Source: a virus (Duplodnaviria; Heunggongvirae; Uroviricota; Caudoviricetes). Taken from it: 54,802 bases of DNA. Where the stretch lies: IMG/VR virus record IMGVR_UViG_3300036766_002280, positions 1-54,802 of that record; one strand, 5' to 3'. The position numbers and the translations under genes were made by a program. Under the pieces are notes generated by a model, which saw only the letters and a list, made by a program, of their open reading frames with translations, was not told where the DNA came from and ran no database searches. This document shows, piece by piece, positions 1-54,802 of this stretch. Every line of letters begins with the position of its first letter. Position 1 is the first letter of the stretch.

Positions 1-3000
1 TTTGTTCTAGGAAATTATGCTTATATTACAAATTATGGTTCTAACAACTTTCAAATCTTTGATGTGTCCGTTCCTTCATCAACTTCTCCTCACACATTGC
101 TGAGCACCACCACCACAGGAACAGGACCCTATGATGTTTTTGTGGTGGGTAATTATGCTTATATAGTAGACTATGGTTCTAACAACTTTCAAATCTGGGA
201 TATAAGTTCTCCAACAGCCCCAGTTCTAAAAAGCACCACCATCACAGGAACAGGACCTTTCAGAATTTTTGTGGTAGGAAATTATGCCTATGTAGCAGTT
301 TATACCTCTAACAATTTTCAAATCTTCGACATTACCACAACAGGAACTGCCTACTTTGGGGGTTACGGAAACAGTCCTGGAATAATTGCACGTATTAATC
401 TATCTAGTTTTTCGTTTACAGATTCAGTAACTTTAATTAGTGGGGAAAACAGTCCCAGAAATGGTGTGATAGATGTAACAAATCAATTGCTCTACTGGGC
501 TTTGGATTTATCTCCAGGAAAGATCGTAAAAATAGATTTGAAAACATTTACACGTAGTAGCGTAATTACTCTTCATTCTACTGCATCTCTTCTTTATGCC
601 GCCGCTATTGATGTCCCAAATGGGTTTGCCTACTTCGGAGAGTATGTTAGTCCAGGTAATATAATCAAAGTAAGATTATCAGATTTTACTCTTGTAAATG
701 TTTTACAGCTTAATACTGGAGAGAATCTTCCTCATGATTTATTTATAGATGGTCTGAGTCAGTTTCTTTATGCGGCCTGCTCTACCTCCCCAGGAATTGT
801 TGTCAAAATAAATCTTACTACATTCACAAGAGTTGGGTTTATTACCTTTAACAGTGGTGAAAATTTTTGCAATTCAGGCGTAATAGATACCGTAAATGGA
901 TTTCTATATATTGGCACAGATACCACAGTAGGAAAAGTGGTAAAAATTAATTTAACAACCTTTTTAGAAGTGGGTACGGCACTTTCACTAAATTCAGGAG
1001 AAAATATTCTTTATTCTGCAGTCATAGATCAGCCAAACCAATTTGCTTATTTTGGAACAAAAACTGTTCCAGGAATCGTTGTCAAAATAAATTTAAATGT
1101 AGCAGCTTCTTCCCCACCTACAAGAGTAGGAGCAGTTAGCGGCATTAGTGGAGAAGATAATTTTTATTCTGCAGTCATAGATCAGCCAAATAAGTTGGCT
1201 TACTTCGGATGCGGCACAGACCCAGGAAAAGTAGTTAAGTTTGATTTGAACGTAGGTGCAGGTTCCCCACCAACAAGAGTTGGGGTAGTTAATTTTGTTA
1301 GTGGGGAAAGATACGCCACCTTTGCTGTAATAGATACAACGAATTTATTTCCTGCTTTGAAGAGTACTACCACTACAGGAAATGCCCCCAACAATAGTTT
1401 TACCTTAGGTAATTATACCTATGTGGCCAATTATACTTCAGGCACTTTTCAAATTTTTGACATATCAAATCCAGCATCCCCAGTTCTGAAAAATGGATCT
1501 CCGGGAACTACCACGGGTTCCGGTTGTTATGGCATTTTTGTTGTAGGAATTTATTGCTATATAGTTAATCAGTCTGCCAACACTTTCCAAATCTGGGATA
1601 TAAGTTCCCCCACTGCTCCAGTATTAAAAAGCAGTACTGGTATAGCTGGAACAAACTCATCATATGTTTATGTTTTGAATAATTATGCTTATATAGCAAA
1701 CAGCTCAACAAATGCCTTTATGATTTTTGATGTTTCTTCTTCTAATGCACCAGCTTTAAGAAGTACAACTCCAGTAGGGGCAAGTTCTAATCCACAAGGT
1801 GTTGTTGTAGCTGGAAATTTTTTATATATAGCAAACTACGGCACAAATAATTTTCAGGTGTGGGATATTTCCAATCCTTTAGCACCTTCACAAGTAGGAT
1901 TAAACAACTCAACAGGGGCAGGTTCTAATCCAAGAGAATTGGTAATTGCTGGAAATTATCTCTATATTAATAATACTGGCACCAATGCTTTTCAAATTTG
2001 GGACATCGCTGTCCCTGCTTCTCCAGTTCTAAAAAGTACTACCACAACAGGCACCTATCCGTATGGAATTGGAGTAGTAGGGAATTACGCTTATATTACA
2101 ACCAACTCCTCAAGTCAATTAGATATATGGGATATCAGTTCTCCCACAGTTCCGCTACTAAAAAGTAGAACTCCTACTGGAAGTGGTCCACGAAGCTTGT
2201 GGGTGGTTGGGAATTATGTTTCTTTCACAAATGGAACAGCCAACAATTTCCAAATCTTCGACATTACCACAATTGGAACAGCTTATTTTGCAACAGATAC
2301 ACTAGCCGCAGCAAATATTGTAGTTAGAATAAATTTAACAACTTTTACAAGAACGGATGCCCTTACTTTGAATTCAGCTGAACAAAGAGCAGCTGGTTTT
2401 GTTATTGATACAGTAAATCAGATAGCTTATTTGAGCACCTATAATACTCCTGGTCAAATTGTAAAGATAAATACTGCTTCTTTTACACGAGTTGGAGCCG
2501 TAACAATTTTAGCAGAAAATAGACCCTTTTCGGCTGCTATTGATACTGTAAATCAATTCGCTTATTTTGGGTGCTACGTGTCTCCAGCTATTATTGTAAA
2601 AGTAGATCTAAGTACGTTTGTTAGGGTATTTTCATTAACGTTGAATACGGGAGAAAATCTGGCCTATCATGCTTTGTTGATTGACGTAACTCATCAGCTC
2701 TTGTACGTAGGATTGTATACTACTTCAGGAATTGTAGTAAAAATAGATTTGGCCACGTTTTCAAGATCGGCAGCCTTAACGTTTAATACTGGTGAGAATT
2801 CTATAGGATCAGGGGTAATAGACGTAGCAAATCAATTGATGTATTTTGGAACAGATACTAGTCCTGGAAACATTATAAAGGTAGGCGAAGGAGCTATAAC
2901 AAATTATTCAAAAACATTATCGTTGGATTCATTTTTGCTTACGCATTTTAGTAAACAATCTAATTTTGATGCAGCATTGTGGAATAAAACTTATCCAGAA

Positions 3001-3210
3001 AATTTAGTGTTGCTATGTGCTAGTACTTCAGCTATTAGATTAGACTGGATGGATAACTCCGGTGGAGCATCTAACTTCGTAGTTGAAAGAAGAAGAGATG
3101 ATGAAACAAATTTTACTTCTATTGCTACAGTACCTGCTGGTACTTCAGTTTACGTGGATAGTGGATTAAGTACTGTTTTGGGGTATACTTATAGAGTACG
3201 GTATTATTAA
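1..3210 (+). CDS. Large beta-propeller repeat protein (LVIVD-type blades alternating with a second blade type) with C-terminal fibronectin type III domain; 5'-truncated by the window; likely virion appendage/adhesin
   Basis: Frame 1 is open from base 1, so the ORF-track start at 64 is internal. Repeats 'VVGNYAYI...FQIWDISSPTAPVLKS' and 'AVIDxxNxxAYFG...PGxVVKIxLxTF'. C-terminal 'IRLDWMDNS...FVVER...YVDSGL...YTYRV' is FN3-like. Confidence 0.75.
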   Translation, partial: FVLGNYAYITNYGSNNFQIFDVSVPSSTSPHTLLSTTTTGTGPYDVFVVGNYAYIVDYGSNNFQIWDISSPTAPVLKSTTITGTGPFRIFVVGNYAYVAVYTSNNFQIFDITTTGTAYFGGYGNSPGIIARINLSSFSFTDSVTLISGENSPRNGVIDVTNQLLYWALDLSPGKIVKIDLKTFTRSSVITLHSTASLLYAAAIDVPNGFAYFGEYVSPGNIIKVRLSDFTLVNVLQLNTGENLPHDLFIDGLSQFLYAACSTSPGIVVKINLTTFTRVGFITFNSGENFCNSGVIDTVNGFLYIGTDTTVGKVVKINLTTFLEVGTALSLNSGENILYSAVIDQPNQFAYFGTKTVPGIVVKINLNVAASSPPTRVGAVSGISGEDNFYSAVIDQPNKLAYFGCGTDPGKVVKFDLNVGAGSPPTRVGVVNFVSGERYATFAVIDTTNLFPALKSTTTTGNAPNNSFTLGNYTYVANYTSGTFQIFDISNPASPVLKNGSPGTTTGSGCYGIFVVGIYCYIVNQSANTFQIWDISSPTAPVLKSSTGIAGTNSSYVYVLNNYAYIANSSTNAFMIFDVSSSNAPALRSTTPVGASSNPQGVVVAGNFLYIANYGTNNFQVWDISNPLAPSQVGLNNSTGAGSNPRELVIAGNYLYINNTGTNAFQIWDIAVPASPVLKSTTTTGTYPYGIGVVGNYAYITTNSSSQLDIWDISSPTVPLLKSRTPTGSGPRSLWVVGNYVSFTNGTANNFQIFDITTIGTAYFATDTLAAANIVVRINLTTFTRTDALTLNSAEQRAAGFVIDTVNQIAYLSTYNTPGQIVKINTASFTRVGAVTILAENRPFSAAIDTVNQFAYFGCYVSPAIIVKVDLSTFVRVFSLTLNTGENLAYHALLIDVTHQLLYVGLYTTSGIVVKIDLATFSRSAALTFNTGENSIGSGVIDVANQLMYFGTDTSPGNIIKVGEGAITNYSKTLSLDSFLLTHFSKQSNFDAALWNKTYPENLVLLCASTSAIRLDWMDNSGGASNFVVERRRDDETNFTSIATVPAGTSVYVDSGLSTVLGYTYRVRYY

Positions 3211-3245
3211 AGAGTTTTGTGAAAGGTATCAATGGAGGTTAGAAA

Positions 3246-5369
3246 TTGAGTTACTACAGGACAAACGCACAAGTAGCAGTTAACGTACGCATGATTACTG
3301 CCGCAGGATCTCCAGTTACAGGATTAACTTTTTCTAATTTTTCTGTTACTTTGATAAAGGGAGGAATTACTGTAAATATAACTAGTTTGTATACTATCGC
3401 CGAGCAACAATATGGTGTGTACCGAATAGCATTAGATTCTTCTGTTACAGGAACAGCTGATATTGACTACGTGTTGATAGTAAGGGATCTAACGGGACTA
3501 GCTCTTACAGACGCAGTTGAGTTTACTCTTTACAATGAATCGATTGATACCGTCAAAGCAGATGTCGATTCTACAACTTCTGTGCTATCAGCGAAGTTAG
3601 ACGTTGTTACAAGTTACACAGACGAAGTAGAACCACTCTTAAAAAACTCTTCTTATGGTTTATCTGCTTTGCAGACGTTGGTAAATAGCCTAAGCACTCA
3701 GTTAGCTACGGCAAGATCAGCTATCGAAGGAGATATCTCATCTTCAAGTAATAGTCAAACCGTTTTGTTGAATCAGATTATAAGCAATCAAAGTTCTGGT
3801 TCTGGATCAATATTAACGCAGATTGCTTTAGTAGCTTCAAAGTGTGACATTGTTCTAAGCTATACCGATGAGGTAGAACCACTTCTAAAAAATACTACCT
3901 ATGGTTTATCTGCCTTAAAAACTGAGTTAGATAGTATTTTAACAAAGGTGCTGTTGACGGCACAAGAAACTGATTTGGTATCTCACATGTCTACCACAAG
4001 TACTAATTTTACTAATCTATCCGCCCAAGTTACAACAGCTGTAAATGATGTGTTAATTAATACCAATTTACTGAATATAATCGTTTCGTACGTAAACACA
4101 CTAAATCCTCTTCTAACGAATGCAACCTATGGCTTATCGGCGTTAAAGGCGGAATTAGATACCATTTTAACCAATGCCTCATTAAACACTACTAGTATAA
4201 ACTCGAATGTTACTTCTCAGACGAATATCACTTCAACTAAGGTGGACGCACTATCTACTACGTTAGGAACCGACTATTCTAATCTTACGAGTCAGATTGG
4301 ATTAATTCCTACCAATCCGTTGAAAGCAAACGACGCTCTGGCTTTGAATTTGGCAAAGTTAGATACGACCGTATCTAGCATCGCTGTATCGGCAGCTCAG
4401 CAGGTTTGGAGTTTTGGGGCAAGATATCTTAGTGGAACATCTGGGGTTAATCAGATAGACGTATCAGGCATCGATGCAGGATTTTTGGTTGGGCAGGATG
4501 CCCACATCAATGTGGCGCTACTTGATTCTACAGCTGTGGCAGTTACAGGAAGAACTTATCCTGGAAGTCTAGGGGTTGGATTCTGGAGAGGTGGGGCATC
4601 AACTACGCCAACAGGGGTTACAGTTCAGGAAACGGCTGCAGGAGTCTACAGGACGACCATTCCAGGGGCTCTGATTAATACTCCTGCAATCGATTATCTT
4701 TTAGTTGTTTCCGATACAAGTAGTGTTGGAACTACTCAGAGAGTTGAGTTTACAGCATTTCAACTCACTGGAATAGCCGGTCCTCGAACAGTAACAGTCA
4801 TAGCAAACGATTCTAATACGTTGTTGCCAATTCCCGATACTCAAATTTATGTCAAGGACCCGACCAATTCAATGATTATTAACAAAGGATTAACGGATGT
4901 ATCTGGAAGGTATACTACGGGGTTAACGGATGGAACTTATAAAGTTATTCTTAGAAAAAGTTTTGTAGATTTTGTCGTTCCACAAAATTTAACAGTATCT
5001 GGAGATACCACAGCAGTTTATCTTGGAGCAGCATTTACTCCAGTAAGTCCTACTAGTCCAACAACGTGTGTAGTCTACGGCTGGATTACAGATTTAGGTG
5101 GTACTGCGGTAAGAAACGCAACTATTATCGCAAAAGATCCAAGTAACGCAAGTTATAGTGGGGTATACAAACTTGGCAAGACATCAAAACAAACTACTAC
5201 CGATAGCAATGGTTACTGGAATTTACAGCTGATTAAAAATTCACAGTTAATTCCTGCAGGTGTGCCTTATCAAGTTGAAATTTCTTATCCGGGGTTTAGT
5301 TATAAGGCATCGGTTGTTATTCCGGATACTTCATCAGTGGAGTTTAGCACAGTGGCACAAACAATATGA
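3246..5369 (+). CDS. Virion structural/accessory protein with duplicated Ig-like domain, three internal helical repeats and C-terminal beta-sandwich domains
   Basis: TTG start after GGAGG. Three copies of 'YxxxxxPLLxNxxYGLSAL'. Two copies of 'GVYRxxx...DYxLxV...VEFT'. Ser/Thr-rich. Lies in the structural region. Confidence 0.5.
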   Translation: MSYYRTNAQVAVNVRMITAAGSPVTGLTFSNFSVTLIKGGITVNITSLYTIAEQQYGVYRIALDSSVTGTADIDYVLIVRDLTGLALTDAVEFTLYNESIDTVKADVDSTTSVLSAKLDVVTSYTDEVEPLLKNSSYGLSALQTLVNSLSTQLATARSAIEGDISSSSNSQTVLLNQIISNQSSGSGSILTQIALVASKCDIVLSYTDEVEPLLKNTTYGLSALKTELDSILTKVLLTAQETDLVSHMSTTSTNFTNLSAQVTTAVNDVLINTNLLNIIVSYVNTLNPLLTNATYGLSALKAELDTILTNASLNTTSINSNVTSQTNITSTKVDALSTTLGTDYSNLTSQIGLIPTNPLKANDALALNLAKLDTTVSSIAVSAAQQVWSFGARYLSGTSGVNQIDVSGIDAGFLVGQDAHINVALLDSTAVAVTGRTYPGSLGVGFWRGGASTTPTGVTVQETAAGVYRTTIPGALINTPAIDYLLVVSDTSSVGTTQRVEFTAFQLTGIAGPRTVTVIANDSNTLLPIPDTQIYVKDPTNSMIINKGLTDVSGRYTTGLTDGTYKVILRKSFVDFVVPQNLTVSGDTTAVYLGAAFTPVSPTSPTTCVVYGWITDLGGTAVRNATIIAKDPSNASYSGVYKLGKTSKQTTTDSNGYWNLQLIKNSQLIPAGVPYQVEISYPGFSYKASVVIPDTSSVEFSTVAQTI

Positions 5370-6241
5370 TTGTTAAATTGGTAAATGTTTTAAAATTTAT
5401 TTTGAAGCATTGTCGTTGTGGTTGTGGAGAGAAAGTAAAGTTTGGTAATAGATTCATTAGTGGGCATAATTTAGGAATTTCTTGGAATAAAGGGCTGTCT
5501 AAAGAAGTTGACAAGCGCCTAAGAATCATGGCTGAAAATAAGATAGGTAAGAAGCATACAAAGGAATCTAAGAGAAAAATGGGTTTGTCTAATGTAGGAC
5601 GTCGTGGATGGAATAAAGGATTGACCAAAGAAACAGACGAAAGAGTAAAAAAACAGGCTGAAAAAATGTTATCAAAAGAGTATAATACGTGTTTTCTTTT
5701 AGGTAAAAAATTATACGAAGAAAGTAAGGAATATTTTTGTGCCTGTGGTTGTGGTCAAAAAATAGTTTTGAAGCACTGGCATAGATCTGAAGGAGTTCCA
5801 AAATATCTTCATGGGCACAATGCTAAAACTTTTGAATTCAAACAAAAACAAAAAGAATGGATTCGGCAGAAAGTTATTCCATTTCAAGACACTTCTATCG
5901 AAATCAAACTTCAAAATGCTTTAACAAGAGAAAATATCATTTTCGAAAAACATAAGCCAATTATAGGACATCCAGACATTTTCATATCGCCGAACGTCTG
6001 TGTTTTCGCAGACGGCGACTACTGGCACGGCAATCCAAAGTTTTATAAGGAAAGCGATACTATTGCTATAGACAAAAGAGCTCAAGAAATCTGGGACAAA
6101 GATTTGAGCATAACCAAAACTTTAACATCCAAAGGCTATACCATTCTCCGCTTCTGGGAACACGAGATAAATAGTAATTTAGAAGAATGTATTAGCAGGA
6201 TAAAAGAGATTCATAGTTCGATCGATTTTTCCACTCTTTAG
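5366..6241 (+). CDS. Putative homing endonuclease: CxCGCG zinc motifs, NUMOD3-like repeats and C-terminal Vsr/DUF559-type PD-(D/E)xK nuclease
   Basis: 'CRCGCGE' and 'CACGCGQ'; 'WNKGL(S/T)KExD(K/E)R' twice; 'HPDIFI...VFADGDYWHG...GYTILRFWEHEI'. Start overlaps the upstream stop (ATGA). Confidence 0.8.
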   Translation: MIVKLVNVLKFILKHCRCGCGEKVKFGNRFISGHNLGISWNKGLSKEVDKRLRIMAENKIGKKHTKESKRKMGLSNVGRRGWNKGLTKETDERVKKQAEKMLSKEYNTCFLLGKKLYEESKEYFCACGCGQKIVLKHWHRSEGVPKYLHGHNAKTFEFKQKQKEWIRQKVIPFQDTSIEIKLQNALTRENIIFEKHKPIIGHPDIFISPNVCVFADGDYWHGNPKFYKESDTIAIDKRAQEIWDKDLSITKTLTSKGYTILRFWEHEINSNLEECISRIKEIHSSIDFSTL

Positions 6242-6265
6242 AAATTAGAAGGAGAATACTTCCCA

Positions 6266-6535
6266 ATGGAAATTTCTGAAAGTTCAAAAGATAAAATACT
6301 AGATTTAGATAAAAGATTTGAAGCAATGGATGGTGTTTTAGAGGGTGTGGTTCAAGGGCAAGCTGAATTGAGAATGATTCACGTAAAAAAGCTTATGTGC
6401 CATAGTATAAAGAAGGAAGATATATTTGTTGGATGCACTAAAACAGCGGATGATTGTCTTCTTTTCGGGGATCCACAGTGCTGCATACACAGATTAAATA
6501 CGAGTACGAATACGAATACGAACACGATTTTGTAG
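6266..6535 (+). CDS. Hypothetical protein (89 aa, Cys-containing C-terminus)
   Basis: ATG after AAGGAG; no recognisable domain. Confidence 0.5.
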   Translation: MEISESSKDKILDLDKRFEAMDGVLEGVVQGQAELRMIHVKKLMCHSIKKEDIFVGCTKTADDCLLFGDPQCCIHRLNTSTNTNTNTIL

Positions 6536-6550
6536 AGGAGAACGAACTTA

Positions 6551-6883
6551 ATGTCGGTAGATGAGCTCGAGCTTTTGCTGGCCCGCCTCGATGAGCGCAG
6601 CCGCAGTATGGAAAAATCGATTAATCAAATTGTAAGCGACCAAAAAGATACTAATAAAATTTTGGCTCAAATGGCAAAGGAACAGGAGCGAGTAAACATT
6701 CTTGATGCTGATTTAAGAAATCTAAAAGCAGAAGTTACGAAGAATAGTGAGTGGGTTGATTGCCAAACACGTGATCAACTAAAACGAAAAAATGATTTTA
6801 TTTTTGAATTACTAAAATTTTTAGTTATTGCCATGATCGGTGGGGTTCTTGGGAGCCTAGGAATTCGAGTAATAGAAAAATAA
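6551..6883 (+). CDS. Coiled-coil protein with C-terminal transmembrane helix (holin/XhlA-like topology)
   Basis: 'LARLDERSRSMEKSINQI' coiled coil; hydrophobic 'FLVIAMIGGVLGSLGI' at the C-terminus; GAGGAG RBS. Confidence 0.55.
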   Translation: MSVDELELLLARLDERSRSMEKSINQIVSDQKDTNKILAQMAKEQERVNILDADLRNLKAEVTKNSEWVDCQTRDQLKRKNDFIFELLKFLVIAMIGGVLGSLGIRVIEK

Positions 6884-6922
6884 AGAACGAACGAACGTTA
6901 CGAACGAAAGAAGAGGTGAGAA

Positions 6923-7414
6923 ATGGCAGCAAATGTTCAGATCCACGAAATAGTATCTGCTAGCGCTGGGGTGGATAAAACAAGCAGTACGATTCGATTC
7001 AAAGCAGCTGATACTACGTCTGTTGATACATCGAACGGGGTGGTAATTCCAAGCTCAGGAACAACCTATAGTTTTACAAAGCAGTTGAGATTTAATTTCA
7101 ACACAGCTCCAGTTACGAACATTCAAAATCTTAGGGCCTACAGTGCTGGTGGGGCAGGATTTGGAACTGGAGTAGGGGTAAATTATGATACCACGAATGT
7201 CTTTGGTAGTAACTTCAGTGTGAGTCTTGGAGGTACTAGTTTCTTTACGAAAACGAGTGGCTCTCCTATTGTCCTTGATACTACAAATGTTGGTCCCTTT
7301 ACTGGTACAGGGTATAAGGGTGATATTTTACGCCTGCAAATGAATCTAATATCGACCGCAACTGCAGGATTACTTGCTGCCCAGACAGCAACATTCACCT
7401 ACGACGAATCGTAA
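6923..7414 (+). CDS. Small beta-rich putative structural protein
   Basis: GAGGTG RBS; Gly/Thr-rich; ends '...TFTYDES', as seen in phage virion proteins; context. Confidence 0.45.
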   Translation: MAANVQIHEIVSASAGVDKTSSTIRFKAADTTSVDTSNGVVIPSSGTTYSFTKQLRFNFNTAPVTNIQNLRAYSAGGAGFGTGVGVNYDTTNVFGSNFSVSLGGTSFFTKTSGSPIVLDTTNVGPFTGTGYKGDILRLQMNLISTATAGLLAAQTATFTYDES

Positions 7415-7424
7415 TGGAGTCACA

Positions 7425-7799
7425 ATGATGGAAATCAGCACAGATGTTAAACTCAATTACCAGTGGGAAATCCAAACAGTAGAAGACGTAGTTTACAGCC
7501 AGTATCTTGAGACGGGACAGGAACTTAGTTTTGACATTGTTCCATTAAGTAAGGTCTGCAGAATTTCTTTGATTTCAAAGTTAGACAATCTTCCTCGTCA
7601 TGATTGCATTATCGATCTCGCTAAAGGGGAACGATTAGTAAAAAGATTTGGAAGAGGTATTATTAAAGAAAAAGAATCTGAAGGATATGCTACTGTTGAA
7701 TATCTTCAATGCGTTGAGACCACTAGTTATAGATTGTGGTTATTTTCTTCAAATGGCAGATGTTTGGTAACACATCCTAATTTTGAGTTGTATTTGTAG
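7425..7799 (+). CDS. Hypothetical protein (124 aa)
   Basis: ATG at 7425 after GGAG is preferred over the ORF-track start at 7374, which overlaps the previous gene. Confidence 0.55.
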   Translation: MMEISTDVKLNYQWEIQTVEDVVYSQYLETGQELSFDIVPLSKVCRISLISKLDNLPRHDCIIDLAKGERLVKRFGRGIIKEKESEGYATVEYLQCVETTSYRLWLFSSNGRCLVTHPNFELYL

Positions 7800-7805
7800 G
7801 TAAAA

Positions 7806-8933
7806 ATGGGTTTTATTTTAGCTGATACTTTAAATATAGGCACTACGTACAACGATGCTATTGCATCTGCCATTGATCTTGCAAACCAGGTTTTATATGT
7901 TGCTGCAACGAAAGGTACAAACGATTATTTTAACGTATTCAAAATATCTTTAACAACGTTTACACTTGTTGGAACAGTTAGTATTGCTGTGGCTTCAGCA
8001 ACTCAACCTTCTGCTTGCATGTCAATTGACTTAACAGGTAGAAAGTTATACGTAGCAAGACGAAATATAGGTGGTAACAATATGTTGGCTAGAATTGATC
8101 TGAATACTTTTACTTTAGATATTTCCAATTTGATTGGAAATGCTATTCAATATGGGTTAATTTATAGTGGTACCACCTTGTATGCTAATACCACAAACAA
8201 TATTACTTTATTAATTAATCCGTCAAATTTAGTTGTAACTTCTTCCGTAACACGAAGTGCCATTATAGCAGGAGGAGGTTTCTGCGTTGTACAAGATCAA
8301 TCAGGAAATCGTTATTGGAATAATACCTCTAATCCCGAACATCTTTCCAAGAACGAACCAGGAACTGGGCTGACTTTAAACAATGATGTAAGTTATTGTA
8401 CTTTTTCAAGCCAAACAATGGTTTTTGATTCTGTAAATAATCTAATCTATGTGTCAGGAACTGATTATTCTACTAAGTCGAAAGTTGCTATTGCAAAAAT
8501 TTCTACATTAAGTTATACAGATGTGGGATCTTTTATTCTGTCTTCTTTGGCCGCATCCACTTACGGGTACTCGGGAATTGCCACTGATGGCACTTATATT
8601 TTTTTAGCTAATGGAGTCAATTATTACAAAGTTGCTATTGCTACAGGTTCTATAGTAAATTCTATTACAACAGGAACAGTTGGAGTACATCAAATTCAAG
8701 TAGACCCAACATATCAATACGTTTATTACATTGGAAGTGTGGGAGGAAATGCTGGTGTTGCTAAAGTTTCTTATGGTCCTACTGGGACAAAAACTTTATC
8801 AATTGATTCATTGTTGCTTCAGCATAGTTTAAAAACTTCAGGATTAGATGCAAGCTTGTATCGATTACCATCGCCTGATACAGTTAAAAAGCCAATAAAA
8901 AGGTTATTTGGTTACAAAAGAAATATCAATTGA
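7806..8933 (+). CDS. Beta-propeller protein, putative virion accessory
   Basis: Blades such as 'SAIDLANQVLYVA...VFKISLTTFTLVG' resemble the second blade type of 1..3210. Confidence 0.6.
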   Translation: MGFILADTLNIGTTYNDAIASAIDLANQVLYVAATKGTNDYFNVFKISLTTFTLVGTVSIAVASATQPSACMSIDLTGRKLYVARRNIGGNNMLARIDLNTFTLDISNLIGNAIQYGLIYSGTTLYANTTNNITLLINPSNLVVTSSVTRSAIIAGGGFCVVQDQSGNRYWNNTSNPEHLSKNEPGTGLTLNNDVSYCTFSSQTMVFDSVNNLIYVSGTDYSTKSKVAIAKISTLSYTDVGSFILSSLAASTYGYSGIATDGTYIFLANGVNYYKVAIATGSIVNSITTGTVGVHQIQVDPTYQYVYYIGSVGGNAGVAKVSYGPTGTKTLSIDSLLLQHSLKTSGLDASLYRLPSPDTVKKPIKRLFGYKRNIN

Positions 8934-8982
8934 CGTAAAGTAGAATAGAAAACGTTAAACAATTTTGTAGGAGGGTAAATCC

Positions 8983-9819
8983 GTGCCAGGCACATTCACA
9001 TCGCAGACTTTAACGAACCCGAACCAAAGTTTTATTTTGTTATCAGGGCAAACCAAAAGAATAAAAGTAAACTTCAATAATGCAAACGCAGTTGACTACG
9101 ATCCAGCTATCTTGAGCATCGTTATCTACAGATCAGATAATATAGTTTACAAACAAGAAACTTACAGCCCAAGCGGAACGGTAATCATAAAAGATTCAAC
9201 GGGAAATTACCATATTGATTTTACAGGGGATACTAATTATTTAGGGGACTATCAATTTGTTTGGGCATGGAGAGATAGTTTAACGGGAGATTTTTTTAAT
9301 GGATTTCAGATGGTATCGTTGATTCCAGTGAATGTTATACCGTTAGTTCCAACTCTTCGAAGTCAGTTGGATAAGGCTCAGTTGGATTTGAATACTATTT
9401 TTGGGTACAACGATGAGAATCTGTATATGTATTTGAAAGGAGCAGTAAGTCGTATCAATATGGCTCCACCAAATACTGATCTGACCTTAGTCAACTTTCC
9501 ATACAATATAAATTTCCAGCTCGTAATTGATGTGGCAACTTTTATTGGGCTGGAAGCACAAGGGCTTTTAAGTATCAGCACGGATGCTAATTATAATCTT
9601 CAAGGTAATAGTATGACCGTAGACCACTGGAGTAAGATTTCACAATTTTTAAGTATGCTAGAGAAACGAACTGATCTGTCATTAAGACATTTTAAACTGA
9701 ATTATTTGACAAGGATAGGGGCAGTAAAAAGTGAAAGAGGACCTGGATTTAGACAGGTGAGCATATTTAGTGCCTCTCCCGGAGGAACGTCATTCGGGAA
9801 TTTCATGGGAGTTCGTTAA
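8983..9819 (+). CDS. Putative head-tail adaptor/neck protein with N-terminal Ig-like domain
   Basis: GTG after GGAGG. N-terminal beta-sandwich ('GNYHIDF...DYQFVWAW'), then helical 'YLKGAVSRINMAPP...'. Position upstream of tail genes. Confidence 0.5.
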   Translation: MPGTFTSQTLTNPNQSFILLSGQTKRIKVNFNNANAVDYDPAILSIVIYRSDNIVYKQETYSPSGTVIIKDSTGNYHIDFTGDTNYLGDYQFVWAWRDSLTGDFFNGFQMVSLIPVNVIPLVPTLRSQLDKAQLDLNTIFGYNDENLYMYLKGAVSRINMAPPNTDLTLVNFPYNINFQLVIDVATFIGLEAQGLLSISTDANYNLQGNSMTVDHWSKISQFLSMLEKRTDLSLRHFKLNYLTRIGAVKSERGPGFRQVSIFSASPGGTSFGNFMGVR

Positions 9820-9836
9820 TTTATATCCATATTTAT

Positions 9837-9865
9837 TTGAAATTTACGTTACAATCAAGTATAAT
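9837..9865 (+). promoter_or_regulatory. Sigma70-type promoter directly upstream of the ATG at 9872 (probable leaderless transcript)
   Basis: TTGAAA (9837-9842), 17 nt, TATAAT (9860-9865); ATG 6 nt later; no Shine-Dalgarno. Confidence 0.6.
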
Positions 9866-9871
9866 AATATT

Positions 9872-11404
9872 ATGGAAAATTTAAAACAAGAGTTACAGGA
9901 TTTGATTGTAAAATTCGGTAATATTGGTTCAGTGTTGAGATCTATGAGATCTAATTTGGAATTACAAATTCATCTGAAAGAATTAACTTCGTTTTTACCA
10001 GATAGTGCGTCAATCTCACAAAGAATTTGGCATGTAATGAGTAATGTTACGTCTATAAACAAATGTATTTTTTGTGGAAATAATACTAATTTTAGGATAT
10101 TCAGTGAGGGATACTCGGAATATTGTAGTAGAAAATGTGCCAGTTTAGGAACTGTTGAACGCAGAAAAGAAATCTTTTTAGCTAGATATGGAGTAGAAAA
10201 TCCAGCAAAATCTGCAGAAGTACAAGAAAAAACAAAACAAACTTGTTTAGAAAGGTATGGAGTAGAAAATCCTAGGCAATCCCAAGATGTTATTGAAAAA
10301 ACTAAAATAACCTGCTTAGAAAGATACGGAGTCAAATCCTATTCTCAAACTAGTGAGTACAAAGAAAAATTTAAGCAAACTTCATTAGAGCGTTATGGGG
10401 TAGAAAATCCCAATCAAGCTACGTCTGTAAGAGCTAAATATGTTAATACCTGTAAAGATAAATATGATATTACAAATACTTTTCAATTAACAAAACAGGA
10501 AGATCGAGAACAATCTTGTATAGAAAAGTATGGAGTAAAAAATCCATTTCAAATTCCGGAAGTTCAAGAACAAGTTCGTCAAACAAACTTAGAAAGATAT
10601 GGATTTGAAAATGTTGCATCATCCCCAGAGATTCAGGAAAAGATTTCTAGGTCTGTTAGGGACTACTGTCAGGATCATGATAATCCATTTTTGGGGAAAC
10701 ATCACACAGAAGAATCAATTCAAAAAATGAAGGAAGCAAAAATTAAGTGGAAAGAAAATGGAGGAAGAATAGTAAGAACTGAAGAGTATTGTAGTCTTCT
10801 AAGTACAGCATTAATAAAATATCACGCTTCTAGATCTGTAGAAGAAAAAAAGAAACAGGCTATGATTATGACGAATGCCAGAAAAGAACAGAATACAATT
10901 CCTTGGGCTAAAGGTCTAACTAAAGAGACGGATGAAAGAATTCTTAGGATCTCTCAAAAACAATTAAGAAAAATTATATCAGAAGAAACACATAAAAAAC
11001 AATCGATAGCTGCTATAAAAAGAATAATTCAACATGGGCCATCTTATGTTCATAGACATTATTGTAAAGGGCACTTTTATTCTGAAAAATCAAATTCGAA
11101 GTTAAGATATGATTCTTCTTATGAGTTAGTTGCTTTCAAGTCGTTGGAACAGCGAGTTGATATTCAAAGTTATGATCGATGCAAGTTTTATATTGAATAT
11201 TTATTGGATGAAAAAATTCATAGATATTCTCCAGATTTTCATGTTGTTTATGAAAATGGTATTCAAGAAATAATTGAAGTCAAACCTTCCGATCTTGTTT
11301 ATTGGAAAATTAATCAAATAAAAATTCAAGCTGGGGAAAAATATTGTAAACAACGTAGCTGGAATTTTACTGTTTGGACTGAAAAAGAGCTAGGAATCAA
11401 ATAA
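9872..11404 (+). CDS. Putative homing endonuclease: zinc motif, 'ERYGVENP' repeats, NUMOD3-like motif, C-terminal TnsA-N-like PD-(D/E)xK nuclease
   Basis: 'CIFCG...YCSRKC'; about 5-6 '(L/I)E(R/K)YGV(E/K)N(P)' repeats; 'WAKGLTKETDER'; 'RYSPDFHVVY...IIEVKP'. ATG 9872 is preferred over the ORF-track GTG at 9770. Confidence 0.75.
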   Translation: MENLKQELQDLIVKFGNIGSVLRSMRSNLELQIHLKELTSFLPDSASISQRIWHVMSNVTSINKCIFCGNNTNFRIFSEGYSEYCSRKCASLGTVERRKEIFLARYGVENPAKSAEVQEKTKQTCLERYGVENPRQSQDVIEKTKITCLERYGVKSYSQTSEYKEKFKQTSLERYGVENPNQATSVRAKYVNTCKDKYDITNTFQLTKQEDREQSCIEKYGVKNPFQIPEVQEQVRQTNLERYGFENVASSPEIQEKISRSVRDYCQDHDNPFLGKHHTEESIQKMKEAKIKWKENGGRIVRTEEYCSLLSTALIKYHASRSVEEKKKQAMIMTNARKEQNTIPWAKGLTKETDERILRISQKQLRKIISEETHKKQSIAAIKRIIQHGPSYVHRHYCKGHFYSEKSNSKLRYDSSYELVAFKSLEQRVDIQSYDRCKFYIEYLLDEKIHRYSPDFHVVYENGIQEIIEVKPSDLVYWKINQIKIQAGEKYCKQRSWNFTVWTEKELGIK

Positions 11405-11448
11405 CAACTCTAAACAACAAACATAGCTACAAAGGAAAGGACGTAATA

Positions 11449-12069
11449 ATGAGTAAGAGCATGAGCACGAGTAAACGTAAGAGTAAAAAACAGGAAGCAA
11501 ATTCAAACGCTAACGAACAAGTTTGTATAGCATGCCAACACGGTGATCACAGTAAATGCGTAAACTCAAACGTAGCTACAGAGAGTACTAATACTAATAC
11601 GAGTACGAACGAGAATGAGAATGAGAATCTTTGGTTCGATAATTTGGTTAAATACCTTGTAGCAAGAAATTCTACAGATAATCGAATTGATCCGAATATT
11701 CTTGAAGATGTGGTCACGTCGTTCGTTTATATTACTTATGAAATTCCACGATTCGTAGATTTGTTGCCTATTCTATGCAGTGCTAGAAATTTCATTGATG
11801 AGTTTGATAATCTGGAAGAAAACATAGTTGGGGATGATTACCAGCCTTGTGCAGAAGATGCCCAAAAATTAAATGATTATGTTTTGAACAGGTTAAATCC
11901 AAACAAAGTAATTGATTTGTTTTTTGTAGATATGACTACTTATATTTTGGTTCAATTTGATGATTTTAGAGACTGCGTTCAAGTACTAGCACAGTTCGAT
12001 CAACATTGCGGGGAATACCAGCAGTTGATAGAACGAGAAAAAGAGGAAGCAGAAGATCTAGTACGATAA
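11449..12069 (+). CDS. Hypothetical acidic protein with low-complexity N-terminus
   Basis: AAGGA RBS; 'CIACQHGDHSKC' and TNTNTS/NENENEN tracts. Confidence 0.5.
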   Translation: MSKSMSTSKRKSKKQEANSNANEQVCIACQHGDHSKCVNSNVATESTNTNTSTNENENENLWFDNLVKYLVARNSTDNRIDPNILEDVVTSFVYITYEIPRFVDLLPILCSARNFIDEFDNLEENIVGDDYQPCAEDAQKLNDYVLNRLNPNKVIDLFFVDMTTYILVQFDDFRDCVQVLAQFDQHCGEYQQLIEREKEEAEDLVR

Positions 12070-12102
12070 CAATAAGTCTAGCATTAGCAAAGGAGGTTCC
12101 AG

Positions 12103-12441
12103 TTGCTGGCAGAGTTAGTTTTGTCTTATGCCTTGATGTCCAGTGAGCCAATTTATCTGCGTCAAGCAGGCGAACCAGTAGTAGATTCTATTGTTCAACT
12201 TAACGTTGAAAAACGTTGGGATAATAATATTTTTCTAAAAATTACTCCTTACGTTATGAGAAACTGGGCTCAAGATATTACAGGAAGGGCAGGGGCAGAA
12301 TTAGAACTGGGTTACTCTTTCAAGTACTTTGATCTAGGTTACTATCACCATTCAGCTCATAATCTGGATCAAAATTTTGGGTCATCAGTTGAGTTAGATA
12401 TGGTTAGGATGCATATATCACTTATTGATACGAGGAAATAG
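12103..12441 (+). CDS. Small beta-strand-rich protein, possibly exported / outer-membrane beta-barrel-like
   Basis: TTG after AAGGAGG; short hydrophobic N-terminus; alternating strands 'AELELGYSFKYFDLGYYHHSAHNLD'. Confidence 0.35.
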   Translation: MLAELVLSYALMSSEPIYLRQAGEPVVDSIVQLNVEKRWDNNIFLKITPYVMRNWAQDITGRAGAELELGYSFKYFDLGYYHHSAHNLDQNFGSSVELDMVRMHISLIDTRK

Positions 12442-12444
12442 ATT

Positions 12445-13299
12445 ATGGCACCAGTGTGGAAGGACGTATATTTAGGATACGAGCAATGGACGACTTGGTC
12501 CCACGTTTTGGATCAGCATTGGCAACTCCTTCTAACGGGTGGGCAAATCTGTAAAGTTCTCATTCGAAACCAGACTGGAACGCCAGTGGGGGATCAAGAA
12601 AATCCTATTCCAATTTCTGTTTGGAATTCTGATTCTACATCGACCTCGCCTAGAAAAAGAATCTGGACATCAGGAGATGATGAAACACTTTATCCTAATC
12701 CAGATTCTGTTCGAGTGTTTGTAGATTCAACGGAACTTCATCGTACTTACAATTACAAAACTATTCAAACGAATAATGAGTTCTATGTTGAGGTTCAGGA
12801 TAAGAAACTTGATTATGTTGACAACGTTTCTATCTATTTGAATAAAGGATACAGTACGACAGGTCATGCGATAACCTATTTGTACACAGCACGTGCAAAG
12901 TCCATTAATCTTTTCAATCAGCAACCAAAGCAGGATCAGACTAATTTTAGATCGCTGTTCGGATTTACTCAGTACATTAACCCTTCGTATACGTTTAGAA
13001 ACATGTCGTTTCCACACAGCATTGCTATTAGCTTTCCACCTCCACCTCCACTAGACACAAAATTCAGCGGGTTCGGTAAAGCGGAGCAGTGGCAGAATAG
13101 GGCTTGGACTTTAGGGGATCCATTAATTTTACATGAGTTCGATATTATTTATCGGGTTTCAGATCAACGGTGGTATGAACTCAGAGATATCGAGCCAAAC
13201 GTGATTATGTATAAAGGGGTATGGAAGGTAATGACTCAAAGCTTTACTCTAACCCAAGTAGGGCCAAACGATGTTATTAGGCAATTTCCGTTGATTTAA
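12445..13299 (+). CDS. Putative neck/head-closure protein
   Basis: Position between adaptor and tail-completion genes; C-terminal beta-barrel-like 'HEFDIIYRVSDQRWYELRDI'. Confidence 0.4.
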   Translation: MAPVWKDVYLGYEQWTTWSHVLDQHWQLLLTGGQICKVLIRNQTGTPVGDQENPIPISVWNSDSTSTSPRKRIWTSGDDETLYPNPDSVRVFVDSTELHRTYNYKTIQTNNEFYVEVQDKKLDYVDNVSIYLNKGYSTTGHAITYLYTARAKSINLFNQQPKQDQTNFRSLFGFTQYINPSYTFRNMSFPHSIAISFPPPPPLDTKFSGFGKAEQWQNRAWTLGDPLILHEFDIIYRVSDQRWYELRDIEPNVIMYKGVWKVMTQSFTLTQVGPNDVIRQFPLI

Positions 13300-13301
13300 G
13301 A

Positions 13302-13511
13302 TTGAAAGGGATAAACGTGGAAGATCAAAAAAGTAATACGAATGTAGACGTAGATGATATAGTAAAGCTTATTACCACTGCAATAGGGCAACCTGCAAAA
13401 GAACTCAAAGAAGAGATAAAGAATTTAGCAACAGTAATCGAGAATAAGAAGATGATACAAGTTCGCACCATTAAAGAAGGAAAGATTGTTACAATTTCTA
13501 AACTTGTTTGA
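13302..13511 (+). CDS. Hypothetical protein (69 aa)
   Basis: ORF in the co-oriented operon; start uncertain. Confidence 0.35.
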   Translation: MKGINVEDQKSNTNVDVDDIVKLITTAIGQPAKELKEEIKNLATVIENKKMIQVRTIKEGKIVTISKLV

Positions 13512-13640
13512 TTACTCTTTTTAGAAAAATTCTGCCTCAAATAAATCCTCTTTGATTTTCAAATTTCTTCTGTTTTTTAAATAGCATTTCCCTTTAAAAT
13601 TCTATAGAGGTAAAGATTTCTAACAATAGGTATACTATTC

Positions 13641-14270
13641 ATGTACTACCGATTATCCCAGGATATCAAATTAAACTTTATTGATTTTTTTAAAATTTTA
13701 TTCACTCAGTACAGTGAAGGAAAGATCTCTTTTGATGATGGTCGTAATAAAATAAGTTTTAGCGCCAATCCATTAAGCGGAGATCTAGATTCCTACGATT
13801 TTAAATATTTTCCTTCCGTTATGGTAGGGGTAAGCCCAGGATCTTTTAAAGATACTCATTTTAATAAGTACCGAGGTTTAGGGGTTGATGCGAATAATCT
13901 ACCTGCTAGAATGACTGGTGGAATTTTTTCAACAACTGTTAATTTTAATGTCTATGCTACCTCTGAAGATGATCGAAATGACCTTTCTGATCTTGTTTGT
14001 TCCTATCTTACAAAAGCTGATACCAAAGCAGGATTTTTAAATCAATTTGGCATAAGAATAGAATCCCCTAAGTTTTCTGGAGACAGTAAAGAAGAAGATC
14101 CACAAACAAACGTTATGATATTTTCTACTGTAATTTCACTTTCGTTAGAAGCAGATTTTGAAGATGCCACTACTATTGTGGATGCTAGTGGGAGAACTGG
14201 TTTAACAGTTCTTGATGTGATTTCTTTAATCGCTTCCCAGCGCGGAAGTGGGGAAATAGTGGGCTACTAA
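13641..14270 (+). CDS. Putative tail terminator/completion protein
   Basis: Immediately upstream of the sheath; 'YFPSVMV...NFNVYATSEDDRNDLSDLV' pattern typical of tail-completion proteins. Confidence 0.55.
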   Translation: MYYRLSQDIKLNFIDFFKILFTQYSEGKISFDDGRNKISFSANPLSGDLDSYDFKYFPSVMVGVSPGSFKDTHFNKYRGLGVDANNLPARMTGGIFSTTVNFNVYATSEDDRNDLSDLVCSYLTKADTKAGFLNQFGIRIESPKFSGDSKEEDPQTNVMIFSTVISLSLEADFEDATTIVDASGRTGLTVLDVISLIASQRGSGEIVGY

Positions 14271-14314
14271 TATTGAAAGCTGTATCAAAAGAATTATCGA
14301 ATAAGGAGAATTAA

Positions 14315-16006
14315 ATGAGTTCAAGAATTCCGGGGGCTATTGCAAATGTCGTATCGGCGGCGGGTCTTATTACAGGTGGAAATGGGGTTAGAAAACCTGT
14401 AATACTTGGCGTTGGCGATATAAAAGTTTTGGTTACGGACGAGAAGGTCAATCGTGGAACTACAGCAGGAACAAAAGATGTTTTAGCTAGTACCTTATAT
14501 GATTCCAGCTCGATTGTAAAAATAGGTAACAGTCCAGGAAGCACAGATTGGACTCCGACATCTCAGTATGTTGCTGATACTGCTACAAACGCAGTGGATT
14601 GGTCGCCTGGCCCTGACATTGGTGGCACAACTCCGATTACTGTTTATGGAACAATCGTTGCAGCTGTACCATCTGATTCTACTACAACCCATATAGTAGT
14701 CAATAACTCTGCTGCTTTATTCAATACGACGACTAATTATTATGCTGGAGCTTCTGTTGTTGTTACCAATCCAGATAGTTCAAACTACGGGCAATCTCAG
14801 ACCATTACGGCATCAGTTATTAATAATACAACTAATTTAAAGTTTACGTTGGGAGTTGAGTTTACTCAATCTCTTCTAGTAGGGGCAACAGTTCTTGTTA
14901 CCTTAACTCCTGATGAACCAGGTTCTGGTCAAGAATATTATATAACCTATTACAAAAAATTAAACAACTTTACTTTGACGGAATATACTTCTGAAGCAGA
15001 TATCAAGAAAGCTTTTGGAGATATTAGTCTTAGTAGTGGATCTAGTAATCCTAACAAGCTAACTATTGGGGCTTTACTGGCACTTAGAAATGGGGCTCAA
15101 TCTGTAATTGTAGGACAACTTGATTATTCAAGTTGGGGTAGTAAACTTTCTCCTACCGAGTCTGAATACAATGCCAGTTTAAATACTCAGTTGGAGGCGT
15201 TGAAGCAATGGACCAATTTTAAATATTATGTTGTTCCAATGATTGATTTCGTGGGACCTACTGCTTCGACAAGTTGGCCAACAAATGGGCAAAGTTGTAT
15301 TACGTCGGTTTGGAATCATTGTAAACTTCTTTCAGCTCCAGAGAACAAAGGAGAACGTACTTGTATTGCTGGATGGAGTAGAGGAACAACACAGCCTACT
15401 TTTGTGGCTCTTGGCCCTGCCTATGCAAGTTCAAGGTTGATTTTAGTAGCTCCGGCTGAAACAAGATTTTCAGATTTGTCCTCTGTGGCTTTAAATGGTA
15501 GTATTGCCGCTGCGGCATACGCTGGTATGAGATGCTTTCCGGCAAGGGTATCTACTACCATTACAGGACAAGCCCTTACTGGAGTATCAATTGAAACTGT
15601 TTATACTCCTTCGCAGATAAGAGATCTGTTGGGGGCAGGTATTGCGGTACTTCAATCGACAGCTGGAGTTGTTAATATCGTCCATGATAAAACAACTAAT
15701 ACAGCTACGGCAGATACAGAAGAGGTTTCTGTCATTGAGGTGGCTGATTATCTTAAACGGCAAACAAGAGAGACTTTGTTCAATATCTACAAAGGGGCTC
15801 CAATCGATGCGGTTCTTCCTTCTGCTATGGGCGGAACAATGGCAAAGATTTTTGAAAAGGAAATTACAAACATTAACATTGTATCTTACAAGGACATCAG
15901 TGTCGTGCAGGATACATCCGAACCAAGGCTGATGGTTGTCAACGCAAAAGTAAAACCAATCTATCCACTTGTATGGATCGATATAACTATGTCATTCTAT
16001 GTTTAA
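14315..16006 (+). CDS. Contractile tail sheath protein
   Basis: N-terminal 'RIPGAIA'; C-terminal sheath features 'AAAAYAG', 'LLGAGIAVL', 'EVSVIEVADYL', 'VNAKVKPIYPLVWIDITM'. Confidence 0.9.
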   Translation: MSSRIPGAIANVVSAAGLITGGNGVRKPVILGVGDIKVLVTDEKVNRGTTAGTKDVLASTLYDSSSIVKIGNSPGSTDWTPTSQYVADTATNAVDWSPGPDIGGTTPITVYGTIVAAVPSDSTTTHIVVNNSAALFNTTTNYYAGASVVVTNPDSSNYGQSQTITASVINNTTNLKFTLGVEFTQSLLVGATVLVTLTPDEPGSGQEYYITYYKKLNNFTLTEYTSEADIKKAFGDISLSSGSSNPNKLTIGALLALRNGAQSVIVGQLDYSSWGSKLSPTESEYNASLNTQLEALKQWTNFKYYVVPMIDFVGPTASTSWPTNGQSCITSVWNHCKLLSAPENKGERTCIAGWSRGTTQPTFVALGPAYASSRLILVAPAETRFSDLSSVALNGSIAAAAYAGMRCFPARVSTTITGQALTGVSIETVYTPSQIRDLLGAGIAVLQSTAGVVNIVHDKTTNTATADTEEVSVIEVADYLKRQTRETLFNIYKGAPIDAVLPSAMGGTMAKIFEKEITNINIVSYKDISVVQDTSEPRLMVVNAKVKPIYPLVWIDITMSFYV

Positions 16007-16091
16007 AATCAATAGGTTATAGAGAGTATTTAAAGTGAAATCTATTGAAAAACAATATTATGATCATACTTGTTCTTAAGGAGACTGATAA

Positions 16092-16541
16092 ATGGCAACT
16101 TTAGTTCCTCAAACTCAAACGCTTAGTACTTTTTCGTATGATGTTCTAGCGAATGGGAACAAAATAGGGAATCTTCAAACTTTTGCTCCCAGTTCTACTA
16201 AAACTCTTACTCGTGTTCGTCAAATAGCTTCAGCACAAGCTGGAGAATCTGTCGAGATTGTTCCAGGTATTACCGATCATCAAATCACGGTTACAACTTT
16301 AGAGTTGTATCGGCAAAAAACTATGGAGGCATTTGGCTATTCCAATTTTGCATCCATTGAAGATCTTCGGAATTCGATTGATATCAAAGAACGTATTGTA
16401 AAACCAGATGGTACTACATCTGTAATTGATTACCAAGAATGTTGGGTACAGACTTTTAATAAAACAGGCATCGCTGCGAACGGGAATGTGGTAACTGACA
16501 ACGTTACTTTCTGGGTAACAAGGGTCAGACAAGGGACCTGA
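16092..16541 (+). CDS. Tail tube protein
   Basis: 149 aa directly after the sheath; 'VEIVPG...ITVTTLELY...IDIKE...YQECWVQ' pattern. Confidence 0.85.
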   Translation: MATLVPQTQTLSTFSYDVLANGNKIGNLQTFAPSSTKTLTRVRQIASAQAGESVEIVPGITDHQITVTTLELYRQKTMEAFGYSNFASIEDLRNSIDIKERIVKPDGTTSVIDYQECWVQTFNKTGIAANGNVVTDNVTFWVTRVRQGT

Positions 16542-16556
16542 AATTATAGAAAGTAC

Positions 16557-16585
16557 TTGAATTTTTGTAGGAAAATTACTATAAT
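16557..16585 (+). promoter_or_regulatory. Sigma70-type promoter directly upstream of the ATG at 16593 (probable leaderless transcript)
   Basis: TTGAAT (16557-16562), 17 nt, TATAAT (16580-16585); ATG 7 nt later; no Shine-Dalgarno. Confidence 0.6.
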
Positions 16586-16592
16586 TAGTGCT

Positions 16593-18611
16593 ATGATTCC
16601 TAACGATACTTCCATTGTTAATAAGTATAAATCTACGCTTTCGGATCAAAAGCTTGGGGATCTTAATCCAGCTAAAAGGCCCGAAGTTAGACAAAAAATA
16701 AAAGATTCGCTACTCTCTAGAAAGTCCAATTTTGTAATTTTGAACTTATCCAAAGAAAGTCTTCTTGAAGAAATTAGTAATTTATTTTCCAGTAAGGCTA
16801 ACAATATCAAAAGTATTTCATCTTATCTTAGTCATAATACTTCTTTAGCTAAGGAAATAGAGCGCCATACTCCATTTTTAGTCACTGCGAATACTAATCA
16901 ACGACTTTATCATCTCAGGCACAATCTTGTTGAGCAGGGTAAATGCCTAACCTGTTGTAGTATTACTAAATTTGAAAATTATGCTAAAGGATATAGATCT
17001 TGGTGCAGTGTTGAATGCGTTCAAAATTCCACTCAGATTCAGGATAAAAAGAAGAAAACTTCATTTCAAAACTATGGAGCAGAATATGCCTTACAATCTG
17101 AATTAATCCAGAATAGGAAAAAACAAACAAATCTTGAACGATTTGGGGTAGAGGAACCTCTTAAATGTGATACTATAAAAGAAAAAATAAAACAAACAAA
17201 TCTTGAACGATTTGGGGTAGAAAATCCTTTTGAATTAGAGTCGATTCAAGAAAAAATAAGAGTAACAAATCTTGAACGTTATGGGGTAGCCTACCCACTT
17301 CAAAATAAAGAAGTACAAGAAAAAACAAAACAAACAAATCTTGAACGTTATGGAGTAGAAAATCCAGCAAAATCTGTAGAAGTACAAGAAAAAACAAAAC
17401 AAACTTGTTTAGAAAGGTATGGAGTAGAAAATCCAGCAAAATCTGCAGAAGTACAAGAAAGAATTAAGCAAACTAATCTTGAACGTTTTGGCTTTGAGAG
17501 TCCTTTTAAAAATAAGGAAATTAGAGATAAAACAAATAAAAAAATTTTTCAAAAGACTTATTTTAAATTACTGCACAACGATAAATTTAGTACTAAAATC
17601 AGGCCATTATTTTTACTAGAAGATTTCAAAGGGGTAGAATTCAGGTACAAATTTCAATGTCTAAAATGTGAGAATGTTTTTGAAGATAATTTACGAGATG
17701 GCAAAATTCCAAGATGTTGCATTTGTTTTCCTCATGCCAAATCCATATTAGAAAATAACATTCATGATTTTTTAAAATTGTGTAATGTTCCAAATATTTC
17801 TAGGAATTCCAAATCAATTATTCCTCCTCTAGAACTTGATTTGTACCTTCCTAATCATAAATTAGCTATCGAATTTAATGGAGTATTTTGGCATAGTGAA
17901 AACAGTCCTGGAGGCACAAGTCCTCAATATCATCTCAACAAGACTAAACTTTGCGAAGAAAAAGGAATTCAACTTCTTCATATCTTTGAAGATGAGTGGA
18001 TTGAAAAACAAGAGATTGTGAAATCAATTATCAAAAACAAACTAGGTTTAATAGAAAACAAAATCTATGCTCGTAATTGTGAGATCCGAGATGTTAGCAA
18101 CGAAGAAGCCTACAACTTTCTTTTTGATAATCATCTTCAAACTCCTGTAAATTCTAAGCACAATTTTGGATTGTATACTAAAGACAACGAACTAATGTAT
18201 TTGATAGGTTTGTCCAAACCTAGATTCAACAAAAAGTACGAGTACGAATTAGTTCGTTCTTGTCCTAGAATAAGTACTAGTGTAATTGGTGGATTTTCTA
18301 AACTTTTAAACTATGCTGTTAAAACTTTACAAATAAAAAGTTTAGTCAGCTACGTTGATAAACGATACTTTACTGGGTCTGGATACAACGATAAAAATTG
18401 GAAGTTAGCACATGAAACCACTCCGAATTACTTCTACACTACCGGGAATGTTTTAAGGGAATCACGAGTCAAATTCCAAAAACATAAACTAAAGCATTTG
18501 TTTCCCGATTTATACGATGCAAAACTAACTGAATGGCAGATCATGCAGTTAGCCGGATACGACCGTATCTGGGACTGCGGCAACCTAGTATTCGAGCTAA
18601 TTATTCAGTAA
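16593..18611 (+). CDS. Putative Hef-like homing endonuclease: 'ERYGVENP' repeats, zinc ribbon, PD-(D/E)xK domain and C-terminal GNAT/Mom-like domain
   Basis: About 7 'LER(F/Y)GVE(N/E)P'-type repeats; 'CLKCENVF...CCIC'; 'ELDLYLPNHKLAIEFNGVFWHS'; 'LVSYVDKRYFTGSGY...PNYFY...RIWDCGNLVF'. The ORF-track TTG at 16557 is the promoter -35 box. Confidence 0.75.
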   Translation: MIPNDTSIVNKYKSTLSDQKLGDLNPAKRPEVRQKIKDSLLSRKSNFVILNLSKESLLEEISNLFSSKANNIKSISSYLSHNTSLAKEIERHTPFLVTANTNQRLYHLRHNLVEQGKCLTCCSITKFENYAKGYRSWCSVECVQNSTQIQDKKKKTSFQNYGAEYALQSELIQNRKKQTNLERFGVEEPLKCDTIKEKIKQTNLERFGVENPFELESIQEKIRVTNLERYGVAYPLQNKEVQEKTKQTNLERYGVENPAKSVEVQEKTKQTCLERYGVENPAKSAEVQERIKQTNLERFGFESPFKNKEIRDKTNKKIFQKTYFKLLHNDKFSTKIRPLFLLEDFKGVEFRYKFQCLKCENVFEDNLRDGKIPRCCICFPHAKSILENNIHDFLKLCNVPNISRNSKSIIPPLELDLYLPNHKLAIEFNGVFWHSENSPGGTSPQYHLNKTKLCEEKGIQLLHIFEDEWIEKQEIVKSIIKNKLGLIENKIYARNCEIRDVSNEEAYNFLFDNHLQTPVNSKHNFGLYTKDNELMYLIGLSKPRFNKKYEYELVRSCPRISTSVIGGFSKLLNYAVKTLQIKSLVSYVDKRYFTGSGYNDKNWKLAHETTPNYFYTTGNVLRESRVKFQKHKLKHLFPDLYDAKLTEWQIMQLAGYDRIWDCGNLVFELIIQ

Positions 18612-18641
18612 ACGAACTGGAATTGAAAACGTGGAGATAAT

Positions 18642-19163
18642 ATGTCTGAACAGGAAGATAGCGCTAGAACAAAAGAGGAGAAGTTTTTAGATTTACCACC
18701 CACCACTAATGATTTTAATACCGCACAATATGGCCTGTTCCTAGATACCTTATTTAGTCTAGGAGACGTAAGAGATACCGTATTCGAAATCTTTCCAGGA
18801 TTCGTAGTATCTTTACGAATTCTTACCCCGATCGAACAAATTGAAGTAATGAAAAAAGTCGATGCCTCTGAAGGTAATTTATCTAAAGTTTTAATTTTAA
18901 AACTTGAAACTTTGGCTCGTTGTGTTGAAAAAATAAATGGGCAATATCTCCGTTTTTCAGATTCCATGATTGAGGAATGGCAAGATTTTAGAGGCGGCAT
19001 AAAAGATAAACCTACCGAAATAGAACAGCAACGCTTCGTTTTGCAATATCGTTTTAAACAATTTATTATTGATGAAATTTATAGAACCTATGAAAAGTTA
19101 CTGAAAAAGCAGGAAGATATTATTAATAGTTTAAAAAAAAATTCATCTCAGACCCAGCTCTAA
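18642..19163 (+). CDS. Tail assembly chaperone (gpG-like)
   Basis: Between tube and tape measure; ends '...SLKKN' at a slippery run. Confidence 0.7.
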   Translation: MSEQEDSARTKEEKFLDLPPTTNDFNTAQYGLFLDTLFSLGDVRDTVFEIFPGFVVSLRILTPIEQIEVMKKVDASEGNLSKVLILKLETLARCVEKINGQYLRFSDSMIEEWQDFRGGIKDKPTEIEQQRFVLQYRFKQFIIDEIYRTYEKLLKKQEDIINSLKKNSSQTQL

Positions 19164-19411
19164 GAATTGAAGTAGCACTTTGTGGCTATTATAAAGTTCT
19201 TCCTACTTCAGAAGATTATAAAAAACTAACTTGGATTCAAAAAATAGCCTTATTGAAAGGCATAACTGAAGATAGAAATTATGTTGGGGAGTACATTCAT
19301 TCTGTTTTAGAATCTTTAAAACCATGGTTAGATAAAGATATGTATTTTGAGCTGAAAGAACGTAAAGAGAATTTGAAAATAAATTCAAATTATGGTAAAC
19401 CTAATTTTTAA
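19130..19411 (+). CDS. -1 frameshift extension of the tail assembly chaperone (gpGT-like T segment); absent from the ORF track
   Basis: Slippery T TTA AAA AAA A at 19130-19141. The -1 frame reads KKKFISDPALRIEVALCGYYKVLPTSEDYKKLTWIQKIALL...NF until TAA at 19409-19411 and is closed by TAG at 19127-19129 just before the slip site. Confidence 0.8.
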   Translation, partial: FKKKFISDPALRIEVALCGYYKVLPTSEDYKKLTWIQKIALLKGITEDRNYVGEYIHSVLESLKPWLDKDMYFELKERKENLKINSNYGKPNF

Positions 19412-19444
19412 CTAGGTCAACTTTGTTTGGAATGAGTAAATAAA

Positions 19445-21358
19445 ATGGCTGAAGAAAAGTTTGGAATAGATCCTGTTACTAAGCAAACTATAACAAAGGA
19501 TCTAAAAGATATAAAAGATATTCGAGATGAGATTACTTCGGCATTGTTACAGTCTTCGAAAGAAGGTATAGATTCTGTTTCAGAATTTTTAAAGGCTTTC
19601 AAAGATGCCACAAGTGAAGGATTTGCTTTTACTGATGTAATTACTGATCTTGAAGAGAAGTTTGGTGCTTCTTCTGCTGCTATCGGAGTTATTGTCGACG
19701 CTCTTAAAAAGGCAGAAGTAGCAGGGAAATCTGTAGAAGACGAAGCTGAAAAAATAACTGGAGCTTTTCGATTAGCAAAATCAGAAGTTGAAAAACTAGC
19801 ATTATCTTTAGATTCTTCTCTTAAGATTATGCAAAATATGGGAGCTACTGATTTAGCGGCTACTTTTGGAAAGATGAAAAAAGCTGCTGAAGAAATGGGA
19901 AAAGCTTTCGAACTGCTTACAGCTGGATCAGGAATGAAAGGTTTGCTGTTTTTATTAAGCGTCGTATCTGATATATTTGCTGTAACAAAACAATTGAGGG
20001 ATGCTTCTCAAGACATAAATAGAATAATGTATGATGCAAATGCTGCTATGGGTAAAATGGGGGAACGGCAGAATGATTTGCTTAAAGATGCAAATGAGTT
20101 AGCAACTAGATGGGCTATGACCCCTATAGAGGTCATGAAGGTGGAAAAAGGTCTTGCTGGTATTGGGGCAAATCAAAGTGAGATAAAAGATTTAACAAAG
20201 GATATTCTAGATTTGACTACAGCATGGACAGAAATTACTCCAGAGAAACAAATGCAAATGATGCAGCAGTTAATGCATAGTTTTGGGGCATCTGCTAAGG
20301 ATGCTAAAAATGCAATGTTTGCTTTGTACAAAGAAGCTGAAAATGTAGCTAGTGCCATGGGCATTACTAATATAAGCTCCAAAGATTTTGCTGACCATGC
20401 TATGGTATTAGAACAATCTGCTGGTAGGTTAGGATACAATTTAGGAGATGCCAAAGCAATTTTGTCTGCCATGGTGGCAACAATGAAGGATGCCAAAGGG
20501 GTTGTCGACATAGAATCTGCCACTAAATTAACTTCTGGCATAATGGGTTTAGGGGTCTCTAATATGGGAATGCAGGCTTACATGATGTCTCAGTTTGGAG
20601 GTCCAGGAGGAAAAGGAGTAGGCGGAACTGCAATAGAACAAGCTGGATCCTTTATTATGGCAGGAGCTAAAGAAAAAACTGATGCCCAGATGAGCATGTT
20701 TCAGCAGCTTATGGAAGGAGCAGGTGGAGGCAAAGTTCCTACTACCAAAGCAGGAATGGCTGGTGCAGCTGAATTAATAAGTCAGCAGTTTCAGTTAGGG
20801 ATGGATCCTACAGCTATCAAGGAAATGGTGGAGAAGGTAGGAACAGGAAAAGAAGGCATTGAAAAACTTAAATCAAAATTACATGAACAATTAGAGGCTT
20901 CAGAAAAATCAAGAATATCTAATTCTGCTGCCAACGCATTAATAGGTCAAAATACGAAAGAAATTGTTACTAGGACCAAGTCGGTAGAAGAGATTTTGAC
21001 TTCTAAGTTGGCTGATATAGGTGGTACTCTTAAAGATATTTTGCATGCATTTTTACATCCAGAAGACGCTAGATCCTTGGAAAAACAAAAGAAAGAACAA
21101 GAGCGTGCTATTGAAGACGCTAAAAAGAAAACAGATGAAATGATTAAAGAGGTTGCTTCTAGAAAAAGAATGGGAGAAGTAGGATTTGTAGAAGCGGCAA
21201 CAGAAGAACGTTTAAATACAGAATTAAATATGGATTCCCTATCAAGTGCAGGTAGATCAAGAGCGGCGGGCTGGGAAGCTATAATTACCTTACGTGAAAA
21301 ACCAGGAGCTGACCAATTTCCTGAAAAAGGATCATCCTCAGTTAAACTTAAAAAGTAG
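19445..21358 (+). CDS. Tape measure protein
   Basis: 637 aa, Ala/Met/Gly/Glu/Lys-rich, helical; canonical position after the chaperone. Confidence 0.8.
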   Translation: MAEEKFGIDPVTKQTITKDLKDIKDIRDEITSALLQSSKEGIDSVSEFLKAFKDATSEGFAFTDVITDLEEKFGASSAAIGVIVDALKKAEVAGKSVEDEAEKITGAFRLAKSEVEKLALSLDSSLKIMQNMGATDLAATFGKMKKAAEEMGKAFELLTAGSGMKGLLFLLSVVSDIFAVTKQLRDASQDINRIMYDANAAMGKMGERQNDLLKDANELATRWAMTPIEVMKVEKGLAGIGANQSEIKDLTKDILDLTTAWTEITPEKQMQMMQQLMHSFGASAKDAKNAMFALYKEAENVASAMGITNISSKDFADHAMVLEQSAGRLGYNLGDAKAILSAMVATMKDAKGVVDIESATKLTSGIMGLGVSNMGMQAYMMSQFGGPGGKGVGGTAIEQAGSFIMAGAKEKTDAQMSMFQQLMEGAGGGKVPTTKAGMAGAAELISQQFQLGMDPTAIKEMVEKVGTGKEGIEKLKSKLHEQLEASEKSRISNSAANALIGQNTKEIVTRTKSVEEILTSKLADIGGTLKDILHAFLHPEDARSLEKQKKEQERAIEDAKKKTDEMIKEVASRKRMGEVGFVEAATEERLNTELNMDSLSSAGRSRAAGWEAIITLREKPGADQFPEKGSSSVKLKK

Positions 21359-21361
21359 ATT

Positions 21362-22168
21362 ATGGCAGTTCAAAATCCAAAAAACGAACAGATATCTTTT
21401 ATTCCTGCTGATCCCACTATTCAGCCAGTTGAGTTGTTGATCAATCCTGAAACATTAACTCTAACTTGGAAAAAAGTTATTACCAGAAGAAGAACAAAAA
21501 CAAGATTGGTTACTTTTTTCTGGGGGGAAGAACCAGTTAAATTTACGTATCGAGGACAAACTGGATATGCCTATCCATCCCCATCAAACGTTACAGGATC
21601 AGTTTCAGCATCTTCCACAGCTCTTTTATCCCAGACTTATGCCTTAAATAGCGAGATAGGTCAATTACAAAGAGAAATCGATCAAGGTGGGGCAGGTGGT
21701 TATAAATATGTAACTGCTGATGGAAATCGCAATGCGCTGGCTAGTGTGAATACTCAGTTGGGGGGAGTAAGTCAGGCACTAGCTGCAAATACAACTATTT
21801 ATGATAATCTTGGATCTTTGTTTACTAATACTCAAATTCTTTATTTTTCTGATAAGTTTAAGATTCTTAAAAATTTGGAAGTTCTTTATCGGAAATACCA
21901 AACTCCGTCAGATACGTTAATGAAGTTGGTTTACAGGGATTATATTTTCAAAGGATATTTTGAAAGTTTTAGCTACACAGATGATGCGAAAAATCCTTGG
22001 AATTGGATTTACACGATCGATTTTACTATTTTGGATTGGACAGAATATCCAACGGCAACTATTACTGCAAATGGAGAAGTGGTCTTCCCTGGATCGCAGA
22101 ATGTTATGCTGGAAACAATTAAATCTGCCGTAAATTTATTAACAATCGATCAGCCTCCAACACAATGA
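21362..22168 (+). CDS. Tail tube initiator / baseplate tube-like protein with coiled-coil insertion
   Basis: 'INPETLTLTW...FFWGEEP...RGQTG' and 'YKGYFESFSYTDDAKNPW-type ...YTIDFT' (actual 'IFKGYFESFSYTDDAKNPWNWIYTIDF') tube-fold motifs. Confidence 0.65.
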   Translation: MAVQNPKNEQISFIPADPTIQPVELLINPETLTLTWKKVITRRRTKTRLVTFFWGEEPVKFTYRGQTGYAYPSPSNVTGSVSASSTALLSQTYALNSEIGQLQREIDQGGAGGYKYVTADGNRNALASVNTQLGGVSQALAANTTIYDNLGSLFTNTQILYFSDKFKILKNLEVLYRKYQTPSDTLMKLVYRDYIFKGYFESFSYTDDAKNPWNWIYTIDFTILDWTEYPTATITANGEVVFPGSQNVMLETIKSAVNLLTIDQPPTQ

Positions 22169-24072
22169 ACATTTTTGATAAGGCATTAAATCAAATGACA
22201 GGAAGAGGTTCTCGTACCCCTCTTTCTGATGATACAGCAAAATTACCATCGCACTATATCGAGGTCAATCCAAAATTCAATTCTGAAAGATCCACAAATC
22301 AATATGGTGCAGTTATTGTTAAATTTCATTGGGATTTACTTGCTCAAACAATTGCGTCAAGTTACTTTATTCGTGGCGAAGTAAGAAAAGATATTATGAC
22401 TGCTTTACAAAATACTCCTGTAAAAGATATGAAACAATATCAAACTTTTAAATCGGCTTTGGTTTACTATTTTTCTGATTTGAATAAAACATTTGATAGT
22501 TCTAAAAGTTTGGATGTCCAGTTAAACAAGTTTGCTAATGAGAGTTTGCTTTCAAGTAGAACAAATATTTCTACCACGTTAGGATCTGGAACTGCCCAGT
22601 TAACGTTTGAAAATTTAGATAATCAATGGCTGTTTCAAGCAAGCGATAATACTTATGCTGATTTGTTTGGGGAAGTCTTGTTTATGGAAGGTCTTTATCT
22701 AACTATTGACGCCATAGGTAGATTTGATTCTACTAAGTATTATCGTATTTTTACTGGATCAGTTAAGTCTTATACTGTTACAGATAATCCTGAGGATAGA
22801 ACAGTAAGTATTGATTGCAGGGATCTATCAAAGCTTCTAACCTCCAGCAGATATAATGTTCATCCTGCTTTGTTTAACACGGATCTAGCAGCTTTACAGG
22901 GCAAAGTAACTATTGCAAAAAATAATTTACAAAATAAATCAAATGTAGAAATTGCCAAATTAGTTATTCCAGATGTAACTAAGGGTGAGTGGAGCAATCC
23001 AACTGATAAGTTTAGTGTTGCAGCTTTCAAGGAAATGTGGAAACCTCCTACGTCTTTACCTATCAAGCATATTAGTAATGCTGTTGGAGGAACTGATTTA
23101 GTTACTCAGACTTATAGAAAAATTTATAATGCTTCTGAGGCTTCCTATGATAATGAGGTACAACAGCCAGGAGAAACGGAACTGTACTATTTAGTCTGGG
23201 GGGACAAGCAATCAGATTCAGATAAAGGAGTTTTTTCTAACACTGCCCATCCTGCTTATGCTTTAATGTTTAATAAGTTTGAATTATATCTTAGTGAATA
23301 TCAAACAAGAGCCACAGTTTTAAAAGATACGGCGGATTTAACTTTATTTTTTACTTATTTGGATTCTTCTGGAAATATTCATTTTCATCCCTCTAGACAT
23401 GATTATTTGATATCTGATAAAAATACTGAAGGATATCCAATGTATCGATTGAATAATTTGGATGGTTCTCTAGAAAATGCCTATACCTATATTCTAGATC
23501 CAGGGGAATCTATTTCTGAATCCTACTCATCGGACGAAGAAACTATTTTTACTAATTTAAAAGTGACTGGAGAAAGCGCCTTTGGAATTTTTGGACAAAT
23601 TCAAGGGGTAAACCCTAGAATGTATAGACCTATGGTTGCCTGGTGGGATGGAATGAAAAGGTTTGGATTTAAAGAACAAACCATAAGCACTGCTGCATTT
23701 CAAGGTTCAGATGCTGAAGCAAAATTGAAAGCTTTTGGACTGGCAGTTTTTATGCGAAGTTTTTTTATGCGAAGGACCATGACTTGTTCTATTCCTTTAC
23801 GTCCTGAGTTGGATATAGACAGACCCTTTTATGTTCCAGGAAGAAAAAAAGTTTATCATATCAAAGGAATTCAGCATTCCTATACAGCTGGAACTGATAG
23901 AAGTGGCGGAGAGTTTATAACTACTGTAAATTGTGATTCAGGAAGACCTTTGCATCAAGCTGATTTGATAAGCACTAATCTTTTTAAAAATTTAGATTCT
24001 GATCAGTTGATTAATATTTTTTATGAAAATGGTTTTAATCTTGATGTAGATATAGGTGGTACGGGGAAGTAG
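22165..24072 (+). CDS. Baseplate hub protein (gpD/gp27-like)
   Basis: 'YYRIFTGSVKSY...VSIDCRDLSKLL', 'YLDSSGNIHF', 'IPLRPELDIDRP...YHIKGIQHSY'. Confidence 0.75.
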   Translation: MNIFDKALNQMTGRGSRTPLSDDTAKLPSHYIEVNPKFNSERSTNQYGAVIVKFHWDLLAQTIASSYFIRGEVRKDIMTALQNTPVKDMKQYQTFKSALVYYFSDLNKTFDSSKSLDVQLNKFANESLLSSRTNISTTLGSGTAQLTFENLDNQWLFQASDNTYADLFGEVLFMEGLYLTIDAIGRFDSTKYYRIFTGSVKSYTVTDNPEDRTVSIDCRDLSKLLTSSRYNVHPALFNTDLAALQGKVTIAKNNLQNKSNVEIAKLVIPDVTKGEWSNPTDKFSVAAFKEMWKPPTSLPIKHISNAVGGTDLVTQTYRKIYNASEASYDNEVQQPGETELYYLVWGDKQSDSDKGVFSNTAHPAYALMFNKFELYLSEYQTRATVLKDTADLTLFFTYLDSSGNIHFHPSRHDYLISDKNTEGYPMYRLNNLDGSLENAYTYILDPGESISESYSSDEETIFTNLKVTGESAFGIFGQIQGVNPRMYRPMVAWWDGMKRFGFKEQTISTAAFQGSDAEAKLKAFGLAVFMRSFFMRRTMTCSIPLRPELDIDRPFYVPGRKKVYHIKGIQHSYTAGTDRSGGEFITTVNCDSGRPLHQADLISTNLFKNLDSDQLINIFYENGFNLDVDIGGTGK

Positions 24073-24080
24073 GAGATTAA

Positions 24081-25154
24081 ATGCATGTAGCAGGAGATTC
24101 TGTTTATCCATCTTATATGTTAGGCAATGTTACTTCTGTCCATCCAGAAACTCATTCGATAGATGTTCAGCTGTATGGCTATATTGAGTTGTTAGAGAAA
24201 GTACCATTATTTAGAACTCCCGGTACTGTAAATCTTCCTCATAAAGAAGATATGGTTATTGTTATTTTTGATAGGCGTCATAAACCATTGGCTATTGGAT
24301 GGTATCCGAAATTTATAAGAGACGATATCAGTATCAGTAAAGTTTATCAACTTCAAGAAGGGGAGCTTCTTCTACATTCAGACTACGGCGGGAGACTTAT
24401 GATGCTTAAATCAGGCATTATGAGGTTTTCCAACTGGGTAGATCAGGGAATTGAAATCGATGGGGCTTCTGGATCTTACATCGAACGTTCTCCGAGTAAG
24501 AAAGATATTTTTGCAGGGGTTGTGGAACGGCATGGGTATATTAGAAGAGCAGGAGTAGTTACTCTAGGCGGTACTCCAAGTATTTTTGAAATGGATAATC
24601 TGGAGAGTTTGTTAAAGAAAGTAGGGACCATTTCTGCTACTGGGGCAATCACAACCTTAAATGATCCAGGAAGTATTGAGCTATATGAAAAAAGAATAGA
24701 AGTAAAAGTTCCGGGAAGTGCTACAACTGCTGCTCCGAATGGAATAAATATTTTTGAGGATACTGTTGGCACAGCGGTAATAAGTAACAATAGTGTTGCA
24801 GGAGTTTACCAAGAAACTTTAAGCAGTCCTCCAGTAACAGCAAATACTCCTACACCGAATCCACTTCGCAGGAAAACTGTTTACTACGATTCGGCAGGGG
24901 TAACTCCATTGGTTACAGAGGAAGTAGATTGTTTTGGAAATATCAATATCAGTATAAGTGCCTTGGCAACAAACGGAGTAAATTTGACTACCCCTTTCCT
25001 TGCTTTGAATGTTAGAAGTGCTGCTTTAACTCCGACAATGATTCCACCAACAAGTATGGGAAATATTGTTACTAATAATCCTGTTAACGCGGATCCTATA
25101 ACTGGAATACCCCTACAAGGTATTTTACAGTTAGCAGTGAATACGGCACTGTAA
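24081..25154 (+). CDS. Baseplate spike/assembly protein (gpV/gp45-like OB fold plus beta-helix region)
   Basis: 'GNVTSVHPETHSIDV...PHKEDMVIV', 'LQEGELLLHSDYG'. Confidence 0.65.
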   Translation: MHVAGDSVYPSYMLGNVTSVHPETHSIDVQLYGYIELLEKVPLFRTPGTVNLPHKEDMVIVIFDRRHKPLAIGWYPKFIRDDISISKVYQLQEGELLLHSDYGGRLMMLKSGIMRFSNWVDQGIEIDGASGSYIERSPSKKDIFAGVVERHGYIRRAGVVTLGGTPSIFEMDNLESLLKKVGTISATGAITTLNDPGSIELYEKRIEVKVPGSATTAAPNGINIFEDTVGTAVISNNSVAGVYQETLSSPPVTANTPTPNPLRRKTVYYDSAGVTPLVTEEVDCFGNINISISALATNGVNLTTPFLALNVRSAALTPTMIPPTSMGNIVTNNPVNADPITGIPLQGILQLAVNTAL

Positions 25155-25155
25155 T

Positions 25156-25776
25156 ATGGCATTAGTAGCAAATGTACTAAACGGTTTATTACAAACAGCT
25201 ATGGCGGCAAAATTTGCCCCATACAACAACGGAGTGGTAGGTCCACAGTTTGTTAACTTTTCAACGGCATTATCAGCAGGAATAAATACCGGAATAGTAG
25301 GATCCACTTTTAATACGGTTGATGTTGGATCAGTTGCCAATCCAGGAACTGGAGTAGGGTTAGCTATAACGGGGTTGAGCACATCGACTTTAAGTACCTT
25401 AATGTATAACAATTGTTATACTGCTTTTGGAAATAGCGCAGGAGTAAGATTGCAGGACCTTACAGATGCCATTTCAGCTTCGGTAGTAACCCACTTGGCT
25501 CAAGCTGTTTTTACTAGTACGCATACCCCTGTATACACTGGAACTGGGGTGGTTTCTTTTGCTTTGTCGTCAATGAATTCTGGCACTATGGCTTTAGCTA
25601 TAAAAAATGCCGCACCACTCTTTACAGGACTTCAATGGTTAAATCTTTGTAATTCTGTTGCTAGTGCCATTGTGACTCATATTAAAGCAGTTGGCACAGG
25701 AGTAGTGGTTATTACAGGAGCAGCACCTCCTTCCCCTGTTCCGGGAGCTGGAGTTGGTACAGGAGTGGTTTCTTAA
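25156..25776 (+). CDS. Hypothetical baseplate-region protein (Gly/Ala/Thr-rich, internally repeated)
   Basis: Repeated 'xxxAIxxxVVTH' helices; ends 'PVPGAGVGTGVVS'. Confidence 0.45.
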   Translation: MALVANVLNGLLQTAMAAKFAPYNNGVVGPQFVNFSTALSAGINTGIVGSTFNTVDVGSVANPGTGVGLAITGLSTSTLSTLMYNNCYTAFGNSAGVRLQDLTDAISASVVTHLAQAVFTSTHTPVYTGTGVVSFALSSMNSGTMALAIKNAAPLFTGLQWLNLCNSVASAIVTHIKAVGTGVVVITGAAPPSPVPGAGVGTGVVS

Positions 25777-26388
25777 ATGGCAGTATTTGCATTAAGTCCT
25801 TGCCTTAAAGCTTTCGTTCTAGCACTTTCTGCCCCATTACGGGCTCAGCTTAGAACTTTGTTGTATACAGCTCAAGGAATTTTAAAGGCTCAAATTGCTC
25901 AGAATGTAGCTTTACTTGGAAGAAATGATATTTCAAAAGCCTTGTACAAAAATGCCGTAGATCAGATTGAGAGCTACCTTAGACCTATAGAGCAGGCAAT
26001 GAATTTGATTCCTTTTTCTGATATGGCAGGATGCGTTGAAGGCAATGTAATGTTGTCCAACGTTCAGAATATTTATTTTCAATACAAAGGAAAGGCTCAA
26101 GATTTTGCTTACAAGTATGCGCAGTACGGATTTGCTAGTACCTATGCCACTAAGACTCAGGATGAGTTAATAAACGCTTTGAATCAGATAACAGGAATAC
26201 TGGATCAATTGGATAATCTAGGGTCGTCCTTAGTAACAATTGGGACAAGGGTACAAGTCTATTCAATAAATAAGATAGGTACGGTAACTGGTTTACCATC
26301 TGGAAATCAGGTTACCGTTACTTTGGATATTCCACCACCAGCAACTATCACAACAGGGGCAGGAGACGTTGGGGTAGTTAATGCTTAG
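25777..26388 (+). CDS. Hypothetical protein (helical N-part, small beta C-domain)
   Basis: ORF abutting the previous stop, in the operon. Confidence 0.5.
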   Translation: MAVFALSPCLKAFVLALSAPLRAQLRTLLYTAQGILKAQIAQNVALLGRNDISKALYKNAVDQIESYLRPIEQAMNLIPFSDMAGCVEGNVMLSNVQNIYFQYKGKAQDFAYKYAQYGFASTYATKTQDELINALNQITGILDQLDNLGSSLVTIGTRVQVYSINKIGTVTGLPSGNQVTVTLDIPPPATITTGAGDVGVVNA

Positions 26389-26441
26389 AATTATAACCCC
26401 TTAGTTAGAAAACTCTTGAGTCTTTAGCTCATGGCTAGTTC
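26388..26441 (+). repeat. 54-bp dispersed repeat, copy 1 (IS200/IS605-end-like hairpin), just upstream of an AAGGAG RBS
   Basis: 48/54 identical to 36558..36611 by direct comparison. Confidence 0.8.
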
Positions 26442-26458
26442 GCAAAGGAGTATTTAAA

Positions 26459-27226
26459 ATTATTCTAGCACAAATAAAATCTAAATTAGACGGTAGGGTC
26501 AGTTTATTCGACGTTCAGAGCCAATCCACACTAAACAACCGGAACGACCTCGTAATTAACCCTCAAGGTCAATTAAGCCGATTAATAGGGATAGATAAAC
26601 TTTCCGCTCATGTAATTAAATATATACTAGTTTTGAAAGGGACTTACTCAGATGTCTTGATTGGAACGGATTTAACAAATCTTAAAGTTGCTGGAAAAAG
26701 CGATTTTTCATTGAAGTCGGATATACTTCTTAGTCTTACTGAATATAGTAGTCTTCAATCTGCCAATTCTGTTGTTGATAAAACTATTATTGGACGGAAT
26801 ATATACCGAACAAGAACTCCGGATATTACTACGTCTTGGACTAAAATAAATAAATATTTAGTATCAAATAATTTTTATTATGATGGGAATTTAAATGCTG
26901 GAGCCATCTATTATTATAGCTTAACTCAAGTAAAAAATGTAAATGGATCCCCAGTTGAAAGTGGCATAGGAACCACAGTTAAGATTAAGATTCCAACTTC
27001 AGATTCTTTGAATGCCCAGATAACTGGAGATTTTATAGTAGTTCCAAAAAATAAATCAGTTACTTTATATTGGAAAACAGGTATTTTTTATCAAAAAGAA
27101 GAAGTACTTAGAAGCGTAACTAAAATTTTAACGTGGTTTGATGCAGGTGACCCTCGCAGTTTAAATATTGTCCTAGAACTTACCAATCTGGATAAGCAAG
27201 TTCTTACAGCAAGTGCTGTAGCATAA
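26459..27226 (+). CDS. gp25/GPW-like baseplate wedge protein with inserted FN3-like domain; probable non-canonical ATT start
   Basis: The frame is open from 26420 with no ATG/GTG/TTG before 26633. The upstream part encodes 'DLVINPQGQLSRLIGIDKLSAHVIKYILVLKGTY...IGTDL', typical of gp25. AAAGGAG lies 8 nt before ATT at 26459. Confidence 0.65.
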   Translation: MILAQIKSKLDGRVSLFDVQSQSTLNNRNDLVINPQGQLSRLIGIDKLSAHVIKYILVLKGTYSDVLIGTDLTNLKVAGKSDFSLKSDILLSLTEYSSLQSANSVVDKTIIGRNIYRTRTPDITTSWTKINKYLVSNNFYYDGNLNAGAIYYYSLTQVKNVNGSPVESGIGTTVKIKIPTSDSLNAQITGDFIVVPKNKSVTLYWKTGIFYQKEEVLRSVTKILTWFDAGDPRSLNIVLELTNLDKQVLTASAVA

Positions 27227-27233
27227 GGAGTAA

Positions 27234-28709
27234 TTGGTGGCTATTTTAGACGTATTTCAGATGGTAACACAGCTTCAAAATTTTATTAAAGCTAAAAATC
27301 CACAAGTAGATATACAACCTGGCACGGATTTGTATGATCTTTTATTTTTAACAAATGCTCAAGCTGCCAGATCTTTATTTGAGGCAATAAATACTTTACA
27401 GTTGAATCAAAGCCTATCGACAACGACTGGAACTGATTTAGATTTAATTGCAAAGAATTATAACATAACAAGACGTCCTGCTACGTATGCTACAGGGGAA
27501 GTAACTTTTTACGCAACGTCTTTTTCGACTGATATTTTGATTCCAAGTGGGACAATTGTCAGTACAGCTGGAACAAATGTTACCCCTCCGATTAGATTTT
27601 TGACCACAAAATCGGTTGGAATGGATGTTGTTAATAAAGCTATCTATTACGATTCTACTGCTACAAGATATCAAGTTACGACGCCAATAATTGCTGAATC
27701 TGCAGGCATTTCTTCTAATGTTGATACCCAGATTATAAATCAGATTGTTTCTCCAGTAGCTAATATTAGTGGGGTAGTAAATAATACTCCTACAATTGAT
27801 GGAACAGCACAAGAAACTGATGCCCAACTTCAGCAAAGATGTCTTCAAGCCTTTGTTGTCGGTAGCGTAGGAACTTTGTATGGGTATAGAAAATTACTAA
27901 CTGATAACTATACACAAGTGCTGGATGTTAAATCTATTGGCCCATTTGATACTGGTGCTATTAGAACAGATGGGGTAGATACTTTTGTGATTCTTTCCTC
28001 TACTTCCTCTGCTGGTAACAGCATCCAAACGTCCGAAACTTTCGTTTTTAATACGGGAGATACTGGGTACGTTCCAGTTAATAGACCTGTAATTACTATT
28101 GATACCGTATATGGCACAGCGACAGGGGCGGTCAGAACTTTTATACCATATCCGAATGCTTTCCCAGATTATAAATATGTAAAAGATACTACAGGGGCAT
28201 ACGCTATGTCAGTTCAATCAGCGGATAAACTTTTGTGGCTGTCTGGAATCAAACCTGATACAAATTCAAGTGTTTTAATTACTTATACTTATAACAGTCT
28301 GGTTCAGACTATGCAAACGTTTATGAATCGGGATGAAAATAAAGTGGTAGGTGCTAATGCCTTAGTTAAGCTAGGCTTCATAGCACAGACATATATAACT
28401 TTGTCTGTAAAATACTTTTCAACTGTAACAGATACTGGAGCTGCTCAGACTAAAGTTGCTGCAGCAATTACACAATATTTGTCGTCTTTTACATTTGGGC
28501 AGCAACTAGATTTATCTGATCTTATAGTAGTTGTTCAGACTGGAGCTTTTACTGATTATACTATAACAGAAGTAGATTACGTAGTTTTTAACACAGCTCA
28601 AATGTATGCAATTGTTCCTGATCTTGGGTATACCCTACCGATGGTCAACGACGTTATTATAGTTTCAGCCAACCAGTACATCCGTGAAGGACTAACTGTT
28701 TTTGTATAA
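27234..28709 (+). CDS. Baseplate J-like wedge protein
   Basis: 'LDLIAKNYNITRRPATYATGEVTF', 'IPSGTIV', 'GTAQETDAQLQQR'. Confidence 0.9.
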   Translation: MVAILDVFQMVTQLQNFIKAKNPQVDIQPGTDLYDLLFLTNAQAARSLFEAINTLQLNQSLSTTTGTDLDLIAKNYNITRRPATYATGEVTFYATSFSTDILIPSGTIVSTAGTNVTPPIRFLTTKSVGMDVVNKAIYYDSTATRYQVTTPIIAESAGISSNVDTQIINQIVSPVANISGVVNNTPTIDGTAQETDAQLQQRCLQAFVVGSVGTLYGYRKLLTDNYTQVLDVKSIGPFDTGAIRTDGVDTFVILSSTSSAGNSIQTSETFVFNTGDTGYVPVNRPVITIDTVYGTATGAVRTFIPYPNAFPDYKYVKDTTGAYAMSVQSADKLLWLSGIKPDTNSSVLITYTYNSLVQTMQTFMNRDENKVVGANALVKLGFIAQTYITLSVKYFSTVTDTGAAQTKVAAAITQYLSSFTFGQQLDLSDLIVVVQTGAFTDYTITEVDYVVFNTAQMYAIVPDLGYTLPMVNDVIIVSANQYIREGLTVFV

Positions 28710-28724
28710 AAAAGGAGAATAGAA

Positions 28725-29411
28725 ATGCCTGGAATCGCAACCCCATTCAAACCAGTAGGAATTGGAAATGTTAATGCTGTGAATGTTGTTCAAGTCTCAT
28801 TTTCGCAGGCTTTATCCTCCATTCCATTTGTAACAGCTTACGATAATTATAATGCTTCTACGTTTACTCATGTTCTTTTTACAGGATCAGCAGGAAATGG
28901 TAACTTATCAATGATAGCTGCTGTTGGAGGAACAGCTCCTGGTGTAGCAGTATGGTTTCCAACAGTTGCTGTAGCAGGAAATACTGTCGCAGGAACTCCA
29001 AACTTTTTGAAGGGAACTACCAACGGAGCCAACATATCTTCTATCGTTCCAGGAGCAGGTGGAACGGGAGTATTCAATCTTGGGTATAGATTTCCTTCAG
29101 ATATAACAGCTGTTCTTAACGCTTCCGGGGATATGGATTGTGCTATACTTTGTCAATATCAGTATACCGGCGCCGCCCCTACGATTACCTGGAATGCCAA
29201 TAAATCTCCTGGAACGGAAGGAGCTCCAAGTTGGTCTGCCATAGTACCTTATACGACAGGATCTGCTCCAGTTGTTGGAGATACCACTCAAGTTCGTCCA
29301 TGCGATACAGGAACTGGAGATCCAGGATCTGGTGGAGATGGAACTTATCGACAAACAATTCCATCAAGTGGGCAAGCATATCCGAATGAAATATGGGTAA
29401 AGAACTACTAG
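28725..29411 (+). CDS. Hypothetical Gly/Pro/Thr-rich beta protein, putative structural
   Basis: AAGGAG RBS; context. Confidence 0.45.
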   Translation: MPGIATPFKPVGIGNVNAVNVVQVSFSQALSSIPFVTAYDNYNASTFTHVLFTGSAGNGNLSMIAAVGGTAPGVAVWFPTVAVAGNTVAGTPNFLKGTTNGANISSIVPGAGGTGVFNLGYRFPSDITAVLNASGDMDCAILCQYQYTGAAPTITWNANKSPGTEGAPSWSAIVPYTTGSAPVVGDTTQVRPCDTGTGDPGSGGDGTYRQTIPSSGQAYPNEIWVKNY

Positions 29412-29422
29412 AGGAGAATCCG

Positions 29423-29770
29423 ATGGACAGCAACTGGAAACTATTTTTAAATGATGGAAATGTAATCACTGAAAAAGAAACAGAATACTGGGACAATGTG
29501 CCGCACATACCGATTACTAAAGCTGTTTTTACTCTTTTAACGGGAGAAGATTTAACTTTTGAAAATTTTAAAAAAATTTGTATAGCCAAAGTTGGAAGAT
29601 CTTCTGTTGGAGGACCAAGTGCTTTTGTAGGATACTGTATTACTGAAGTAAAAAAGGATTCCCTACAGTATAACAGCATTATGATTACTTCAGAAATACC
29701 AAATATAAAAACGCATAACCTTTCAGAGCTTGCAGTTCCGGAAAGATGTTTTCGTAGAGGAGCGATTTAA
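29423..29770 (+). CDS. Hypothetical protein (115 aa)
   Basis: ATG at 29423 after GAGGAG is preferred over the ORF-track start at 29393. Confidence 0.5.
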   Translation: MDSNWKLFLNDGNVITEKETEYWDNVPHIPITKAVFTLLTGEDLTFENFKKICIAKVGRSSVGGPSAFVGYCITEVKKDSLQYNSIMITSEIPNIKTHNLSELAVPERCFRRGAI

Positions 29771-29772
29771 AA

Positions 29773-30546
29773 ATGCCAAATCTTCCGACAGTTGGAGGCG
29801 ATAATAACGTATGGGGAACTAAGCTGAATACATGGCTTAGTACGGACCATGATACTACAGCTTACCACAAGCCTAGGGTGATCGATAGAGAGCATTCCTT
29901 GGATGTTACGGTACTTCCAGGTGATGTAGTTTATTGGGATAGTACAGCACAAAATTACAAACAAGCTCTAGCAAGCGGAGCAGGTAATCAACCACAATTG
30001 GCGGTAGGGGTTGTATCTCAATCCGATCCTGCTGTTGTAACTATTGAAGGATTTACTGATACTACAGCTGTTTTAAATCAAGGTAGTGATTATTATTTAT
30101 CCAGTATTACGGCTGGAAGAATAACTCCAAATCGTCCTCTTACCAATATCGTAAGAATTGGGCATGCTGTGTCTTCCTCAGTTCTTCTTGTTAGAATGGC
30201 TTTTGAAGAAGATAGTTTGGATACTACTGTTGCATATCCTGTTAGAACGTTTAATACTACGTATCAACCTGATGCTAACTACCCTGTTGTGGTAACGTTA
30301 TCTACCCAGCATATTGCGACAGCAGTCGGCGGTGTATCGTACCTACAAGTATTAGCTGATACCACAAGCCCGCCTGTAACTGTAAGAGCAACTTCAGGAA
30401 CTACAGGGTTTCTTAATCCTGATTCTACCAATTACTACACTACAACCTTTTTGATAGGAAGAGCCAACTATTATAGAGTAAATTCAACTACAGTAGGAGG
30501 TACTGTTACTTCTGTGAACTGGAATGAGTCCTCATTAAAGGAGTGA
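29773..30546 (+). CDS. Putative tail/baseplate accessory structural protein
   Basis: N-terminal 'LPTVGGDNNVWGTKLN'; central 'PGDVVYW...AVGVV...GSDYYLS...IGHAVSSSVLLV' cement-like domain. Confidence 0.5.
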   Translation: MPNLPTVGGDNNVWGTKLNTWLSTDHDTTAYHKPRVIDREHSLDVTVLPGDVVYWDSTAQNYKQALASGAGNQPQLAVGVVSQSDPAVVTIEGFTDTTAVLNQGSDYYLSSITAGRITPNRPLTNIVRIGHAVSSSVLLVRMAFEEDSLDTTVAYPVRTFNTTYQPDANYPVVVTLSTQHIATAVGGVSYLQVLADTTSPPVTVRATSGTTGFLNPDSTNYYTTTFLIGRANYYRVNSTTVGGTVTSVNWNESSLKE

Positions 30547-30549
30547 TAG

Positions 30550-32580
30550 GTGCCTTCTAGTAGTTTATACGGTTCCGGTTTATACGGTGCTGGTATATAC
30601 GGTGGACAGCCAAGCAACTCTGTTTATATTCTTTCCTCTGTTTATCTAGCGCCAACAATTACAGAATCAAAATATATTCAAAGCACTGCTTTGATACAAG
30701 GAGTATCAAAGCAGTATATTCAATCAACGGCATTTTTAGAAGCTCATAAAGCTAAGTATTTACTGTCGTCTGTTTCACTTTGGCAGAAATCAAACTACAT
30801 AGCTTCTAGAGCATTTGTACAGACTACTTCTTATAGCTATATAGCTTCAAAGATACTTCTAACTGTAGAACTTTTACAGTATGAAGTTGATGAGTTTCAG
30901 GTAATTGTAGATAAACAATATGTTAAGTTTTATTGGAAGGATACATCCCCAGGAATTGGAAAGACTTATACTATTTATGATTCTTCCGATTCTGGAACGA
31001 CCTGGAATACAATTAATAGTACTACAAGCACAGAATATCAATTAAATAGTATTCCATTTGATATTCCGAGTAGAATTTATAAGATTACGATTACATCAGG
31101 ATCTAGGGTTAGTTATGGGTTTTTAAGTTACCCTACTTTTAGTTTTAGAAAGGTGTTGAATGCTCTTGACAATGGATATTGGGATACTGATCCAAATTCA
31201 AATGTTTATAAAATTCATCAAGGGATAACGAAGGAGACAAGTACAAGAGCTGAACTTGAAATAAGTTATACCAGGCAAGACGAAAGCATTCTTCGTATTA
31301 GAAATTCTCGTATAAGCGATGTCTACGGAGTAGCTTTTGATCAACAATCTTCTACGATTGATGAAGACTATAGAAGAAAAATTTGGAATTTGTTCGAAGG
31401 TTTTAGAAATTCCTTAACCTATACAGGTGCCTACGATGCTACAAAAGCCTTTACGCATATTCCACCAAGAATTAAAAAGTTATCTCAAGATGGATGGATT
31501 CTTGGTCGACGTTACTTAGGAAAAGATACGATTCCGTTATCTAATTTAACGGCTTTGTATGGAGTAAAATTTGAAGTTCATTTGTACAAACTGGCATCAG
31601 GAGGGGTCAGTACCACAGCAGATAGCACTACTACATTCGATGCCACTTCAATAAGTGGGGATAGTTTTAATCAGCTTACTAACTATTATAAAAACAAATA
31701 TCTAGTTTTCAATACAGGAAATAATGCTTATAAAAGCAGAAGAATAGCTTCTTATTCAGCCATTACTAGTTCCGTGAGTAGATTTGTAACAGATCCTTTT
31801 GTTTCTAATTCTACTTCTGGGGATACCTTTTTTGTTTCAGAGGCTTCAACTGATGTAATAGAAAAATATATTAAAGAGGTGATACCCCTTCATTCGTCTG
31901 CCATCTTTTTATATTTTTCTGATTATGCCACTGAGAATCAGAGCACTGGATTTACTGGTACTCTTAGCAATATTGAAAAAATTCCTTCTTCCAGATTAAG
32001 GGTTTTAAATATAAACAATACTGTGGATGATGAGGGGAAAAATGTTCAAGCTGTATACGAATCTGGTGTGACTTTATCAAGTGTTTATCCATTAAGTAGT
32101 TTTGGTGGAAATGGAGTTGTTTGTTGGGATTCTATTTTATGGGGAGAATCTCCTGCAGATTTTAGATTGTATGTTTCTTACGCTAGCGATCTTATGGCAC
32201 CAAACTGGACTTATCAATCAGGAGTTACCCAGTATGTACAATTAAATGGTTTGCAAGATGTTTCATTAGTTGAGTATATAAAAACTAATTCAGAAGTAGT
32301 TGCCGCTGCAGATACTACGGGCTTTAATTATATAAGAAATGTAGATTATGTTATGGATTATCGAAATGGAACAATTAGAAGAGCTGTAAACAGTGGCATA
32401 CCAACAGGACAAATTGTTTCTGTTCGCTATGATAGTGAGTGGGGTCAAATGGCTCAAAATCAATCCCTAGATTTTGGGGCGGGAAGAAATTATTTCAAAT
32501 ACAAATTTACAATTAATGGTTTATCAGACCGCGACGACTTCGAGTTCAGTGGTTTTTACATTAAAAAATTAGCGCCGTAG
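30550..32580 (+). CDS. Baseplate wedge/tail protein (gpI-like region plus Ig-like domains)
   Basis: GTG after AAGGAG; 'EDYRRKIWNLFEGF', 'IEKYIKEVIPLHS' gpI-like motifs; located between J and the fibre. Confidence 0.6.
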   Translation: MPSSSLYGSGLYGAGIYGGQPSNSVYILSSVYLAPTITESKYIQSTALIQGVSKQYIQSTAFLEAHKAKYLLSSVSLWQKSNYIASRAFVQTTSYSYIASKILLTVELLQYEVDEFQVIVDKQYVKFYWKDTSPGIGKTYTIYDSSDSGTTWNTINSTTSTEYQLNSIPFDIPSRIYKITITSGSRVSYGFLSYPTFSFRKVLNALDNGYWDTDPNSNVYKIHQGITKETSTRAELEISYTRQDESILRIRNSRISDVYGVAFDQQSSTIDEDYRRKIWNLFEGFRNSLTYTGAYDATKAFTHIPPRIKKLSQDGWILGRRYLGKDTIPLSNLTALYGVKFEVHLYKLASGGVSTTADSTTTFDATSISGDSFNQLTNYYKNKYLVFNTGNNAYKSRRIASYSAITSSVSRFVTDPFVSNSTSGDTFFVSEASTDVIEKYIKEVIPLHSSAIFLYFSDYATENQSTGFTGTLSNIEKIPSSRLRVLNINNTVDDEGKNVQAVYESGVTLSSVYPLSSFGGNGVVCWDSILWGESPADFRLYVSYASDLMAPNWTYQSGVTQYVQLNGLQDVSLVEYIKTNSEVVAAADTTGFNYIRNVDYVMDYRNGTIRRAVNSGIPTGQIVSVRYDSEWGQMAQNQSLDFGAGRNYFKYKFTINGLSDRDDFEFSGFYIKKLAP

Positions 32581-32594
32581 ATGGAGGATTTTAA

Positions 32595-34874
32595 ATGAAA
32601 AGAACTGAGTTTGCAAACCTTGTCCTTGTAGCTATGGAAGATCTCAACAACTTAGCACAGTATTATGTCCAAGCAATTAAAGAACGTTCAAACGCTGCGA
32701 CTACTGGAACAGATCCAACAGGGGTAACTACTCCTGCTTATAATGGAATTGTAAAGTCCTCAACTGATTTACTACTGACATCGATTTCTCCTAGTCCTAA
32801 TGTTACCATAACAACTGGAGCTGCTTATACTAGATTCGATCCTACTTCTGTAACTCAAAGTAGTAATCAGTATAATGGTGGGGAAAGAGTTGGTTTGGCA
32901 TCTTCTATTGCCGCACCAATTAAAAATACTTCAGGGCATAGCTATTTCTTTTTAGTATACGCAGAGTTACGTAAGAGTAAAAAGTATGATGAAAGTGGAG
33001 TAAATGCTTATTTTGTAGATAGACCAGAATCTTACCTAGTAGTTCAGATGACTGCAGCAGAAGCAACAGCTCTAGGATCCTATACAATCAATCCTACAGG
33101 AACAGTTACGGTTACCAATGTTGCGGCTCCCCATCTAGATTCAGTTTTAAGTAATGCTGAAAAAAGTGCCACTTTTAGTGGTTGGACTTACTTAAGTGGG
33201 GTATTTACTGTTACTAGTTTTACTGTTACTCAGTACAATTCTGTTTATTTAGGACATATGAATGCTACTGCTTATTCAGCTCCAAATGTTACTTACACAG
33301 TTGATGCTAGTTCTCAGGTTCTTGGATCTAGTACGTTTTCTAGACCACTTTTTTCTACTGTTGATCAGCTTCATAGAACTCAGTTAGGAAGAGGTACTTC
33401 TTCTACTACTAATCCTCATGGTATGCTTATTCAGGATCTTGGTAATTTAGATGATATAAGGGAACTTATTAGTTCTGGTATAATTCCTAAGTTTACTGGT
33501 TCATTAGCATGTGTTGTCAACGGAGTTTCAGGAAATGTTGTTATTACCAATTTATCTGGAATAGATTATTTGTTTATGGATGGAAAAAGGGTCACTACAG
33601 TAAGTCCTCTTACCATTGCTGTTTCTGGTATGACCGCAGGTATTAACTATGTTTACGTTCAAATACTAGGAACAGTTCAAACGCAAGGAACAGCACCATG
33701 GAACTATTACATAGGAAGCGTTGTTGCGGCAACTTCGGTTCCAAGTTCAAATGCTTTTGTGTTATGTTCAGTATATGTTTCAGGTGGTATTGCTTATGCC
33801 TATAATGGAGATACAAGATATGTTGCAGGTAGTACTACTAATCCAGTAACAGATCTAAGAGTGTTTGGAGTTGATGGATATGATTATCTTCACAGTACTT
33901 TGTATGAATCCATTAACAAAGAAAATATGATTCCAAACGGAAGTATGCAAGCAAGTGAAAGAGGAAAAATAAAAGGATGGGTAACAGGAGCAATATCTAC
34001 GTTACTTCCTGCAAGCGGAAGTACAGCTTTGTATGCTTCTGCTGTGGATGATAGTCTCTTATTTCCTTTTGATGCTAATATTGATTATGCTTTTCGTGTT
34101 AAGGTAAATACACGTCCAACTCCTTCCACAACTGGTGCTTCTACTTATACTATTAAGTTGTTATTATTTAGAGGAAAAGATCGATCAAAAGATCTAGTTG
34201 GTCAATATACTTTAGTTTCTGAAGTTGCTCAAACTCATTCTACTTGGTTTTCTCCCTCAGTTACTGATTTTTTATCAGGATCTGCTATATCGGCAAGTAG
34301 TCCACCAGCACCTGGTACTTTTGATCCAAACGTTGCAGATAGAAGTGCAATTGGCTGGGCATGTATTGAAATTACCCCTACTGTAGGGGTAATCAACCTT
34401 GTAGACATGATTCTACGTCCTAAGATGCAAACTAGTGATATAAGTAATCTTGCTGTTACTACAGCTAAAATTGCTAACGCAGCTGTAACAGAAACACAGT
34501 TAGCTACAAGCGTTGCTGGATATGCTTTAACAGGTGGCGGAGGAACTCCATTAAGTGTTGTCGCGGATGAATCTTCATTAACAGTTGATACTGTAGGAGA
34601 TTTAATTAAGATAAAACCAGCAGGTGTTACAACTTCTCATGTTAATACTTCTTCCGAAATTGGACGTGTTATTGTTAATGGAACTGTTATGCTGGATAGT
34701 GCTGGTGAAAATATAGGGTCAGCTCTTAGACTTGCATTTGGTGGGGTTACCTACTATGTTCCAGGATGGACCTCAGCCAATGGTTGTGGATGCACCTGTA
34801 CTTGTACAGGAAACTGTGGTTGCACTTGTACTTGTGCTGGGGATTGTGGATGCACTGGAACTTGGGGAAATTAA
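32595..34874 (+). CDS. Tail fibre-like protein with Cys-rich periodic C-terminal tail
   Basis: GGAGG RBS; follows the baseplate wedge genes. Fibre hallmarks 'TTNPHGM', CBM-like 'NMIPNGSMQ', 'VTTAKIANAAVTETQLA'. Ends CGCTCTCTGNCGCTCTCAGDCGCTGTWGN. Confidence 0.7.
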   Translation: MKRTEFANLVLVAMEDLNNLAQYYVQAIKERSNAATTGTDPTGVTTPAYNGIVKSSTDLLLTSISPSPNVTITTGAAYTRFDPTSVTQSSNQYNGGERVGLASSIAAPIKNTSGHSYFFLVYAELRKSKKYDESGVNAYFVDRPESYLVVQMTAAEATALGSYTINPTGTVTVTNVAAPHLDSVLSNAEKSATFSGWTYLSGVFTVTSFTVTQYNSVYLGHMNATAYSAPNVTYTVDASSQVLGSSTFSRPLFSTVDQLHRTQLGRGTSSTTNPHGMLIQDLGNLDDIRELISSGIIPKFTGSLACVVNGVSGNVVITNLSGIDYLFMDGKRVTTVSPLTIAVSGMTAGINYVYVQILGTVQTQGTAPWNYYIGSVVAATSVPSSNAFVLCSVYVSGGIAYAYNGDTRYVAGSTTNPVTDLRVFGVDGYDYLHSTLYESINKENMIPNGSMQASERGKIKGWVTGAISTLLPASGSTALYASAVDDSLLFPFDANIDYAFRVKVNTRPTPSTTGASTYTIKLLLFRGKDRSKDLVGQYTLVSEVAQTHSTWFSPSVTDFLSGSAISASSPPAPGTFDPNVADRSAIGWACIEITPTVGVINLVDMILRPKMQTSDISNLAVTTAKIANAAVTETQLATSVAGYALTGGGGTPLSVVADESSLTVDTVGDLIKIKPAGVTTSHVNTSSEIGRVIVNGTVMLDSAGENIGSALRLAFGGVTYYVPGWTSANGCGCTCTCTGNCGCTCTCAGDCGCTGTWGN
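34785..34874 (+). repeat. Cys-rich decapeptide repeat CGCTCTC(T/A)G(N/D) x2.3 (10 Cys in 29 residues)
   Basis: Direct translation of residues 731-759. Confidence 0.95.
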
Positions 34875-34875
34875 G

Positions 34876-35805
34876 ATGGAAATGATTCAGTTTGAAGTAA
34901 ATATGGCAAACACTTGTCCCATGCAGTGCCACAATTGCTTGATGTCTAAGTACAGACCTGCTCAAGATATTATGGCAGAAGTTATTGCTGCCGTAGATAA
35001 AGAGTTTCCTGTATTCACGTGGATTACTGGCGGAGAACCAAGTCTATTTCCAGATAAAATCGAACTGTATCTTAAAAATGGTAATATTTGTCAGATGCCT
35101 AGTGCTGGAGTATACAATGAAGACCAACTGGTTGGACTATTGGAAAAGTATCCAAACTTTAGACGAATAAATGTTTCAATTCTAGGAACGCAGGAGTATG
35201 AAAAAGAATTTAGAAAAGTGGATAAGAATTACAAACGAAATTGGATGTGGAAAGTTGGAAGGGATCGTTTAATGATCATGTTTGTAATCTTTAAAGAGTC
35301 TGTAGACAAAGAACAGATTTATAAAAATATAGATTATGTATTTAAACATTACCATTATTTTCCGATAATGATTTACTATGATAGATATTCAGAGCATGAC
35401 CCATCTGGAATAGATGCCTTCGATCAAGAAGAATTGATTGAGTATGGTCATTATATCAAAGACAAACAGCTGTACTACAACTGCGAAGTTCAAATTTATC
35501 CAGTGAGGGTACTTAGACCAACCGTGTTTGCAAGTGGATCCAACCTAATGTTCTATCATGGTAAAATATCACATTCAATTCCTGCTGAAGAAGTGTTGAA
35601 AGATCCTGCAGGATTTGTTCATACTCTAATGTCCAGTCATTATCTTAATTCAATTGATACTTCAAAAAATTGCGATGTTCATAAACAGTATCAATGTGGT
35701 GGTCCATTTTGTAGGCTAGGATATAAACAAGATTGTAGAAATTATTGGTCTCAGTTTATTATTCCTTCCAGAGAAATAAAAACAAGATCTTTTTCTTTGA
35801 AATAA
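34876..35805 (+). CDS. Radical SAM protein A with C-terminal SPASM/twitch-like Cys cluster
   Basis: CxxxCxxC 'TCPMQCHNC'; 'ITGGEPS'; C-terminal 'CDVHKQYQCGGPFC...DC'. ATG 34876 lies 1 nt after the fibre stop; the ORF-track start at 34732 overlaps the fibre. Confidence 0.9.
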   Translation: MEMIQFEVNMANTCPMQCHNCLMSKYRPAQDIMAEVIAAVDKEFPVFTWITGGEPSLFPDKIELYLKNGNICQMPSAGVYNEDQLVGLLEKYPNFRRINVSILGTQEYEKEFRKVDKNYKRNWMWKVGRDRLMIMFVIFKESVDKEQIYKNIDYVFKHYHYFPIMIYYDRYSEHDPSGIDAFDQEELIEYGHYIKDKQLYYNCEVQIYPVRVLRPTVFASGSNLMFYHGKISHSIPAEEVLKDPAGFVHTLMSSHYLNSIDTSKNCDVHKQYQCGGPFCRLGYKQDCRNYWSQFIIPSREIKTRSFSLK

Positions 35806-35816
35806 ATGGAGGAAGT

Positions 35817-36125
35817 ATGGCATTAAGTCAATCAGTACAGCAGGTAGGTATTATAATTGATAGATATTTTTTAAAGGACGTTCCACTGTCAAGTGTTGAT
35901 ACTGCCTTAGTTGGAATGACCGTTACAGATATGGTGGGATTTTTTGATCAGCATGGAAGCACGATTATGCCTCAAAGAGTATTTTCACTTCTTCTTAGAG
36001 GTTTGTCCAGAGCAAATCCAACTTATAAGGTTTGGTTTTTGAGTTCAGAATACATTCAGGCAATTCTAGCTAATACTGCTACTATAACTGAAGCATCTAA
36101 TATAATTCAGGAGTTGATACTATGA
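35817..36125 (+). CDS. Hypothetical protein (102 aa) in the radical SAM cassette
   Basis: ATG at 35817 after GGAGG. Confidence 0.6.
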   Translation: MALSQSVQQVGIIIDRYFLKDVPLSSVDTALVGMTVTDMVGFFDQHGSTIMPQRVFSLLLRGLSRANPTYKVWFLSSEYIQAILANTATITEASNIIQELIL

Positions 36126-36547
36126 ATATAAAGTTGATAGAGTTTGCCGTTACGGATCCACTGCCTACGAATTTTCCTGTTTATGGATCAGTTGGATTTG
36201 TGGACTACTTAAGGGATGCTTCTCTTTTTGCTGCAGGGGATGCTATTTATTGTCCAGTACGAGCATCCTTAGGAAGAGGCATTCGGGAGTTGTATGTAAA
36301 TTTTAATGCTCAGTTATTTAATTATACGGTAAGTGCCTTTAGTAGTGTTATTCTGAATCATTTGTGGGGATCTCCAACTCAATTTAAAAATGATCTAACT
36401 CAATTAATTTCAGTTAATCTAAATTTTGTTTTGATTTTGGCAGGTTCTCTGGAAGATTTTGATTTAGTAAGACAGCTTGGAGCTGGATCGTTTTATACAG
36501 TTGTGGTAACATACGATGCAGGGTTAGATAATCTTAAAGTTGTGTAG
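36122..36547 (+). CDS. Hypothetical protein (141 aa) in the radical SAM cassette
   Basis: ATGA-coupled to the previous gene. Confidence 0.6.
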   Translation: MNIKLIEFAVTDPLPTNFPVYGSVGFVDYLRDASLFAAGDAIYCPVRASLGRGIRELYVNFNAQLFNYTVSAFSSVILNHLWGSPTQFKNDLTQLISVNLNFVLILAGSLEDFDLVRQLGAGSFYTVVVTYDAGLDNLKVV

Positions 36548-36557
36548 ACAAATAATC

Positions 36558-36611
36558 GAATTATAACCCCTTAGTGAGAACCCTCTTGAGTCTTTAACTC
36601 AGGGGTAGTTC
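36558..36611 (+). repeat. 54-bp dispersed repeat, copy 2 (IS200/IS605-end-like hairpin ending GGGGTAGTTCA), just upstream of the AAGGAG RBS of radical SAM B
   Basis: 48/54 identical to 26388..26441. Confidence 0.8.
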
Positions 36612-36625
36612 AAGGAGATAAGATA

Positions 36626-38017
36626 ATGCAAGTGCAATCATCAGCGTATATTCATGGAAAATTAGGAAATACCTCATCGTTTGTAGTCTACTATCCAAAT
36701 ACGAATGTCTACGAGATTGCTAACGATTTACCGGGCATTTCTTTCGATTTTGGGGATAAATACCAACACCTCATTTGGAAACTTTTCAAGTTATCTAGAA
36801 CCCTTCAAATCTACAATGAAACTTTTGAAACAGACAGAAACTATACCCTGTTTATTGAACCGTACGGAACTTGTAATCTGAAATGTTCTTACTGCTATGA
36901 AAAAGATAGTTGGTTCAATAAAAATAAGTTGGAGTATGATCGTATTGTCGAGGTCATCGGACTTTACAAAGTGAAAGATATTCGAATCTTTGGTGGAGAA
37001 CCATTCCTTGATGAGCAAATGATTTTGAGGCTGTTCAAAGAGTATCCAGATATGGAGTACCATGTTTCTTCCAATGGCATTCCTATCACAGAAAGAATTG
37101 TTGAAGCTCTGAATGAGGTACAATGCAATTTGCAATTGAGTCTTGAACCAGAAGAATGGAAGCAGAGAGTTAACTACGTTGAAACGACTCAGATGGAATT
37201 GCTTGAGCCAAAATGGAAGATAATAAGAAAATATAGAGGAAGACTTTCTGTCCGGGTTACTATTCCCTGTGATATGGATATTCCGTATGTATCTTTTATT
37301 GATTTTGTGGATAGAATTGCGGAGAAGAAAGGCGATTACAATTTTTCTTTGTCGCTTTGGCCTTCAGCAGGACAAAAACTTCCAGTGTGGTTTGATAAAG
37401 TGTTGGAAGAAGGCCAGATAATTTTGGACGATCCAGAACTTAGAAAGAAAATGTATGATAAATTTGTTTGGACTTCTTATATTAGCAGGTTCAAAGAATT
37501 CACCAGATTTCCTTGGTACATGGCAAATTGTAATGCAGGCAGTAGTTCAATCAGCTTGGCTCCAAGTGGAATGCTATATGGTTGCCACGAAGACGCAGTC
37601 ATTGAGAACGAGGCATCTTTAATTGGAGCAAAAACTGTTGACCCTGATAAACAATTCAAAGTGATTAGCGAGTATATAAGAGCAGCGAATACAAAAAAAG
37701 AATGTCCAACGTGCGATGCCCGGTATATGTGTGGCGGTATTTGCTATACAAAAGAAATTGATAGTGCTTGCGACTATTCCAGAAAGATAATGCCCTTACT
37801 GATGAGGTGGATGCCTTTGGCTGTATCCAGGCAGTTACCAAGTTGGGAAGGAAAAACAAAGGAATTTGAGACTTTTATTAAAATGAATATGACTGAGTTG
37901 GATTTGTTCTTTCAGGAGGAAGTATGGAATCAGTATTGTTGTGGGGAGCTACCAAAGGAAAAGGTTCTGGAGTTGGGGAAAGTGTTGCAAAGTCTCTTAT
38001 CGCAAAAGACAAGTTAG
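36626..38017 (+). CDS. Radical SAM/SPASM protein B (peptide-maturase/anSME-like) with N-terminal extension
   Basis: 'TCNLKCSYCY', 'IFGGEPFL', SPASM motifs 'CNAGSSSISLAPSGMLYGCH' and 'CPTCDARYMCGGIC...AC'. Confidence 0.92.
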   Translation: MQVQSSAYIHGKLGNTSSFVVYYPNTNVYEIANDLPGISFDFGDKYQHLIWKLFKLSRTLQIYNETFETDRNYTLFIEPYGTCNLKCSYCYEKDSWFNKNKLEYDRIVEVIGLYKVKDIRIFGGEPFLDEQMILRLFKEYPDMEYHVSSNGIPITERIVEALNEVQCNLQLSLEPEEWKQRVNYVETTQMELLEPKWKIIRKYRGRLSVRVTIPCDMDIPYVSFIDFVDRIAEKKGDYNFSLSLWPSAGQKLPVWFDKVLEEGQIILDDPELRKKMYDKFVWTSYISRFKEFTRFPWYMANCNAGSSSISLAPSGMLYGCHEDAVIENEASLIGAKTVDPDKQFKVISEYIRAANTKKECPTCDARYMCGGICYTKEIDSACDYSRKIMPLLMRWMPLAVSRQLPSWEGKTKEFETFIKMNMTELDLFFQEEVWNQYCCGELPKEKVLELGKVLQSLLSQKTS

Positions 38018-38556
38018 TAATCCTTGCAGGTAGAAACGAGCAAAAATTATTAAAACTTAGTTCTGAAGTTGGTTATCCCGCTGATAGCCAATATACATTC
38101 GTTTCTGGTTATCCATTAGATCCGATTCTGTATCAAAACATACTGGAAAAGCACAATATTAGAACAGTAATAAGTTTTATTGGAGTAGGCTACGCAGAGG
38201 CACTTCCATTCCTCGATGATACTTTGATTGCCGATATGGTTCAAAGTAATTTTTTGGTAAATCTTGACATTATTAAAAAATCAATTATCCCGTTGAAACG
38301 AAGGCATAGTACAATTATTATTGCAAATTCTATTGTTGGAATGCTTCCTCATGAGGGATCTTCCGTCTATACAGCGAGTAAATTTGCACTAAGAGGACTG
38401 ATTGAAAGCGCTAGAATCGAGCTAAGAGAATTTAACGTAGGTTTATGTAGTCTATATTTTCAAAACGTCAAAAGAGCAGGAATGGATTCTCTGGTTGATT
38501 GTATTTTAACCGCTAGTAAGAACGCTCCTTTGAACTTCGATTTTGTAATTAGCTAG
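37924..38556 (+). CDS. Short-chain dehydrogenase/reductase (SDR)
   Basis: Gly-rich 'GATKGKGSGVG', 'VILAGRN', catalytic 'YTASKFAL' (YxxxK); overlaps radical SAM B by 94 bp. Confidence 0.85.
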   Translation: MESVLLWGATKGKGSGVGESVAKSLIAKDKLVILAGRNEQKLLKLSSEVGYPADSQYTFVSGYPLDPILYQNILEKHNIRTVISFIGVGYAEALPFLDDTLIADMVQSNFLVNLDIIKKSIIPLKRRHSTIIIANSIVGMLPHEGSSVYTASKFALRGLIESARIELREFNVGLCSLYFQNVKRAGMDSLVDCILTASKNAPLNFDFVIS

Positions 38557-38567
38557 TGGAGAATTCT

Positions 38568-38879
38568 ATGTCCTATCAGTCAGAAAATAAAACTAAAACA
38601 GATTTTATTACTGTTTTATCTACGGGAATGATAGGTAAAGATGCAAAAGATTTTACGCAGGATGCCTTTAATTACGCGAAAATGGATCAAATCATTCTCG
38701 ATAAATGGGTATCCACTGATCCAGTTTTTGCTGAAGTTTACCAAGAAGTAAGAAAACAAACTGGTTCTGTAATAGGAAGAACCTTACAACAACACATGGT
38801 TTACGTCAACGGGCTTCGTAATCGTCTTCTGAACAGACCTGATATAATCGATGTTTCCTTCTCAATAATAAAAGAATAA
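38568..38879 (+). CDS. Hypothetical protein
   Basis: ATG 38568 after GGAG (ORF track uses GTG 38556). Confidence 0.5.
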   Translation: MSYQSENKTKTDFITVLSTGMIGKDAKDFTQDAFNYAKMDQIILDKWVSTDPVFAEVYQEVRKQTGSVIGRTLQQHMVYVNGLRNRLLNRPDIIDVSFSIIKE

Positions 38880-38908
38880 ATCAAAATACGGTACTACTAA
38901 AATTTATT

Positions 38909-38938
38909 CTTGATTTTGTATTCAAAATATTATAATAT
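38909..38938 (+). promoter_or_regulatory. Conserved phage promoter motif CTTGATTTT...TATTATAATAT (copy 1)
   Basis: Same two blocks recur at 41623, 46536 and 54609, each intergenic and upstream of a gene. Confidence 0.65.
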
Positions 38939-38955
38939 AATTAGGAGCTAATTTA

Positions 38956-39237
38956 ATGAATCAAAAAGATCTTCAAAAGAGAATTCAAGAGTATATAAAA
39001 GAAAATGGAATTGATAAATTCAATGAGTTAATTATGAAAAATATTTTTCTAAAGTACTTGGGTTTAGGAGATGGTGTGATGGTGGTCAAACCTACAAAGA
39101 AAAGGGTTCAGTTGGTGGATATTTCTCTATCTAAAAGCAATAAAAGATATTTTTTTGAAGTGGGTGGAAAGAGCACGGAGCTTACTGAAGTTCAGGCTGA
39201 GATTTTTGAAGTACAGAAATTGTTTTTAAACAGGTAA
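38956..39237 (+). CDS. Hypothetical protein
   Basis: AGGAG RBS, downstream of the promoter motif. Confidence 0.55.
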   Translation: MNQKDLQKRIQEYIKENGIDKFNELIMKNIFLKYLGLGDGVMVVKPTKKRVQLVDISLSKSNKRYFFEVGGKSTELTEVQAEIFEVQKLFLNR

Positions 39238-39267
39238 TATAGTAGAATTGGATGGAGGAATTTAACA

Positions 39268-40008
39268 ATGGTAATGTTCAAGGAAGAAAGTAGAATACCT
39301 GGTCCAAATGATATCGCTAAAGCCTTATGCGAAGTATTTAATTTCCTACTGCCTAGATTAGGGGTAGGAGATTTAATTTTAATGAAGGGGGTATCCCCAA
39401 CAGAAGTTTATGATATTTTGGTAGGAGAAAAACCTCATCTTACTCCTCCTGGATTTAAGCCTTTTTCAAAAACCCATTTAGCATTACCTACTATCAAAGC
39501 TTATATGGTGTACGCAAAAACACAAGATCCAAATAATTTATACTTCAATATCATTAAAAAAAATGGAGGATCCCCAGAACATAAACTCGCACCTATGCAA
39601 TTGATACCTTTCGTAATATTTGATTTACCTTCTAGCAAGCAAAAAAAGAGATTAATTACTAAAGCTGCTGTTCGTTTAGCCGCTGAAGCAGCAACAGCAA
39701 AAGCAGTAATTCCAGAAATAAATAAAGATAAACCACTGGTTATTCGGGCAAAAGATGGCACTCCAAAGTATCTTCCTACGTTTAGAATTTATATCAACGA
39801 GCATGTTGGGGAAATATTGATGGTAACAACAATCAATAAAGAGTTTATTAACAGAGGAATGGACGGTAAAAGTCAACATGGTAAAAAAAGGATAATGAGC
39901 TGTATCCATAAATGCCATAAATATCTTCAAACTTTCCCACTTGAAGGAAAAAAATCTGGTATCGGTAGTATAAAGGTTTTAAGAAGGGTAGAAAAGAAAA
40001 GTGATTGA
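39268..40008 (+). CDS. Hypothetical basic protein
   Basis: GGAGG RBS; no recognised domain. Confidence 0.55.
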   Translation: MVMFKEESRIPGPNDIAKALCEVFNFLLPRLGVGDLILMKGVSPTEVYDILVGEKPHLTPPGFKPFSKTHLALPTIKAYMVYAKTQDPNNLYFNIIKKNGGSPEHKLAPMQLIPFVIFDLPSSKQKKRLITKAAVRLAAEAATAKAVIPEINKDKPLVIRAKDGTPKYLPTFRIYINEHVGEILMVTTINKEFINRGMDGKSQHGKKRIMSCIHKCHKYLQTFPLEGKKSGIGSIKVLRRVEKKSD

Positions 40009-40477
40009 AAAAGAAGTTACCTGGCATTCGTTCGAATACGACTGTCAAAAACTGGCAAAGGATATTAAAGATTCTAATTTAAAAATTTCTACACTTATTG
40101 CTATCGCTCGTGGTGGTTTGTTTGTTTCTGGATATCTAGGACATCTTTTAGGCATAAACGATATCAGGGTTGTCTGCCTAAAATCTTATGCTAACAAAAC
40201 GCAAGGAAACCTAGAATGTTTGTTCTTATCGGATTTCGATCCAAAAACTTCTTTAGTTGTAGACGATCTGGTAGATACTGGCAGAACTTTGGCGTACTTA
40301 ACAAAATTAAAAAACAGTGAGCTAATTACCTCTGTTTTATATTATAAGAGGACTTCTTCTTATATTCCAACATTTTTTGCTGAAAAAGTCGATCCAGATT
40401 GTTGGATTAATTTTCCGTGGGAGCTTCAAATAAAAAATGAGCAGACATCGTACAGACATGGTAGGACAGATTTTTGA
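40001..40477 (+). CDS. Type I phosphoribosyltransferase (xanthine/guanine PRTase-like)
   Basis: 'IAIARGG' and the PRPP loop 'LVVDDLVDTGRT'; C-terminal 'WINFPWE'. Confidence 0.88.
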   Translation: MIEKEVTWHSFEYDCQKLAKDIKDSNLKISTLIAIARGGLFVSGYLGHLLGINDIRVVCLKSYANKTQGNLECLFLSDFDPKTSLVVDDLVDTGRTLAYLTKLKNSELITSVLYYKRTSSYIPTFFAEKVDPDCWINFPWELQIKNEQTSYRHGRTDF

Positions 40478-41114
40478 TCGATTAACTGTATTGTTCTTCA
40501 GTCATTATAATAAATGGGGGCAAGCGTACTGGCTGTGTCGCTGTCTCTGCGGCACAGAAGTTGTTGTCTCAGGGTACAATCTTCGAAGTGGAAATACTAG
40601 ATCTTGTGGTTGTTTGCGTAGAGAAATAGTAAAAGAACTTCATACAACTCACGGCCTTTCATCACACCCTCTTTGTCAAGTTTGGTTGGAAATGAACTAT
40701 CGATGTAATAATTCTAATCATGATGAATACCACAACTACGGTGGTCGAGCTGTTCCGATCGCTGTCTGCGATCGATGGCATCAAGACAATCCAGATGGAT
40801 TAGCTAACTTTATTACGGACATGTATCCAACATACAAAGCAGGCTTGTCCATCGAAAGAACAAAAAACAACTCAGATTACAACGCCGAAAACTGCACCTG
40901 GGCCACAAGAAAGGAACAACAGAATAATACAAGAAGAAATCGTTTGATTGAGTATCAAGGGAATGAAATAACTTTATCTCAGTTAATAGACATAACAGGT
41001 ACGACAATTCCCAGACAGATTTTGTATGGTAGAATCTTCGTCCGGAAATGGCCTATCGAGAAAGCATTAACAACTCCAGTAAGAATACAAAAACGAAAGA
41101 GAACGAAAGAGTGA
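40437..41114 (+). CDS. HNH-type homing endonuclease-like protein, paralog 1
   Basis: 'YWLCRCLCG...LRSGNTRSCGC', 'YHNYGGR', 'LSIERTKNNSDYNAENCTWATRKEQQNN'. Confidence 0.8.
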   Translation: MSRHRTDMVGQIFDRLTVLFFSHYNKWGQAYWLCRCLCGTEVVVSGYNLRSGNTRSCGCLRREIVKELHTTHGLSSHPLCQVWLEMNYRCNNSNHDEYHNYGGRAVPIAVCDRWHQDNPDGLANFITDMYPTYKAGLSIERTKNNSDYNAENCTWATRKEQQNNTRRNRLIEYQGNEITLSQLIDITGTTIPRQILYGRIFVRKWPIEKALTTPVRIQKRKRTKE

Positions 41115-41126
41115 GAAGAAAATCAA

Positions 41127-41621
41127 ATGCAGGACTTAAAAAAAATTATTATTATTGACTTAGATGGCACCTTAGCGGATAGTTCCCTTCGCAAGCATCA
41201 TGTAGAAGGCGTGAACAAAGACTGGGCGTCCTTTTACTTTAATATCCCTTATGACAATGTTAATCTGTGGTGTAAAGAATTAGTACTAGGCATGATCAGT
41301 AGATCAGTTGAATCTCTATTTGTATCAGGACGTCCAGAAACGATGGAATCTAATGGAGTTGTACATCCTATCAAAGAATGGACCCTTGATTGGCTCCAAA
41401 CCCAATTTCAGCTGACTTCAAAATCCTTTTTTGAAGAAAAGTTATTCATGAGAGCTTCTGGGGACAAACGAGAAGATTTCATAATCAAAAAAGAATTGTA
41501 CGAAGACCATATCAAAGGTAAATATGAGGTCTTATTCGTAGTTGATGACCGTAGGCAGGTCGTCAACATGTGGAGATCTGAAGGGCTTGTTGTTCTGCAT
41601 TGTGCTGACGGAAATTTTTAA
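41127..41621 (+). CDS. HAD-family phosphatase (T4 PseT 3'-phosphatase-like)
   Basis: 'IDLDGTLAD', 'FVSGRP', 'VVDDRRQVVNMWR'. Confidence 0.85.
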   Translation: MQDLKKIIIIDLDGTLADSSLRKHHVEGVNKDWASFYFNIPYDNVNLWCKELVLGMISRSVESLFVSGRPETMESNGVVHPIKEWTLDWLQTQFQLTSKSFFEEKLFMRASGDKREDFIIKKELYEDHIKGKYEVLFVVDDRRQVVNMWRSEGLVVLHCADGNF

Positions 41622-41622
41622 T

Positions 41623-41659
41623 CTTGATTTTGAATTCAGTTTCCACTATATTATAATAT
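41623..41659 (+). promoter_or_regulatory. Conserved phage promoter motif (copy 2), abutting the ATG at 41660
   Basis: TTGATT (41624-29), 17 nt, TATATT (41647-52); TATTATAATAT at 41649-59. Confidence 0.6.
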
Positions 41660-42118
41660 ATGAAGGCTAAAAATGGAACCATGAACAATGAAAGAAAATC
41701 AATTTCAATAAAAGATTTAATAAAAGAATCTTTACAACAAGGTAAAGAAACAGATAAATTCGTCCACGAAGCTCTAGCAAGAGGTGGTAGAAGTTTACTG
41801 CTTGACGAAAATGTTAAAGGACTAAGATCTTTTTTACAAAAGAAAAATTATACAGCGAGTGTTGCCATAGGAACTGATGATCAGATTAAAGAAAATTTGA
41901 TTAGAAATCATGTTTTTATTTCTGATGATGATCGAGGATTTTTAGATTTTCAAACTAGGCAATTGTACTACTACGGGCTGATTTTAGTTCCTAATGAAAT
42001 GGATTCAAAAAATCTTGCTAACTTAGTTGAAAAAGTTTTAATGGCAGCAGGTTTTGGTAATAATTTGCTACAAGTTTGGCAAATTTACTCTGATGGTACT
42101 TTTGATAAAACCGACTAG
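41660..42118 (+). CDS. PIN-like domain protein (DUF5615/VapC45-like)
   Basis: 'LLLDENV...GTDDQI...FISDDDRGF' acidic pattern. Confidence 0.55.
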   Translation: MKAKNGTMNNERKSISIKDLIKESLQQGKETDKFVHEALARGGRSLLLDENVKGLRSFLQKKNYTASVAIGTDDQIKENLIRNHVFISDDDRGFLDFQTRQLYYYGLILVPNEMDSKNLANLVEKVLMAAGFGNNLLQVWQIYSDGTFDKTD

Positions 42119-42140
42119 TACTTTTTTGAGGGAGTTAGTA

Positions 42141-42377
42141 ATGACAAATTTTGAAAGATGTGAACTGACTATTCCAGTAAATAAAGGTGGTTCAAGATGC
42201 GTAAAAGAAGTTTTTACTACAAATCCAGTTCCTTTGTGTCGAGTACATAATAGAATGATTGAAATGATGCAGATCGATATGCCTGACACTTACAAGAAAA
42301 TTTTAGAATCTTGGTGTGGAATTCATAAATCTGCTTGGAACACTTACAATACCAAGAAAAGTAAAACAACAAAGTAA
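42141..42377 (+). CDS. Hypothetical protein (78 aa, Cys/His-containing)
   Basis: ATG 42141 after GAGGGAG. Confidence 0.5.
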   Translation: MTNFERCELTIPVNKGGSRCVKEVFTTNPVPLCRVHNRMIEMMQIDMPDTYKKILESWCGIHKSAWNTYNTKKSKTTK

Positions 42378-42399
42378 GTAAGTAAGAAGGAGAACACGT

Positions 42400-42852
42400 A
42401 TGCGTATGCAGACTTTAAAAAGTGTGCCTGTAGAATTATTTGGAAAAGACCATTATAGTTTACTTGCCTACATTGAGACTCGGTGTGTGGATCACGATGG
42501 TATTCTGGATCATCGACACATGAGGTGCAATGTTGAAACTCACCCATTACAATATCGAGCAGTAATAGCAACGATTCAACAGTGGAATCCTGACTGGGGT
42601 ACCAGATTAAAAGGGTATTGGAAAGACGATAAAACTAAGGATCAGGCATTAAAACTTCCTCATCATGATGATTGGGATTGCCTGGACGATCTAGCTGCAA
42701 TTGGGATTGTAAAAATAATTAGTATGGTTAATGGTTTTGTTCAAATGACTGACAAAGGAAATAAGTTGGTGGCACAGTTGAGAGCCTTCAAAACTAAAGG
42801 CGGAGAATTTGCAGATTTTGATTACCAACCAGATCCAAAGGAGCTGAACTAG
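42400..42852 (+). CDS. Hypothetical phage protein
   Basis: AAGGAG RBS; 'GKDHYSLLAYIETRCVD...HDDWDCLDDL'. Confidence 0.6.
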   Translation: MRMQTLKSVPVELFGKDHYSLLAYIETRCVDHDGILDHRHMRCNVETHPLQYRAVIATIQQWNPDWGTRLKGYWKDDKTKDQALKLPHHDDWDCLDDLAAIGIVKIISMVNGFVQMTDKGNKLVAQLRAFKTKGGEFADFDYQPDPKELN

Positions 42853-43001
42853 CTATACTGGGGAGGGACTGATTGTCACTTCCACTTGGGCTGACAAAGG
42901 TCGGTGGCGTAACACTTAGACTTCAAATCAGCCGCCGGGTTACGACGGAAAGCGACTAAGTAGACTGTGGAGTTGACCACAATACGAAATCGCCTAGTTC
43001 A
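42845..43001 (+). ncRNA. Candidate structured non-coding RNA of unknown class
   Basis: GC-rich intergenic island with an 8-bp closing helix (42845-52/42994-43001) and several internal helices. Confidence 0.4.
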
Positions 43002-43023
43002 TTTTTATAAAATTAAAGGACGA

Positions 43024-43060
43024 GAAAACCCCTGAGTTTTTAGCCTCAGGGGATGAATCA
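43024..43060 (+). repeat. IS200/IS605-end-like hairpin CCCCTGAG-N8-CTCAGGGG-ATGAATC
   Basis: Perfect 8-bp stem; shares the TGAG...CTCAGGGG core with 36558..36611. Confidence 0.55.
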
Positions 43061-43112
43061 CCAAACGCAGAAGAATTAAAAACCTTTTTGGCGAAAACGA
43101 AAGAAGGTGGGT

Positions 43113-43481
43113 ATGAAAAACTTACTTTTAATATTTACTTTCTTGATTGTATTATTAGTCGAAGTTTCCTGTGGCCCGACTGTCCACGTGGGTGGGAGTG
43201 ATGCGTGGTACTTGTTGGTACCTCTCAGCACGGTGCCCATTGAACAGGCTGTCCAAATGCCTTTGGCTAAATGGGATCAATACAAATCCTCCTCGTCTTC
43301 TTCCGGGACTGGGTGTGAGTTTTATCTATCTTTTTTACAACAATATGCTAGAAGTCCTGTTGATTCAGACTTTTACTCAGACGAAAAACATTTTATAGAG
43401 GACCACCACGTCAGTACAGAGGCAATTAAATATGCTAGATGTGTCCCTATCCTAGACCCCAGATTAACTAGAGGAGAATAA
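43113..43481 (+). CDS. Putative exported/membrane-anchored protein
   Basis: 'MKNLLLIFTFLIVLLVEVSC' signal-like N-terminus; lipobox not canonical. Confidence 0.5.
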   Translation: MKNLLLIFTFLIVLLVEVSCGPTVHVGGSDAWYLLVPLSTVPIEQAVQMPLAKWDQYKSSSSSSGTGCEFYLSFLQQYARSPVDSDFYSDEKHFIEDHHVSTEAIKYARCVPILDPRLTRGE

Positions 43482-43527
43482 TGAATTGTAATCAATGTGA
43501 TTTGAAGAAGTTGGAACATATGGCCGA

Positions 43528-43728
43528 ATGAAAATAATAACCAGAAAGCATTTAACAAGGGTAGTAACTCTGCATGATGTAGCTCGTTCTGTGGCAAAAA
43601 GTATGAATAAATATTTGGCAACTTTACCAGAAGAGGAAAGAAAAAATCGAATGGGGCATTTAGATAAAATTGTTGAAGAAGTGAAAAAGGAATGGAAAAT
43701 TGAAGACAGAAGAAAAACTTGGATTTAG
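43528..43728 (+). CDS. Hypothetical protein (66 aa)
   Basis: Co-oriented ORF; start uncertain. Confidence 0.4.
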   Translation: MKIITRKHLTRVVTLHDVARSVAKSMNKYLATLPEEERKNRMGHLDKIVEEVKKEWKIEDRRKTWI

Positions 43729-44440
43729 GCAGCTTTCAGAAGAACGACGTAAGAAGATTATTGATAAGATCAAAAAGCTGTTATCTTTGTCTGATAAGGG
43801 TAAAAATACCAATGAATACGAAGCAGCGCTAGCGGCATCTAAGGCACAAGATCTTTTACTACGCTACAATCTTAATCTTACTGATATAGAATACAAGTCT
43901 GAAAAGTGTAAACAGACTTTCTTTGATATTGGAAGTAAAAACCCGGGTAAATGGGCCTCTTCTTTAGTTGTAATGGTGATGAGGCATTTTTATTGCGAAG
44001 TGCTTTACGCAGGCAAAGGGAAGTATATTATAGTTGGAGAAGAACTTGATGCTGAGGTAGCTAGTTTTACTTTTGATTATCTGCATGAAACAGTTACTAG
44101 ATTGGCTAAAGATTTTGCAGTGAAGCATAAGATATTGAGGGATGCCAGAACTATGAGGACTTCTTACAGTATCGGCGCAGTTACATCGATTGAAGAAACT
44201 TTGGTACGCTTAAAAAAAATTAATGAGTCAGTTGCTAGATTTGATGCTCGTATAGAGCATGGAGAAGAAAATGCTCTGGTAATTTTAGAAAATAAACTTG
44301 AGAATATAAAAGAACACATACAAGAAAATTTTCCAAATCTAAAGAAAAAACAAAATTATATTTCTGTAAATGATCAGTATGCTTATGAACAAGGCCGTGA
44401 AGATGGGCGATCTATTGCTATCCGCCAGGGCTTAAAATGA
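43700..44440 (+). CDS. DUF2786-like domain protein
   Basis: 'IIDKIKKLLSLS...NEYEAALAASKAQDLLLRYNL', then a DUF7168-like region '...YEQGREDGRSI'. Confidence 0.75.
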   Translation: MKTEEKLGFRQLSEERRKKIIDKIKKLLSLSDKGKNTNEYEAALAASKAQDLLLRYNLNLTDIEYKSEKCKQTFFDIGSKNPGKWASSLVVMVMRHFYCEVLYAGKGKYIIVGEELDAEVASFTFDYLHETVTRLAKDFAVKHKILRDARTMRTSYSIGAVTSIEETLVRLKKINESVARFDARIEHGEENALVILENKLENIKEHIQENFPNLKKKQNYISVNDQYAYEQGREDGRSIAIRQGLK

Positions 44441-44772
44441 ACGAACAGTTTAGGGCTAGAATTGAAGGTCTAAAACAGGATCTTAAAGAAGAGGATCCAA
44501 ACGCTTCGATCAATGCTGTATCGTTGAAAACTTTTGAATACTTTGTTACGGAACAAGATTTTGATGACTGGGCTGTTTCCTTAACCCCATACAATACCAT
44601 TGTCTGTTCTCTTCGTTTAGGAAACAGTCAATTCATATCTCTACATTTTTTAGACGATGGACAAATTTCTTTAATTATTCGAGCGACTTCGATGGTAGCA
44701 AATCTTGAGGCTATTATTGAATGGGTACTGAAAAATTTAGCTCGCGTAAATAAATGGATCAGAACAGGGTAA
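44437..44772 (+). CDS. Hypothetical protein
   Basis: ATGA-coupled to the previous gene. Confidence 0.5.
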   Translation: MNEQFRARIEGLKQDLKEEDPNASINAVSLKTFEYFVTEQDFDDWAVSLTPYNTIVCSLRLGNSQFISLHFLDDGQISLIIRATSMVANLEAIIEWVLKNLARVNKWIRTG

Positions 44773-44808
44773 ACTCGTAGTATAATAATAACAACAAAGG
44801 AGGGAAGA

Positions 44809-45057
44809 ATGGAAACGGAAGCAAAAGTAAAGAACGAGATGGCTATCATGGGCATCGAAGGGGATCTCAAGCACATGTGGGATCCAGATAATAAAGAAGA
44901 GACTGAACATGCACGTAAAACCTTTGATGACTTCGTTACCAAGAAGCATTATCTTGCTTATACAGTAGATAGAAAAGGTAATGCTGGGGAACAGATGAGA
45001 AAGTTTGATCCTCAGGCAGAGAAGATGGTTTTAGTTCCGCAGATGGCAGGAGGGTGA
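44809..45057 (+). CDS. Small protein ending in Gly-Gly (82 aa)
   Basis: GGAGG RBS; C-terminus 'MVLVPQMAGG*'. Confidence 0.65.
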   Translation: METEAKVKNEMAIMGIEGDLKHMWDPDNKEETEHARKTFDDFVTKKHYLAYTVDRKGNAGEQMRKFDPQAEKMVLVPQMAGG

Positions 45058-45058
45058 T

Positions 45059-45823
45059 ATGTCTGGACCATATTATTCAACTTGCGATGTTGGCACAATT
45101 GCGAATGTAACTGCGTGGACAAATTGGGTTGCTACTGCTAATGTGACAACTCGTGCTTCCACTTGGGCAAACTGGACTTCTGGAACTTCTGGAACTTCTG
45201 GAACTGCCACCTCTCTTTCAGCAATAACGAGTAATATGTTCTTCTATCCAATTCCATCAGATGTTAATGAGTGGGGTGGGGCGGAAGTTCTTCAGCCGCC
45301 GATGCATTTTCAAACGGCAGATCTTACTGAAGAACAAGTTGTTGATCAGACAAAGGACTGGAATGTCCAACGTGAAGCAATTGTTCAACGTAGAGAAGCT
45401 TCTCGACGACAGGAAGAAGAACGACAGGCAACACTTGCCGCTTTGGAAGCAGAGGAAAAGAAGAAACGTGTTGAAGCAGAAGATCGTGCAATGAAGCTTT
45501 TACTCTCCAATCTGACAGTATCTCAGTTGAAGAACTTCAATGGGAACAAATGTATCGCTATCGATGGAAAATCTGGAGACCGGTATAGAATTAAATTCGG
45601 ACGATCTGGAAATATTGATGCGTTTAACAAGAATGGTAAGTTTAAATATCGGTTGTGTGTTCATCCTACGATGCAAGTTCCTGATGCTGATACAGTTTTA
45701 GCTCAGAAACTTATGCTTGAAACTGATGAAGAGATGCTTCTTCGTCTTGCAAATAAAACGAATCCTGATGTGGCAGATTGGAATCCTGATGTGGCAGATT
45801 GGAATCCTCCAAATCAGGTGTAG
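45059..45823 (+). CDS. Hypothetical protein with low-complexity N-terminus, coiled coil and conserved-looking C-domain
   Basis: Starts 1 nt after the GG-protein stop; 'RYRI...NI...LCVHP...VPDADTVLAQKLMLETDE'; (ACTTCTGGA)x3 at 45176-45202 and a 21-bp tandem duplication at 45761-45802. Confidence 0.6.
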   Translation: MSGPYYSTCDVGTIANVTAWTNWVATANVTTRASTWANWTSGTSGTSGTATSLSAITSNMFFYPIPSDVNEWGGAEVLQPPMHFQTADLTEEQVVDQTKDWNVQREAIVQRREASRRQEEERQATLAALEAEEKKKRVEAEDRAMKLLLSNLTVSQLKNFNGNKCIAIDGKSGDRYRIKFGRSGNIDAFNKNGKFKYRLCVHPTMQVPDADTVLAQKLMLETDEEMLLRLANKTNPDVADWNPDVADWNPPNQV

Positions 45824-45825
45824 GA

Positions 45826-46010
45826 ATTCTTAGTTAGGTTATTCGATACTGCTTCGAATAATGGGGCTAAGATAAATGTAGGGCCATGTTTCTGACGGGG
45901 TTGCACCTACCGTAAGTTGCTAAGAATGATCTGGTAAGGCTGATCATCGTATTGGATCTTTCATGAGATGTAAGCAGGGTCTCTAGCTTAGTAGATTACG
46001 ATCCCCCGTA
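45826..46010 (+). ncRNA. Candidate pseudoknotted non-coding RNA upstream of tRNA-Asn
   Basis: Helices 45826-33/45920-27 (8 bp), 45839-46/45854-61 (8 bp), 45878-82/45906-10, and 45895-900/46004-09 (crossing). Confidence 0.4.
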
Positions 46011-46027
46011 TAAATTTGTATGGTTCT

Positions 46028-46100
46028 TCCGCAGTAGCTCAGCTGGTAGAGTAGGTCACTGTTAATGACACGGTCGGCGGTTCGAACCCGTCCTGCGGAG
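46028..46100 (+). tRNA. trnN: tRNA-Asn (anticodon GTT), CCA not encoded
   Basis: Acceptor TCCGCAG/CTGCGGA + G73; D arm GCTC/GAGT; anticodon loop CTGTTAA; T arm GGCGG-TTCGAAC-CCGTC; top anticodon-stem pair is a G-A mismatch. Confidence 0.92.
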
Positions 46101-46125
46101 TTCGCAAAAGGAACTAGGAACTAGG

Positions 46126-46338
46126 ATGATAGATATTATAGTTTCTTTAATAAAACCAAAGTTATTCAAAAACGGTGCTCTTCAAGCAATAGCCTTATGT
46201 TTGGAGGTACCTAGATCAGAGAATGTCATAAGACTTAGACGTTGGGGTATGGACGAATTAAAAGCTGCAAGAATATTAGCTCAAGAAATACAATTTGTTG
46301 ATGAACAATTAGAAGATAAAGGAGTAGAAGTAGAATGA
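46126..46338 (+). CDS. Hypothetical protein (70 aa)
   Basis: AGGA RBS; co-oriented. Confidence 0.45.
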   Translation: MIDIIVSLIKPKLFKNGALQAIALCLEVPRSENVIRLRRWGMDELKAARILAQEIQFVDEQLEDKGVEVE

Positions 46339-46529
46339 CTAAAGAACAACAACTAATGATTACGGAGTTGCTAGAGCACCGCGACGAGCTTAATGAATGG
46401 GAGCAGGGGTTTGTTGATAGCATCAAGAATTGGAATAACCTGTCGATTGCTCAGGTTGAGTCACTTGAGAAAACTTACGAGCGAGTATTCGTCGGAAATG
46501 ATGAGGAAAGCGAAGAAATGGAATTTTAA
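46335..46529 (+). CDS. Hypothetical protein (64 aa)
   Basis: AAGGAG RBS; 'LNEWEQGFVDSI' motif common in small phage proteins. Confidence 0.55.
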   Translation: MTKEQQLMITELLEHRDELNEWEQGFVDSIKNWNNLSIAQVESLEKTYERVFVGNDEESEEMEF

Positions 46530-46535
46530 ATAATC

Positions 46536-46567
46536 CTTGATTTTTGATTCCAATTATATTATAATAT
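46536..46567 (+). promoter_or_regulatory. Conserved phage promoter motif (copy 3) upstream of DNA ligase
   Basis: TTGATT (46537-42), 17 nt, TATAAT (46560-65). Confidence 0.75.
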
Positions 46568-46594
46568 AATTATAAATTAATTGGGAGATATAAA

Positions 46595-48451
46595 ATGGAA
46601 TTAACTAATTTACAAAAACTTAGGGCTAAAATTATAGCAGCAAATAAAGCCTATCGCTTTGGTCATCCTATTATATCAGATTACGAATTCGATAACCTTA
46701 TGGACGATCTTGCAGAACAGGATCCACACGATGATCTTATTTTTCAAGTTGGTTTCGTTAACGAAAAAGATAGTCGTAAAGAAAAGCTTCCGATCGAGAT
46801 GGCATCGATGAACAAAGTCAAAACTGTCGAAGAGCTCAATAAATGGATGGAGTTGAAGGGCATTCCTGTCAATACCAAATTGATTCTTACACCGAAGTAC
46901 GACGGTGCTTCTTTTTGTGTAGTAGAAGAAAAACAAATGGCATACACAAGAGGAAATGGTTATATCGGACAAAGAAGTGATGCTCATTTAAAAGTTTTGA
47001 ATGGTGGAAAACTTCCCGTAAGTTTTTACAAGGGTCTGATCACTGTAGGGGAAGTTATTCTTCCAACAAACAAGTGGTCGAACTGGTCAGAGGACTATGC
47101 AAATCCACGCAATATGGCGGCAGGGCAGTTAAATTCTGATGAACCTGGCCAGGAGTTAGAAGATTGTGTTTATATTCGGTACGGAACCAACCTCGAGCAT
47201 CTCGATAAGATTTCTCAGTTAGAACATTGCAATTCTATGAACTTTATAAAAGTTCCTTACCTTGCTACTACGATCCAGATTATCACAGAAGATTCCTTAA
47301 AACAGCTTTTTGAAAACTGGAGAAAAGATTTTGATATCGATGGTATCATTGTCGAGGTAAACGATCCAGAATTAAGAAAATCTTTAGGTCGGGAAAGATC
47401 TGGAAATCCTGCGTACGCAAGAGCTTATAAAGGAAATTTCGAAGAGGTCAAGAACACAACTGTTTTAAAGGTTGAGTGGAATGTTTCTAAGCAAGGATAT
47501 CTTAAGCCTTTAGCCCATGTGGAATTGGTTAATCTCGATGGGGCCAACGTCCAACGGGTTACTCTGTTTAATGCTAAGTTTGTTCAAGACATGGGAATAG
47601 GGGTGGGAGCAGTTCTCAAAATCAAGCGCAGTGGACAGGTTATTCCTTTTGTTATTAGCGTGATCAGCCACGGTCCTAGTACTAATTACGATATGCCTTT
47701 TACCTGCCCTTCATGTGGGAGCGACGTAAAAGGGAATGAGAATGGAGTCGAACTGGTTTGTTTCAATGATGATTGTGGAGCCAGGAGGGTAAACAAGATT
47801 ATTTCTTTCTTTGCTATTCTTGGAGTGGAAAATGCAGGTGAAGGAGTTTTCACAGCTCTTTATAATGCTGGTTACAATACAGTAGAAAGAATTCTATCGA
47901 TGAAGAAAACTCATTTTATGGGCTTGGAAGGGTTTGGTGAACGCAAGGCTGACATAGTTTTTAAGGCCATCCAAGAAAAAATGAAAGACGTAAGTTTAAG
48001 TAAGCTTCAGCATGCATCCGGAATATTTAAGATTCTTGGATCTAAGAAGCTCGTGTTGTTGGAAGACTTTTATGAGAAAAATCCAACAGTTGAGGACATT
48101 CTGAAGGTTGGAGGATTCGCCGAGAAGTCAGCCGCAGATTATCTTCAAGGAATGCCGAAGTTTAAAGCGTTTATAGAAAATCTTCCAATTACTATTAAGA
48201 AGGAGGTTAAAGTGGATCTTAGAACAAACAAATACGAAGGTATGGTTGTAGTCTTTACTGGTTTTAGAAGTAAGGAAGCCGAACAGATAATTGTTGAGAA
48301 TGGTGGCAAGATCGGCAGCTCAGTTTCAAAGGCAACAACGCATTTAGTGATAAAAGAAAAAGGATCTGGGTCAGCAAAGGAACAGAAAGCTATCGACCTT
48401 GGAATTAAGATTTGGAACGCCGAAGAGTTTAAAGATTTCTTATCTAAATAA
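46595..48451 (+). CDS. ligA: NAD-dependent DNA ligase
   Basis: Adenylation motif 'TPKYDG'; 'YTRGNG'; 'DIDGIIV'; OB domain 'RSGQVIP'; zinc finger 'CPSCG...CFNDDC'; C-terminal BRCT 'VVVFTG...GGKIGSSVSKATTHLV'. Confidence 0.95.
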   Translation: MELTNLQKLRAKIIAANKAYRFGHPIISDYEFDNLMDDLAEQDPHDDLIFQVGFVNEKDSRKEKLPIEMASMNKVKTVEELNKWMELKGIPVNTKLILTPKYDGASFCVVEEKQMAYTRGNGYIGQRSDAHLKVLNGGKLPVSFYKGLITVGEVILPTNKWSNWSEDYANPRNMAAGQLNSDEPGQELEDCVYIRYGTNLEHLDKISQLEHCNSMNFIKVPYLATTIQIITEDSLKQLFENWRKDFDIDGIIVEVNDPELRKSLGRERSGNPAYARAYKGNFEEVKNTTVLKVEWNVSKQGYLKPLAHVELVNLDGANVQRVTLFNAKFVQDMGIGVGAVLKIKRSGQVIPFVISVISHGPSTNYDMPFTCPSCGSDVKGNENGVELVCFNDDCGARRVNKIISFFAILGVENAGEGVFTALYNAGYNTVERILSMKKTHFMGLEGFGERKADIVFKAIQEKMKDVSLSKLQHASGIFKILGSKKLVLLEDFYEKNPTVEDILKVGGFAEKSAADYLQGMPKFKAFIENLPITIKKEVKVDLRTNKYEGMVVVFTGFRSKEAEQIIVENGGKIGSSVSKATTHLVIKEKGSGSAKEQKAIDLGIKIWNAEEFKDFLSK

Positions 48452-48467
48452 AAAGGAAGGAAAACAA

Positions 48468-48644
48468 ATGGACAATGACAATGGTTATTTTTGTACAAGG
48501 TGCAAGGAAGTAACAACCAAAGGAGTTTCAGCAACAGTACAACCATCCGAATGTGGTCCTATTACTTTTTTGGTTTGTCCACGTTGTAAAGACGAAATGC
48601 GTTTAGCAGGAGAGTTAATAGCAGACATCATCGTAAGAAAATAA
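48468..48644 (+). CDS. Small zinc-ribbon protein (58 aa)
   Basis: CxxC...CxxC ('CTRC', 'CPRC'); ATG 48468 after AAGGAAGG. Confidence 0.55.
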   Translation: MDNDNGYFCTRCKEVTTKGVSATVQPSECGPITFLVCPRCKDEMRLAGELIADIIVRK

Positions 48645-48699
48645 TACCCCACTAAAATTTTTTGTAATTCTTTCCAAACTACGGTATATATCTTTGTAG

Positions 48700-49710
48700 A
48701 TGTTAATCATCAAACAAGGAGTGTATCGTATGTTTCTAGACCAGCAAATCCCAGTAAGTAAACTCGTACAAGTCATTCCTAAGCTAGGTAATACTGGAAT
48801 GAATTCTATTGCCTATCATCTTCAGCTTCCAAACAAAGTAGTTTCTTCTTTATCGGAACAAGATCTTTTATCCGTTGTTCTGTCCGAGATCGAAAAAAGA
48901 AAACCAAATGAAGTATGTCTATTTCGTACCTTCAACGACCATCCAGTCGGCATTCCAAGAGGTTTATCGGCCACAGATTTAAATAAGGTGTTGGAACGAT
49001 TTGGAAGTCTAGTCACCATGGATGCCCCTTACACTTTATTTTCCTACCATAGAAAAATTGATCAGGAATTTGAACTGTTAAAAAATGATGCCTTTAAAAT
49101 GAACTACAGTGCTGTTATAAGCACCTTGACATCAAAAGTGGATCAACGAGCAGAATTATTACGCATGTTTTGTACCAATAGATCTATGATTCCAGTTCGT
49201 GGATTTACCAGAAGATGCAGCCTTGCCACTTTTGATTCTTCTTTCGCTATTTTTAATGAAAAACGAAATGATTTAATTGAGAAGGTCAAGAACGTGTTGA
49301 ACGTTGCTTTAAGTAAGAAAGCAGATGTTACGGATCTTCGAATTGTATCTAACATTGCAGGAAAGTTAGATAACGCAGAACTTAAAAGTTATACGAAACA
49401 AAAACTTACAGACGTGATCAATAAGTATGAAATTCCCATTACTAAAAAGAATGATGGTGGTAGCTCATTTAATCTGTTTTTACTTCCTCTCTCGTGGCAG
49501 AAAACAGCATTGCTGGACGATTCTGTTTATGATGTATGGAATTCTACTACTTCTGAGATCTCAAAATTTGAGACACTAAAAAATCAAACTCCAGAAGTAT
49601 TATTGGAATCTCATATTAAGGCTTCTAAATTAATTGAGTTCAAAACATCGGAGATACTAACGGCAAAGAAAAGAAACTCAACAATCACAGGTGTTGCCGT
49701 ACAGAAATAA
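48700..49710 (+). CDS. Hypothetical helical protein (alternative start 48730)
   Basis: Long ORF; AAGGAG precedes ATG 48730. Confidence 0.6.
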   Translation: MLIIKQGVYRMFLDQQIPVSKLVQVIPKLGNTGMNSIAYHLQLPNKVVSSLSEQDLLSVVLSEIEKRKPNEVCLFRTFNDHPVGIPRGLSATDLNKVLERFGSLVTMDAPYTLFSYHRKIDQEFELLKNDAFKMNYSAVISTLTSKVDQRAELLRMFCTNRSMIPVRGFTRRCSLATFDSSFAIFNEKRNDLIEKVKNVLNVALSKKADVTDLRIVSNIAGKLDNAELKSYTKQKLTDVINKYEIPITKKNDGGSSFNLFLLPLSWQKTALLDDSVYDVWNSTTSEISKFETLKNQTPEVLLESHIKASKLIEFKTSEILTAKKRNSTITGVAVQK

Positions 49711-49717
49711 ATAACGA

Positions 49718-49888
49718 ATGAATGACTTAGAAAAACAAAAAATTTTGATACAGTGGGCTACTAAAAGTTACTTCGTCTGTGATAAATGTTTTAACATAGT
49801 AGCAAAGTGGGACTGCGAAATTTTCAACGGGCAAGATCTTTGTGGCTCTTGTTTTTACAAACAAAGAGAAACGAATACCGAACATTGA
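49718..49888 (+). CDS. Small zinc-finger protein (56 aa; below the ORF-track cutoff)
   Basis: MNDLEKQK...VCDKC...LCGSCFYKQ...; fills the gap between genes. Confidence 0.5.
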   Translation: MNDLEKQKILIQWATKSYFVCDKCFNIVAKWDCEIFNGQDLCGSCFYKQRETNTEH

Positions 49889-49962
49889 AACCCTAGAAAA
49901 GATTCAGATCAAAATATTTGATTTTTGAAAATTGTAAAGGTAAAAATCAGTATATAACGATT

Positions 49963-50607
49963 ATGGGCAAATTCATAGACATGATAGGACATGTTTTTGA
50001 TAGATTAACTGTATTGTCCTTCAGTCATTATGATAAATGGGGAAATGCCTGCTGGCTGTGTCGCTGTCTCTGCGGCACAGAAGTCATTGTCGCAGGGCAC
50101 AGTCTTCGAGATGGAGATACTAGATCTTGTGGTTGTTTGCGTAGAGAACTTCGTACAACCCATGGATTATCATCGCATCCACTTTATAATGTTTGGGGGA
50201 TGATGAATGATCGTTGTAATAATTCTAATCATGATGAATACCACAACTATGGTGGCCGAGCTGTTCCGATCGCTGTCTGCGATCGATGGCATCGTGACAA
50301 CATCGATGGACTGCAAAACTTCATTACGGACATGTACGATACATACAAAGTAGGCCTGACTATTGAACGAACAGAAAACAACTCAGACTATTGTAAATCA
50401 AACTGCACCTGGGCCACCATGAAAGAACAATCTAATAATACAAGAAGTACAAGATTTATTGCCTACCAAGGCAGAGAAATAACTTTAACTCAGTTGATAG
50501 ACATAACAGGTACGACAATTCCCAGACAGATTTTGTATGATAGATTCTTTGTACGAAAATGGCCTATCGAGAAAGCATTGACAACTCCAGTTAGGAAAAG
50601 GATTTGA
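49963..50607 (+). CDS. HNH-type homing endonuclease-like protein, paralog 2
   Basis: Same motifs as 40437..41114 with long identical nucleotide tracts; ATG 49963 aligns with the paralog's N-terminus. Confidence 0.8.
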   Translation: MGKFIDMIGHVFDRLTVLSFSHYDKWGNACWLCRCLCGTEVIVAGHSLRDGDTRSCGCLRRELRTTHGLSSHPLYNVWGMMNDRCNNSNHDEYHNYGGRAVPIAVCDRWHRDNIDGLQNFITDMYDTYKVGLTIERTENNSDYCKSNCTWATMKEQSNNTRSTRFIAYQGREITLTQLIDITGTTIPRQILYDRFFVRKWPIEKALTTPVRKRI

Positions 50608-51054
50608 ATGAGTGATATCAAGTACATTAAAGGAAATCTATTTGATGCCCCAAAAGGATCGATTTTGATCCATGCTTGTAATTGTGTAGGACTTTGGGGA
50701 AGTGGAATTGCTAGGCAGTTTGCCACTAAATTTCCTAGTTCTTATACAAAGTATCAAAGATTATGTCATAGGCATGGAACAGCAGTTCTTGGAAAATGTC
50801 TTTATATTTCAGAAGATCCTGATTACGATATAGCTTGTTTGATGACGTCAAGAAGCTATGGCAGGAATATAGATCCGCCTGACCAGATCTTAAAAGCTAC
50901 GAAAACAGCAATTCAAGAACTAATTAGTTTTAACGTAAACAATAAAGAACTTCATGCTTGTAAAATTAATTCAGGATTATTCAGAGTGCCATGGGATGAA
51001 ACGGAAGCTATTTTAAAAGAAACAGGAGTACCATTTACAGTATATGAGTTATGA
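50608..51054 (+). CDS. Macrodomain protein (ADP-ribose processing, Poa1p/TARG1/DarG-like)
   Basis: 'IKGNLFDAP...IHACNCVGLWGSGIARQF', 'KINSGLFRVPW'. Confidence 0.85.
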   Translation: MSDIKYIKGNLFDAPKGSILIHACNCVGLWGSGIARQFATKFPSSYTKYQRLCHRHGTAVLGKCLYISEDPDYDIACLMTSRSYGRNIDPPDQILKATKTAIQELISFNVNNKELHACKINSGLFRVPWDETEAILKETGVPFTVYEL

Positions 51055-51730
51055 GGAGTGGCAAATGAATGAAGTAAAACTTACAAAAAATATTCATGAG
51101 AATTTTGATACCCTTTTACTTTTGATTGATACCTTTATAGAAGAAGCTGAGCTCAAAGGCAAATATATTAAAATGCTAACAGAATTAGAACGGGATCAAA
51201 TGCCGGAAGATTCTAAGGTCACTTTTCTAGGTTTTAAACGAGCTCCCGCTGCAAGAGGGTATCACCATAATTTTGAGGGTGGTCTTGTTTATCATCTTAT
51301 AGAAATGTGGAATACTTGGACGATCTGGCGGGATAGTTTTGCTCTAGTTGATAAATGGTTTATTACGAACGATAGAATTCTCAGAGCCATTATCAATCAC
51401 GACTTGCATAAAGGGTATGCAACATATATTTTAAAAAGGATCCTTCCTTTTGAAACAGAATATGGGCATCATTCTTCTAAAGATTTACTAACAAAAGATA
51501 GTAAATCAATTTCCATATTGTCTAAGTTTGGAATTTCTTTAGATGGAGAAATGATGAATGCTTTGCTATGGGCTGAAGGCGGTTTTGCAATTGTTCAGCC
51601 AGAGGCAAGACCAGCTCTTTCTGTACTTGCCTACCTACTAGACGAATTTTCTGCAAATGTTGTAAATCGGATCGAAAAAGGGACTATGCTAGACGTCGCT
51701 GGCAAGTTAGGAATTTTCAAAAGATTGTAG
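51044..51730 (+). CDS. HD-domain phosphohydrolase (YhaM-like)
   Basis: 'APAARGYHHNFEGGLVYH...RAIINHDLHK'. Confidence 0.8.
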   Translation: MSYEEWQMNEVKLTKNIHENFDTLLLLIDTFIEEAELKGKYIKMLTELERDQMPEDSKVTFLGFKRAPAARGYHHNFEGGLVYHLIEMWNTWTIWRDSFALVDKWFITNDRILRAIINHDLHKGYATYILKRILPFETEYGHHSSKDLLTKDSKSISILSKFGISLDGEMMNALLWAEGGFAIVQPEARPALSVLAYLLDEFSANVVNRIEKGTMLDVAGKLGIFKRL

Positions 51731-51743
51731 GGAGGAAATTCGA

Positions 51744-54569
51744 ATGTGTACGTTAGGAGGGTTTGTAGCTGGAAAAGATGGTAAAGTGGATTCAAGAATT
51801 TTTAATCAAATTCTTAAGAACATGGACCTACGAGGTAGAGATGCCTTTGGGGTAGTTCTAAAAAGCTCTGGTCTAGAAACAATAAAATTTGTTTGTGACA
51901 ATGTAAAAGATCTTATTGCTAATTTCAACCAGCCGATGGATCTAGGCACTCTTGAGTTTGTATCTATGACAGGAAGAGCTATACCTGCTGCAGAACGTGT
52001 AATGGGAACTATCAATGTTAAGCGAGATACCCAGCCTTTTGTGTACAAAGATTTTATCGTATCTCATAATGGATTACTGAGCAATGATGATATACTAAGA
52101 TCGTCTTTCAATATTACAACGGAGTCTCCTGTTGATACAGCAATCATTCCTCGTCTGATAGATTTTTTCAAAGATAATTATTACAGCAATACGACTATGC
52201 ATGTTATCAATAACGTAATCAAAGGATCTTATGCTTTAAGTGTTATTGATACGGACAAAGACAAAATTACTTTGGCAACTAATTTTATGCCTCTTTATTA
52301 TCAGTTTCATCATAATGTTTTGTACTGGGCATCAGATCCAAAGCAATTACCAAATGGTAAACAGCTTGATTATTATTCTGCGTTAGAATGGTATTGGAAT
52401 TCTTTATCAATCGATGGGTATTCTGTTCATTCAAATTATTCCCTACATAATAAGTTGGATTCAAATAAGGTGCTTGTGATTTGTTCTGGTGGGTTAGATA
52501 GTGTTACTACGTTAAAATTGTACAAGACGCTTGGGCTCAATGTAACGATGGTTCATTTTAGGTATGGACAAGCTGCAGAAGAGGCGGAAGAATGGTCTAC
52601 TGCAAAAATTGCAAAAATAGTCGGAGTAGAAAGAATTGTTCTAGATGTAAAGGATTTGTTCGGCCACACTATTCCAAGCGTACTTCTCGGAAACAAAACG
52701 ATTGAACATGACCGTCAACTGGATATGGAGTCAACTTTAAGTTACGTGGGCTGCCGTAATTTGTTGTTTACTTCGATCACTATGGGGTTAGCTGAGAAAC
52801 TTGGAGCTGGGAAAATTAGTTTGGGCTTGAACTTAGATGACAGTGTTTTTGGAAGTACCCAATTTTTAATAAGACACGAAGATAAAATTGTTAGAAAGAC
52901 TATAGCAGAGATAGAATCAGAAAATTTAACTAATCTAAGTGTTTTATCGATGAATAGAGAAAACTATAAACTAGAAGAGAAAAAGATAACAAAGGTCTGG
53001 AAACATTCTGTTAAGAAAAAAGCATTTGAAATTAGAACAAAAAATAATGTTGTATTAAAAATATCAGAAAGTCATGGTATTTTTAAGTTAAACTGCAGTT
53101 CTTTTAAAATTGAATCTGTTTGTGGGAAAAATATAGTAGTTGGCGATTATCTGATTATGTCTAAAAATCAGTTAGTAAATTCGTCGGATACTTATTTTAA
53201 GGATCAGCTTGTTGAGGTTAGATCCAAATCGGTTGTTTATTCAGTTCCTTTAACTTCTACCGTTTTAGAATTTTTAGGATTATGGATTGCTGATGGATGT
53301 TATGATAGCCACAGCGTGAAAATCAGCTGCAACAAAAAAGAATTTGATACCGAATGGTGGGATAGGTTAATTAAAGATTTGCAGATCAGATCCTATACTA
53401 CCCAGGAAATAAATAATTCAATCGATGGAACTATTAATAGTGTTAAATTAAAACGATGGATGGAGCAATCTGGTTTTGAAGGTTATAGTCATACAAAAAT
53501 AGTTCCTGAATGGATATACAATTTGACATCTAAACAGATTTCGAGTTTTTTAAGAGGATATTTTAGTGGAGATGGATGTGTTTGTAGTAGAAGTAAAACT
53601 ATTCAAGCAAGCAGTGTATCTTCTGGGTTGATTCAGGGCATAAGAAGTTTACTTCTTCAGTTAGGTATTTTTTCAACGATATATGATGGTATTGAAGGAG
53701 GGCCAGGATATATTTTTAATAAAATATATCAACTTAAAAAAAGTTATGAGCTAGTTATAAGAGGTATAGATAATATTAAAAATTTTAAAAATATTGGATT
53801 TTTGCAAGTAGAGAAAAATAATAAAGTATTAAAAACTTCAAATTTAATTATTCAAGATCATTTTCATAAAATCCCAGTAGCAAAAGAAGTTTTAAAAAAA
53901 GTACGAAGTCAAAAAGGTTTGTTTAGTAAGTTACCTTATTTAGCAAATTTGTATGAGCAAGTAGGAATTAATAGAAATCATTTAAGAACTATTAGTAAGT
54001 TAATTAATAATAAAAACTTAGAGATTTTAGCTGACAGTGAAGTTTATTTTGTGCCAGTAATATCTGTTAAAGAAATCCCAATGGAAGAGTACGTTTATGA
54101 CTTTAGCGTAGAGGATAATGAAAACTTTTTCGATGCTAATGGAATTCTTTACCATAATTCCGTGTATTCGGACAACAACATTACCTTTCTACGAGAGTTT
54201 ACAAAATTAAGTGCCTGTTCTATGGATGTAGGCGCCCGAGTAGAAGTTACCGCCCCGTTTGTAAATTTGACAAAAAAAGAGATTTTGGAAATTGCCTTCG
54301 CAATCGGATCTCCCTTAGAATATCAGGTTTCGTGTTATTATCCACAGTTGATCAATGGAAAGATAATGGGTTGTGGGGACTGTGGATGTGACAAATTACG
54401 AGAGTATAGTTTCAAAGCTTTAGGCATCAAAGACCCGGTTGAATACCTTAAACCTATCGATTGGGGAACTTGCAGGTCGATTGAAGAGGTCTATCCTGAT
54501 TATCAAAAACATTTGAATTCTTCTACTCTACCTCCTTCCATTCCTTACTACAAATATTTGAATTTGTAA
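51744..54569 (+). CDS. queC: Glutamine amidotransferase (Ntn, class II)-QueC fusion (GAT-QueC), interrupted by an intein
   Basis: N-terminal 'MCTLGG' (Cys nucleophile after Met removal), 'RGRDAFG', 'DTQPF...VSHNGLL'. QueC PP-loop 'VICSGGLDSVT', 'HFRYGQ', 'YVGCRNL', 'APFVNLTKKEI', 'SCY...CGDCGC'. Confidence 0.9.
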   Translation: MCTLGGFVAGKDGKVDSRIFNQILKNMDLRGRDAFGVVLKSSGLETIKFVCDNVKDLIANFNQPMDLGTLEFVSMTGRAIPAAERVMGTINVKRDTQPFVYKDFIVSHNGLLSNDDILRSSFNITTESPVDTAIIPRLIDFFKDNYYSNTTMHVINNVIKGSYALSVIDTDKDKITLATNFMPLYYQFHHNVLYWASDPKQLPNGKQLDYYSALEWYWNSLSIDGYSVHSNYSLHNKLDSNKVLVICSGGLDSVTTLKLYKTLGLNVTMVHFRYGQAAEEAEEWSTAKIAKIVGVERIVLDVKDLFGHTIPSVLLGNKTIEHDRQLDMESTLSYVGCRNLLFTSITMGLAEKLGAGKISLGLNLDDSVFGSTQFLIRHEDKIVRKTIAEIESENLTNLSVLSMNRENYKLEEKKITKVWKHSVKKKAFEIRTKNNVVLKISESHGIFKLNCSSFKIESVCGKNIVVGDYLIMSKNQLVNSSDTYFKDQLVEVRSKSVVYSVPLTSTVLEFLGLWIADGCYDSHSVKISCNKKEFDTEWWDRLIKDLQIRSYTTQEINNSIDGTINSVKLKRWMEQSGFEGYSHTKIVPEWIYNLTSKQISSFLRGYFSGDGCVCSRSKTIQASSVSSGLIQGIRSLLLQLGIFSTIYDGIEGGPGYIFNKIYQLKKSYELVIRGIDNIKNFKNIGFLQVEKNNKVLKTSNLIIQDHFHKIPVAKEVLKKVRSQKGLFSKLPYLANLYEQVGINRNHLRTISKLINNKNLEILADSEVYFVPVISVKEIPMEEYVYDFSVEDNENFFDANGILYHNSVYSDNNITFLREFTKLSACSMDVGARVEVTAPFVNLTKKEILEIAFAIGSPLEYQVSCYYPQLINGKIMGCGDCGCDKLREYSFKALGIKDPVEYLKPIDWGTCRSIEEVYPDYQKHLNSSTLPPSIPYYKYLNL
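52842..54158 (+). mobile_element. Intein with LAGLIDADG endonuclease (439 aa) in QueC
   Basis: Starts 'SVFGSTQF' (Ser1); block B 'ISESHGIF'; LAGLIDADG motifs 'FLGLWIADG' and 'FLRGYFSGDG'; ends 'YVYDFSV...ANGILYHN', followed by Ser(+1). Confidence 0.92.
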
Positions 54570-54570
54570 T

Positions 54571-54607
54571 CTAGTCTAAAAATAATTTTCTAGTCTAAAA
54601 AGATTTT
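54571..54607 (+). repeat. 19-bp-period direct repeat (CTAGTCTAAAAA x2) directly upstream of promoter copy 4; possible operator
   Basis: Units begin at 54571 and 54590. Confidence 0.6.
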
Positions 54608-54608
54608 C

Positions 54609-54640
54609 CTTGATTTTTGTTTTCTGCTATATTATAATAT
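54609..54640 (+). promoter_or_regulatory. Conserved phage promoter motif (copy 4)
   Basis: TTGATT (54610-15), 17 nt, TATAAT (54633-38). Confidence 0.75.
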
Positions 54641-54694
54641 AGTTATTGAATGAGATTGGGTATAGTAGTCCAACAATAAATAGGAGGATATAAA

Positions 54695-54802
54695 ATGACT
54701 GCAAATGTAGAAAGTATGATGTACGCCAACGCAAAACCATGGCACGGGTTGGGCCAATATGTCGGAGAAAAAGATATCACGGCAAGGGAAGCCATCATCG
54801 CA
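54695..54802 (+). CDS. DUF932-like phage/plasmid protein, 3'-truncated
   Basis: AGGAGG RBS; 'MTANVESMMYANAKPWHGLG' matches the family's N-terminal PWHGLG motif. Confidence 0.7.
   Translation, partial: MTANVESMMYANAKPWHGLGQYVGEKDITAREAIIA

Follow-up and report, generated by a model that had tools for sequence, protein, structure and literature searches.

A predicted distal tail-fibre protein of 759 aa, encoded in the 54,802-nt stretch of viral DNA analysed here (the window), ends in a dense Cys repeat which, wherever it occurs in other phages with readable downstream DNA, is accompanied by radical SAM genes, and orthologous fibres lacking the repeat lack these genes too. The most likely explanation, drawn from sequence comparison, is that the enzymes would cross-link the fibre tip through thioethers. 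The preliminary description of this DNA had proposed that the adjacent radical SAM enzymes act on the Cys tail; this proposal was supported by linkage in 11/11 loci, co-loss in 3/3, a background of zero and the kinship of the enzymes. Because tail and enzymes always go together in other phages, a chemical hardening of the host-recognition tip is probable; if true, such a tip would be undescribed for any virus particle. It had been stated that no phage fibre was known to be matured in this way, and literature searches agreed, rendering no published phage case.

The fibre gene and the cassette behind it

The baseplate/fibre block is anchored by a baseplate wedge gene (Table 1), at whose equivalent position syntenic relatives carry PF04865 (Baseplate_J). 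The 759-aa gene is therefore the last large gene of the block, as the preliminary description had it. Its product found no match in Pfam, PHROG or NCBIfam, and it is considered a fibre on the grounds of its position, synteny and modular architecture. A family search with the 676-aa structural protein gave no match; its orthologues (673–675 aa) precede the fibre gene in loci L006/L007 and L121/L122 and on the P0012 contig. An exhaustive HMMER search returned full-length orthologues of the fibre, P0009–P0012, at 40–51% identity. Residues 1 to ~640, the shaft and attachment part, are common to these orthologues, while residues ~640–759 constitute a swappable tip module. Past residue ~650, identity to the tail-less orthologues drops to 10–16%, compared with 30–68% for those bearing a Cys tail, the similarity break falling exactly at the tip module.

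Table 1. Coordinates of the features discussed, as positions in the window
Feature	Position	Strand	Remarks
gp6/Baseplate_J-type baseplate wedge gene	27234..28709	+	PHROG 6 baseplate wedge subunit, E 1.2e-35
Structural protein, 676 aa	30550..32580	+	directly upstream of fibre; kept in syntenic relatives
Distal tail-fibre-type protein (predicted), 759 aa	32595..34874	+	stop TAA 34872-34874; position, synteny, modular architecture
Portable C-terminal module, residues ~640-759	34512..34871	+	pre-Cys stretch (…D..VG.AL.VVFGG.TYYVP…), then Cys repeat; alignment
Cys-repeat tail, proposed core (substrate) region	34785..34871	+	10 Cys in 29 residues
Radical SAM A, 309 aa	34876..35805	+	CxxxCxxC at residues 14/18/21
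Accessory protein, 102 aa, helical	35817..36125	+	kept in closest loci
Accessory protein, 141 aa	36122..36547	+	start overlaps preceding stop by 4 nt
54-nt element	36558..36611	+	directly 5' of radical SAM B ribosome-binding site
Radical SAM/SPASM B, 463 aa	36626..38017	+	CxxxCxxC at 83/87/90; Pfam 51 bits
Short-chain dehydrogenase/reductase (SDR), 210 aa	37924..38556	+	PF00106 53 bits; GxxxGxG at residue 8, YxxxK at 149

The Cys-rich end noted earlier was found as described, its 10 Cys lying within the last 29 residues in three roughly decapeptide units and mostly alternating with Thr or Gly; only three Cys occur in the remaining 730 residues. To our knowledge, a Cys at every second residue is a denser arrangement than that of any characterised sactipeptide or ranthipeptide. 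Recent slippage was ruled out as the origin of the units since their codons differ. A profile search located the module (~120 aa, the VG.AL.VVFGG.TYYVP stretch plus 7–12 Cys) in no fewer than 17 fibre-type proteins (312–854 aa) that are otherwise unrelated to each other, their N-terminal parts included. Within this family the 7–12 Cys are packed into 21–37 residues, and the positions between them are occupied by Thr (44%) or Gly (23%); in the orthologue P0009 the spacing is C-x3 instead of C-x-C. The conserved pre-Cys stretch is a candidate enzyme-recognition element; a sequence search for a RiPP recognition element detected none.

Radical SAM A, whose ATG (34876) lies 1 nt past the fibre stop, precedes two small ORFs, after which come radical SAM/SPASM B and an SDR whose gene overlaps that of B; this gene order behind the fibre was confirmed in the sequence. 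The genes are closely packed (a 1-nt gap, a 4-nt overlap, and a 94-nt overlap in which the B and SDR genes are read in different frames), and the cassette is probably co-transcribed. Scanning for promoters and terminators gave no signal above the shuffled background. The early-type promoter previously placed at 38909 corresponds to a consensus-like TTGATT-N15-TATAAT at 38910–38936, which the scanner missed because the spacer is of 15 nt; as a promoter it is putative, the assignment being one of consensus resemblance. The 54-nt element in front of B, possibly a late promoter or a 5' leader hairpin, has a second copy, 89% identical, at 26388–26441. Neither accessory protein matched any family, and the models of both (the Atlas model for the 102-aa protein, an alpha/beta model for the 141-aa one) were of low confidence. 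The 102-aa protein has homologues in locus L002 (30% identity, E 1e-11) and, with weak similarity, in L005; in both loci the place of the 141-aa protein is taken by proteins of similar size without detectable similarity. L002 also keeps the SDR (56% identity) with the same kind of overlap (97 nt); L010/L011 and the P0004 contig likewise have an SDR.

Co-occurrence and co-loss of Cys tail and radical SAM genes

Co-occurrence and co-loss of Cys tail and radical SAM genes had been set as a test in the preliminary description. All 11 informative loci, i.e. those in which a Cys-tail gene is followed by readable DNA, contained 1–4 radical SAM genes in the ~2.5 kb downstream. Four such genes were present in L005, L006/L007, L012, L013, G002–G004 and the complete 363-kb phage G001; three, plus an SDR, on the P0162 contig; and two in the window, in L010/L011 (plus an SDR) and, up to the contig end, in L009. 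In L313, a homologue of A starts right behind the fibre stop. Conversely, the three orthologous fibres devoid of the tail, all from syntenic ~210-kb phages, were without radical SAM genes (3/3). Downstream of P0012 lie genes for Phage_tail_APC (a tail-fibre chaperone) and SLT, an 86-aa ORF and then SLT come after P0011, and no radical SAM gene was present in 10 kb at P0010. Nor was any radical SAM ORF found in 76 random (chance-hit) viral loci totalling 672,530 nt, or any further one in the rest of the 54.8-kb window. Cys tails commonly lacking nearby radical SAM genes, or the reverse, had been named beforehand as a refutation of the proposal; the pattern seen was the opposite.

In an additional locus, L308, the same Cys-repeat end recurs on a free-standing ORF of 99 aa that has a good ribosome-binding site; the gene behind it codes for a B-like enzyme (29% identity, E 2e-19). 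Through this free-standing form the tail type is linked to RiPP logic. Most related loci have an enzyme of the B family, while the A type is confined to four: its homologues were found in L002, in L313 (directly behind the Cys-tail fibre) and in L005, where there are two copies. Enzyme sets vary by locus, the four radical SAM enzymes of L006 being unrelated, so that the linkage does not prove any single enzyme–tail pairing.

Kinship of the enzymes and comparison with known systems

Radical SAM/SPASM B, likely the main maturase, consists of a ~80-aa N-terminal extension (three strands and a long helix), the radical SAM core and a full SPASM domain (TIGR04085, 36.1 against a cut-off of 27) with the complete seven-Cys motif (Cys 302, 320, 360, 363, 369, 373 and 382). 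Its best NCBIfam match was PapB, at 59.5 bits (cut-off 340); the SCIFF maturase and QhpD models gave 47 and 44 bits (cut-offs 425 and 453, respectively). Since no curated maturase family cut-off was reached by either A or B, function cannot be transferred from these families. Among solved structures, PDB profiles placed CteB first (E 1.6e-29), followed by SkfB (7e-19), the identity between B and CteB being 16–18%. The AF2 model of B (pLDDT 83.5) gave the same leading match in Foldseek, with ChlB, TigE and anSME next in order. Alignment with VIA-align matched CteB to model residues 4–398 (Z 22.4, 341 residues aligned), the N-terminal part included, while anSME aligned only from residue 71 on; anSME, EpeE, SuiB and ChlB were also strong fold matches (Z 15–21). 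In a tblastn search of GenBank phages, B-type enzymes found only relatives at 20–25% identity, none of which belonged to a Salmonella phage.

Radical SAM A matched PHROG 1802 and scored 24 bits with Pfam Radical_SAM, below the cut-off of 29.5. It has no N-terminal extension, and its C-terminal four-Cys cluster (266, 274, 279 and 287) suggests one auxiliary cluster of a twitch-like kind. Its sole significant solved relative was SkfB (profile E 1.5e-8); the AF2 model, of moderate quality (pLDDT 67), had CteB, anSME, PqqE and SkfB as its top fold matches.

The SCIFF/thermocellin system (CteA and its maturase CteB; PDB 5WGG, 5WHY) thus contains the best solved relative of B by both profile and fold, and there too a Cys-rich substrate is encoded beside the enzyme. 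CteA, however, is a peptide of ~45 residues with six Cys, whereas here the 10 Cys in C-x-C spacing occupy the end of a 759-aa predicted virion protein, and the phage-encoded system adds a second enzyme, an SDR and two accessory proteins. The bond made by CteB connects Cys with the Thr C-gamma (PMC8172795); among the residues between the Cys of the tail, Thr is the most frequent. The closest precedents for protein-sized substrates encoded beside their enzyme ('RiPP chemistry on a protein') are CrpA/CrpC of Methanococcus voltae, reported in 2026, and QhpC/QhpD of quinohemoprotein amine dehydrogenase, in which a SPASM radical SAM enzyme makes ranthionine thioethers in a Cys-rich C-terminal part (PMC13692751). 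These, however, are cellular proteins of archaea and bacteria rather than virion parts, their Cys motifs differ, and their kinship to the window enzymes is at the superfamily level; the papers make no mention of phages.

In the CXXX-repeat system (targets TIGR04114/TIGR04117, maturases TIGR04115/TIGR04119) the repeat is C-x-x-x rather than C-x-C. The P0009 tail shares the C-x3 spacing, and a distant B-like enzyme of G001 weakly matches TIGR04115 and TIGR04119 (72 and 51 bits; cut-offs 350 and 150), but neither the fibre nor the P0009 tail matched the CXXX target models, and TIGR04115 was not among the 25 best families of B. PapB introduces repeated Cys-to-Asp thioethers into the repetitive core of PapA (freyrasin). 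The B-like enzyme of G001, too, had PapB as its best NCBIfam match (126 bits), although all these scores are far under the cut-off; moreover, the core motif in the window is not C-x3-D, and the substrate here would be a structural protein.

Proposed maturation of the fibre tip and alternative explanations

Radical SAM/SPASM enzymes of such kinship act on Cys-rich peptides encoded beside them. In the proposed scheme, the 759-aa protein would serve an uncultured sediment phage of roughly 200 kb as its distal tail fibre, the last ~120 residues forming an independent tip module in which a conserved beta-type stretch precedes Cys alternating with Thr/Gly, and A, the two accessory proteins, B and the SDR would form a maturation cassette translationally coupled to the fibre gene. 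Late in infection, in the reducing cytoplasm, the newly made fibre would have its Cys tail modified by B (CteB/PapB-like) and A (SkfB-like); each enzyme would cleave S-adenosylmethionine, remove a hydrogen from an adjacent residue (Thr, Gly, Asn or Asp) and bond the carbon of that residue to a Cys sulfur. The resulting thioethers (sactionine or ranthionine) might lie within one chain or between chains of the fibre trimer, giving a covalently stapled receptor-binding tip resistant to protease and redox. Tip module and enzymes would travel between phages as one cassette, at the site occupied in relatives by the fibre chaperone gene. We consider it somewhat probable that A and B staple the tip with thioethers in this manner.

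Radical chemistry of another type on the same tail is rather unlikely, yet has several points in its favour. Formylglycine formation from Cys (as by anSME), epimerisation (YydG/EpeE), C–C or C–O cross-links, or a multi-step reaction involving the SDR might be imagined: anSME, EpeE, SuiB and ChlB are among the strong fold matches of B, function is not transferable at scores below the family cut-offs, and the presence of 2–4 different radical SAM enzymes per locus, joined in four loci by an SDR, suggests that the reactions are of more than one type. Canonical thioether formation has no role for an SDR, which makes other or additional chemistry likely; a second redox step on the tail is one possible task of this enzyme. 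That the product is a thioether is favoured, however, by thioether synthases heading the relatives of both enzymes (CteB for B, SkfB for A), by the Cys-rich core being the hallmark of thioether-forming SPASM systems (SCIFF, PapA, CrpA, QhpC), and by the absence from the tail of the anSME recognition motif C/S-x-P-x-R. Very improbable is a cleavable precursor, in which the shaft would be a giant leader and the modified Cys end would be cut off, to act as a peptide (toxin/signal) or to be discarded as an assembly chaperone. None of the 11 cassettes contains a protease or transporter gene, and the pre-Cys stretch, in an alignment judged by eye, is without the Ser–Lys dyad context of self-cleaving fibre chaperone domains; still, loss of a C-terminal chaperone domain once the trimer has formed is common among fibres and tailspikes, the tail-less P0012 has a chaperone gene in the cassette position, and L308 provides a free 99-aa precursor-like form.

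The cassette might alternatively act elsewhere, on a small neighbour protein, a host envelope component or a cofactor, the tail merely co-travelling in a mobile tip cassette. Fibre tip regions are a known recombination hot spot, making hitch-hiking possible, accessory ORFs always lie between fibre and enzymes, and the enzyme sets are heterogeneous. This explanation is nevertheless improbable: the accessory proteins are neither Cys-rich nor conserved over the loci, the one constant partner is the Cys tail, related enzymes act on adjacently encoded Cys-rich peptides, and L308 pairs a B-like enzyme with the Cys-repeat peptide alone. A metal-binding needle, in which the Cys of three chains line the trimer axis and hold metal ions or iron–sulfur-type clusters while the radical SAM genes serve another purpose or merely assist, seems unlikely, if a little less so. 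Its structural basis is the analogy with the tips of T4 gp37 and gp12, where metal sites in trimeric fibre tips are established: the HxH motifs of gp37 bind iron, with a ligand residue at every second position of the distal end, and the strict C-x-C spacing would likewise put every thiol on one strand face. T4, however, uses His rather than Cys, has no sequence similarity to the window fibre, and depends on chaperones (gp38, gp57A), not on radical SAM enzymes. The CrpA authors likewise suspect that their modified protein binds metal (PMC13692751). Against the needle, metal insertion is not a known function of radical SAM enzymes, and their strict presence with the tail (1–4 per locus) and disappearance with it would be left unexplained; besides, the free peptide of L308 keeps its enzyme even though it has no fibre shaft with which to trimerise.

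The fibre gene and the genes that follow it

The locus put forward in the preliminary description (a Cys-rich tail on the last gene of the fibre block, adjoining radical SAM genes, small ORFs and an SDR gene) proved right in every detail that could be checked (see table). The window is the opening 54.8 kb of an IMG/VR virus record (G000; 118.8 kb) from a sediment metagenome; its DNA was also found on a ∼212-kb contig in another collection, and all of its large genes lie on the + strand. The sequencing runs listed as carrying this DNA were DNA runs from sediment metagenomes, with none of RNA among them. Family scans recognised both radical SAM enzymes (A and B) and the SDR, and gave no match for the 759-aa protein or for the small ORFs. 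Although none of the fibre family models matched it, the 759-aa protein shows the distal position within the baseplate module (from gene position) and the modular architecture (from the comparison of orthologues) expected of a fibre, and a Phage_tail_APC gene lies next downstream of one of its orthologues, P0012. The three decapeptide-like units of its Cys tail differ from one another in their codons.

Features of the fibre/radical SAM region and of other sites in the window and the parent record G000
Feature	Position (nt)	Strand	Remarks
ORFs of the structural region	9770-11404; 16557-18611		homing-endonuclease/HNH plus head-closure matches
54-nt element, first copy	26388-26441		
gp6/Baseplate_J-type wedge gene	27234-28709	+	followed by genes of 228, 125, 257, 676 and 759 aa
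Fibre ORF, 759 aa	32595-34874	+	10 Cys in the last 29 residues, 3 in the preceding 730
Cys tail of the fibre	34785-34871	+	
Radical SAM A	34876-35805	+	begins 1 nt past the fibre stop codon; CxxxCxxC at 14/18/21
102-aa ORF	35817-36125		between A and B
141-aa ORF	36122-36547		between A and B
54-nt element, second copy	36558-36611		in the 78-nt gap ahead of B
Radical SAM/SPASM B	36626-38017	+	after the 78-nt gap; CxxxCxxC at 83/87/90
SDR	37924-38556		starts inside the 3′-end of B by 94 nt, in another frame
TTGATT-N15-TATAAT	38910-38936		upstream of a 93-aa ORF at 38956
QueC fusion	51744-54569		
QueE-like (248 aa) and 292-aa radical SAM proteins	58103-58981; 91939-92685		in G000, outside the window; unrelated to the cassette

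The SDR fell within PF00106 (53.3 bits against a cut-off of 26.6), with GxxxGxG at residue 8 and YxxxK at 149, and accompanied the close subfamily of B across loci. Its out-of-frame overlap with B was 97 nt long in the related locus L002 (5627-5723), and since the overlapped N-terminus carries the Gly motif of the Rossmann fold and is itself conserved, the long overlap is a genuine, conserved feature. Atlas models of the 102-aa and 141-aa proteins were of low confidence and pointed to no usable family. A search of these two proteins and of B against the PqqD/RRE families gave no match, and no support was found for the 102-aa protein as a PqqD-like recognition element.

Several further elements were seen in this stretch. 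The two copies of the 54-nt element are 89% identical and contain a short hairpin (CCCCT…AGGGG around GAGT…ACTC); the second ends 3 nt ahead of the AAGGAG ribosome-binding site of B. It could serve as a late promoter of the phage or as a leader element. The TTGATT-N15-TATAAT sequence, passed over by a consensus scanner because its spacer is 15 nt long, likely marks the end of the late fibre/maturase operon. The combination of homing-endonuclease/HNH and head-closure matches in the two ORFs of the structural region suggests that late genes carry inteins or have homing endonucleases inserted in them. The QueE-like gene of G000 is consistent with the QueC fusion.

The Cys-tail module and its association with radical SAM genes

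With the fibre as the query, exhaustive HMMER searching identified four full-length orthologues (P0009-P0012; 40-51% identity) and further proteins that matched it only over the last ∼100 residues. When a profile of these residues and two degenerate DNA scans were added, the module (residues ∼640-759 of the fibre) was found on no fewer than 17 different proteins, 312-854 aa long, whose N-terminal parts were unrelated between most members. The output of the DNA pattern scans, made for CGCTCTC and CGCTCTCTC peptide runs, was mostly microsatellite-type noise, and true members were chosen by reading frame, ORF length and the motif preceding the Cys residues. The module consists of a conserved stretch, roughly Y.G..Y.DS…VG.AL.VVFGG.TYYVP, then a short linker and 7-12 Cys within 21-37 residues. 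In windowed comparisons with the fibre, all orthologues showed 40-60% identity up to about residue 600-640; past this point identity was 30-68% in three orthologues bearing a Cys tail but 10-16% in three lacking it. This drop, confined to the tail-less proteins, indicates a clean domain swap. Peptide-pattern searches of IMG/VR turned up no close relative of either the fibre or B, tblastn of the fibre against GenBank phages gave no match, and among the 80 matches listed for contigs of one prokaryotic genome per species there was no true member. Pfam searches of proteins sharing fibre residues 606-690 returned only weak, sub-threshold repeat matches.

The co-occurrence check had been set beforehand, the preliminary description having coupled the Cys tail to its neighbouring enzymes: radical SAM genes lay downstream in all 11 Cys-tail genes with readable downstream DNA (L008, which ends 177 nt past the gene, is uninformative and was left out of the count). 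Four such genes were present in L005, L006/L007, L012, L013, the complete 363.5-kb phage G001 and G002-G004; three plus an SDR on the contig carrying P0162; two plus an SDR in L010/L011; and two, followed by the contig end, in L009. In the window the Cys-tail gene is followed by A, B and the SDR, and in L313 by an A homologue that starts immediately after the fibre stop. An HMM trained on the enzymes of the cassettes gave two to four matches in every family locus, and in the whole window it matched only A and B; as background, it found no radical SAM ORF in the 76 chance matches of the DNA pattern scan (672,530 nt of viral DNA). The family contigs belong to records of 47 kb to 363 kb with differing baseplate genes and enzyme sets, and such clearly different phage backbones argue that the association of tail and radical SAM genes is not one inherited accident.

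The expected co-loss was borne out as well, since none of the three tail-less orthologous fibres in syntenic ∼210-kb phages had a radical SAM gene downstream. The fibre gene of P0012 (on a ∼209-kb phage) was followed by the Phage_tail_APC chaperone gene and an SLT gene, that of P0011 by an 86-aa ORF and an SLT gene, and with P0010 the cassette-enzyme HMM found no radical SAM gene in 10 kb downstream. In the tail-bearing P0009, four radical SAM genes are inserted behind the fibre gene, ahead of the same SLT gene.

Some arrangements at individual loci may be recorded. The Phage_tail_APC gene of P0012 occupies the position taken in the window by the radical SAM cassette. In G001 (L119) four maturase genes lie between fibre-family genes of 551 and 750 aa, and in L013 between genes of 509 and 717 aa, the Cys tail being in both cases on the upstream one only. 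In L002, which begins inside the gene, an IS605-type TnpB (OrfB) gene (1-861) is found directly upstream of the A homologue, at the position expected for the fibre. The cassette on the contig of P0004 and P0162 encodes a 714-aa protein that holds two Radical_SAM domains and is apparently two maturases fused; a gene for a TnsA-like endonuclease lies between the fibre-block genes of this contig.

Relationships of enzymes A and B

Enzyme B belongs to PF04055, the family marked by the CxxxCxxC motif on a partial TIM barrel (51-53 bits, cut-off 29.5; its AF2 barrel aligned with those of anSME and of CteB, the SCIFF maturase), and to TIGR04085, the SPASM family (36.1 bits, cut-off 27). The SPASM motif, CX9-15GX4C … CX2CX5CX3C … C, comprises seven Cys and binds two auxiliary 4Fe-4S clusters; Cys 302, 320, 360, 363, 369, 373 and 382 of B fit it. 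Enzyme A scored 24-25 bits against PF04055, under the cut-off; its membership of the radical SAM superfamily rests on its CxxxCxxC motif, PHROG 1802, fold matches and a profile match to the sactisynthase SkfB, its sole significant solved relative (E 1.5e-8). With only four C-terminal Cys, it is not a SPASM enzyme but at most a twitch-like one.

The best curated matches of B were the ranthipeptide maturase PapB and those of the SCIFF, nif11, CbpB and QhpD types, all far under the NCBIfam cut-offs (PapB 59.5 bits against 340, SCIFF 47 against 425, QhpD 43.9 against 453), so that B is a relative rather than a member of these families and their function is not automatically transferable to it. When a profile of B and its relatives was compared with solved structures, CteB ranked first (E 1.6e-29), followed by SkfB. 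Foldseek with the AF2 model of B (pLDDT 83.5) likewise placed CteB at the top, then ChlB, TigE, anSME, SkfB and SuiB. The first ∼70 residues of the model form three strands and a long helix, and fall in the range aligned with CteB and TigE, these ranges being end points only. Since VIA-align superposed CteB over residues 4-398 (Z 22.4) and anSME only from residue 71, this N-terminal extension may correspond to the peptide-binding domain of CteB. A predicted complex of B with SAM, three 4Fe-4S clusters and the tail of the fibre scored 0.00, with the partner poorly folded, an outcome that favours neither binding nor its absence.

B-family enzymes were found in most loci, close ones in L002, L005, L010 and the P0004 contig and more distant ones in G001, G002, L012 and L013; A homologues were restricted to the window, L002, L005 and L313. 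In tblastn searches of GenBank phages, B and the B-like enzyme of G001 matched only radical SAM genes of 20-25% identity (uncultured gut phages, Campylobacter phages and others).

Proposed maturation of the fibre tip and comparison with known systems

With this anatomy, module family, linkage and enzyme kinship in hand, we infer that the C-terminal module would be the in-cis substrate of the cassette, on a fibre protein presumably located in the virion. The most probable product would be a set of thioether cross-links, intra-chain or inter-chain within the fibre tip, that would rigidify or covalently staple it. The inter-Cys residues across the module family are 44% Thr and 23% Gly, and in the CteB reaction Cys is linked to the C-gamma of Thr (PMC8172795). 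Other chemistries on the Cys tail, or a metal-binding role, are also in play: the cassette includes an SDR, the enzymes are many and heterogeneous, and Cys density is extreme, with C-x-C spacing. In the metal needle of the T4 gp37 type, HxH repeats coordinate metal ions on the trimer axis; the fibre tail has C-x-C instead and lacks HxH repeats. If the thioether links were inter-chain, the staple would be comparable in principle to the chainmail of the HK97 capsid, and would be installed by RiPP-type enzymes. It is possible, though we consider it rather unlikely, that in large phages from sediment, groundwater and freshwater habitats the three chains of the fibre tip are welded by inter-chain thioethers made by radical SAM enzymes, and that these phages exchange tip module and maturases as one host-range cassette replacing the usual fibre chaperone.

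The window system would work like SCIFF/CteB, PapA/PapB, QhpC/QhpD and CrpA/CrpC, but lies outside those curated families because all scores are far under the cut-offs. Of these, QhpD and CrpC install thioether links on protein-sized substrates (PMC13692751), CrpA (2026) being the first protein-sized cellular example of such RiPP-type chemistry. The adjacency of substrate and enzyme that belongs to the definition of a RiPP is present here, whereas the place of the short leader-core precursor is taken by a structural protein of 759 aa whose core is C-terminal (a short form, of 99 aa, occurs in L308 only), and no protease or transporter gene for leader removal or export was seen in the window cassette or in 10 related ones. 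The closest conceptual relative is the CXXX-repeat system (targets TIGR04114/04117, maturases TIGR04115/04119), to which the window system does not belong: its tail is of the C-x-C type while CXXX targets have Cys at every fourth residue, and neither the fibre nor the tail of P0009 matched NCBIfam, including the CXXX target models. The best CXXX maturase scores in related loci (71.7 and 50.9 bits against cut-offs of 350 and 150) came from a distant locus. In P0009 the fibre shaft is the same but its tail has C-x3 spacing; the two kinds of tail thus seem able to replace one another.

The preliminary description knew of no characterised phage fibre matured in this way, and our literature search likewise found no description of radical SAM enzymes maturing a structural protein of a phage; in one cyanophage paper a radical SAM 'maturase' is counted as a gene of antibiotic synthesis, without a link to fibres. 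We thus rate the enzyme logic as known and the substrate class and biological setting as new, covalent radical SAM maturation of a phage receptor-binding protein being undescribed in the literature searched. If correct, the proposal would introduce post-translational modification of a new class to virions, carry RiPP-type thioether chemistry beyond peptides to a large viral structural protein, and account for fibre tips that travel with enzyme genes instead of chaperones. Protein engineers would gain a portable and compact 'tag plus enzymes' set with which to cross-link the ends of proteins, and for such fibres neither host-range prediction nor heterologous production would succeed unless the maturases were supplied.

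A free-standing counterpart of the tail was found in L308, a GC-rich 35.7-kb metagenome contig of which 1.1 kb was read. A 99-aa ORF with a strong SD/ribosome-binding site (230-529) ends there in Cys-repeat decapeptides like those of the fibre tail; a homologue search with this peptide gave no match. It is followed after 145 nt by a B-like radical SAM gene (674-1124), the product of which shares 29% identity with B (E 2e-19) across the first 118 residues, a stretch that takes in the N-terminal extension. The pair resembles an ordinary precursor of RiPP style with its maturase, possibly a cellular or free-peptide version of the system, and supports viewing the tail of the fibre as a 'core' region that has been grafted on.
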